The position numbers were made by a program, and so were the translations under genes. From Nemertoderma westbladi (taxonomy: Eukaryota > Animalia > Xenacoelomorpha): DNA of 59,446 nucleotides. The stretch spans positions 1 to 59,446 of the forward strand of contig JAUCBJ010003217.1 in assembly GCA_032718475.1 (NCBI GenBank), in the 5' to 3' direction. How positions within the stretch are numbered: the first letter of the stretch is position 1; each line of letters begins with the position of its first letter. Positions 1 to 59,446 of this stretch are shown piece by piece. The notes beneath the pieces are model-generated. The model saw only the letters and a program-made list of their open reading frames with translations, made no database searches and had not been told where the DNA came from.

Positions 1-767
1 TTCAACCAAAAATTGTAGCTTAGTTCAACCAACGTATAAAAAACTAGTTCAACCAAAAATTGTAGCTTAGTTCAACCAACGTATGAAAACTAGTTCAACC
101 AAAAATTGTAGCTTAGTTCAACCAACGTATAAAAAACTAGTTCAACCAAAAATTGTAGCTTAGTTCAACCAACGTATAAAAAACTAGTTCAACCAAAACA
201 TTGCAGCTTAGTTCAACCAACGTATGAAAACTAGTTCAACCAAAAATTGTAGCTTAGTTCAACCAACGTATAAAAAACTAGTTCAACCAAAACATTGTAG
301 CTTAGTTCAACCAACGTATGAAAACTAGTTCAACCAAAAATTGTAGCTTAGTTCAACCAACGTATGAAAACTAGTTCAACCAAAAATTGTAGCTTAGTTC
401 AACCAACGTATAAAAAACTAGTTCAACCAAAACATTGTAGCTTAGTTCAACCAACGTATGAAAACTAGTTCAACCAAAAATTGTAGCTTAGTTCAACCAA
501 CGTATAAAAAACTAGTTCAACCAAAAATTGTAGCTTAGTTCAACCAACGTATAAAAAACTAGTTCAACCAAAAATTGTAGCTTAGTTCAACCAACGTATG
601 AAAACTAGTTCAACCAAAAATTGTAGCTTAGTTCAACCAACGTACAAAAAACTAGTTCAACCAAAACATTGCAGCTTAGTTCAACCAACGTATGAAAACT
701 AGTTCAACCAAAAATTGTAGCTTAGTTCAACCAACGTATAAAAAACTAGTTCAACCAAAAATTGTAG
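1..767. repeat. 46-47 bp tandem repeat, about 16 copies, truncated by the window start
   Basis: Unit TTCAACCAAAAATTGTAGCTTAGTTCAACCAACGTAT(A/G)AAAA(A)CTAG. It is internally dimeric (TAGTTCAACCAA twice) and contains the palindrome AACTAGTT. Confidence 0.97.
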
Positions 768-1141
768 GTATTAGCCCTATATACAAAGGGTTGAAATAGC
801 GCATAGGCCTTTTCCATTATTTTTAACATATAAATTTTATTTTTTATATGTTTACTATTTTTTGGATTTAGTCTTCCAAGAAGAGATAATATCAAGTTAG
901 TTAAGCGACGATCTATAAGTTCAGTTTACAGACGAAGTTCCATTTAGTAAGTTTACAGTTCAAGTACTCTACAAACAGAAAAATAAATTTTCACATAGTT
1001 TAATGATGCAAGTTAAAAAGCAAAAAAGCAGGATTTAATGATAGGATTTACTTATCTATTTGAATTCCTTTTCTATTTGAGCTCATGTTTAAAACCTCAA
1101 GATCTAACACACAAGGTAGCTCAACTGCGATAAGCATTCCA

Positions 1142-1954
1142 TCAATCCAAGTTTTCCCCTAGGTCGCTCAAACAGTCGTATTTCGAATGTATGTCCAATC
1201 CATCAACCATCGAAATGACCTGGGAATTATCAACTCGGCCCCTGACAAAGTCAGGGGAGGAACTCTGGTGGTAAACAGCCTCTGGGTGGACCTCAGTGCG
1301 GTCACTCTGGCTCCTACCGGGAGAGAGAATCTCGTCCGAACGTTTAGCGGAATCGGTATAGTCGCGTTTGCACGTGCCGGACGACCGAATCTCGTCCGAA
1401 CGTTTAGCGGAATCTGTATAGTCGCGTTTGTACGTGCCGGACGACCGAATCTCGTCCAGACGTTTAGCGGAATCGGTATAGTCGCGTTTGTACGTGCCGG
1501 ACGACCGAATCTCGTCCGAACGTTTAGCGGAATCGGTATAGTCGCGTTTGTACGTGCCGGACGACCGAATCTCGTCCAGACGTTTAGCGGAATCGGTATA
1601 GTCGCGTTTGTACGTGCCGGACGACCGAATCTCGTCCGAACGTTTAGCGGAATCGGTATAGTCGCGTTTGTACGTGCCGGACGACCGAATCTCGCCCGGA
1701 CGTTTAGCGGAATCGGTATAGTCGCGTTTGTACGTGCCGGATGACCGAATCTCGCCCGGACGTTTAGCGGAATCGGTATAGTCGCGTTTGTTCCTACCAG
1801 AAGAAGGCTGATCAGTGTCATACCTTCGGATGACATCGTTTAGCGCATCATGAGAAGATATTCTATTGAATATATTATACATTCTACAAGATATTCTACA
1901 TTCTATTGACACAAACAAACAAACACACGTGAGAAATAAGGACATCCACTTCAT
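1142..1954 (-). CDS. Secreted repeat protein, candidate multi-copy neuropeptide/peptide-hormone precursor (270 aa from ATG 1954)
   Basis: Signal-peptide-like N-terminus MKWMSLFLTCVCLFVSIEC. It is followed by 16 KR dibasic sites delimiting 8x DYTDSA and 7x (P/S/L)(G/D)EIRSSGT(Y/C), then a unique acidic C-terminus. An in-frame stop lies upstream of the ATG. Confidence 0.65.
   Translation of the reverse strand: MKWMSLFLTCVCLFVSIECRISCRMYNIFNRISSHDALNDVIRRYDTDQPSSGRNKRDYTDSAKRPGEIRSSGTYKRDYTDSAKRPGEIRSSGTYKRDYTDSAKRSDEIRSSGTYKRDYTDSAKRLDEIRSSGTYKRDYTDSAKRSDEIRSSGTYKRDYTDSAKRLDEIRSSGTYKRDYTDSAKRSDEIRSSGTCKRDYTDSAKRSDEILSPGRSQSDRTEVHPEAVYHQSSSPDFVRGRVDNSQVISMVDGLDIHSKYDCLSDLGENLD
1328..1790. repeat. 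60-bp coding tandem repeat, about 7.7 copies
   Basis: Lines 1381-1740 of the sequence are near-identical at a 60-bp period. Confidence 0.97.
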
Positions 1955-2675
1955 GGATATGTCCAAAAGTATTCGATTGATCGGTGATGTCCTGAGGTTT
2001 ATCTCCAGATAAGAGATAGACCCCAGGAGCCATCAATCGAATACAATACATATCTGCTCAAAGTACTGTAGGGGGACATCTTACCATTCAGCTTAAAGTC
2101 AAAGTTTCGGAGTACCGTCGGTATAGTCGGAATAGTCCGGGAACAAGACGGGAACTGGAACAGAGATAGTTTAACATTCCTCCTCCTTACTGGGTTAGTC
2201 GGAACTTTTATTTATGCTATTTAACTTTTTAATATTTTATACTACGAGACTTGCTCCACATTGGTCGGTGGGTGCTGTTGGAGTGTTTCTGAAGCAGCTC
2301 CGCATAGGAGGTCAATAACTTATTGAATTGATAAAATATTGTACAGATCGTTTGAGTTTGTAATTTAATTATGCGTTGTATCTTTGTATCAGTTCCACAC
2401 GCAAACTATAATATATTCTGTACAATAAATAAAATTCAGAAATTATTGTTGCTATACAAATAAAACAAACCAAATATGCCTTACAATTAATCATAAATAA
2501 TTCAAATAACTAGGTTAACAACTACGGTACTGCAGTCCCGAAATATACATTAATAAATGTTAATATTGCACTCTAAAAAAACTAATAGTAAATTCATTAT
2601 CAAGACTAATGTATATAGATAGACACGCTGAAATTAGCTAATAGTGTAATAGAGTTGTTAGTATTTGCTTGTTCA

Positions 2676-4166
2676 CTAACAGGATTTAAATTCCATACCG
2701 ACACGATAAGTTTTAGCTCGGCAACTGACTCTGAATAATAACCCATTGGAATTGTTGGTATCATCAACCAAATTCTTTCTATTGCAAACATTTAAGACAA
2801 TTTTATTAATTAAGTAGAAACTCAATATTCGCACGATTTGTTTACCTAACTGATCGCCGGGGCAACAACGATTCCCCACCCCCAACGGGATGTGATTGGC
2901 TGGAATGCTGATGGCCCCCTGGCTGTCAAGGAAACGCTCGGGGTAGAACTCGGAAGGGCGAGGCCAAGTCGCCGTGTCTTTGTGAAGCCGGTCGAGTCGC
3001 ACGTGAACGGGAGTACCTTTATATACTCGGTAGCCAAACACGGAAACGGTGTCGCTACAGGTCCTACGTATACCGGGGTGTTCGCAACTGGCCAGTCGCA
3101 ATGCCTCCAATCTGCACGCCTCCAAGTAATTCAATGATTTTATGTCCTTATTGGATGGTTGTTCGTCCACATGTTTGAGCAGTTCATCCGTCGCCTTCTC
3201 ACAGCGTCGAAGTATTACCGGGTGTGAGATTAGTTCCAAAATTAAACGATAGATTACGTTGCTAGTGCTATCCACTCCGCATTCCAGAAGATCCATAATT
3301 GATGAAATAATCTTTGTGTTGCTGTAACTTTCGCTGTAACCTTTAGTTGAAATTTCCTTATTTTGTTCATTGAATAAACTTTCTACGTAATTGAATCTGG
3401 TATTACTTTGTTTCATAGTTAACTTGGATTGGTGTACTAGACTAGCTACTTCGCTGTAGAAATCCGAATGACTCTGCGAAATAGCATTACTTTTTGTCCC
3501 CGGGATATATTTTGCAAGTTGGTAACTTAGCGACCAATGTAAACACTCGGATTCTTCTCGCATTGCGTTCACGCCGCGGATTAGCCGCGTGAGATGCTCG
3601 TTTTTGTAATCGAAATATCGACCGAATATCCAGTAACACATGATGTTACACACGGCGAGTTTCAGTGCTCGATTCAGGTCGCAACACTCCGCTTGTTGCG
3701 TCGACGTTATGAACTCACATAGCCGCACCGCTTCTTTACGCATCATGTTTTCCGAGTTTTTGTTCCTGGTAGTGAAGCCTTTTAAAGCCCTTTCTGCTAT
3801 CGACCTTTGCCGCAACCAATTATCACCTCTAGCCCAAGTAATTCCGTCGCTTAGAGACGACCAATCAAGAAGGTCTATCCAATACGGGCGTTTTGATTGG
3901 AAGGCGTGCGATTGCTCCAATAGGGATGCTTCAACCGCTGAGTATGTATTAAGTTCCACACAGTTTATCCCACCCACAGTTCGACTCGCTATATTCCTGC
4001 CTGTTGATCCATCGACACTCAGATTTAACCCAACGTGGCATATAACCTCTCTAGAAGGCGACCAATCAATGTTAACCTGAGGGGGTTGGTTATTATCTTT
4101 CGGTTTCAGTATATATAACAATAGAGTTAAAATAATGCTAATCAAAACCAATGTCAAAAACTCCAT
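2676..4166 (-). CDS. Cytochrome P450, microsomal type, intronless, probably clan 2-like (496 aa from ATG 4166)
   Basis: N-terminal TM anchor (MEFLTLVLISIILTLLLYIL), WxxxR (WLRQR), I-helix CGVDST, ExxR (EALR), PERF (FYPERF) and heme motif PLGVGNRCCPG. Confidence 0.93.
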   Translation of the reverse strand: MEFLTLVLISIILTLLLYILKPKDNNQPPQVNIDWSPSREVICHVGLNLSVDGSTGRNIASRTVGGINCVELNTYSAVEASLLEQSHAFQSKRPYWIDLLDWSSLSDGITWARGDNWLRQRSIAERALKGFTTRNKNSENMMRKEAVRLCEFITSTQQAECCDLNRALKLAVCNIMCYWIFGRYFDYKNEHLTRLIRGVNAMREESECLHWSLSYQLAKYIPGTKSNAISQSHSDFYSEVASLVHQSKLTMKQSNTRFNYVESLFNEQNKEISTKGYSESYSNTKIISSIMDLLECGVDSTSNVIYRLILELISHPVILRRCEKATDELLKHVDEQPSNKDIKSLNYLEACRLEALRLASCEHPGIRRTCSDTVSVFGYRVYKGTPVHVRLDRLHKDTATWPRPSEFYPERFLDSQGAISIPANHIPLGVGNRCCPGDQLGKQIVRILSFYLINKIVLNVCNRKNLVDDTNNSNGLLFRVSCRAKTYRVGMEFKSC

Positions 4167-5430
4167 TGCAAAAAGTACTATGTAAACAAAAATATATAAA
4201 AATAAATAAATTATTAGCAAAATTAATTTACTACAAGTACCTAAGCGATTATAAGAAAGATGATATATTCTAAAATGTCATCGATATTATAAAATTCAAG
4301 GCGTGGGATTATCTTTATGTGGTTGTTGTCGGAAGGAAACCTTAGGGTGTCTCCTATATTGTATCCTATCACTGTACTAGGCAGGATTATCACGCTGGCT
4401 CTGATAGAAATGACTTGTTTACTAATTACCCGGCAACCCACTATAAGACGTAATCAAAATTACTACTGTCAACTTTGTGCGTATTACTCATGTAAATTCG
4501 TGAACATTTCCCGGTGTCAAAAATAATGACATTGCTTCCTGCTGAGGATCCCAAGGCTTTTATATATGCGCAGTACGACGCCGCAAATGGTTAACAGTAT
4601 TCCTGGCTGCTTGTGATGGTTGGATTGCCCATATTATGTATTACATTAAGAAATAATGGGAAAGAGTTGCGAATGCCATCAAAAAGTTTGTGTTTCGATA
4701 ACGATAGTAGGAAAGGGAAGTAAGATAGTGAGAGGGAGAAATGAAATGGACTTATCGATCCATCTCTTTATATTTACAAAGAATCCAAAAACCAATTTCG
4801 CAAATCCACATGGCGCCCAAGAGCCAGTGCCATTGGCTATAATAGTTAAAGGATTGTAATTAACCCCCTTAGATATTTATTTGTTTATGTTGTACAACAC
4901 AATAATAAATTACCTACAGAAGAATCCACCCAATTATATTGCTTACCACAGACAATTCCACCCAGATGTAATTTTAATTAGGAAAAAAAATCTAAATTAC
5001 TGTTTAAAATATCAAACTGAGAATGATAGCGTTATAAAATAGCTAATAGTGTATGAGGGATTATTTTTATATTTGTTACTTTTATCACGGATATCCAATG
5101 CCTATTAACCTCCAAGCTGCACTGAGTATGGAAGTGTTACCTACGTGCCCATGGCAACGAATATTCCTTTCAAGTTAATATCCAAACCTCTATTGTAACC
5201 GTTTAATATATTGTTTGAAGTCGCGAGCCTAACTTAATTATATATGCCATTGCAGGTGGACAGTTTATAAATAATTAACTGCATATTACTTAATAAGGTT
5301 TCCAAATTATCGCAATAAACTTCCTGCCATCTAATCTATATTTCATAGATTGAGTAGTGTAGTTCAATATGGTTATAATGATATTATGAATTATTTTACA
5401 TTAAAAAAAGTTCAGCTTGACAACCGCTAC

Positions 5431-8400
5431 TGTATCTAAGCAGAACAACTCGCCCGGACGATATGTTGTATGTAAACAACTCGCCCGGACGATATGTTGT
5501 ATGTAAACAACTCGCCCGGACAATTTGTTGTATGTAAACAACTCGCTCAGATGATATGTTGTATGTAAGCAACTCGCCCGGACGATATGTTGTATGTAAG
5601 CAACTCGCCCGGACGATATGTTGTATGTAAACAATTCGCCCGGACGATATGTTGTATGTAAACAACTCGCCCGGACGATATGTTGTATGTAAACAACTCG
5701 CCCGAACGATATGTTTTATGTAAACAACTTGCCCGGACGATGTGTTGTATGTAAACAACTTGCCCGGACGATATGTTGTATGTAAGCAACTCGCCGGACG
5801 ATATGTTGTATGTAAGCAACTTACCCGGACGATATGTTGTATGTAAGCAACTCGCCCGGACGATATGTTGTATGTAAACAACTCGCCCGGACGGATATGT
5901 TGTATGTAAACAACTCGCCCGGACGATATGTTGTATCTAAGCAGAACAACTCGCTCGGACGATATGTTGTATGTAAGCAACTCGCCGGACGATATGTTGT
6001 ATGTAAGCAAATTACCCGGACGATATGTTGTATGTAAGCAACTCGCCCGGACGATATGTTGTATGTAAACAACTCGCCCGGACGGATATGTTGTATGTAA
6101 ACAACTCGCCCGGACGATATGTTGTATCTAAGCAGAACAACTCGCCCGGACGATATGTTGTATGTAAACAACTCGCCCGGACGATATGTTGTATCTAAGC
6201 AGAACAACTCGCCCGGACGATATGTTGTATGTAAACAACTCGTCCGGACGATATTTTGTATGTAAACAACTCGTCCGGACGGATATTTTGTATGTAAACA
6301 ACTCGCCCGGACGATTTGTTGTATGTAAACAACTCGCTCAGACGATATGTTGTATCTAAGCAGAACAACTCGCCCGGACGATATGTTGTATGTAAACAAC
6401 TCGTCCGGACGATATTTTGTATGTAAACAACTCGTCCGGACGATATTTTGTATGTAAACAACTCGCCCGGACGATTTGTTGTATGAAAACAACTCGTTCA
6501 GACGATATGTTGTATGTAAACAACTCGCCCGGACGATATGTTGTATGTAAACAACTCGCTCAGACGATATGTTGTATGTAAACAACTCGCCCGGACGATA
6601 TGTTGTATGTAAACAATTCGCCCGGACGATATGTTGTATGTAAACAACTCGCCCGGACGATATGTTGTATGTAAACAACTCGCCCGGACGATATGTTGTA
6701 TGTAAACAACTCGCCCGGACGATATGTTGTATGTAAGCAACTCGCCGGACGATATGTTGTATGTAAGCAACTTACCCGGACGATATGTTGTATGTAAGCA
6801 ACTCGCCCGGACGATATGTTGTATGTAAACAACTCGCCCGGACGGATATGTTGTATGTAAACAACTCGCCCGGACGATATGTTGTATCTAAGCAGAACAA
6901 CTCGCCCGGACGATATGTTGTATGTAAACAACTCGTCCGGACGATATTTTGTATGTAAACAACTCGCTCAGACGATATGTTGTATGTAAACAACTCGTCC
7001 GGACGATATTTTGTATGTAAACAACTCGCTCAGACGATATGTTGTATGTAAACAACTCGCCCGGACGATTTGTTGTATGTAAACAACTCGCTCAGACGAT
7101 ATGTTGTATGTAAACAACTCGTTCAGACGATATGTTGTACGTAAACAACTCGCCCGGACGATTTGTTGTATGTAAACAACTCGTTCAGACGATATGTTGT
7201 ACGTAAACAACTCGCCCGGACGATTTGTTGTATGTAAACAACTCGCTCAGACGATATGTTGTATCTAAGCAGAACAACTCGCCCGGACGATATGTTGTAT
7301 GTAAACAACTCGCCCGGACGATATGTTGTATGTAAACAACTCGCCCGGACGATATGTTGTATGTAAACAACTCGCCCGGACAATTTGTTGTATGTAAACA
7401 ACTCGCTCAGACGATATGTTGTATGTAAGCAACTCGCCCGGACGATATGTTGTATGTAAGCAACTCGCCCGGACGATATGTTGTATGTAAACAATTCGCC
7501 CGGACGATATGTTGTATGTAAACAACTCGCCCGGACGATATGTTGTATGTAAACAACTCGCCCGGACGATATGTTGTATGTAAGCAACTCGCCGGACGAT
7601 ATGTTGTATGTAAGCAACTTACCCGGACGATATGTTGTATGTAAGCAACTCGCCCGGACGATATGTTGTATGTAAACAACTCGCCCGGACGGATATGTTG
7701 TATGTAAACAACTCGCCCGGACGATATGTTGTATCTAAGCAGAACAACTCGCCCGGACGATATGTTGTATGTAAACAACTCGCCCGGACGATATGTTGTA
7801 TGTAAACAACTCGCCCGGACGATTTGTTGTATGTAAACAACTCGCTCAGACGATATGTTGTATCTAAGCAGAACAACTCACCCGGACGATATGTTGTATG
7901 TAAACAACTCGTCCGGACGATATTTTGTATGTAAACAACTCGCCCGGACGATTTGTTGTATGCAAACAACTCGCTCAGACGATATGTTGTATGTAAACAA
8001 CTCGCCCGGACGATATGTTGTATGTAAACAACTCGCTCAGACGATATGTTGTATGTAAACAACTCGCCCGGACGATATGTTGTATGTAAACAACTCGCTC
8101 AGACGATATGTTGTATGTAAACAACTCGCCCGGACGATATGTTGTATGTAAGCAACTTGCCCGGACGATATGTTGTATGTAAGCAACTCGCCCGGACGAT
8201 ATGTTGTATGTAAACAACTCGCCCGGACGATATGTTGTATGTAAACAACTCGCCCGGACGATATGTTGTATGTAAACAACTCGCCCGGACGATATGTTGT
8301 ATCTAAGCAGAACAACTCGCCCGGACGATATGTTGTATGTAAACAACTCGCCCGGACGATATGTTGTATGTAAACAACTCGCCCGGACGATTTGTTGTAT

Positions 8401-11400
8401 GTAAACAACTCGCTCAGACGATATGTTGTATGTAAACAACTCGTCCGGACAATTTGTTGTATGTAAACAACTCGCTCATACGATATGTTGTATGTAAGCA
8501 ACTCGCCCGGACGATATGTTGTATGTAAACAACTCGCCCGGACGATATGGTGTATGTAAACAACTCGCTCAGACGATATGTTGTATGTAAACAACTCGCC
8601 GGACGATATGTTGTATGTAAGCAACTTGCCCGGACGATATGTTGTATGTAAGCAACTCGCCCGGACGATATGTTGTATGTAAACAACTCGCCCGGACGGA
8701 TATGTTGTATGTAAACAACTCGCCCGGACGATATGTTGTATGTAAACAACTCGCCCGGATGATATGTTGTATGTAAGCAACTCGCCCGGACGGATATGTT
8801 GCATGTAAACAACTCGCCCGGACGATATGTTGTATGTAAACAACTCGCCCGGACGATATGTTTTATGTAAACAACTTGCCCGGACGATATGTTGTATGTA
8901 AACAACTTGCCCGGACGATTATGTTGTATGTAAACAACTCGCCCTGACGATATGTTGTATGTAAACAACTCGCCCGGACGTTATGTTGTATGTAAACAAC
9001 TCGCCCGGATGATATGTTGTATGTAAACAACTCGCCCGGACGATAAGCTGTATGTAAACAACTCGCCCGGACGGATATGTTGTATGTAAACAACTCGCCC
9101 GGACGATATGTTGTATGTAAACAACTCGCCCGGACGATATGTTTTATGTAAACAACTCGCCCTGACGATATGTTGTATGTAAACAACTCGCCCTGACGAT
9201 ATGTTGTATGTAAACAACTCGCCCGGACGATATGTTGTATGTAAACAACTCGCCCGGACGATATGTTTTATGTAAACAACTTGCCCGGACGATATGTTGT
9301 ATGTAAACAACTAGCCCGGACGATTATGTTGTATGTAAACAACTCGCCCTGACGATATGTTGTATGTAAACAACTCGCCCGGACGATATGTTGTATGTAA
9401 GCAACTCGCCCGGACGATATGTTTTATGTAAACAACTTGCCCGGACGATATGTTGTATGTAAACAACTAGCCCGGACGATTATGTTGTATGTAAACAACT
9501 CGCCCGGACGATATGTTGTATGTAAACAACTCGCCCGGACGATATGTTTTATGTAAACAACTTGCCCGGACGATATGTTGTATGTAAACAACTAGCCCGG
9601 ACGATTATGTTGTATGTAAACAACTCGCCCGGACGATATGTTGTATGTAAACAACTAGCCCGGACGATTATGTTGTATGTAAGCAACTCGCCCGGACGAT
9701 ATGTTTTATGTAAACAACTTGCCCGGACGATATGTTGTATGTAAACAACTAGCCCGGACGATTATGTTGTATGTAAGCAACTCGCCCGGACGATATGTTT
9801 TATGTAAACAACTTGCCCGGACGATATGTTGTATGTAAACAACTAGCCCGGACGATTATGTTGTATGTAAACAACTCGCCCGGACGATATGTTGTATGTA
9901 AACAACTCGCCCGGACGATATGTTTTATGTAAACAACTTGCCCGGACGATATGTTGTATGTAAACAACTAGCCCGGACGATTATGTTGTATGTAAACAAC
10001 TCGCCCGGACGATATGTTGTATGTAAACAACTCGCCCGGACGATATGTTTTATGTAAACAACTTGCCCGGACGATATGTTGTATGTAAACAACTAGCCCG
10101 GACGATTATGTTGTATGTAAACAACTCGCCCTGACGATATGTTGTATGTAAACAACTCGCCCGGACAATTTGTTGTATGAAAACAACTCGTTCAGACGAT
10201 ATGTTGTATGTAAACAACTCGCCCGGACGGATATGTTGTATGTAAACAACTTGCCCTGACGATATGTTGTATGTAAACAACTCGCCCGGACGTTATGTTG
10301 TATGTAAACAACTCGCCCGGATGATATGTTGTATGTAAACAACTCGCCCGGACGATAAGCTGTATGTAAACAACTCGCTCGGACGGATATGTTGTATGTA
10401 AACAACTCGCCCGGACGATATGTTGTATGTAAACAACTTGCCCGGACGATATGTTGTATGTAAACAACTAGCCCGGACGATTATGTTGTATGTAAACAAC
10501 TCGCCCTGACGATATGTTGTATGTAAACAACTTGCCCGGACGTTATGTTGTATGTAAACAACTCGCCCGGATGATATGTTGTATGTAAACAACTCGCCCG
10601 GACGATAAGCTGTATGTAAACAACTCGCTCGGACGGATATGTTGTATGTAAACAACTCGCCCGGACGATATGTTGTATGTAAACAACTCGCCCGAACGAT
10701 ATGTTGTATGTAAACAACTCGCCCGAACGATATGTTGTATGTAAACAACTTGCCCGGACGTTATGTTGTATGTAAACAACTCGCCCGGATGATATGTTGT
10801 ATGTAAACAACTCGCCCGGACGATAAGCTGTATGTAAACAACTCGCTCGGACGGATATGTTGTATGTAAACAACTCGCCCGGACGATATGTTGTATGTAA
10901 ACAACTTGCCCGGACGATATGTTGTATGTAAACAACTTGCCCGTACGATTATGTTGTATGTAAACAACTAGCCCGGACGATATGTTGTATGTAAACAACT
11001 CGCCCGGACGATATGTTGTATGTAAACAACTTGCCCGGACGATATGTTGTATGTAAACAACTTGCCCGGACGATATGTTGTATGTAAACAACTTGCCCGT
11101 ACGATTATGTTGTATGTAAACAACTAGCCCGGACGATATGTTGTATGTAAACAACTAGCCCGGACGATAAGCTGTATGTAAACAACTCGCCCGGACGATA
11201 TGTTGTATGTAAACAACTTGCCCGGACGATATGTTGTATGTAAACAACTTGCCCGGACGATTATGTTGTATGTAAACAACTAGCCCGGACGATTATGTTG
11301 TATGTAAACAACTAGCCCGGACGATATGTTGTATGTAAACAACTTGCCCGGACGATAAGCTGTATGTAAACAACTCGCCCGGACGATATGTTGTATGTAA

Positions 11401-12010
11401 ACAACTTGCCCGGACGATATGTTGTATGTAAACAACTTGCCCGGACGATATGTTGTATGTAAACAACTCGCCCGGACGATTTGTTGTATGTAAACAACTC
11501 GCCCGGACGATATGTTTTATGTAAACAACTTGCCCGGACGATATGTTGTATGTAAACAACTTGCCCGGACGATTATGTTGTATGTAAACAACTAGCCCGG
11601 ACGATTATGTTGTATGTAAACAACTAGCCCGGACGATATGTTGTATGTAAACAACTTGCCCGGACGATATGTTGTATGTAAACAACTTGCCCGTACGATT
11701 ATGTTGTATGTAAACAACTAGCCCGGACGATATGTTGTATGTAAACAACTAGCCCGGACGATAAGCTGTATGTAAACAACTCGCCCGGACGATATGTTGT
11801 ATGTAAACAACTCGCCCGGACGATATGTTTTATGTAAACAACTTGCCCGGACGATATGTTGTATGTAAACAACTTGCCCGGACGATTATGTTGTATGTAA
11901 ACAACTCGCCCTGACGATATGTTGTATGTAAACAACTCGCCCGGACGATATGTTGTATGTAAACAACTCGCCCGGACGTTATGTTGTATGTAAACAACTC
12001 ATCCGGACGA
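5431..12010. repeat. 31-bp satellite, about 210 copies
   Basis: Unit AACTCGCCCGGACGATATGTTGTATGTAAAC with regionally clustered variants. The many ORFs called here are translations of the repeat. Confidence 0.98.
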
Positions 12011-14370
12011 GAGAGCACAAGTGCTTTTTGCAAGTGCAAACAAGTGCTTATTGACCGAGTTCGAGACTGTTTCCTTTACTGGTACCGCAGTAGGCCCACA
12101 GCAGTTAAAATTACGTATCAATCAATACCAGTAAATAATTTAATTTCTCATATAAAAGAGTGTCCCCGATAAAAAAAAAAAGAAAGAACTCTCTAATTTC
12201 AATTATCCGAAATTCAGATATTCTGCCCTCGTGTATTGAGTTTTGAGCAGTAAATTATCTTGATCACCGTTGACTGTGAACGACGCAACGTGTGGTTTTG
12301 CGGTACACAGCGCGGTTTACCGCAGCCCATTGAATTAACTGTGAACAGATATACGACGAGTTACCGCAACGGCAGGTCGGCACCACAACGGTACCATTGA
12401 GTGCGAACCGGGGGCTCTAAAGCAGTTTCTACAAAGTTACAAAAAAAAAAGCTGATTAATTTCCAAAAATCTTTGTAGTAATGTTCTAAAGTTATACGAA
12501 ACCGAACAAATCATAATATGAAATCCAAACTTAAACGCATAAATATTGTTGGTTAATTAGGATCGATTTTGATCACGTGATTATAAACACAATGGAAATA
12601 AAGCGTTTGAGAGACATACCTTCAGACACCAGTCTCTGAAGGTATTGATATAATTGATATCTGTCAGGGCTCACAACATTCAACATTAAGTATAAGTTGT
12701 GCTTTACATTCATTGTACACTTGCTGTAGGCCTACACTGTGATCAATTAAGGGGCAGTTAGCTGTTTCCTGTAATATATTAATAAGAACCAGCATTAGTA
12801 GCAACACCCCATAGATAAAGACAGAGCACAATGTAACGAACGACCAATGTGAATTATAATTATAAAAACACACAATGTAAATACAATATTATTTGTACCG
12901 TTAATTAAGGGTGGCTATTATGCGATCGCTCATCCCTTTAGTCTCTTAGTCAGTTAGTGTCTAAGCTCCTTTGTGCATAAACACTGAATAGGGAATAGCC
13001 ATACTACAGTAGAGTGCAGGGTGTAAACGCTGAGACGACAACCATTATCAACATTAACATTAATTAGTGTTAATATTGTACATGTTACACAGAAGGCCAT
13101 TCGAAATATATGTAGCTATAAACGAGAATGAAGAGCATAGGTTACAGTTGAGTATTTATCGTTCTCGGGTCTCGGTGGTGGTGTTGTGGGTTGCGATGCG
13201 TGCGTGTCCTTTACAACACCTATGGTATTTTCTAATTGTACCATTGAAATTGCAACCATGCAATTATATCAATTATTGTATCCCTGCATATGTACATTTG
13301 CATTCATATAGCAATGCAAAATTGTCTGCTTTATAAATATTTTAACACTTGCAAACTTTGGTTTATTGTTTTGGTTTCATACAACCGTATCTGTTACAAG
13401 TTGATTTACTTAACATTGCAATGGATACAATTTGGTGGATATAAATTCATAATGGATATAATAACGGAGCGGAGAGGAAGGATTATTGATTCTGGAACAT
13501 TCAAGTCCCCCCCCCCCCCCCCCCCCCCTATATATATATATATATTATATAATAATATATATAAGATCCACCTCCAGACGCGGTAAAAGGAGATACAGTG
13601 TACGTACAGATATAATGGGGTGTTTAGGGATACGGACATAATTGGACGGAGGCACTTGTAAACGGACGCAATTGGATACAACCCCAAATTTATATCATCC
13701 ATTGTGCCACTTTCATGCTCGTTATTCTAACTGGAGAAACCAAAACCATGCCACGGGATAATAATGATGGAATCCTTTGTGAACAAACAAAAATCAGATA
13801 GGATAATAATGTCTCTATTAGTTCCTCTTTATAATTAATGAGCCAATTTACTCCTGGAAATTTCTACGAAAATAAAAATATAAATATACGTAAATAATGT
13901 ACATATTTTAATTCAAAGGGGCCATATAAAATTAAATAAAAAATGTAGATTCAACGACAAACAATAAACAACACACTATAGATACAATGTGATATAATAT
14001 ATAGGCCTATATAGTAGTTGAAATTATTTGATTAATCATTGAGTGATGTTTGTTTACTAGGTGGAACGCTAGATCCAAGAAGTTCAAAGGAAAAAATAAC
14101 AACCAGTCAAAGCTGCGAGATAGCGCACTTTGTCTTCTTATTTGCTATTCAATCAACGAATGAATAAAATTATCAATAATTCATGCCTTTATGTTACTCT
14201 TAGTAATAATAATAACAGGATAAAGAGTAATTGAATCATACAAAATAATGAAGTGTATTGTGTTCGGCGTAGGGAATGCAGTATGTCAAGAAATTTACTA
14301 TTAAATCATCATCACCGTGAACCTGGGCATCTTGACAGTAAGTCAGAAGGATTATATTGTTCGAAGTTAG

Positions 14371-14782
14371 CGTTTAAACGGGTTCAGTCTTTACGGGATT
14401 TCCGAGATCGTGACCGGGAATATAACTCCTCGGGATCCCGTTTTTCGCGATCGGGATTGCAATTTTTCATTAAATTTCCTCATAGTTATTAGTATATGTG
14501 GCGGGTTTTGGGTATCACTCACTTTATCTTACACTTCTGAAATATTAGTAAGATAAAGTTAGATTAATATTATTTTGCAATTTATTTACTCTGGTTGGTT
14601 TATTGACATAAAAATTCGATATAATCAAAACATTTCCTTTCTGCAGGAACTATTTATCAGATATTCAACAAATTTACTTTACAATTTAAACTTCGGAATC
14701 CCGTTACAAAAAATGCCGGGATCGGGATTGCATTTTTCGCCGGGATCCCGGTTTTTCTGGATCGGGATCACGTTTAAATACG
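14371..14782. mobile_element. Degenerate MITE-like element with clustered CGGGAT(C/T)(C/G) motifs at both ends
   Basis: GC-rich CGGGATCCCG/GATCGGGATTGCA motifs at 14395-14460 and 14693-14770 flank an AT-rich core, with CGTTTAAA at both ends. No TSD was resolved. Confidence 0.45.
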
Positions 14783-14860
14783 AAGTACTGGCTGACAGGT
14801 AGTAAAAAGAATTTAAAATCAGAGTTAAAATTAACGTTCAAAAGGCGTTAGGTCTTTAAT

Positions 14861-14960
14861 GATGTAATGTAAATGGTTTCGTTCAGAAGTGGAAAAAATG
14901 AGAAAGCGCGTCACCGGGGGTTGAACCAGCGCTATACGTACGATTCGGCCTAACAGGCCT
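14861..14960 (-). mobile_element. tRNA-derived SINE, 5'-truncated copy
   Basis: Closely matches 42694-42791 (GGAAAAAATGAGAAAGCGCGTCAC.GGGGGTTGAACCAGCGCT). B-box GGTTCAACCC lies on the minus strand. Confidence 0.6.
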
Positions 14961-15317
14961 CATCTTTAGGCTTTGGAGGTAGATAGGGAGGGGCATCTGG
15001 CGCATTTAGTTGCGTGGTAGCGGTCTTTGCACGGTTCAGTGCAGAATTTGCCTGGACAACCACCACATAGTGAGTGGAAGGGTATTGGGTTGATCTTGAT
15101 AAACTGGAGGTGGTAAAAGCCATGTGGGGTTATTCGGGTAATAACGTGGCCGTGGTGGATACGTTGACCAAATGAGTTTCCATTCGCCATGAGAGGCTGG
15201 ACCCCGGATGTAGCCAACATCTTCGAATATTTGGAGACGACTAGCGCGGAAGTTCTTATATTATTTATTATACAATTTATGGGGGAAGATTAATTCTACA
15301 AGACTTGATTCGTCGAC

Positions 15318-18300
15318 CATTTTTAAAGCATAGAGGGGGCAGATAGGTGCTGGCCGAGCATTCTTAAAGCATAGAGGAGACAGATGGGTGCTGGCCGAGC
15401 ATTCTTAGAGCATTGAGGAGGCAGATAGGTGCAGGCCGAGCATTCTTAAAGCATAGAGGAGGCAGATAGATGCAAGCCGTGCATTCTTAAAGCATAGAGG
15501 AGGCAGATAGGTGCTGGTCGAGCATTCTTAAAGCATAGAGGAGACAGATGGGTGCTGGCCGAGCATTCTTAAAGCATAGAGGAGGCAGATAGATGCAAGC
15601 CGTGCATTCTTAAAGCATAGAGGAGGCAGATAGGTGCTGGTCGAGCATTCTTAAAGCATAGAGGAGACAGATGGGTGCTGGCCGAGCATTCTTAAAGCAT
15701 AGAGGAGGCAGATGGGTGCTGGCCGAGCATTCTTAAAGCATAGAGGAGGCAGATAGATGCAAGCCGTGCATTCTTAAAGCATAGAGGAGGCAGATAGGTG
15801 CTGGTCGAGCATTCTTAAAGCATAGAGGAGACAGATATGTGCTGGCCGAGCATTCTTAAAGCATAGAGGAGACAGATGGGTGCTGGCCGAGCATTCTTAA
15901 AGCATAGAGGAGACAGATATGTGCTGGCCGAGCATTCTTAAAGCATAGAGGAGACAGATGGGTGCTGGCCGAGCATTCTTAAAGCATAGAGGAGGCAGAT
16001 AGGTGCTGGTCGAGCATTCTTAAAGCATAGAGGAGACAGATATGTGCTGGCCGAGCATTCTTAAAGCATAGAGGAGACAGATATGTGCTGGCCGAGCATT
16101 CTTAAAGCATAGAGGAGACAGATGGGTGCTGGCCGAGCATTCTTAAAGCATAGAGGAGGCAGATAGATGCAAGCCGTGCATTCTTAAAGCATAGAGGAGG
16201 CAGATAGGTGCTGGTCGAGCATTCTTAAAGCATAGAGGAGACAGATATGTGCTGGCCGAGCATTCTTAAAACATAGAGGAGACAGATGGGTGCTGGCCGA
16301 GCATTCTTAAAACATAGAGGATGCAGATGGGTGCAGGCCGAGCATTCTAAAAGCATAGAGGAGGCAGATAGGTGCAAGCCGAGCATTCTTAAAGCATAGA
16401 GGAGACAGATGGGTGCTGGCCGAGCATTCTTAAAGCATAGAGGAGACAGATGGGTGCTGGCCGAGCATTCTTAAAGCATAGAGGAGACAGATGGGTGCTG
16501 GCCGAGCATTCTTAAAACATAGAGGATGCAGATGGGTGCAGGCCGAGCATTCTAAAAGCATAGAGGAGGCAGATAGGTGCAAGCCGAGCATTCTTAAAGC
16601 ATAGAGGAGGCAGATAGGTGCTGGTCGAGCATTCTTAAAGCATAGATGAGACAGATGGGTGCTGGCCGAGCATTCTTAAAGCATAGAGGAGACAGATGGG
16701 TGCTGGCCGAGCATTCTTAGAGCATTGAGGAGGCAGATAGGTGCTGGCCGAGCATTCTTAAAGCATAGAGGAGACAGATGGGTGCTGGCCGAGCATTCTT
16801 AGAGCATTGAGGAGGCAGATAGGTGCAGGCCGAGCATTCTTAAAGCATAGAGGAGACAGATGGGTGCTGGCCGAGCATTATTAAAGCATAGAGGAGACAG
16901 ATGGGTGCTGGCCGAGCATTCTTAAAACATAGAGGATGCAGATGGGTGCAGGCCGAGCATTCTAAAAGCATAGAGGAGGCAGATGGGTGCTGGCCGAGCA
17001 TTCTTAGAGCATTGAGGAGGCAGATAGGTGCAGGCCGAGCATTCTTAAAGCATAGAGGAGACAGATGGGTGCTGGCCGAGCATTATTAAAGCATAGAGGA
17101 GACAGATGGGTGCTGGCCGAGCATTCTTAAAACATAGAGGATGCAGATGGGTGCAGGCCGAGCATTCTAAAAGCATAGAGGAGGCAGATAGATGCAAGCC
17201 GTGCATTCTTAAAGCATAGAGGAGGCAGATAGGTGCTGGTCGAGCATTCTTAAAGCATAGAGGAGACAGATGGGTGCTGGCCGAGCATTCTTAAAGCATA
17301 GAGGAGACAGATATGTGCTGGCCGAGCATTCTTAAAGCATAGAGGAGACAGATGGGTGCTGGCCGAGCATTCTTAAAGCATAGAGGAGACAGATGGGTGC
17401 TGGCCGAGCATTCTTAAAACATAGAGGATGCAGATGGGTGCAGGCCGAGCATTCTAAAAGCATAGAGGAGGCAGATAGGTGCAAGCCGAGCATTCTTAAA
17501 GCATAGAGGAGACAGATGGGTGCTGGCCGAGCATTCTTAAAGCATAGAGGAGACAGATGGGTGCTGGCCGAGCATTCTTAAAGCATAGAGGAGACAGATG
17601 GGTGCTGGCCGAGCATTCTTAAAACATAGAGGATGCAGATGGGTGCAGGCCGAGCATTCTAAAAGCATAGAGGAGGCAGATAGGTGCAAGCCGAGCATTC
17701 TTAAAGCATAGAGGAGACAGATGGGTGCTGGCCGAGCATTCTTAAAGCATAGAGGAGACAGATGGGTGCTGGCCGAGCATTCTTAAAACATAGAGGATGC
17801 AGATGGGTGCAGGCCGAGCATTCTAAAAGCATAGAGGAGGCAGATAGGTGCAAGCCGAGCATTCTTAAAGCATAGAGGAGACAGATGGGTGCTGGCCGAG
17901 CATTCTTAAAGCATAGAGGAGACAGATGGGTGCTGGCCGAGCATTCTTAAAACATAGAGGATGCAGATGGGTGCAGGCCGAGCATTCTAAAAGCATAGAG
18001 GAGGCAGATAGATGCAAGCCGTGCATTCTTAAAGCATAGAGGAGGCAGATAGGTGCAAGCCGAGCATTCTTAAAGCATAGAGGAGACAGATGGGTGCTGG
18101 CCGAGCATTCTTAAAGCATAGAGGAGACAGATATGTGCTGGCCGAGCATTCTTAAAGCATAGAGGAGACAGATGGGTGCTGGCCGAGCATTCTTAAAGCA
18201 TAGAGGAGACAGATGGGTGCTGGCCGAGCATTCTTAAAACATAGAGGATGCAGATGGGTGCAGGCCGAGCATTCTAAAAGCATAGAGGAGGCAGATAGGT

Positions 18301-21300
18301 GCAAGCCGAGCATTCTTAAAGCATAGAGGAGACAGATGGGTGCTGGCCGAGCATTCTTAAAGCATAGAGGAGACAGATGGGTGCTGGCCGAGCATTCTTA
18401 AAGCATAGAGGAGACAGATGGGTGCTGGCCGAGCATTCTTAAAACATAGAGGATGCAGATGGGTGCAGGCCGAGCATTCTAAAAGCATAGAGGAGGCAGA
18501 TAGGTGCAAGCCGAGCATTCTTAAAGCATAGAGGAGACAGATGGGTGCTGGCCGAGCATTCTTAAAGCATAGAGGAGACAGATGGGTGCTGGCCGAGCAT
18601 TCTTAAAACATAGAGGATGCAGATGGGTGCAGGCCGAGCATTCTAAAAGCATAGAGGAGGCAGATAGGTGCAAGCCGAGCATTCTTAAAGCATAGAGGAG
18701 ACAGATGGGTGCTGGCCGAGCATTCTTAAAGCATAGAGGAGACAGATGGGTGCTGGCCGAGCATTCTTAAAGCATAGAGGAGACAGATGGGTGCTGGCCG
18801 AGCATTCTTAAAACATAGAGGATGCAGATGGGTGCAGGCCGAGCATTCTAAAAGCATAGAGGAGGCAGATAGGTGCAAGCCGAGCATTCTTAAAGCATAG
18901 AGGAGGCAGATAGGTGCTGGTCGAGCATTCTTAAAGCATAGATGAGACAGATGGGTGCTGGCCGAGCATTCTTAAAGCATAGAGGAGACAGATGGGTGCT
19001 GGCCGAGCATTCTTAAAGCATAGAGGAGACAGATGGGTGCTGGCCGAGCATTCTTAAAACATAGAGGATGCAGATGGGTGCAGGCCGAGCATTCTAAAAG
19101 CATAGAGGAGGCAGATAGGTGCAAGCCGAGCATTCTTAAAGCATAGAGGAGGCAGATAGGTGCTGGCCGAGCATTCTTAAAGCATAGAGGAGGCAGATAG
19201 GTGCTGGCCAAGCATTCTTAAAGCATAGAGGAGGCGGCAGATAGGTGCAAGCCGAGCATTCTTAAAGCATAGAGGAGGCAGATAGGTGCTGGCCGAGCAT
19301 TCTTAAAGCATAGAGGAGGCAGATAGGTGCAAGCCGAGGATTCTTAAAGCCTAGAGGAGGCAGATAGGTGCTGGCCGAGCATTCTTAAAGCATAGAGGAG
19401 GCAGATAGGTGCAAGCCGAGCATTCTTAAAGCATAGAGGAGGCAGATAGGTGCTGGCCGAGCATTCTTAAAGCATAGAGGAGGTAGATAGGTGCTGGCCG
19501 AGCATTCTTAAAGCATAGAGGAGGCAGATAGGTGCAAGCCGAGGATTCTTAAAGCCTAGAGGAGGCAGATAGGTGCTGGCCGAGCATTCTTAAAGCATAG
19601 AGGAGGCAGATAGGTGCAAGCCGAGCATTCTTAAAGCATAGAGGAGGCAGATAGGTGCTGGCCGAGCATTCTTAAAGCATAGAGGAGGTAGATAGGTGCT
19701 GGCCGAGCATTCTTAAAGCATAGAGGAGGCAGATAGGTGCAGGCCGAGCATTCTTAAAGCATAGATGAGGCAGATGGGTGGGTGCTGGCCGAGCATTCTT
19801 AAAGCATAGAGCAGGCAGATAGGTGCTGGTCGAGCATTCTTAAAGCATAGAGGAGGCAGATAGGTGCAAGCCGAGCATTCTTAAAGCATAGAGGAGGCAG
19901 ATAGGTGCTGGCCGAGCATTCTTAAAGCATAGAGGAGGTAGATAGGTGCTGGCCGAGCATTCTTAAAGCATAGAGGAGGCAGATAGGTGCAGGCCGAGCA
20001 TTCTTAAAGCATAGATGAGGCAGATGGGTGGGTGCTGGCCGAGCATTCTTAAAGCATAGAGCAGGCAGATAGGTGCTGGCCGAGCATTCTTAAAGCATAG
20101 AGGAGACAGATGGGTGCTGGCCGAGCATTCTTAAAGCATAGAGGAGGCAGATAGGTGCTGGCCGAGCATTCTTAAAGCATAGAGGAGGCAGATGGGTGCT
20201 GGCCGAGCATTCTTAAAGCATAGAGGAGGCAGATGGGTGCTGGCCGAGCATTCTTAAAGCATAGAGGAGGCAGATGGGTGCTGGCCGAGCATTCTTAAAG
20301 CATAGAGGAGGCAGATAGGTGCAGGTCGAGCATTCTTAAAGCATAGATGAGGTAGATAGATGCTGGCCGAGCATTCTTAAAGCATAGGGGAGGTAGATAG
20401 GTGCAGGCCGAGCATTCTTAAAGCATAGATGAGGCAGATGGGTGGGTGCTGGCTGAGCATTCTTAAAGCATAGAGGAGGCAGATAGGTGCTGGCCGAGCA
20501 TTCTTAAAGCATAGAGGAGGCAGATAGGTGCTGGCCGAGCATTCTTAAAGCATAGAGGAGGCAGATAGGTGCAAGCCGAGCATTCATACAGCATAGGAGG
20601 AGGCATATAGGTGCAGGCCGAGCATTCTTAAAGCATAGAGGAGGCAGATAGGTGCTGGTCGAGCATTCTTAAAGCATAGAGGAGGCAGATAGGTGCTGGC
20701 CGAGCATTCTTAAAGCCTAGAGGAGGCAGATAGGTGCTGGCCGTGCATTCTTAAAGCATAGAGGAGGCAGATAGGTGCTGGCCGAGCATTCTTAAAGCAT
20801 AGAGGAGGCAGATGGGTGCTGGCCGAGCATTCTTAAAGCATAGAGGAGGCAGATAGGTGCAAGCCGAGCATTCTTAAAGCATAGAGGAGGCAGATAGGTG
20901 GAAGCCGAGCATTCTTAAAGCATAGAGGAGGCAGATAGGTGCTGGCCGAGCATTCTTAAAGCATAGAGGAGGCAGATGGGTGCTGGCCGAGCATTCTTAA
21001 AGCATAGAGGAGGCAGATGGGTGCTGGCCGAGCATTCTTAAAGCATAGAGGAGGCAGATGGGTGCTGGCCGAGCATTCTTAAAGCATAGAGGAGGCAGAT
21101 GGGTGCTGACCGAGCATTCTTAAAGCATAGAGGATGCAGATGGGTGCTGGCCGAGCATTCTTAAAGCACAGAGGAGGCAGATAGGTGCTGGCCGAGCATT
21201 CTTAAAGCATACAGTAGAGGAGGCAGATAAGTGCTGGCCGAGCATTCTTAAAGCATAGAGGAGGCAGATAGGTGCTGGCCGAGCATTCTTAAAGCATAGA

Positions 21301-21869
21301 GGAGGCAGATAGGTGCTGGCCGAGCATTCTTAAAGCATAGAGGAGGCAGATAGGTGCTGGCCGAGCATTCTTAAAGCATAGAGGAGGCCGATAGGTGCTG
21401 GCCGAGCATTCTTAAAGCATAGAGGAGGCAGATAGGTGGTGGCCGAGCATTGTTAAAGCATAGAGGAGGCAGATGGGTGCTGGCCGAGCATTCTTAAAGC
21501 ACAGAGGAGGCAGATAGGTGCTGGCCGAGCATTCTTAAAGCATAGAGGAGGCATATAGGTGCTGGCCGAGCATTCTTAAAGCATAGAGGAGGCAGATGGG
21601 TGCTGACCGAGCATTCTTAAAGCATAGAGGAGGCAGATGGGTGCTGGCCGAGCATTCTTAAAGCACAGAGGAGGCAGATAGGTGCTGGCCGAGCATTCTA
21701 AAAGCATACAGTAGAGGAGGCAGATAAGTGCTGGCCGAGCATTCTTAAAGCATAGAGGAGGCAGATATGTGCTGGCCGAGCATTCTTAAAGCATAGAGGA
21801 GGCAGATAGGTGCTGGCCGAGCATTCTTAAAGCATAGAGGAGGCAGATAGGTGCAAGCCGAGCATTCTT
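15318..21869. repeat. 41-bp satellite, about 160 copies, with local higher-order (3-4 monomer) structure
   Basis: Unit AAAGCATAGAGGAG(G/A)CAGAT(A/G)GGTGCTGGCCGAGCATTCTT. A block of variants (AAAACATAGAGGATGC...TTCTAAAAGC...CAAGCC) recurs at 16.3-19.1 kb. Confidence 0.98.
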
Positions 21870-23279
21870 CTGATATGAGTGGTTTGGATTTTGTGGAGAT
21901 CTTTCAGATTTTGGAGCGATAAATGGGGGCCAATAACGGATACTGCATAGAGAGTCGTGAGTGACTTTCATATTGAAGATTGTGAGACCGGGTTTAATAG
22001 AGAGAAGCTGAAGACTGTTGATAGAGCCAATCATTTTAAAAGTACTTTATTATTTTGTTTTGTTGTGAGTACTGAAACAGAGGTCGAGGGTTATAGTTTA
22101 CACAGAGGTAATCGCAGTAATTCGTAATTTCCACTGTGTTCCCGCCGTAAGATAGTTTATCTCCCTTTCTGAACTTTACAATTTTCGTTTTTTTGTGTAT
22201 TAAATTACAAACTCCCCAAATTTAATACAAACTACCCCAAAATAATTACATAACTCTCCCCAAAATAAATATATACTTTAAATATATATCTTTCCACAAA
22301 TTTTTTAATACATTTTCTAAAAATAAATACACATATTATTCCCAAAAATGAAATATATACGTCATCAAATTTACCGTTGGAATTATTAAAATGTCAGATA
22401 AACAAAAAATTATATATTTAATTAATAATAAACTACACAGCCACATCTATGTTCTTCTGAAATATTGACTTAAATTACGTGCAAATGAATATAGTGATGA
22501 ATTTCCTTGAAGTGAAGTGACTCCACGGCATTCCTTCCTGAATTTCCACAAACCGTATACCATCGTTTTATTGCGCTGTATTGTTGTATATTTTATAATT
22601 TAATTTATTTTAATGGCCTTGAGAGTGAAGCGGCAGCACAATTTGGTACTTGGGTTCGCGCCATGTATTCGACTAATTGAGACCCCGAGGTATGACAGAT
22701 TCGCACCACCCGTAGTGCTTACGGCGCCATAGCTGGACTGCATTAGGTTGTCATTAGCTTGTTTGGTGACTATAATGAAGTGGTTGTCTTCACCTTGTTA
22801 ATATGACATTTAAACATAACAAAATCCTGATGACTTGCTTAGTAACATTATTTTGAGAATTGTGCATTTTTCGTAAATATTGTTATCGTATTTTGATATA
22901 TTATATTAATTCACATTAACTTTCTTACACAGGGTCAAAAAACGGTAAATAAATCTAAACTTTAGAAATACATACCTTTTAAATAAGCGAAATTAAAATA
23001 TTCTGCTTAGCGAAATCTCATTGGACCGATTGACCGATGGTAATTTTCAATACTTTCTATCATATGTACATTGTCAATTTTAATCATATTGACGGCGCCG
23101 TTACTAAGATATTGATGTTCAAACATTGCTCCAGACATACAGACAGACTGTCTATCTATAATCATTGCAGCTGCAGCACATTGAGATGCTATGATGGCTT
23201 AACAATAAATAATTGTGCCACCGCCTTGCAATATACAATTGGCTTGCTGCAATGCAGCGTGCATTAAGATTGTTATGCC

Positions 23280-23758
23280 GGTGTACAAGGCTGAGATAAC
23301 TCCCTCTTGAAATTAACTCCCCAGTCGTCTCAGCCTAGGCTGAGAACATTCCTCAGTCGTCTCAGCCTAGGCTGGGAACACTCCTCAGTCGTCTCAGCCT
23401 AGGTTGGGAACACTCCCCAGTTATCTCAGCCTAGGATGATAACACTCCTCAGTCGTCTCAGCCTAGGCTGGGAACACTCCCCAGTTATCTCAGCCTAAGC
23501 TGATAACAATCCCCTCAGGCTGAGATAGCTCCCCCTTAGCCTGAGATGACTCCCCGAATTGAGTCATAGTTCACATCCGTACCTGTGGTATTTTCGTATA
23601 TTGCAAAAATAAGACTGTAACCTATGTTATTGAGTCATCGTTTATTGTTTTGGTTAGAAAAGAAATCTAGGGAGAAAACTGGGGAGTGTTCTCAGCTTAG
23701 GCTGAGAAGACTGAGGAGTCATATTTGGTGGGGAGTTATCTCAGCCTGTTGTTACACC
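23280..23758. mobile_element. MITE with imperfect ~25-bp TIRs and internal ~33-bp tandem repeats
   Basis: Left GGTGTACAAGGCTGAGATAACTCCC versus right GGGAGTTATCTCAGCCTGTTGTTACACC. Internal repeats are centred on the palindrome CAGCCTAGGCTG. No clear TSD. Confidence 0.7.
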
Positions 23759-24612
23759 AGCAGACAAACAGTTGTGACTATTTGGCCAGCACCGGACCGA
23801 AATGATATGGTAAGTCTATGATGTCGTGCGTGGGTGTACATTAATTTCGTTCATAACACTGTAATGTGCAACTTCACACACAAGTATCTAAATGGTAGGT
23901 CTAAGTAGCATTTTTGTACCGATTGGGTCGTATCCAAATTGTCCAGACATATCTACCAGAGTTGCTATAGCAACGCGTGTCAATCAGGCAGGTGAAAAGT
24001 ATTGTTGAAATTTTGGAAATATTTCGAATTATTAAAAAAAAGTTGTATAAATGATATTCATAATAGATGTGTTATAGTCTATAGTTTGCTTGTCTGTTAC
24101 GAACCAACCAACAGCGATTAAACAAGGCGCATAAGTAAGTAGACAGACAGCCAGCTACTAAACTATTCATTCCAAACCCTCCCAACCCAACCAGTGAGAA
24201 CTCTATAAATTCCTAGGATTGGGCCTATTCTCACTCTGTATAGAACTACAGAATAATTTGTATAATTTTTACTTGTAATTACTTTTAGTTTTAAATATAT
24301 AGAGCAATTTAATCATCATCACTGTAGGTTAATATTTTAATGTTATGATATATTTATAATAAATTTATAGTTAAAAAACTTAAGAGGTAATATTTAATTT
24401 TACATGATAAATCTATAATAAATTTATAAATCGTGGTGAAATTTTTTTGTTATTGATAATAATGTCGAATTTTTACTCTTATATCCCGAGGATGTGTGTT
24501 ACTCTTCAATTCATTAAAGTTTGTTCGCTTAATATTAGAATTAACTTTTTGTAAAAAATTTGTAATCTAGACTACAGTACTAGACAAACAACGACATAGT
24601 CAGTTGTTTTAA

Positions 24613-25970
24613 GGGGGGCACTCTGTAATTGAATGACGTTTTTATTTTCTTAATTTTGGCGCGGGACTATGTTCAAAAATAGTAATATTTGGCAAACCTA
24701 TGTAATATAGATCCAAAAAACTGAAAATCGCAAAAAAATTTTTTTTTAATTTTAATTTTGCTAATTAACATAATTTATTCAAATTTTTAAAAAAAGGCTT
24801 CTAGAACCGCAATTTTGATTCAAATTGTCCAAAATTTGGTTCGAATGTCCGGAACAATGTTATAAAACGATGCAATTGACAGAATTTAAACATCTGTCTT
24901 ACTTTTAAAATTATTCCATTTTTTCGAAATTTTTCACCAAAAATAACTAAAAAACTCGAAAAAGTCACAAAAAATTTCGAATTTTGACTATAACTTTGGT
25001 TAAAATCAAAATTTCAAAATTTTGTCAATTGCATAGTTAAAACACTTCATCAAGACCACGCATGCCAAAAATCAGCCAGTTTTGACCAATTCCCTACAAG
25101 TAGTAGCATTTTAAAATATAAAAAAGTGCAAAAAAATGAAATAGGAATAAATCCAATTTAAAGTTCGAAAGCAGATTAGTTTGATAAAAATATCTTAGTT
25201 TTGCAATATTTTCAGTTAAAATAACTCTATTTACGAATTTTTTTTTTTTAACATGTAGTGCTCCATGTGCTACATGCGGAATTTTCGGTTTTAAGTAAAG
25301 ATCACCAAATACGATGTATATTAATTAATGATTATGACATTGTGACATAGTGATTTTGACATTTACGTTCTGGGCATATACTACTGCAATCTTGTAATTC
25401 GTGTAATCAGAATTTCAGAATCCTAGGCTAACCTAACAGCTGTGACTGTTCTAGCTACCATGAGCTAGGGTTAGGCAGACGGTTCCTGCTAGGATTAGGG
25501 AGCAAACGGTTAATATTGGGGTTAGGGTTAGATTACAGTTAGGTTGGGGTTCTGACTATGTTGACCCTAACCAAAAAAATTAACCCACACTACCGGTACG
25601 GCAGTGTGGGTAGGGACAGATTTGCGTTAGAGCCGAATTCACAGTCAGACAGTACAAGGGAAAGGGACTAATGTTCACAGATACTCGTTTAAATTTACCG
25701 CCACTGATGCTTAGATACAGTTGCTAAGCAACATTACACTGGATACACCAGAAAACCGAAAATAAACTTCTTATGAGTGAAAATACGAAAAATTTGGATA
25801 TTTTTGTGCCAGATTAAGGTGTACGAAAGTCCATATATCTCGAAAACTAAAAGTCGCTCTGTCAAACCGTTTGCATATTTGGAATCTCCATTAAAAATCG
25901 GCTTAGAACAAAAAATAAAAAAAATGACCAAAATTCTTAAAAAAAAAAATTTAATTACAGAGTGCCCCCC
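24613..25970. mobile_element. Non-autonomous DNA transposon with TTAA TSD, Kolobok-like
   Basis: Perfect 18-bp TIR GGGGGGCACTCTGTAATT / AATTACAGAGTGCCCCCC, with TTAA at 24609-24612 and 25971-25974. GG..CC termini fit Kolobok better than piggyBac (CC..GG). No long ORF. Confidence 0.85.
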
Positions 25971-26675
25971 TTAAAACTAGAGCGTAGCTGCTGGAACTGT
26001 AGAAAAAACAAGTCGGTCGAAATTGTAATCTTGTCAAGTGCCATGGGCTAGGCCTACGTAATTTAATTATAAAATGTGAATATTTCACGACGTACGAGGT
26101 GTAAAGGAAAGAATCGATGGTCACCTACATTTATGAGATCCGGTATGCAGGAAGAAAACGTCGTGAAAATTTTGGTGCAAAGTTTATATATTTTATTAAA
26201 AAGTACCTTAATTATAATTAATTAATTATTCGATGCTAGTTGGTGAGGCCCCCTCCAGTGTTCAGTGTTTGAACTGTTTGAACTCAAATAATTTATTTTT
26301 TGGTGATTTATTATTTGCTATAGGTTATGGAAATATAAAAATGAATAAATTATATAATTTGGTATAACAAAGGACGTTTTTGGATAAATAAATTTAATAT
26401 TAATACAACGAAAATGACAGCTTTTAGAAAATATACCCGAAATACAAATGTTTACAGGCTTTTAAAAGTATTTATACGACCAGAACAGGATTGACACACA
26501 CTACGTTGTGATGGGTTTTACGTACATATCTATCTACACACAAAATATGATAAATATTGTCACCAAATCGATGTAGGAGTTGACGATAGAGCTGATCGTT
26601 TGGATTTCCCACACTGAGATGGCTTTCTCAAGAGCCTGAGCTGGAAATGACAATAACAAGAGAAGCGAGATAGGA

Positions 26676-29600
26676 GAAGAAGCAATCACGGAAACGGCCA
26701 ACAGTGTAACCACTGGGAAATGTAGTCTCTAAGAAGCAATCACGGAAACGGCCAACAGTGTAACCACTGGGAAGTGTAGTCTCTAAGAAGCAATCACGGA
26801 AACGGCCAACAGTGTAACCACTGGGAAATGTAGTCTCTAAGAAGCAATCACGGAAACGGCCAACAGTGTAACCACTGGGAAATGTAGTCTCTAAGAAGCA
26901 ATCACGGAAACGGCCAACAGTGTAACCACTGGGAAATGTAGTCTCTAAGAAGCAATCACGGAAACGGCCAACAGTGTAACCACTGGGAAATGTAGTCTCT
27001 AAGAAGCAATCACGGAAACGGCCAACAGTGTAACCACTGGGAAATGTAGTCTCTAAGAAGCAATCACGGAAACGGCCAACAGTGTAACCACTGGGAAGTG
27101 TAGTCTCTAAGAAGCAATCACGGAAACGGCCAACAGTGTAACCACTGGGAAATGTAGTCTCTAAGAAGCAATCACGGAAACGGCCAACAGTGTAACCACT
27201 GGGAAATGTAGTCTCTAAGAAGCAATCACGGAAACGGCCAACAGTGTAACCACTGGGAAATGTAGTCTCTAAGAAGCAATCACGGAAACGGCCAACAGTG
27301 TAACCACTGGGAAATGTAGTCTCTAAGAAGCAATCACGGAAACGGCCAACAGTGTAACCACTGGGAAATGTAGTCTCTAAGAAGCAATCACGGAAACGGC
27401 CAACAGTGTAACCACTGGGAAATGTAGTCTCTAAGAAGCAATCACGGAAACGGCCAACAGTGTAACCACTGGGAAATGTAGTCTCTAAGAAGCAATCACG
27501 GAAACGGCCAACAGTGTAACCACTGGGAAATGTAGTCTCTAAGAAGCAATCACGGAAACGACCAACAGTGTAACCACTGGGAAATGTAGTCTCTAAGAAG
27601 CAATAACGGAAACGACCAACAGTGTAACCACTGGGAAATGTAGTCTCTAAGAAGCAATAACGGAAACGTATAAACTAACCACTGGGAAATGTAGTCTCTA
27701 AGAAGCAATCACGGAAACGACCAACAGTGTAACCACTGGGAAATGTAGTCTCTAAGAAGCAATCACGGAAACGGCCAACAGTGTAACCACTGGGAAATGT
27801 AGTCTCTAAGAAGCAATCACGGAAACGACCAACAGTGTAACCACTGGGAAATGTAGTCTCTAAGAAGCAATCACGGAAACGTATAAACTAACCACTGGGA
27901 AATGTAGTCTCTAAGAAGCAATAACGGAAACGACCAACAGTGCAACCACTGGGAAATGTAGTCTCTAAGAAGCAATCACGGAAACGACCAACAGTGTAAC
28001 CACTGGGAAATGTAGTCTCTAAGAAGCAATCACGGAAACGTATAAACTAACCACTGGGAAATGTAGTCTCTAAGAAGCAATAACGGAAACGACCAACAGT
28101 GTAACCACTGGGAAGTGTAGTCTCTAAGAAGCAATCACGGAAACGTATAAACTAACCACTGGGAATGTAGTCTCTAAGAAGCAATAACGGAAACGTATAA
28201 ACTAACCACTGGGAAATGTAGTCTCTAAGAAGCAATCACGGAAACGACCAACAGTGTAACCACTGGGAAATGTAGTCTCTAAGAAGCAATCACGGAAACG
28301 TATAAACTAACCACTGGGAATGTAGTCTCTAAGAAGCAATCACGGAAACGGCCAACAGTGTAACCACTGGGAAGTGTAGTCTCTGAGAAGCAATCACGGA
28401 AACGACCAACAGTGTAACCACTGGGAAATGTAGTCTCTAAGAAGCAATCACGGAAACGACCAACAGTGTAACCACTGGGAAGTGTAGTCTCTAAGAAGCA
28501 ATCACGGAAACGACCAACAGTGTAACCACTGGGAAATGTAGTCTCTAAGAAGCAATCACGGAAACGTATAAACTAACCACTGGGAATGTAGTCTCTAAGA
28601 AGCAATAACGGAAACGTATAAACTAACCACTGGGAATGTAGTCTCTAAGAAGCAATAACGGAAACGACCAACAGTGTAACCACTGGGAAATGTAGTCTCT
28701 AAGAAGCAATAACGGAAACGACCAACAGTGTAACCACTGGGAAATGTAGTCTCTAAGAAGCAATCACGGAAACGGCCAACAGTGTAACCACTGGGAAATG
28801 TAGTCTCTAAGAAGCAATAACGGAAACGTATAAACTAACCACTGGGAATGTAGTCTCTAAGAAGCAATATCGGAAACGACCAACAGTGTAACCACTGGGA
28901 AATGTAGTCTCTAAGAAGCAATAACGGAAACGTATAAACTAACCACTGGGAATGTAGTCTCTAAGAAGCAATAACGGAAACGTATAAACTAACCACTGGG
29001 AATGTAGTCTCTAAGAAGCAATAACGGAAACGACCAACAGTGTAACCACTGGGAAGTGTAGTCTCTAAGAAGCAATCACGGAAACGACCAACAGTGTAAC
29101 CACTGGGAATGTAGTCTCTAAGAAGCAATCACGGAAACGGCCAACAGTGTAACCACTGGGAAGTGTAGTCTCTGAGAAGCAATCACGGAAACGACCAACA
29201 GTGTAACCACTGGGAAATGTAGTCTCTAAGAAGCAATCACGGAAACGACCAACAGTGTAACCACTGGGAAATGTAGTCTCTAAGAAGCAATCACGGAAAC
29301 GTATAAACTAACCACTGGGAATGTAGTCTCTAAGAAGCAATAACGGAAACGACCAACAGTGTAACAACTGGGAAATGTAGTCTCTAAGAAGCAATAACGG
29401 AAACGTATAAACTAACCACTGGGAAATGTAGTCTCTAAGAAGCAATCACGGAAACGGCCAACAGTGTAACCACTGGGAAATGTAGTCTCTAAGAAGCAAT
29501 AACGGAAACGACCAACAGTGTAACAACTGGGAAATGTAGTCTCTAAGAAGCAATCACGGAAACGACCAACAGTGTAACCACTGGGAAATGTAGTCTCTAA

Positions 29601-32600
29601 GAAGCAATCACGGAAACGGCCAACAGTGTAACCACTGGGAAATGTAGTCTCTAAGAAGCAATCACGGAAACGGCCAACCGTGTAACCACTGGGAAATGTA
29701 GTCTCTAAGAAGCAATCACGGAAACGACCAACAGTGTAACCACTGGGAAATGTAGTCTCTAAGAAGCAATCACGGAAACGACCAACAGTGTAACAACTGG
29801 GAAATGTAGTCTCTAAGAAGCAATCACGGAAACGGCCAACCGTGTAACCACTGGGAAATGTAGTCTCTAAGAAGCAATCACGGAAACGACCAACAGTGTA
29901 ACCACTGGGAAATGTAGTCTCTAAGAAGCAATCACGGAAACGACCAACAGTGTAACCACTGGGAAATGTAGTCTCTAAGAAGCAATCACGGAAACGACCA
30001 ACAGTGTAACCACTGGGAAATGTAGTCTCTAAGAAGCAATAACGGAAACGTATAAACTAACCACTGGGAATGTAGTCTCTAAGAAGCAATCACAGAAACG
30101 ACCAACAGTGTAACCACTGGGAAATGTAGTCTCTAAGAAGCAATAACGGAAACGTATAAACTAACCACTGGGAATGTAGTCTCTAAGAAGCAATAACGGA
30201 AACGACCAACAGTGTAACCACTGGGAAATGTAGTCTCTAAGAAGCAATCACGGAAACGGCCAACAGTGTAACCACTGGGAAATGTAGTCTCTAAGAAGCA
30301 ATCACGGAAACGGCCAACAGTGTAACCACTGGGAAATGTAGTCTCTAAGAAGCAATCACGGAAACGGCCAACAGTGTAACCACTGGGAAATGTAGTCTCT
30401 AAGAAGCAATCACGGAAACGGCCAACAGTGTAACCACTGGGAAATGTAGTCTCTAAGAAGCAATCACAGAAACGACCAACAGTGTAACCACTGGGAAATG
30501 TAGTCTCTAAGAAGCAATCACGGAAACGTATAAACTAACCACTGGGAATGTAGTCTCTAAGAAGCAATAACGGAAACGACCAACAGTGTAACCACTGGGA
30601 AATGTAGTCTCTAAGAAGCAATAACGGAAACGTATAAACTAACCACTGGGAATGTAGTCTCTAAGAAGCAATCACGGAAACGGCCAACAGTGTAACCACT
30701 GGGAAATGTAGTCTCTAAGAAGCAATCACGGAAACGGCCAACAGTGTAACCACTGGGAAATGTAGTCTCTAAGAAGCAATAACGGAAACGGCCAACAGTG
30801 TAACCACTGGGAAATGTAGTCTCTAAGAAGCAATCACGGAAACGGCCAACAGTGTAACCACTGGGAAATGTAGTCTCTAAGAAGCAATAACGGAAACGAC
30901 CAACAGTGTAACCACTGGGAAATGTAGTCTCTAAGAAGCAATCACGGAAACGACCAACAGTGTAACCACTGGGAAATGTAGTCTCTAAGAAGCAATCACG
31001 GAAACGGCCAACAGTGTAACCACTGGGAAATGTAGTCTCTAAGAAGCAATAACGGAAACGACCAACAGTGTAACCACTGGGAAATGTAGTCTCTAAGAAG
31101 CAATCACGGAAACGACCAACAGTGTAACCACTGGGAAATGTAGTCTCTAAGAAGCAATCACGGAAACGACCAACAGTGTAACCACTGGGAAATGTAGTCT
31201 CTAAGAAGCAATAACGGAAACGACCAACAGTGTAACCACTGGGAAATGTAGTCTCTAAGAAGCAATCACGGAAACGTATAAACTAACCACTGGGAAATGT
31301 AGTCTCTAAGAAGCAATAATGGAAACGACCAACAGTGTAACCACTGGGAAATGTAGTCTCTAAGAAGCAATCACGGAAACGACCAACAGTGTAACCACTG
31401 GGAAATGTAGTCTCTAAGAAGCAATCACGGAAACGACCAACAGTGTAACCACTGGGAAATGTAGTCTCTAAGAAGCAATAACGGAAACGACCAACAGTGT
31501 AACCACTGGGAAATGTAGTCTCTAAGAAGCAATCACGGAAACGACCAACAGTGTAACCACTGGGAAATGTAGTCTCTAAGAAGCAATCACGGAAACGACC
31601 AACAGTGTAACCACTGGGAAATGTAGTCTCTAAGAAGCAATAACGGAAACGACCAACAGTGTAACCACTGGGAAATGTAGTCTCTAAGAAGCAATAACGG
31701 AAACGGCCAACAGTGTAACCACTGGGAAATGTAGTCTCTAAGAAGCAATCACGGAAACGGCCAACAGTGTAACCACTGGGAAATGTAGTCTCTAAGAAGC
31801 AATCACGGAAACGGCCAACAGTGTAACCACTGGGAAATGTAGTCTCTAAGAAGCAATCACGGAAACGGCCAACAGTGTAACCACTGGGAAATGTAGTCTC
31901 TAAGAAGCAATAACGGAAACGACCAACAGTGTAACCACTGGGAAATCTAGTCTCTAAGAAGCAATCACGGAAACGGCCAACAGTGTAACCACTGGGAAAT
32001 GTAGTCTCTAAGAAGCAATCACGGAAACGGCCAACAGTGTAACCACTGGGAAATGTAGTCTCTAAGAAGCAATAACGGAAACGACCAACAGTGTAACCAC
32101 TGGGAAATCTAGTCTCTAAGAAGCAATCACGGAAACGGCCAACAGTGTAACCACTGGGAAATGTAGTCTCTAAGAAGCAATCACGGAAACGGCCAACAGT
32201 GTAACCACTGGGAAATGTAGTCTCTAAGAAGCAATAACGGAAACGACCAACAGTGTAACCACTGGGAAATGTAGTCTCTAAGAAGCAATCACGGAAACGG
32301 CCAACAGTGTAACCACTGGGAAATGTAGTCTCTAAGAAGCAATCACGGAAACGGCCAACAGTGTAACCACTGGGAAATGTAGTCTCTAAGAAGCAATCAC
32401 GGAAACGACCAACAGTGTAACCACTGGGAAATGTAGTCTCTAAGAAGCAATCACGGAAACGACCAACAGTGTAACCACTGGGAAATGTAGTCTCTAAGAA
32501 GCAATCACGGAAACGGCCAACAGTGTAACCACTGGGAAATGTAGTCTCTAAGAAGCAATCACGGAAACGACCAACAGTGTAACCACTGGGAAATGTAGTC

Positions 32601-34496
32601 TCTAAGAAGCAATAACGGAAACGTATAAACTAACCACTGGGAAATGTAGTCTCTAAGAAGCAATCACGGAAACGGCCAACAGTGTAACCACTGGGAAATG
32701 TAGTCTCTAAGAAGCAATCACGGAAACGGCCAACAGTGTAACCACTGGGAAATGTAGTCTCTAAGAAGCAATCACGGAAACGACCAACAGTGTAACCACT
32801 GGGAAATGTAGTCTCTAAGAAGCAATAACGGAAACGTATAAACTAACCACTGGGAAATGTAGTCTCTAAGAAGCAATCACGGAAACGGCCAACAGTGTAA
32901 CCACTGGGAAGTGTAGTCTCTAAGAAGCAATCACGGAAACGACCAACAGTGTAACCACTGGGAAATGTAGTCTCTAAGAAGCAATAACGGAAACGTATAA
33001 ACTAACCACTGGGAAATGTAGTCTCTAAGAAGCAATCACGGAAACGGCCAACAGTGTAACCACTGGGAAATGTAGTCTCTAAGAAGCAATCACGGAAACG
33101 ACCAACAGTGTAACCACTGGGAAATGTAGTCTCTAAGAAGCAATAACGGAAACGTATAAACTAACCACTGGGAAATGTAGTCTCTAAGAAGCAATCACGG
33201 AAACGGCCAACAGTGTAACCACTGGGAAGTGTAGTCTCTAAGAAGCAATCACGGAAACGACCAACAGTGTAACCACTGGGAAATGTAGTCTCTAAGAAGC
33301 AATAACGGAAACGTATAAACTAACCACTGGGAAATGTAGTCTCTAAGAAGCAATCACGGAAACGACCAACAGTGTAACCACTGGGAAATGTAGTCTCTAA
33401 GAAGCAATAACGGAAACGTATAAACTAACCACTGGGAAATGTAGTCTCTAAGAAGCAATAACGGAAACGACCAACAGTGTAACCACTGGGAAATGTAGTC
33501 TCTAAGAAGCAATCACGGAAACGTATAAACTAACCACTGGGAAATGTAGTCTCTAAGAAGCAATAACGGAAACGACCAACAGTGTAACCACTGGGAAATG
33601 TAGTCTCTAAGAAGCAATCACGGAAACGACCAACAGTGTAACCACTGGGAAATGTAGTCTCTAAGAAGCAATAACGGAAACGACCAACAGTGTAACCACT
33701 GGGAAATGTAGTCTCTAAGAAGCAATAACGGAAACGACCAACAGTGTAACCACTGGGAAATGTAGTCTCTAAGAAGCAATCACGGAAACGACCAACAGTG
33801 TTACCACTGGGAAATGTAGTCTCTAAGAAGCAATCACGGAAACGACCAACAGTGTAACCACTGGGAAATGTAGTCTCTAAGAAGCAATAACGGAAACGAC
33901 CAACAGTGTAACCACTGGGAAATGTAGTCTCTAAGAAGCAATCACGGAAACGACCAACAGTGTAACCACTGGGAAATGTAGTCTCTAAGAAGCAATAACG
34001 GAAACGACCAACAGTGTAACCACTGGGAAATGTAGTCTCTAAGAAGCAATAACGGAAACGTATAAACTAACCACTGGGAAATGTAGTCTCTAAGAAGCAA
34101 TAACGGAAACGACCAACAGTGTAACCACTGGGAAATGTAGTCTCTAAGAAGCAATCACGGAAACGACCAACAGTGTTACCACTGGGAAATGTAGTCTCTA
34201 AGAAGCAATCACGGAAACGACCAACAGTGTAACCACTGGGAAATGTAGTCTCTAAGAAGCAATAACGGAAACGACCAACAGTGTAACCACTGGGAAATGT
34301 AGTCTCTAAGAAGCAATCACGGAAACGACCAACAGTGTAACCACTGGGAAATGTAGTCTCTAAGAAGCAATAACGGAAACGACCAACAGTGTAACCACAG
34401 GGAAATGTAGTCTCTAAGAAGCAATCACGGAAACGTATAAACTAACCACTGGGAATGTAGTATCTAAGAAGCAATCACACCAACGACCAACAGTGT
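26676..34496. repeat. 54-bp satellite with a 50-51 bp variant, about 145 copies
   Basis: Unit AAGAAGCAATCACGGAAACG(G/A)CCAACAGTGTAACCACTGGGAAATGTAGTCTCT. The variant replaces (G/A)CCAACAGTG with TATAAAC. Confidence 0.98.
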
Positions 34497-35227
34497 CTTT
34501 AGAGCTTGATTGACAGGCGTGTTTGACTGAGTCTCATAAAACAACGTAAACATCCTACCTTAACAACACAATATTTCAATTTTCGAATAAGTATGTATAG
34601 AAGATTAATTATAGTAAATTTCCTTAACTCCTGTTTGAGATCCGATGGAAACATAATTCATGATATTGGAATATTATATTAAACCACATTTAATTATGGT
34701 TAGCAAACCAGACAAGATACGTGTTTATTAACTTGTTAGCAGAAACTTACATCAAACTGCTTCATTATAGGATTAACTGAATCAATACTGTCAGCAGTAT
34801 TGAACACACATTATTTTTGATATCCAACCGCCTTATCTACAACTGAGTTTTGGATAAAGATTATATGAATTCGCACTATAGAGATGGGGCCTGTTCCTCT
34901 GTAGGTTAACAACTAAATCTTTCTAATGACAAGCCGTATGATCTGTTGACTAGGTTGCCTTTAGTATTTCAAATTATTTCTCATCAAGTTTTGATGCCAA
35001 ATCTACTAAAATAAATCATTTACACTATTTTAAACATGTTGGGCTTTTCTGGCTTAAACAATAAACGAAATAATTTACAAGCTAGAGAAAGAAGCATCTT
35101 ACCAAAAAAACCCAAAACGTCCCAATTTGTCAGAACGGAAAGATACATGCTACAGATATCGGCTTACATATTAATCGAAATAGATGGATGGGAAATGTGG
35201 AAGGAGTATGTGCATGGGTTCTCTCAG

Positions 35228-35779
35228 CAGGGATGGCAAAACGAAACAAAAGTTTCGTTTGTTTTCAAAAAATTTAAATATACCCCCCCCCCCCCCCCCC
35301 CCCATCCCCTGATCATGTGAGAGGCCTGGGTATACCATATGCTGTATGTATTGTATGGTAGTAATTTACCATCAGTATTGCCTTAGTGCCTTACAGTACT
35401 ATTTTTATTGTAGGATATAGGACTTACATAGCTGTTTAATTGCACTGATACCGATAACTGGTAGGCAATAAGGTTGCTGTATTGAAGGAAATAATTTACT
35501 ATAATTATTATTTATAATTTTTCTATTATTTTATATATTATTAAATTTATATCATAATGATTACTTTTAAATTTAAAGAAACGAAACGAAATACTTAACG
35601 AAACGATATTATTATTACATATTACTATAAAATACTTATTATTTTGTTTGTCGTTTCGTTTCGTTTATTGCATGTATTTTAATTTCGTTTTTTGTTTCGT
35701 TTAAAATTGTTTCGCTACGTTATTTTTCGTCTCGTTATTGTGAAATAATGCATCGTTTCGTTTCGCAATGCTATCCCTG
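35228..35779. mobile_element. hAT-type MITE (552 bp)
   Basis: TIR CAGGGATGGCAAAACGAAAC versus the reverse complement of the right end, CAGGGATAGCATTGCGAAAC. 8-bp TSD TCTCTCAG/GCTCTCAG (1 mismatch). Many subterminal CGAAA/TTTCG motifs. Confidence 0.8.
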
Positions 35780-37220
35780 GCTCTCAGTAACGTTACATAC
35801 GTACAAGTACAACCTTCCCACCACCGCACTGTCCCAATGTGCTTGCATGGTGGGGTGGGTTTGCAGAGCAATAAATTAAATATTGTACTAAATGTTGCCG
35901 TAAATAAACTGAAAACGTTGATTTACTATCAATCTGCAAAAACATTTATTAACTTTGGTTCCGTCCGCCCATTAGCGTATAGTTAGATTGGGTGCGACTA
36001 TGAAGGGGGTCGCCGTAGCCACTATATCATTTAGAGCCGACCTTCTCAGCTTTCTAATAAATCGTGATGGCCATTTAGGTATGAATGCTGAACTCTCGAC
36101 ATCAGCTGTCACAATGAGAAAAAATAACGGCACATTAAAAGGCATTTTGACAGTTTCAAAAATAATCCCCGCCTACGTTGACAGATTACAAATTACTTTC
36201 ACAACAAATAATTATTATTATAATTCAACTTCTCCATTGGAAATTACCTTCCAGACGGATTAAAATACTGAAGTTTTTTTTCACAGTGAATGAATTTTAT
36301 TGAATCCTAAAAATCAATAGTAAAAGGTTTAAAAATATAATTAAATAAAACGTAATTAAATTATATGTAACTTTTATATATATTATTAGTCACTACAGTA
36401 CAAGACAAGTACATATTGGAGTAGCACCAACTGGATGACATAAAATTACTGGCAAAGCAACACGGCAAGTTTATATTCGGATGAATTATTATATAAACCG
36501 GCATTGAACCACTCGCGCACCATTCTAGATTATATTGTATGTAACAGTTAGTAACAGTTACTATACCGGTACTGTATCTAATAATGTTGTTTATTTATAT
36601 CACTGAAATACGAAAATCATTATCGACTGATGAAACCAATATTATAAATAATTGTCCAGTCAAACTAATAAAAACAGGCTTAAATTCGCTATATTTAATC
36701 TTGACTTGACTGTTCCTTTTGCTTTTGTTTGGCTTGTTTTATGTAAATTTACTTATAATTTCAATGAATAAATATAATTTATGATTCGCAGAATATAATA
36801 TGTTCATCGACGTTTTTGTACATTAACAATAAGGTAATAGAATACAACAAATGGAGTTTGAATTACTTTTGGGTATTATGTGATAGATTGACTCGACTCG
36901 ACTATAAATGTTAACGGCGGGCTCAGTAATATTAGTTACCGGTAGTCTAATATTTCAATGTAATATTCACCAAAGATAAAACCAACTCTAAAAAGAAAGT
37001 AAGTTCTCGCTAGGACACTGCACTTTATTAACAACACCAATCGGCAATCAGTACGTTTAATATAATTAATTTACATGACCAGATATTCGTTCGATATAAT
37101 TTAATATCTTAGTTACTTAGGCCGTTAACTAATTATACCGCAAGCAGAAAAAAACCTGCCGCTATAAAGGAAGGGAATTATTAGATGCGATAATATCAAT
37201 GGGAATCACAATGAGTTTCA

Positions 37221-38150
37221 TTAAACAAACGATTGTAATTCCGCTATTATCTCGTAGACCTCAGGTCGTTTCATCGGGTCGATATGTTTGCAACGTCGCA
37301 ATATTCCCGAACCCCGAGACGAGTAACAGACACCGAGGATCCCGGAGACAACATCTGGAATCTTCCAGACGTCCGACTTGTGTCCGTATTCCGGGAGGCT
37401 CACAGACCCGTCCGGTCGTTCGACGTAGCCGCGTTGTTCCGGGGCCACGAACTGTCCGTAAAGCGGACGGGGACCGCAGCGGATCGGACGGGAGCCGTTG
37501 ACGGTCGAGGGGAGGGCGTCGAGGTCGAGCAAAGCGAGTCGGTAGGGGGGGACGAGTCGGGGATCAGGGGCAACGGGGGACCGGTAACCAAGGACGACCG
37601 CGAACTGACTAAGTGTTTTCTCCAGGTCGTTAGAATCGCACATAACGAATGGCCCGTCTGGGTGGCCGTGTAGGAAGTCTATAACGCGGAGGAACCCGAG
37701 CGCAAGTTGCGAGAGGGTGGCGAGGTCCCGCGGCCGTCGCAGGAAGCGGTCCAACGAACCGAGTTGGTAGAACTCCGTCACTATAGCGACGAGTTGGGGA
37801 CCCCGACAGTAGCCAATAAGAACAGGGATGAAGGGAGACGACTGGAACTTTATAAGAGACTCGAGACCGGAGTAGAAATCCTCCAAATAGATTCGGTTAT
37901 TGGCGGGAACCGCTACCGCCACATCCAACCCCCGCCACTCTCCTCTATAAACTCGTTTAACTAAACCGCCGCCGATCGGCTCCAATACCTCTACTTCCGT
38001 CTGTATTTCCTCGCAGGTCAACAGAAACCGACAGTCGGGCATTCCTCGCAGATAGAACTCGTTAGATGGGCAGACCCTCTCGCTAGGTTCGTCCGTTCGG
38101 TGGACAAGGAGGTAAACTATAAACGCAAACTTCGCGATAACATCCAACAT
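37221..38150 (-). CDS. POMK: Protein O-mannose kinase (SGK196), intronless, 309 aa from ATG 38150
   Basis: Signal-anchor N-terminus, CP..EF....M.DC...LTCEEI, GGGLVKRVY, and the diagnostic VMCDSNDLEKTLSQF, DLDALP, CG.R.L.G.FVAPEQ and KSDVWKIPD motifs of POMK. Confidence 0.93.
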   Translation of the reverse strand: MLDVIAKFAFIVYLLVHRTDEPSERVCPSNEFYLRGMPDCRFLLTCEEIQTEVEVLEPIGGGLVKRVYRGEWRGLDVAVAVPANNRIYLEDFYSGLESLIKFQSSPFIPVLIGYCRGPQLVAIVTEFYQLGSLDRFLRRPRDLATLSQLALGFLRVIDFLHGHPDGPFVMCDSNDLEKTLSQFAVVLGYRSPVAPDPRLVPPYRLALLDLDALPSTVNGSRPIRCGPRPLYGQFVAPEQRGYVERPDGSVSLPEYGHKSDVWKIPDVVSGILGVCYSSRGSGILRRCKHIDPMKRPEVYEIIAELQSFV

Positions 38151-38212
38151 TATATATAACAATACTCCGCAAACTGCCGATTATACCGCCCAACTGCATA
38201 AAAGTAAATAAT

Positions 38213-38860
38213 CTAGAAAGTGGATCTGATCTGCTTATATATTTGTTCGCGGTACTGCTTGGTTAGGATTCCGCTGCGTCTGTGTACCAACGCGAAGGAA
38301 AGCAGACTGATAAACAACATTATTCCCTCGAATATCCAGAAGTTAACCGACTCCCTCGGATCGGGACACGAACGGTAGAACTCCTGCTTCGATGTCTCGC
38401 ATTTAACCCGCTGCTTCCGTCCAGAGGTCCCTTCTTTACAGACGGTCAGAACTTTTGAGTCGAAAGAGGTACAGAGTTTACAATCGCTGACAAACGTAAT
38501 TGGGCCGCATAATAATGGATTAGTCACCATTTCAATGGGGGTAAGACTGGCATCATCTTCTAACTGTACCGGTACAGAGCCTGTTCGTTTGACTCCGATA
38601 ATATCGGAGTCAAATGTGGTTAAAGTTAATTCCGAATCTGATCCAAAAGTCGTCGTTATTGGTTCCTCACTATTTTTAGAACTTGCGTCGGGAGTCCTGA
38701 ATTCCCTGACAGTGTGGTGGGTATTCTCATTTAGTACCACCGCGTTGTTACTCGAGGAACGAAACGAAAAAAATCCAATTAGAAATAAAGTTATAAATAA
38801 TGCTAAAAATAATATTCGCTTTAACCTTCTCCCATGATTGGCCGCCCCTGTTATAGGCAT
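38213..38860 (-). CDS. JTB: JTB (jumping translocation breakpoint) family membrane protein, intronless, 215 aa
   Basis: N-terminal hydrophobic segment, six-Cys domain (C..CKLCTSF...C....SG.KQ.V.C..S...YRSC), FWIFEG followed by a TM helix and a basic tail. Confidence 0.88.
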   Translation of the reverse strand: MPITGAANHGRRLKRILFLALFITLFLIGFFSFRSSSNNAVVLNENTHHTVREFRTPDASSKNSEEPITTTFGSDSELTLTTFDSDIIGVKRTGSVPVQLEDDASLTPIEMVTNPLLCGPITFVSDCKLCTSFDSKVLTVCKEGTSGRKQRVKCETSKQEFYRSCPDPRESVNFWIFEGIMLFISLLSFALVHRRSGILTKQYREQIYKQIRSTF

Positions 38861-41215
38861 CACATTAATAAAGTTATGTATAAACTTTAAATAATATTGC
38901 GTAGGTACTTGAATATTAAGTAAAACTGGATAAATTATACTCTAATTCGGGAATAACGGTCTATTTACAGATTTACATCAGGTAGGCAGATATATATAGG
39001 AGGCGATGGAAGTCTAATCCCTGCCTGGATTCACTTCTAAAACATACGACAGACAAGTTGCCAGACATACGATAACCTATACGTTATGCACGATTACAGG
39101 ATACAGATATATGCGATGTAATCAGAGCTGGCGAACTCTTGAACTAGGCGCTAGCTTTTTTAGGGTTTTTTAAAAATAACCTACCGGTACTTTGTTGAAA
39201 ATGACAAAAAAGCCAATGCAAATACCTTTAATCAGATACTGCAGTGTGAGAGAAAGATTACATTAATTGTTCTGTACTGTACTGTATATATTTATAAAAA
39301 ATATTGAAATATGTTGTTACTGAAAATAAAATGGTCTAATTTAAAATAGGTTAGAAATGTCTGTACTGAAAGTTTATATAAAATATTTTAAGATGTTACT
39401 GAACTGAAAATAAGATCGTCATAGATATACGGAGTTGCACGGTGACTCTAAAACATTGAATAATAATGATTTGTCGTCGAGGATAGATAGTCCCATCAGT
39501 CAGGGAGATCATCAATTTTGGGGTTACCCCAAATTTCGAATTCTGGTAATAGACTGTCGAAAATTGGGGTTTTTTGTTCAAATTTGAGGTATTTTTAGGC
39601 TCATAATATCGAGTGTTGCTGCGACTTAGGGAAACTGTTGGAGCAACTTCTACTTTTAATATGTTAAAATATAATGTAAAATAAGAACTTTTATCGATGC
39701 AATAAAATAATTCACCGATGCAAACATGCTTTTATTGGGGGCGAAAATTGAAATTTGAGGTTAAACCTCAAACTTGAGACAAAACCTCAAATTTCGCCAG
39801 TCTTTACAACATCACCAGCCTGCCAGCAGTAGGGTGTAGCAGTAGGCTTTGCTGCTTAGTGCTTATAGAGCTTGGTGAGAATGGGTGACCAGTGTAACCT
39901 GTGCCATGACATGTATACAGGGTAGGCTTAACCTTACAGCACAGCAACTTACAGTCAATAACTTTAATGATTGTTAACTCCGTTAGTGATTGGTGATAAA
40001 AATGCAGAAGACAAGAGAAATTCGCTAGGCCTATCCTTCCTTACAGCCTTACTGTTGGTAAGAATAACAGTAGACCAAATCCTCACTGTTGAGAGATTCA
40101 AGCTCACACAGCTGCACAGTCACAGACTCAGGAAGGCCTACTATATCTTGTAGATGTTGAATCAATTCCAGAATTTGGTAGTTTACATATTCTGGCATTC
40201 ATCGGTTCTGTTCATCATTCAGTCATTCATATCACACATCTTCAGAAAAAAATATGTTTTCTGGTTGTTGGATGTCCTCTTTAAAACTTTGTATATCAAA
40301 TGAAGCCATTCCTCTCCCTGACAGCCTGAAGACTTATGTAATATTCGCCTGCCCTAGCTCTATCTGTCAATTGGAATACTGTACCATCATTCTTCCACAG
40401 TTTGGAGCCCATTTCTAGATAAATGTGGCCGCAAACTGGCAAAGGTCAGAAGGTTGACGTGGTTTATACAATATATGTGGACTTGATTCTTTTGTTAGTT
40501 ATTCTATACGACTGGAGACTCTAAAGTTGGAACCACTACCTACTGCAGTATACATCAATTAAAGTTCAATTTGATAATGTGCTTTAAACATATACAGTTA
40601 TATGTAAAGATCTAAACCTGATCCTCCATTACAACAATGTGCAACATCCTGACATCCTCGCAGACTATTTTAATATCCCAGCCAGACATCCAATGCAATC
40701 ATGACCTGGCCATATATATAAAATTATGAAGCAAAGGCCATGCCCCGCCCATCTGCCCATGTCTGCATGTTCCATAATCCATACATCACCTCTTCTTTAT
40801 CAGGGTCATTAACATATGGAACATGCTGGACCTGGAACACAGTAAGAAACATCATCATCATCATCACTAATCGCTATTCCTTTAAACAGTCTTTAGACTC
40901 TGCTTCCTTATCAAGACATCTGAAATGTTTTAGAAATCTAAGTGACTGTTTGTTTATACAGTTATACTATACATACAGTACATACATCCTTTTAAATTGA
41001 CTTTATGAGGAACCAGAATCATTTATAACTTGGGCAAAAAGTATAACCTTTTTCACTAACCTATTCTCGAGGCTTTATCTCATCTCTGGAGTAAACCTTG
41101 CAGGCACTAAAGTTGCATTGCAATAGTGTGTAGGGATGGATTTTGCTCAAATTTCGATCAAAAATTTTGATCAACACATTCAATGAAATTTTAGAAATTC
41201 CACCTAAAATATTTT

Positions 41216-41485
41216 GGCACTTGTGTCAAATCAAATAGGTGACCCTCCTAATCTGCTAATCCTGAAATCACCAGCTAATCCTGAAATTTTGTGCAGGTGA
41301 TATCAATATTCCTAACTCTTGTTTATTGTTTTTTGGTTACTTTCAACTCACCTCTGTAATCTAACCTGCTCCTTTGCTAACCCTGTAACCGGGCACTAGC
41401 TGACTAGTGAAAGTGACTTTAGTTTAGGTGATTTCAGGATTAGCAGATTAGGAGCTAGGAGTGTCCCCTATTTGACACAAGTGCC
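41216..41485. mobile_element. Short MITE (270 bp)
   Basis: TIR GGCACTTGTGTCAAAT / ATTTGACACAAGTGCC plus an inner inverted repeat CTAATCTGCTAATCCTGAAATCACC / GGTGATTTCAGGATTAGCAGATTAG. Confidence 0.8.
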
Positions 41486-42693
41486 AATGTTTTATTTTAC
41501 TTTTTTCCGGGAGAAAAAGTAAAATCAATGCAAAATTATGGCTCTAAGGTACATTATTATGTGGCAAAATGATTCAATATTATTGCAGGTTGCTGTGTTG
41601 CCGACTTTGCAAAAGCTGTGCCCAACAAAAAGTTACAATTATGGGGACAACTTTTTCCCTACCAGTAGGGTAAAAAAGTAGGCCTACTACTTTTTCTCCC
41701 GATTTTAGGGCATATTCAAGCAAAAAAGTAACAATATAAAAATATAAGGTCTTCAAGCTCTGTACTTCGTTTTATATGTCTACCATCTGATCATACCACC
41801 CCACTGCACCCCTACCAGTAGCCTTTTTAAGTATAAGCCTTTTTTAACTAATACTGAATATGTTTTCAATAATATATTTCACAACACTCAGACACTACAG
41901 CACTAGGTGCTAGGCCTGCATCAGTTTATTTTTTTTCCTTTGCAATACAGTAACAATCTAACAACTACTGAACTAGGCCAACTATGACTTCTGTCTGTAT
42001 CTGACTATGCTGCTATGAAATTCAAACTTGGGGTAAAACTCAAATTTAGAGAATTAACCTAACCTTGTATTAAATTTGAGAATACCTCAAATTTCAAATG
42101 TGATGTCGCTATGTGATGAAAATCTTATTGTGGTAATAAGTCTATGAGTACGATAAAAATTAAATTAATATAAGTACGGTAGTTAGTATGTCTGTTTTGG
42201 TCTGATAATTAAATTTTTTTTTAATTATTTTATATTAGTAAGAAAAAGCGGATTTTTCAGATAAAAATAAATAATACTAAATACGGTAACAGTAGATATC
42301 ATATCAGGGAGTAGATTATAGATTATAGAGGATAAAAATTCACACAGGCAGAAATATAATAATTATTTACACTAGTATCAAACTGTAGGAACCATTAAGT
42401 ATTTAGAGGGAAATAAAAATATTGAAATGGCAGCGGATTATTTAAAAAATAAAAATATTTACTGAATAATATGATAATGTAAAAAACAATTAAAAAATTT
42501 AAATTATTTACAAACAGATACATAGAAAGAGTAATGTAATATATTATGTCAATGAAGTTTTTTAGAACAATACAATAAAAAAATTTAAGAAAGGGCAAGT
42601 TAGACACAAATATAAAGTACGTACTGTATGAAATATTGGAATGCAGTTTAAAAATAATACGTAAAAAATATTGGAATGCAGTTTAAAATCTTA

Positions 42694-42828
42694 GATGTAA
42701 TATTATGGTTTTGTTCAGAAATGGAAAAAATGAGAAAGCGCGTCACTGGGGGTTGAACCAGCGCTTTACGTACGTTTCAGCCTATCAGGCCTTTATCAGT
42801 AGCGCTAACCAGTTCAACCACTTGTCCC
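42694..42828 (-). mobile_element. tRNA-derived SINE head (or tRNA pseudogene)
   Basis: Minus strand reads GGACAAGTGGTTGAACTGGTTAGCGCT (A-box/D-arm-like) ... CTGGTTCAACCCCCAG (B-box/T-arm-like). There is no acceptor stem, and a second copy lies at 14861-14960. Confidence 0.6.
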
Positions 42829-42959
42829 TGACATTCACTATCTCACCTAATCCAAATATTACATCTTTAATGACAGTTGCATTAACAGCTCAACTCCAAT
42901 TTATTTAATATCTTAGGAATTTAGCTACTAGTATATATTAATATATCGGATGACATGAT

Positions 42960-44110
42960 TTTTTCGAGAAGATACGATTTTACTTTATGTTTGAAGGACT
43001 CAATTGATTCAACACTTGTTATGCTATTGGGCAGTTGGTTCCATAAGTAAGGACCCTGGTTTTGTTATACGTAATTTTTATATGTATTTTCTATATAACT
43101 AGATGAGATACTGAGTTTTGAAATTTAAACATGTGCTAAAAATTGTGAGATACGCGGTTTTGGCAATTTCAAAAACCTATTTCCCCTTCTTCAAATGCTT
43201 AGAGACTTCACAGACAGACGCAGAACAGTTTCCTGATTCGAATGATATATAAAACTAATTTTTTGAAAAATTTGAGATACTGGGTTTTGGAATGAAAGGG
43301 CCATGGTACGCAAAACTTTCTTGGCCCAACACGGAGTGTAAACGTGGGATTATTGCCTTCGGTTTCATGTGACACCTCAAGCGAGACCGTGATTGGCTAA
43401 AGGATACAAATTCCTGGAAGTAAGTTGGTGCTGTCCCAGAGTAAATGCGGTACATAGTAGTGAGGATTATTTGGTGGACGCGCTCACGAAGGGGAAGCCA
43501 GTTTATGGAGACAAAGTCTGGAACGCCTATGTCAGTATGTGAGAAAGGGGTTGGCGTGAGAAACAGAAACGTATACAATTACGCGGCAACGCCTCGATCT
43601 GTTTTCGTAGTTGGGAGGAAGCACCAAAGTACCATGAAGGATATGCAAAATCGAGGTGAGGTTGTATAAGCGAGTTGCAAAGAAGTCGTCAAATCTGTTC
43701 AGTCCTGAGTGACGGTGAGTTTCTGTAGAGGAAACGAAGAATCGAGTTCCCCTTCCGGATGGCTTTGCGAGCTGCAACTTCGCCGAACAGGGTTAGATCC
43801 AGTGGGCATCCCAGGTAGTTATAGTCAACAGTGCCTGAGACAGGCAGTGACACACCATTATGCTCCTCTGTGAAGTTCACTACATGTGAGAGACACTGAC
43901 GGGTCCCATAAATTATAACCTCAAATTTATCTGGCTCTATCAGTCTATGATGAGTCTGTTCAGCTGTTGTAAATGGCCCAGGTTGAGATATTTTTCAGTT
44001 TGTTTGTTCGAGTTCAGTTTGAAAGTTTCTCGAGATGTGGTTTGGAACTGGTCCTGTTGCGAGGATGTTTGTATCGTCAGGCATACATTGGAGAAGGGTC
44101 AGTGTCATCT
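42960..44110 (-). mobile_element. Degenerate non-LTR retrotransposon (CR1/L2 group) ORF2 3' fragments
   Basis: Frameshifted YADDT at ~44070-44086, YLGCPLDLTL, INWLPLRERV...MYRIYSGTAPTY...GQESFAYHGP, and GPYLWNQLPNSI...SFKHKVKSYL at 42970-43058. Confidence 0.8.
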
Positions 44111-45468
44111 GTAATTACATTGTGAGTGAATAGTGCCAGACAGCCAGAGGCAACTGTTTACTTCAGGCTGTCAGGGTGGATGGAACCTTCGGTGTTCGTG
44201 TTCTACCTGTAGCGCTGTATCCTGTGTATTATCATGTAAATCACTGAAATACTTATTTATTAAATAGAATATCTGTGTGAAATTTGAGACAAATCGATTT
44301 AAAAATGGCCATTTGGGGGGAGAGGTGTTTGTCACTGAGCCTCGAATGTGATACTGTCATTGATTGTGATAGAACCGATAGTACTGTAGTAGGCCTATCC
44401 ACTATCCTGCTATCCCTTCCTCAGTCCCTGCTCCCTATCATTATACCTATCTCTGCCAGCTTTACCCCAGCAGCCCAGTGCCAGTACCCTGTCAGCCTGT
44501 AGCCCTGCGTACCTGCCGGTTGGGCGGTTGCCTGAAACTTATATCGCAGTATCCCAGACTGCCAGACTGGAATCTATATGTTTTGCACGCCGGAGGTGCG
44601 CCGTACGTAAAATACTTTGCGCCAACCTGCCAACCGACACTAAATTTACGCCAACCAAAAAATATGTTCCTATCGCATAAAACAGTAGGTAAAATTAAAA
44701 TGTGCGCCAACTGCCAACAAAGAAAGTTTAAAAACGAATGACTGAATGATAGGCCTATTAATTATGAATTAGGCCTATATCGTATCGAATTGAGGCGTCC
44801 TTCAGTCCTTTGAGTCGATCGTCAATTGTATTGACGTATGTCAGTATGTGAGTAGGCCTAAACCAGTCTGCCAGTAAACTGCTAAATAAGATACCGGCTG
44901 ACCTGACCGGTATACAAGAATACAAAATGTGAGAAATTACAGTACCGGTCAGCCGGTAGACCAGTAGACGGTAGATATATATACACTGGACAGCACTACT
45001 ATCAGACTATAGAGAAGACTAGCAGACTAGTAGTAGACTGGTTTGTGTTTCGCAATTTAGTTTTCTAATTCCATGGCTGCTGGCTGCACCTGTGCACCGA
45101 CGCCGAGGCATTCGTTTCTAGGCGTGCGCCGGCGCTTGCTTATGCTGTTATGTACGGCACGGCGGAGACTGGGAGATCTCCCCAAAAAAAGCCAAGAGAT
45201 TCCATTCTGGCAGTCTGGGCAGTATCCAGGCACTAGGTATCGGACATCGGTACGACTGACTGTCTGGCTGTACTGCAGTACTGAGCTGCTGTGCTGTCAG
45301 GCTGTACGATGTAGATGTGATAAAGATACTACATTACTGCAGTACTGCTGTACCGTGTACCGGTACTGATATGTGATAGCCAGATACTGAGATAGCCTAG
45401 CTGTCAGGACCAGCAAGCTCCCAATTCCCATCTCAGTACTAAACTGGACTAGCACACGACACTCATAA

Positions 45469-45637
45469 TGACGTCACAATACAAATTGGTTCCTTCTTTC
45501 ACAAGGCAATCACGGCAGCCAGTAGCTGAATTGAGTTCAAACCATTACTGCACCCATCCAAATCCAACCAATAAACAGATCAGATTTGCTTATAAGCCAA
45601 CCACCACTCCTCAAATTTCTCTTCGAACTCTGATTGG
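45469..45637. promoter_or_regulatory. Candidate promoter, possibly of GRIP: full CRE plus three CCAAT boxes
   Basis: TGACGTCA at 45469-45476 and ATTGG/CCAAT at 45485, 45568 and 45633, about 1.2 kb upstream of the GRIP ATG. Motif evidence only. Confidence 0.3.
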
Positions 45638-46787
45638 GTAGCAGTTTATTGCAGACGCCATTAATTATTCATTGTGAAGATAGTATGTCCTGCGACGATC
45701 TCAATATGAGTATGTGCTGTAACAAAGAAAGTGTGTGCTGGAAAGGGGCGCTCCGGTTTAAATCATTTTGTTGAGTTTGTGGCCCAGCCTGGCACGGCAC
45801 GGGGTTGGGCATGCTACCTCCGCTGCTATTATGCTTCCAGGTTCCAGCCAGTCATAGATCAGTCCTTATTCCTTATGTGGGGCGCGCTGTCAGTTCAGGG
45901 GCCGTTTACTCAGTATGTTTGCTAAAGCTAAAGCCATCAGTTATTACGGTACCAATATTGGGGCCCCTAGTATAACTATATTATATAATGCAGGCGCGCT
46001 GTATTTCTCTTCTATCTATATTATCTTCCTGTCCTTTGTGAGCTGCTAGTAGTTCAATACATACACAGAGCTAATAGTCGTTTGTAACGGCTTGTAGTTT
46101 TATCTATTTTTGGTTTCCAATATAATAAGATAACTGCCCAAGTAACGGTTGAGTTAACACGGCAATTATCAAGCATATTATTCCTTCTTTTCTTTACTTT
46201 GCATATATTCCATCTGAAAGCTTTGTCCTGTCTGTCTACTGTATATTTGGTCCAGGAAAATCAACCTCCTATGCCCACTTACTAATATATTATCTAGGCC
46301 TATCTTGTAAATTAATATAATATACAACTTTATAATATATTCATTTATAATTGTCAAAAATATATCACACGTAATTTAAGACATTTAAGTGCGGCTAATT
46401 TACATAACAATTACAATGATTATCAGTTTATTCTATAATGCATTCATCCAATAATAAGGAAAACCATTAACTTATCATGAGTTCGGTTTGAAGAATCGCC
46501 AATATTACATAACAATAATTAAGTATTTATTGACTACATTTAGATATTAGATGTTCTAAATAGATTAATTAAGTAGGTACTATGATACGTACGGCGTATA
46601 TGTAGTTCATTCAGCATTGTATGAGCTGTACTACATTATGTAAGGTTATACTGATATATGTGTAGATTGTACTGTGCTGTAATATCTTTTGTGTTGATTT
46701 TGATATGGTTGCATCAATAATAGTTATTACTGAAAGAATTGGTATTAATATACTATGCATGAGACAATCGCTGGCGAAATAGATGAT

Positions 46788-47019
46788 ATGCCGGCGTGGA
46801 AACCCCAGTGTATGCGTGGAACGCCCCCAAGTGGCGAGGAACGGAGTTCGCCCAGTGGGGTGTCGAGTTTCCCAGTGAAACATAAAGGCGGGCAGGGTCC
46901 ACAGCTGGGTCGGTGCGTAGTCGAACTGTTACGAAATAGCGATGAATCTAAACTGGGAATAACTGTTACTGGAGGGGCGGATAGTGAATACAAGCCAAGA
47001 GTATCAGCTGTAAGACCAG
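46788..47019 (+). CDS. GRIP1: GRIP (glutamate receptor-interacting protein) family, coding exon 1 (N-terminus and start of PDZ1)
   Basis: MPAWKPQC...VVELLRNSDESKLGITVTGGADSEYKPRVSAVRPG resembles GRIP1b [41 protein letters not shown]. Donor CAG|GTTAGT, phase 1. An upstream in-frame ATG lies at 46755. GRIP1 versus GRIP2 orthology cannot be resolved. Confidence 0.88.
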
Positions 47020-48695
47020 GTTAGTGAATACAAGCCAAGAGTTATCAGCTGTAAGACCAGGTTAGTGAATACAAGCCAAGAGTTATCAGCTGTAAGACCA
47101 GGTCAGTTAATAATACAAACCCAACGGTATCAGCTGTAAGACCAGGTCAGTTAATACAGTACAAACCAAGAGTATCAGCTGTAAGACCAGGTTAGTGAAT
47201 ACAAACCCAACGATATCAGCTGTAAGACCAGGTTAGTGAATACAAACCAAGAGTATCAGCTGTAAGACCAGGTCAGTTAATAATACAAACCCAACGGTAT
47301 CAGCTGTAAGACCAGGTCAGTTAATACAGTACAAACCAAGAGTATCAGCTATAAGACCAGGTTTGTGAATACAAACCCAAGGATATCAGCTGTAAGACAA
47401 GGTCAGTTAATAATGCAAACCCAAGAGTATCGGCTGTAAGACCAGGTCAGTTAATAATACAAACACAAGGATATCAGCTGTAAGACCAGGTTAGTTAATA
47501 CAAACCAAGAGTATCAGATGTAAGACCAGGTCAGTTAATAATGCAAACCCAAGAGTATGGGCTGTAAGACCTGGTTAGTGAATACAAACCAAAGAATATC
47601 AGCTGTAAGACCAGGTCAGTTAATAATGCAAACCCAAGAGTATGGGTTGTAAGACCAGGTTAGTGAATACAAACCCAAGAATATCAGCTGTAAGACCTGG
47701 TCAGTTAATAATACAAACGTGGATATCAGCTGTAAGACCAGGTCAGTTAATAATGCAAACCCAAGAGTATCGGCTGTAAGACCAGGTCAGTTAATACAAA
47801 CCAAGAGTACCAACTGTAAGACCAGGTTAGTGAATACAAACCCAAGGATATCAGCTGTAAGACCAGGTCAGTTAATAATGCAAACCAAGAGTATCAGCTG
47901 TAAGAGCATGTCAATTTATACAAACCAAGAGTTTCAACTGTAAGACCAGGTTAGTTAATACAAACCAAGAGTATCAGCTGTAAGACCAGGTTAGTGAATA
48001 CAAACCCAAGAGTATGGGCTGTAAGACCATGTCAATTATTACAAACCAAGAGTTTCAGCTGTAAGACCAGGTTAGTTAATACAAACCAAGAGTATCAGCT
48101 GTAAGACGAGGCCAGTTAATACAAACCCAAGAATATCAGCGTTAAGACCAGGTCAGTTAATAATACAAACCCAAGGGTATCAGCTGTAAGACCAGGTCAG
48201 TTAATAATACAAACACAAGGATATCAGCTGTAAGACCAGGTTAGTGAATACAAACCCAAGAGTATGGGCTGTAAGACCATGTCAATTTATACAAACCAAG
48301 AGTTTCAACTGTAAGACCAGGTTAGTTAATACAAACCAAGAGTATCAGCTGTAAGACCAGGTTAGTGAATACAAACCCAAGAGTATGGGCTGTAAGACCA
48401 TGTCAATTATTACAAACCAAGAGTTTCAGCTGTAAGACCAGGTTAGTTAATACAAACCAAGAGTATCAGCTGTAAGACGAGGCCAGTTAATACAAACCCA
48501 AGAATATCAGCGTTAAGACCAGGTCAGTTAATAATACAAACCCAAGGGTATCAGCTGTAAGACCAGGTCAGTTAATAATACAAACACAAGGATATCAGCT
48601 GTAAGATCAGGTTAGTTAATACAAACCCAAGAGTATCAGCTGTAAGACCAGGTCAGTTAATAATGCAAACCTAAGAGTATGGGCTGTAAGACCAG
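46984..48695 (+). repeat. ~40-45 bp tandem array derived from the GRIP exon 1 end plus splice donor (left part, about 40 copies)
   Basis: Unit AATACAAACCCAAGAGTATCAGCTGTAAGACCAG|GT(T/C)AGT. The first unit is the coding sequence EYKPRVSAVRP. Confidence 0.95.
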
Positions 48696-49058
48696 TATGG
48701 TGGCCCATGAGTATCATAACAAAAAAATATATTTATATATTTTTAAATGAAATAAAAAAACTAATTTTAAAATGCATATGAAAAAAAATTCAAATAAAAA
48801 ATAAAATGCAATTTAAAATGGATTTTAAAGTCGATTTCAAAACGATTTTTAAAAGGCATTTTAAAACGCATTCACAACACGCAGCCCATGAGTATCATAA
48901 CAGACTGTCGTAATGGTAGCTGGCCCAGGAGTATCATATCGAACTGGCTGAGGATAGGCCTAACATGCGCATGCGCATACGCTACCTAGTTCCCTTGCTG
49001 CTAGCTGTAGAGTACCGGTAGTGCACTACTGTTGTACTGCACTACAGCAGAAGTCAGC
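48696..49058 (+). repeat. Left terminal inverted repeat (~363 bp)
   Basis: Aligns in reverse complement to 52813-53202 with a few substitutions and small indels. Confidence 0.92.
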
Positions 49059-49286
49059 AAGGCCTAACATCCGATGCCTACTGCATACTGCTACTGTGAT
49101 ACAGTACTGGAACTTGACTACTGGTACGGTACAGCAGTCAGGCAGTATGACTCGTTCGTTTCTGTGACCTGAAGGTGTAGAGTACCGGTAGTTGTACAGT
49201 TCGCATTTGTAGACTTCCTTTTCAGTATTACATTATTATATTTCAGTATTCCACTGTGTATATAGGCCTATGCGTATGTCTTGGAT

Positions 49287-50657
49287 ATGGCAGGAGTTGC
49301 GGGACAGAAAGGAAGAAAAACAAACATCAGCGATTTGGAGGCGAGACTGTCAGCGAAACGCACGAAGAGAGCGCAACAAGGTACTGGTGCTACCGGTAGA
49401 CTCAAATCCCCGCAATGGCTAACTGTACAAAAATTATCTGAACACTCTGGAGGTAGACTATCTAAATACGAACCGATTGGGCCTCGCCACTTTGTACCTT
49501 TCCAAGCTGACTATGAGGACCTAAGCATCACTAATATAAAGACTGCCTGTGAGGCATACTATGGTGAACCCGAGGGAAGTTGTGATGTTTTGGCTAGTGA
49601 GAGGGGCCCAAGCTGCTCTGACATCGAACAATTGGGATGTAAGAAGATTTACTTTGTCAGGTTTACTGGTGGTAGTAGTAGACCTAGTACTAGTAGCCAA
49701 CCTACCACGCCCGGTAGTGATGCTGCTGCAGGTGGTAAAGTGAGTACCGCACTGCAGGATTTAGAACCAAGTGACGGCGGTAGCTGTACTACTTATTCAT
49801 CTACCAATATGTTATCTAGGGAGTGGTCTTCACGGGCAGTTGAGAGTCCGAAGATTTATCCAAAATCTGTATCAGTGTCATGCTTAATAAAGGCAGGTAA
49901 ACTTATAGTAGATGATAAATACGTTGCTGTCACTATATGTCGTGAAGAATTTGATATTGAGCACTCCACTTGGAATATAGAGAAAGCCGGCAGATACAAG
50001 GTGTCCAAAGTACCTTTTGCGGAGGGTGGGTTTAGATCTGCCTACATGGCCTACAATTGCGATGGCAATGAAAAGTTTGTTGTGAAAAAATACAAACCCA
50101 GTGTGGAAGCAATGTTAACTGAGGAACTGGGAACAACCGTCGAATATCACACTCGAAAACAGGTACAAATGCATACCGTTGCTTCTACAATCACTGATTC
50201 ATTCTCGAAGTGTGTGAGTAATCTCGACGAAGATTTTGGAGAAACTTTCGTCTACAATAAGGTTTGGTTTGGGGTGATGGATTCATCTGAGAGGGAATTT
50301 ATTACAGTAGAGGAGCATGTACCTGGCACATTTATTAAATACATAAACAACTGTGGCACGGTAACAGATACGAGGGACCAAGACCTCAGCGATTACGAGC
50401 TGGATAACTATGATAAGGCGCAGGCGCTCGCCCATTACTCATATATACATACGAAGAAGAAGATAATGCTATTAGATATTCAGGGCACAGATCTGCGATT
50501 GTATGACCCTGAGATCGCCAGTAGAGAACTAACATATGACGACCAAGAGATATACTTTTGCGCAGGGAATTGCTCAGTGATCGGTATTGAAACCTTCCTC
50601 CTATCCCATAAATGCAACCGTTATTGCAAAATTATGCACCTCCATGAAAACACTTAG
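49287..50657 (+). CDS. Alpha-kinase (eEF2K/MHCK/TRPM7-kinase family), transposon-encoded, intronless, 456 aa
   Basis: PFAEGGFRSAY, FVVKKY, QVQMH, VEEHVPGTFIKYINNCG, AQALAHYSY, LLDIQG, YDPEI, and GNCS...F...HKCNRYC (Zn site). The N-terminal ~125-aa domain is unrecognised and is followed by a Ser/Thr-rich linker. Confidence 0.92.
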   Translation: MAGVAGQKGRKTNISDLEARLSAKRTKRAQQGTGATGRLKSPQWLTVQKLSEHSGGRLSKYEPIGPRHFVPFQADYEDLSITNIKTACEAYYGEPEGSCDVLASERGPSCSDIEQLGCKKIYFVRFTGGSSRPSTSSQPTTPGSDAAAGGKVSTALQDLEPSDGGSCTTYSSTNMLSREWSSRAVESPKIYPKSVSVSCLIKAGKLIVDDKYVAVTICREEFDIEHSTWNIEKAGRYKVSKVPFAEGGFRSAYMAYNCDGNEKFVVKKYKPSVEAMLTEELGTTVEYHTRKQVQMHTVASTITDSFSKCVSNLDEDFGETFVYNKVWFGVMDSSEREFITVEEHVPGTFIKYINNCGTVTDTRDQDLSDYELDNYDKAQALAHYSYIHTKKKIMLLDIQGTDLRLYDPEIASRELTYDDQEIYFCAGNCSVIGIETFLLSHKCNRYCKIMHLHENT

Positions 50658-51203
50658 TAGGCCTATCATATCATTCGTCATGTGACTCATGCAATAGAAC
50701 TTGCTTATAACTATAACTTGCTTTTTTATTTTAGCATAAGTTCTTTAGTTTTTCATACATTTTAGCCGGCAGCTAGTTTGGGTTTGGGCTGGGGTTACTA
50801 ACATTGAATAATACTAATATCTGGTTTGGTAAATTATCTAAATTGCAATGAAATTAATACCGGGGTAACTAACCCACGTTCTATTCCATACAGCGAAACT
50901 TATACATTTTTGGTTTTACTGTTTTTTTTTGTTGGTTTTTTTAGTTTTAGTGTTCGCTTTAAGTTTTAACTTTATTTAGTTGTTAGTTGTAGTAGTTTAG
51001 TTGAAATTTAATAATTACCTTGAAAATCCATGATTCCAATAGGGTATTCAGCAATCCGGATTATCATTGAAAATAACGTGTTAACTGTTAATACAATTTA
51101 CGTACTAGCCGTCCGGATTGCCAATGAAAATAAATGCCCAATCTGTTACATCCCTCCCTCTATAGCCTTATAATTATAATAAATATATATGTTTCTCTTT
51201 TAA

Positions 51204-52409
51204 CTATTCTTTAATTTTTTCTTTAAGATAAATGAAGACTTCCTTAGCATCACAACTCTTAATATTAGCGGGTTCTGGCAATATCTGAGTGCACTTTCTT
51301 ATAACCTCACAGTCCATAATACGGGTCTTACTATAGTCAGTGATACCTAGTTGCTCTGCAACCAGTTGCAAGTCATGTAAATCAAAATCGAGCGAGTATT
51401 TCTGGCCACCGTATGTTTCGGGAAAATCAAACATATGATTTGGAATTCCCGTTGGTAATCCTATCTTCTGTGCTCGAATTCTATGTGAGTTCCAGTTTGA
51501 CACGAACATATCGCAATCCTTCTGCACAATGGGTATGTAAACGTAGGCCATAACAAGCCTGTCATTTGCGTTATGTGGATCGTATTGATTCGTAACTAAC
51601 AGATCTGTAAGTTGATCCTTATAATACATTTCCATGCGTTCGTGAAGATCCCTCCACCATCGTTCAATTTTATTGGTCGTGGAAGGCCCAAATATTATAG
51701 CTTCTGTTGGGTCATCCATAATATCTTGTTGATCTATAAGGTATGAATGCAATGTAGCTAGCTTACCCATCTCGGTACCTCTATCGCACCTAATGAACAC
51801 TGGCATACACTTTATTTCAGTAAGTAAATCATAATATAGTGAGGCGATAGCTAAAGGCTGTGAGTTGGAGAATAAAACATTGATTTTAAGTACTTTTCTA
51901 GAATAAGTATCTAAAAACGCAAAAACCCCCAGGGGAAATGTACTGTTTTGGTATCCACATAATTTGTCGTGGCCGTCTATACTCAGCGTCTGAAAAGAAC
52001 CACCACTTTCAAATAGACTTCTCACACGTTTATCTTTAAACCTGGGTGTCCTTTCTTCAGTACCTCTTGGATCAACGTCTCGTAGTATGTCCGAAACTAG
52101 GCTACGTGGAACTTTTAAGTTATGTTTATCACGGAGAACTTGATGCATTCCTCTATATCCAAGTTTCTGAGAAGGGCCGTCTAACTCACTAACTATAGCA
52201 GCCATAACGATCTGCGGATCACAGTCATCTATATACCTAATTTCAAAATGCTTCATGCGGCGACTTAATGTGGCCAAACTCCATGCATATTCATCAAAAT
52301 CGCGTTCCATGTAGTTAAGAATCTCCATTTTTTTGTAGTTTTTCTTTACATACCAAGCCAAAGCCGCTTTAAGAATCTTGTCATCCTTCCATTCTGTTCG
52401 TGGTGGCAT
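51204..52409 (-). CDS. Integrase-core (RNase H fold) DDE transposase, 401 aa from ATG 52409
   Basis: N-terminal HTH-like region (SLATLSRRMKHFEI; LGYRGMHQVL). Catalytic motifs SIDGHDKL, DTYSRK, IRCDRGTE and GPSTTNKIERWWRDL, then WNSHRIR...P.GIP. Confidence 0.9.
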   Translation of the reverse strand: MPPRTEWKDDKILKAALAWYVKKNYKKMEILNYMERDFDEYAWSLATLSRRMKHFEIRYIDDCDPQIVMAAIVSELDGPSQKLGYRGMHQVLRDKHNLKVPRSLVSDILRDVDPRGTEERTPRFKDKRVRSLFESGGSFQTLSIDGHDKLCGYQNSTFPLGVFAFLDTYSRKVLKINVLFSNSQPLAIASLYYDLLTEIKCMPVFIRCDRGTEMGKLATLHSYLIDQQDIMDDPTEAIIFGPSTTNKIERWWRDLHERMEMYYKDQLTDLLVTNQYDPHNANDRLVMAYVYIPIVQKDCDMFVSNWNSHRIRAQKIGLPTGIPNHMFDFPETYGGQKYSLDFDLHDLQLVAEQLGITDYSKTRIMDCEVIRKCTQILPEPANIKSCDAKEVFIYLKEKIKE

Positions 52410-52812
52410 AGCAGTATAGCGAGGCAATCGATGTCGTCCAATATAAATATAATAATGAAATTTCAATGTATGCGGTTTACTACCGGTAGCAGTTTCTGAA
52501 TAACAGCAGAACAGATAACAGCATTGGCACAAAGTCAATCAACGTACAGACGTACCGGTGACCGGTACCTGCAATCTATCAGTGGTCACTGGTCACCCTA
52601 CAGCCCTATACTGCTATAGGCTAATAATAGCCTGGGTATTTCTGTATTTATATAGCCATACTGCGAACTGCCATAGTCTTATACAGTTAGTTATAGTGCT
52701 TTTCTACGCTCAGCATACTCAAAGCAAAGAGCTTATTCAGTTACAGGTACCGGTACGCCTAGGGCCTTGCCACAAGTGCCACAACCGCAGAACCGATACC
52801 ACTACTGCACTA

Positions 52813-53202
52813 GCTGACTTCTGCTGTTCTGATTCTGTCTAGTGCAGTTCAACAGTAGTGCACTACCGGTACTCTACAGCTGGCAGCAAGGGAACTAGGT
52901 AGCCTGCCGTATGCGCATGCGCGCGCATGCGCATGTTAGGCCTATCCTCTGACAGTTCGATATGATACTCCTGGGCCAGCTACCATTACGACAGTCTGTT
53001 ATGATACTCATGGGCTGCGTGTTGTGAATGCGTTTTAAAATGCCTTTTAAAAATCGTTTTGAAATCGACTTTAAAATACATTTTAAATTGCATTTTATTT
53101 TTTGTTTGAATTTTTTTCATTTGCATTTTAAAATTAGTTTTTTTATTTCATTTAAAATTATATAAATATATTTTTTTGTTATGATACTCATGGGCCACCA
53201 TA
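52813..53202 (-). repeat. Right terminal inverted repeat (~390 bp)
   Basis: Reverse complement of 48696-49058. Confidence 0.92.
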
Positions 53203-53988
53203 GACCAGGTCAGTTAATAATGCAAACCCAAGGATATCAGCTGTAAGACCAGGTTAGTTAATACAAACCCAAGAGTATCAGCTGTAAGATCAGGATAGTT
53301 AATACATACCCAATAGTATCAGCTGTAAGACCAGGTCAGTTAATCAAGGGTATCAGCTGTAAGACCAGGTCAGTTAATAATACAAACACAAGGATATCAG
53401 CTATAAGACCAGGTTAGTTAATACAAACCCAAGAGCATCAGCTGTAAGACGAGGCCAGTTAAGACAAACCAAGAGTATCAGCTGTAAGACCAGGTCAGTT
53501 AATACAAACCCAAGTCAGCTGTAAAACCGGGTCAGTTAATACAAACCCAAGGGAAGGGTATCAGCTGTTAGACCAGGTCTGCTAATACAAACCCAAGGAT
53601 ATCAGCTGTACGACCAGGTCAGTTAATAATACCATGGTTATCAAGAGCATGTCAGTTTATTACAAATCCAAGGGTATCAGCTGTAAGACCCGGTTAATTA
53701 ATACAAACTCTAGGCTATCAGCTGTAAGTGTAAGACCAGGTCAGTTAATACAAACAAGGGTATCAGCTGTAAATGTAAGACCAGGTCAGTTAATACAAAC
53801 CCAAGGGTATCTGCTAGAAGGCCAGTTCAGTTAATAATACAAACCCAGGGGTATAAGCTGTAAAAGACCAGCTGTCATTTAATATAAACCCAAGGGTATA
53901 TGCTGTAAGACCAGGTCAGGTAATAATACAAACCCATGGGTATCAAGAGCAGGTCAGTTACTACAAACCCAAGGGTATCAGCTGTAAG
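53203..53988 (+). repeat. Continuation of the GRIP intron 1 donor array (right, more degenerate part, about 18 copies)
   Basis: The same TATCAGCTGTAAGACCAGGTCAGTTAATACAAACCCAAG unit resumes exactly after the TSD. Confidence 0.93.
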
Positions 53989-54228
53989 ATCTCATTAGTG
54001 GTGGTCGTGGCTGGACGGCGTTTTAATTGATTGAGTTGCAACAATGATCTTCCTATACTTTCAATTCTTCATTTATCCCTTGACTGACGAACATGTCATT
54101 TTTAGTTATAGATTTGCCTCTATTCCATCTTCATATCGAATCTTCTATAATAAATATTATTAGGGGCCGTTCTTTAAGGAGGTCCGAGAAAACCTTTGAT
54201 ATTTTTAACGACGTAATTTAATTTGCAG

Positions 54229-54370
54229 GAAGTGTTTCTTATCGATCTGATCTGGTTTGCGTTGGAGACTACATAACGGCAATAAACGGGATATCGACGG
54301 AATCGTTGAAACACAAAGAGATAGTAGCTTTAATGAGAAACGTTGGACTGAGACTGGTTCTAGAGATAGA
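54229..54370 (+). CDS. GRIP1: GRIP coding exon 2 (remainder of PDZ1), absent from the ORF track
   Basis: Acceptor TTTGCAG| and donor |GTTAGT. 142 bp, phase 1 to phase 2. Encodes GSVSYRSDLVCVGDYITAINGISTESLKHKEIVALMRNVGLRLVLEIE (cf. GRIP1 RSDQLDVGDYIKAVNGI...[20 protein letters not shown]). Confidence 0.92.
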
Positions 54371-54796
54371 GTTAGTTTATAGCAATTTAACATGTTACCT
54401 AAAAGGTTGTTGGGTCTTAACAACACGAGAGTGATGTTAATACTGAGTAATGGAAACGACAGTGTATAGCCACTGGAGTTGATACAAATAACATCTGTTT
54501 ACTCCTAAAAAAGTAACTATAACATGTTCTATTGACTTTAGTTTGTTGTTTTGGTTAGAATAACGCGCCACTGTAACCTGCTCTCTTCCCTAAATTGAGA
54601 ATTTAACACTGAGGCGGATATTAATTCGACGAGTTGTGATTTGCGTCAAGTTGTGATTTGCTGTCTCCAAAAATTAGAATTACTAACGGGCTTCCCGGGC
54701 AAAATAGATATCTTCGCTATTTGGCCCGTGGCTAACGTGTCCCCTCGTACATTCATATCCTGGTTAATGCTAATGTATCATTTTCTTTTGTTCCAG

Positions 54797-54956
54797 GTAC
54801 GAAATACCATGTGCGCCATCTTACGTCGCTGGTATGAACATAAAACTTAAAACGGTGGATGTTTTTTTATCGAAGGAGGGCGATTCTGTCGGTTTAACTT
54901 TACGAGGGGGAGTTCAGGAGACCACCGGATATTGTAGTTCCCTTACAGTTACACAA
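54797..54956 (+). CDS. GRIP1: GRIP coding exon 3 (start of PDZ2); the gene continues beyond what I can identify here
   Basis: Acceptor TTTTCTTTTGTTCCAG| and donor CAA|GTAAGT. The frame joins exon 2. Encodes YEIPCAPSYVAGMNIKLKTVDVFLSKEGDSVGLTLRGGVQETTGYCSSLTVTQ (cf. GRIP1 YELP...[21 protein letters not shown]). Confidence 0.9.
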
Positions 54957-55692
54957 GTAAGTCCATTCCTTACAGTTACACAAGTAAGTCCATTCCTTAC
55001 AGTTACACAAGTAAGTCAATTCCTTACAGTTACACAAGTAAGTCCATTCCTTACAGTTACACAAGTAAGTCCATTCCTTACAGTTACACAAGTAAGTCCA
55101 TTCCTTACAGTTACACAAGTAAGTCCATTTCTTACAGATACACAAGTAAGTCCATTCCTTACAGTTACACAAGTAAGTCCATTCCTTACAGTTACACAAG
55201 TAAGTCAATTCCTTACAGTTACACAAGTAAGTCCATTCCTTACAGTTACACAAGTAAGTCCATTCCTTACAGTTACACAAGTAAGTCCATTCCTTACAGT
55301 TACACAAGTAAGTCCATTCCTTACAGTTACACAAGTAAGTCCATTCCTTACAGTTACACAAGAAAGTCCATTCCATACAGTTACACAAGTAAGTCCATTC
55401 CTTACAGTTACACAAGTAAGTCCATTCCTTACAGTTACACAAGTAAGTCCATTCCTTACAGTTACACAAGTAAGTACATTCCTTACAGTTACAAAAGTAA
55501 GTCCATTCCTTACAGTTACACAAGTAAGTCCATTACTTACAGTTACACAAGTAGGTCCATTCCTTAACAGTTACACAAGTAAGTCCATTACTTACAGTTA
55601 CACAAGTAAGTCCATTCCTTACAGTTACACAAGTAAGTCCATTCCTTACAGTTACACAAGTAAGTCCATTCCTTACAGTTACACAAGTAAGT
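54941..55692 (+). repeat. 27-bp tandem array derived from the GRIP exon 3 end plus splice donor, about 28 copies
   Basis: Unit CCTTACAGTTACACAA|GTAAGTCCATT. The first unit is the coding LTVTQ plus the real donor. Confidence 0.97.
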
Positions 55693-55699
55693 GCACATT

Positions 55700-56610
55700 A
55701 TTTGGGGCGAGCCACAAAGTTGGCGGAGCCTTAGCAAACTGACACTTTTAGGGGGGTGGGTCAATAATGGCAAATAGTTGTTGTCGTTGTCGTCGTCGTT
55801 ACAACTTTGACATGCTAATAACTTTTTTCGGATTTATAGCTGTCGAGTTGAAAAGTTGTAGGAATCATCAATAACACCACAAGTTGAGATCTTTTAGATA
55901 CTTTCAGACACCATCAATTCAACAGTCTCCCGCTAGAGGGTTACATTTCTAATCATTAAATGTCCTAATTTCTTTGCTTTTAATCCGTCCAAGCTAAAAC
56001 TTGGCAAATTTGTATTAGACCATTAGCGATGTTATTCAAAGTGGGCTAATCCGTCTGCAGTTCTCTTGACTGCCTGCTAGAGGGCGAAACGTCTCAAAGT
56101 GAACACCTTGACCCATCCCGTTATTTGTAATAATTTCAAGTGTAAACTTGTCAGATATGTGCTAGAACACATGCAGCGTCTTTTTGAGGAAGGTGATTCA
56201 TCTGCAGTTTTCCAGTCTGCCGCTAGAGGGCGAAATGTTTGAAAGGTAAAACCTTATCCCAATTCCGTGATTTTATTTCTATTAATTAAGCTGAATCTTG
56301 GCATATATGTACTATACCAGGTGCTTGTAAAGTATGTTAACAGTTCGCAGTTCTCCAGTCTACCGCTGGAGGGCTTGGCTGATAATGCATGCTAGACCAT
56401 AGACCATTGTTGGGATGGTAATCGCTCTGCAATTCTCCAGTATCCAGTCTACTGGGTATTTGTGAGGCCTTAAATCGACTGCAGTTACACAGTCTGCCTC
56501 TGGGTGATAAAGTGTTAAGGGGCATCTGCTTATATTTTGCTTACAATTCTTTTGAGTTGAACTTAACATAAGGTGGAGTCCCGTGCTGCGTGAAGGCCAC
56601 ACTTGGTATA
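55700..56610 (+). mobile_element. Putative Helentron-associated (HINE/DINE-1-like) non-autonomous element
   Basis: T-rich start, GC-rich subterminal segment, (GTT/GTC)n microsatellite at ~55777-55800, and four degenerate ~145-bp internal repeats marked by GCTAGAGGG at 55932, 56076, 56222 and 56365. Boundaries are approximate. Confidence 0.45.
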
Positions 56611-58123
56611 TTGTATGGTTAGTTACTGGTTAGTTTCATTATGTATAAGCTTTTCTTTTCTTTTTTTTTGAGAATGGCTTCCGGTCATAATGGTGCAAAA
56701 GCTACCCATCAGCTAATTGATAATATTTTTTAACAGCAGTAAACTTACTATGTTGGCCTTTTCATATTCACCGATACTTTCATGAAGGTTTGATATATCC
56801 TCCACACCATTGAAAAGAAACCATTTCACACAAACACATATTTACAGACGTCAGCGACAGCAGTGAATACTGATGCCATTTCCTATCAGTACTTTAACAA
56901 TACAATTTAATCATGTCCATTCGGACTGACTGTTTCCTTAACGGATTAGTTTTGTTTGTTTGGAATTGAGTCAACTAAACTTTACTCATGTAGCAGATAA
57001 TATTGTTTGCCTATTATAGGCCAACCTTTGACATTTTAGTCATATGTTATTTTAGTTATTATATTTAAGTTTCCTGTAAATACAAACGCCACAAGTCCTG
57101 TCATTGTTTTAGTGGTGGGCTCACTCACTACCAGGACACAGAGTTCGTGACTGGTGAGAAATAATATAGTTGTTGCGCCAAAAATTTGTTGGGCTAGAAA
57201 CAATCGAATAAGGGATATCAAGGTGCCCTGAATTGATTGGCGGGGTTTGTTTTTTGTAAAAACACGAGGAAACGGACGAAATGGCGGGTTTAAGAAAGAG
57301 CGGGAAGTCAATACTCCGTACTCAATACAGCTTGGAGTTGGAATGTAGTATTGCCGCTTTAAATACTGCTGGAAACAGGATTTTATCCATCTTCATCATC
57401 ATTAATTAAATTAATTGTAGTGTCAACAGATGCGCAAGACTCTCCTCTCTGAATTTATATAAGCCACGTGTGAAATGATTGTGATGTAATGTGAATTTGA
57501 ATGGATGGAAAATCACTGTCCATGTAATCGCATGTAATCACTGTCCAAGGTAAGAAATTATCAGATCACTTGGTAGTCAAATCTGTAGACAGCCAATCAC
57601 AGCCGATTTTACAAATTGGCTTCCCACGCTTACTTAAACCCGCTATTTCGACCATATCATTGTGTTTTTACGAAAAGCACACTATTTTTTTCGCGCACTA
57701 TTATGTTTCAATAATTACATTACTCTTCTTTAGTACTGTTAGTACAGTGTACACGCTGTATTAAACGGATTCCACTAAATTGGGGCACAGTAGAACGACT
57801 AAATACACACGAAGTTCAAACCTCTGTAGGCAATCTTTTATTTTATAAAATGTTATATATTATCTATGTTGAGAAACCGCTGCTAAATTTTTTTAAATTC
57901 TGTCGCAACAGTTCCCAATCTATAGACCCTCATCCAACTTCAGTTATCTAAACACTACAATTATTCTCTCTCTAAATGTATTTCAACGGTGTGTCAAATT
58001 TTATCGTGTTCTAGAAAAGGAAGGTTCTTAAAGAGTAACACGACCGAACACAGTCGAACACACCCGAACACACTCCAAAAACTGCCGAACACAATCGAAA
58101 ATAGAAAGAGCACAAAAAAATAA

Positions 58124-59119
58124 CACCGGGTACCAACTTTTAGATAAAATTAGACACGCGTTGCTTTTCTATAAGTAAATCCCCGAAATTATTGAATAAA
58201 ATTGTCCGAAATTAAATATTCATTTCTTATCAGATCAGCTGATGGTATCAGGTATCATCTTAATTTGATGTGTCCTGTGTACTAGTACTGCTGTACCGTA
58301 CAACAAAATACTGAATTATGTAGGGAAGCCTACCGGGTACCTCATACCTGTCCTGTCACATATCTGCATAATATAGTAATAGAGTGTTAGTGAATAGGCC
58401 GTTTGCCTGTGTACTGGAATAGCTTGGGCTATGGGACTGATTACTAAAGATCTGAATTAGGAAGTTATGCCTACCACCGGTTACCGTACGTCCTGTACGA
58501 GTACGTGTACACTGACTGATACTGTGGTACATAACGTACGGCAGTACGGTAGCGGTAGGTACCGTTCAGCCGTTACCAGGTACCGGTACCTACCTGCCTA
58601 CTGCTGCACTGGAATATAAAGAGCTGGGGCTGGTAGTGATCCCTGGCCCTATGCTATCCACACTTAACTTTTGGTACTCTCGCCTCAGTGCATCTGCAGC
58701 TTCTGTCTGGAACCTGCGACTGATAGCGATAGCTATAGGTACCATCTCTTGGTCTGCCCGCGGTGTCCTTCTCTCTCTGCCCTCGCACTGTAACCCCTTT
58801 ATTATAGTCGGACTTCCACAGGTCCTTATCTTATTTGTGCTCCTTGCTTCTTATACATTATTTATTATTATTATTATTTAGTAATACAAATGTTGCCTCG
58901 ACGGAGGCGTATCCTTGTTAAAAAAAACCACACTTAACTTAGGCCTACTCCTACAGTACTAGCACTCGGTTAAATTATTAGTTGTATAGGCTTAGCGCTT
59001 AGGTTATAAGAAATATAAGAAATGAATATTTAATTTCGCGACGATTTTATTCAATAATTCGGGAATTTACTCATAGAAAAGCAACGCGTGGCTAATTTTA
59101 TCTAAAAGTTGGTACCCTG
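58124..59119. mobile_element. ~1-kb MITE with ~105-bp TIRs
   Basis: GGGTACCAACTTTTAGATAAAATTAG(A/C)CACGCGTTGCTTTTCTAT...AAATTAAATATTCATTTCTTAT at 58128-58230 is inverted at ~59015-59117. TSD not resolved. Confidence 0.85.
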
Positions 59120-59446
59120 TTACTATAAAAATGGCCAAAATGCATAAAATTTTACAAAAGCATGAAAATTGCTATGATGAAGCACAAAAGCAACTGCCTG
59201 TAATACCGGTACTTCTTCAAACGTAGTTTTACGGTATAGTTATCAGTATTTTTTAAACTTGTAATTTTTAAACTTGTTAAACTCTGAGCTTAATACTTCT
59301 GTACTGGAAATAATGGCATTGTGGCCATATTGTAAATATGCCCATACATGGCCCCCTCTTGATTTCTAGTAGTGGTTCCTTACCATAAATTTAAATCATG
59401 AATTGAAGTAATATCCGTTCATGGCGTTCATTTTATATAAATTTAA

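Follow-up and report, generated by a model that had tools for sequence, protein, structure and literature searches.

IS3EU DNA transposons are defined by 6-bp target site duplications (TSDs), TAYGG..CCRTA ends and terminal inverted repeats (TIRs) longer than 30 bp (PMC12730594), and fungal IS3EU carry a transposase gene and an alpha-kinase gene in opposite orientations with 6-bp TSDs (Kojima 2025, PMC12730594, section 4.1). The pairing of the two genes is therefore already known in print from fungi, as given in that section, and its supposed novelty is refuted. Similar to the element studied here, the TET-carrying IS3EU of rust fungi (IS3EU-1_PGra and IS3EU-7_PSt; PMC12730594) have the same ends, TIRs longer than 30 bp, a 6-bp TSD and opposite genes; in contrast, the present element has an animal host, is compact and intronless, and has no TET/JBP gene between the two genes. 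The TET cargo was proposed to counter silencing, and the passages of the paper covered give neither a function nor a domain description for the rust fungal kinase.

GingerRoot and IS3EU belong to one transposase lineage (Kojima and Bao 2023, PMC10045372). The animal elements IS3EU-1_DR and IS3EU-1_HM from that study have DDE core motifs alike, by eye, to those found here, and animal IS3EU and the present element have in common TA..TA termini, a 6-bp TSD, a first D at 100–300 and no HHCC; a kinase is unmentioned for animal IS3EU in the parts of that paper covered (0 matches for the term). GingerRoot (Cerbin et al. 2019, PMC6839031) has the same 6-bp TSD and TA..TA ends, but differs in its TIRs of 100–150 bp and its variable host gene fragments. 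The word "kinase" is absent from the covered parts of the GingerRoot and REP9 papers, which is weak evidence of absence, and the REP9/Styx descriptions mention no kinase within the element. Host alpha-kinases (MHCK A, TRPM7 ChaK, eEF2K, ALPK1 and an Entamoeba alpha-kinase) resemble the element kinase in fold (Z 18.5–25.6) and in the catalytic and Zn motifs, whereas the latter is 19–28% identical to them, stand-alone with 456 aa, mobile-element-encoded and predicted to have a ubiquitin-like N-terminus. The literature searched yielded no functional study of an IS3EU kinase, so that the module still lacks a characterised function there, and no description of the kinase N-terminal domain; both may be covered in Repbase Reports or the Kojima 2019 review, outside this search.

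Element structure and insertion site

The window analysed is a 59,446-nt stretch of Nemertoderma westbladi DNA (contig JAUCBJ010003217.1), in which an IS3EU element of 4,507 bp with termini TATGG..CCATA occupies 48696–53202. The features of the locus are:

46983..53989, + strand: host minisatellite, 41-bp unit, interrupted by the element
48690..48695, + strand: left TSD copy GACCAG, 6 bp
48696..49057, + strand: left TIR, 362 bp, TATGG start
49287–50657, + strand: alpha-kinase ORF, 456 aa (PF02816, E 1e-30)
49398..49682, + strand: predicted beta-grasp (ubiquitin-like) domain of the kinase, aa ~38–132, without a C-terminal diGly
50658..51203, no strand: region between the convergent ORFs, their shared 3′ side, with AATAAA/ATTAAA-type signals on both strands
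52409–51204, − strand: IS3EU-type DDE transposase ORF, 401 aa, intronless (PF24764 rva_4, E 3.3e-18)
52829..53202, − strand: right TIR, 374 bp, CCATA end
53203..53208, + strand: right TSD copy GACCAG, 6 bp

The TIRs and TSD reported in the initial annotation were confirmed, with 350 of 377 alignment columns (93%) alike between the left 362 bp and the right 374 bp, and GACCAG at both ends. The two ATG ORFs of at least 80 aa in the element also proved to be uninterrupted, intronless and convergent as described, and the kinase and transposase genes probably have overlapping 3′ UTRs. The 6-bp TSD, the TATGG..CCATA termini, the TIRs longer than 30 bp and the two opposite-strand genes are those of IS3EU. 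The ORFs had been placed inside the TIRs; their inward position stands, but they start 230 bp and 420 bp beyond the TIR inner ends. A motif of ~16 bp occurs three times in the left TIR (at 48703, 48884 and 48923) and likely represents putative transposase-binding sites, and a 12-bp AT-rich array also lies inside this TIR. The 4.5-kb copy is young, recently copied, intact and intronless.

In the transposase, D145, D209 and E249 were found in 50/50 aligned sequences, the first D falls within the IS3EU range of 100–300, and no HHCC is present. A comparison with Repbase IS3EU entries, suggested earlier, showed by eye that the DDE motifs agree with the IS3EU rows in the covered part of the supplementary alignment of PMC10045372. 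A search of solved structures with the transposase profile gave no match (best E 0.12). Taken as a whole, the element is almost certainly an intact multi-copy IS3EU/GingerRoot cut-and-paste transposon with a conserved alpha-kinase as second gene. By analogy with DDE transposons in general, the transposase would bind the repeated TIR motifs, excise the element and reinsert it with a 6-bp stagger.

As the flank is a 41-bp minisatellite, the TSD was checked for being a genuine duplication. Each satellite unit has a single GACCAG-type hexamer, tandem GACCAGGACCAG is absent elsewhere in the window, and deletion in silico of the element plus one hexamer restored the unit register, so that an origin of the TSD by chance within the satellite was rejected. 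An empty-site allele is not demonstrable because the satellite masks the site. The insertion lies in a host intron (about 47022–54229) that splits PDZ1 of a GRIP1-like gene, the exon pieces of which were recognised by PDB search; Pfam recognised neither of the two exon pieces tried.

A contig rich in A>G changes, from the likely cDNA run X1, covers 52836–53203 at the right TIR. With its strand set by an adapter-like end, 37 of its 44 changes are A>G, and these are absent, where covered, from three DNA runs made from samples other than X1. The pattern in this likely cDNA is consistent with an ADAR-type hyper-editing signature, and the host appears to treat the element RNA as dsRNA. At least three adapter-marked cDNA ends, all outward-pointing among the matches listed, did not confirm the proposed twin inward-facing TIR promoters, since such ends are compatible with or without them. 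In the likely cDNA run, the kinase ORF also carries a deletion of 1 bp at 50085. The element appears to be multi-copy and transcribed.

Kinase domains and co-inheritance with the transposase

The kinase consists of a basic N-terminal helix (aa 14–30), the N-terminal domain, a disordered linker (130–183) and an alpha-kinase domain (~210–456). The ATP-binding Lys, DIQG/DPEI and Zn-site motifs noted initially were found again and are conserved across 57 aligned sequences despite about 40% overall identity: K267 in 56, H383, D397, Q399, G400, D407, P408 and E409 in all 57, H441 and C443 in 55 each, and C447 in 54. We take these residues to have catalytic and Zn-site roles. The modelled fold matched MHCK A with Z 25.6 (rmsd 1.6 over 208 residues), TRPM7 with Z 25.1 and eEF2K with Z 21.1. 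By profile, fold and catalytic and Zn residues, the ORF is predicted to encode a Ser/Thr alpha-kinase. The basic cluster KRTKR (aa 24) is a candidate nuclear signal. For kinase relatives in viral contigs, 75 pattern matches gave 0 confirmed cases, and no longer or fused forms (799–2,280 aa) occurred among 5,497 candidates, which is weak evidence.

The structure prediction proposed for the N-terminal domain gave a beta-grasp-like model with pLDDT 90. Foldseek placed SUMO/ubiquitin-like proteins in the top rows, with modest matches (best E 0.0026), and beta-grasp domains dominated the list in structure comparison, where the best Z of 6.6 (rmsd 3.5 over 76 residues) falls below the Z of 8 from which a fold match was considered clear. 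The ESM Atlas gave just one unnamed match (0.75). The domain is accordingly described here as ubiquitin-like by prediction. It occurs in 1,064 protein clusters (50% identity), nearly always fused to the kinase; one protein joining it to an rve integrase (P0364) was set aside as a single case and probable nested insertion or gene-calling artefact.

Further, metagenome loci chosen by the transposase alone were used to evaluate whether the two genes co-occur across species. A kinase match was obtained in 39 of 80 loci, with identical orientation in 39/39. Where there was room, that is at least 1 kb downstream, a convergent kinase was found in 29 of 32 loci, representing 20/23 clusters, always on the opposite strand, and was absent from three. 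Kinase and transposase distances were correlated (Mantel rho 0.62, p 0.0005). The two trees were congruent in part, as 9 of 20 splits were common against a null maximum of 3, while the other 11 were discordant, among them the position of the Nemertoderma element itself, so kinase swapping is possible. Kinase dN/dS values, from three unsaturated pairs of which two are independent, were 0.13 and 0.26, well below 1; in same-species runs, 7 of the 9 coding differences listed were synonymous. The kinase is under purifying selection and co-inherited with the transposase. These results support the earlier view of a dedicated accessory gene, and oppose a one-off host-gene capture evolving neutrally.

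Possible roles of the kinase

The reading that we lean towards, at slightly less than even chances, is that the kinase substrate is a host chromatin or silencing factor. The predicted ubiquitin-like domain would let the kinase dock on a nuclear protein of the host (a chromatin, silencing or repair factor) and phosphorylate it, which would favour expression or movement of the element. We lean towards a host target because a kinase seems not to be needed for related elements to move (GingerRoot, REP9 and a complete related element, L070, that gave no kinase match), because the TET cargo of other IS3EU was proposed to be anti-silencing (PMC12730594), because the host appears to treat the element RNA as dsRNA, and because KRTKR could direct the kinase to the nucleus. 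Against it, selection is purifying rather than positive and gives no hint of an arms race, resemblance to the beta-grasp fold is modest, and the gene is kept from animals to rust fungi, which differ in silencing, so that an element-encoded substrate would fit equally; the three loci without a kinase and the deletion in the likely cDNA run also count against it. Such a substrate could be the transposase, the kinase being a cofactor that phosphorylates or binds it and so switches its activity, stability or localisation. Tight co-inheritance, the correlated distances and the pairing in both animals and rust fungi favour this, as do 14 transposase Ser/Thr positions at which S or T is conserved in 40 or more of the 50 sequences, among them S243–T245 shortly before the catalytic E249, although Ser/Thr conservation by an active site is expected structurally. 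The two-protein systems of Harbinger and RAG1/RAG2 offer an analogy. L070, however, has no detectable kinase, and the covered descriptions of GingerRoot and REP9/Styx name none in the element, leaving a cofactor role possible but rather doubtful; complex prediction for the two proteins (score 0.28, mark 0.34) was evidence neither way.

A role as toxin or stress effector, for instance by stopping translation as eEF2K does or by killing cells from which the element has been lost, is improbable: eEF2K is an alpha-kinase and one of the fold matches, but it is less similar than MHCK A and TRPM7, no antidote gene lies within the element, and the element appears multi-copy and transcribed. The toxin or defence role raised in the initial annotation is unsupported here. 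Passive cargo, meaning a host gene picked up in a single event and now drifting, would accord with the naming of kinase relatives after host kinases in databases (eEF2K, TRPM6-like, vwkA-like) and with the three loci lacking it; yet the single orientation in all 39 kinase loci, the conserved catalytic residues, the low dN/dS and the kinase's own N-terminal domain largely refute it, and we consider it very improbable. Extending the host-factor reading, the animal IS3EU kinases may form a large mobile alpha-kinase clade (>1,000 clusters) in which a ubiquitin/SUMO-like mimic docks on the host silencing machinery and the enzyme, a transposon-borne silencing suppressor, phosphorylates it off, a proposal that is speculative and, in our judgement, unlikely.

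If the kinase does disable host silencing, it would represent a new type of counter-defence among eukaryotic DNA transposons, and the intact, intronless copy is a ready reagent for asking what a transposon-borne protein kinase is for. The element also suggests that many invertebrate "TRPM6-like", "vwkA-like" and "eEF2K" annotations are transposon genes, which, counted as host genes, would inflate host kinase family counts.

Structure and Insertion Site of the IS3EU Element

The element spans 48696–53202 (4,507 bp), starts with TATGG and ends with CCATA, and carries TIRs of 362 and 374 bp that are identical in 350 of 377 alignment columns. GACCAG flanks it on each side, and its interior holds two unbroken, convergent ORFs, which start 230 and 420 bp inside from the TIRs:

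49287–50657, + strand: alpha-kinase ORF, 456 aa (PF02816, E 1e-30)
51204–52409, − strand: rva_4 DDE transposase ORF, 401 aa (E 3.3e-18)

The TIRs, 6-bp TSD and two uninterrupted convergent ORFs described in the initial annotation all hold. The sequence around the element is a 41-bp minisatellite, and inspection of the unit register around the insertion showed one GACCAG-type hexamer per unit, a unit interrupted by the element precisely at that hexamer, and no doubled hexamer elsewhere in the window; therefore, the GACCAG TSD is genuine. No further copy of the element was found within the window. The exons flanking the element have matches to the GRIP1 domain PDZ1 (E 2.4e-6 and 1.5e-14), indicating a GRIP1-like animal gene on the + strand with the element in one of its introns. 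Protein relatives with a name were from cnidarians, tunicates and one mollusc.

At 46983–53989, the 41-bp minisatellite unit repeats the final codons of a PDZ1 exon together with the GT donor that follows them, and the minisatellite at 54941–55692 likewise repeats the end of the next PDZ exon and its donor (27-bp unit); both look like amplified exon ends and splice donors of the GRIP1-like gene, and the transposon insertion point is exactly a repeated exon/donor junction. Three more very long minisatellites, at 5444–12010, 15314–21869 and 26677–34496, have units of 31, 41 and 54 bp in 147–210 copies.

According to the available text of PMC12730594, fungal IS3EU elements are defined by a 6-bp TSD and termini of the form TAYGG..CCRTA, and their alpha-kinase and transposase genes are oppositely oriented; it also proposes that other IS3EU cargo counters silencing. 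In the portions available of the other sources, PMC10045372 describes TA..TA termini and includes an alignment in which the motifs of the element's transposase recur in the IS3EU rows, PMC8232023 reports two proteins encoded by described IS3EU elements, PMC11934779 terms IS3EU structure and function largely unexplored, and PMC13343696 adds nothing further on the kinase. The pairing, which had been considered novel, is thus already stated for fungi, and the element is a clean new example of the known IS3EU type with an opposite-strand alpha-kinase. New here are the animal-side co-inheritance and the selection on the kinase, a predicted ubiquitin-like domain in it, and a likely hyper-edited TIR transcript.

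Co-Inheritance of Kinase and Transposase

Metagenome contigs were scanned with the transposase alignment alone, and the best 80 of 201 related stretches were retained. Where a locus extended 1 kb or more downstream, the kinase was present in 29 of 32 cases (20/23 by 90%-identity clusters); a 700-bp cut-off gave 33/40. The kinase was on the opposite strand in all 39 loci with a kinase match. The kinase-less loci L023, L045 and L074 gave no weak kinase match of note. Another locus, L070:82–3562, is a complete 3.5-kb IS3EU-like element with its first 11 bases identical to the element's; its transposase is distant (30%) and interrupted, and neither a kinase match nor a matching TSD was found in it.

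The distance comparison drew on 30 loci that have both genes, the window among them, which collapsed to 23 distinct loci; L004 and L006, whose neighbouring kinase is located upstream, were left out. The kinase and transposase distances were correlated (Mantel rho 0.62, p 0.0005). Tree congruence, proposed as a check in the initial annotation, was partial: 9/20 splits were in common, compared with a shuffled maximum of 3, while the remaining 11, including the position of the window's element, disagreed, possibly owing to poor tree resolution or kinase swapping. The only unsaturated pairs gave kinase dN/dS values of 0.13 (L076/L078) and 0.26 (L071 vs. L072 or L073), and near-saturated pairs gave 0.24–0.48. 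Among the coding differences listed between same-species runs, 7/9 were synonymous (p 0.001). The co-occurrence, distance correlation and low dN/dS reject a passive capture of the kinase and bear out its earlier description as a dedicated accessory gene.

Two Exaiptasia relatives have adjacent gene numbers and a contig of equal length. Introns or insertions extend 24 of 41 near-full relative transposases by >60 nt beyond the coding length; the window copy is intronless.

Probable Transcripts and Editing, and Copies

The sequencing run X1 is listed as "DNA?" without a library record. Its contigs have loose adapter-like ends, which we take to be the SMART template-switch oligo, uneven depth, and a longest record of 11.6 kb, indicating that it is likely cDNA. 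X1 spans the two ORFs and shows a 1-bp deletion within an A run of the kinase at 50085. One 422-nt X1 contig begins with adapter, runs from 52836 outward across the right TIR (to 53203) and enters a different flank; A>G accounted for 37 of its 44 differences, over 95 adenosines. ADAR prefers U or A 5′ of the edited site, and this fits the 25 of 29 listed sites preceded by U or A (background 61/95; p 0.008). The A>G changes of this single contig were absent, where covered, from the DNA runs, which are of other samples. The TIRs could pair over 350 bases, and young repeats including DNA transposons are edited in metazoans, according to the available part of PMC9989829. The right-TIR transcript, represented by one contig, is likely hyper-edited by ADAR. 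All three adapter-marked ends among those listed point outward, leaving the suggested twin inward-facing TIR promoters unconfirmed.

A 97-nt X1 contig links 49106 to 52794 and skips both ORFs; the omitted part reads GT..AG on the minus strand. Splicing, a copy with a deletion or template switching may account for this join, whose short side is just 27 nt. An 867-nt X1 contig, very deep at 1,210, opens with an adapter-like terminus, continues for 67 nt through the left subterminal region (49082–49148) and then enters unrelated sequence; it is possibly a host transcript begun in element-derived DNA.

Three DNA runs (two samples) contained the element interior in long contigs with 1–5 differences apiece. 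The interior depth was ~5–9-fold that of a flank contig, a value that does not give a copy number and hints only roughly at several near-identical copies. Contigs end at the element's terminus, where loose ends reveal two or more further flanks. Upstream of the transposase, ~33 nt (52692–52725) are shared with an abundant dispersed repeat, and many contigs join and leave there in 4/4 runs.

Kinase Architecture and Candidate Target

The kinase structure model (mean pLDDT 83) starts with a basic helix at the N-terminus, followed by a folded domain (~38–132), a disordered linker and the alpha-kinase domain. The latter aligned with MHCK A at Z 25.6 and rmsd 1.6 over 208 residues, and the catalytic and Zn-site residues are kept in 54–57 of 57 sequences. 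The N-terminal domain, whose structure prediction the initial annotation had suggested, reached pLDDT 90 when modelled alone and resembled SUMO, ubiquitin and other beta-grasp domains; this likeness is modest (best E 0.0026, best Z 6.6) but consistent with a predicted ubiquitin-like fold. It lacks a diGly tail, and so would act as an integral docking domain.

Transposition would follow the chemistry of DDE enzymes. As the target of the kinase, a candidate host nuclear protein is tentatively favoured over the transposase, because related elements seem mobile without a kinase, other IS3EU cargo has been proposed to be anti-silencing, and the host appears to edit the element's RNA. Against this reading, there is no arms-race signal, and the kinase–transposase pair is kept from animals to fungi. 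The element's own transposase is a candidate substrate as well, though a less likely one.

The N-terminal domain profile matched 1,064 clusters at 50% identity. Among the best 150, the kinase-region profile was also matched in 49/50 proteins of at least 250 aa, and Pfam found an alpha-kinase in 22/32 selected longer proteins with the N-terminal domain, several shorter ones being missed.
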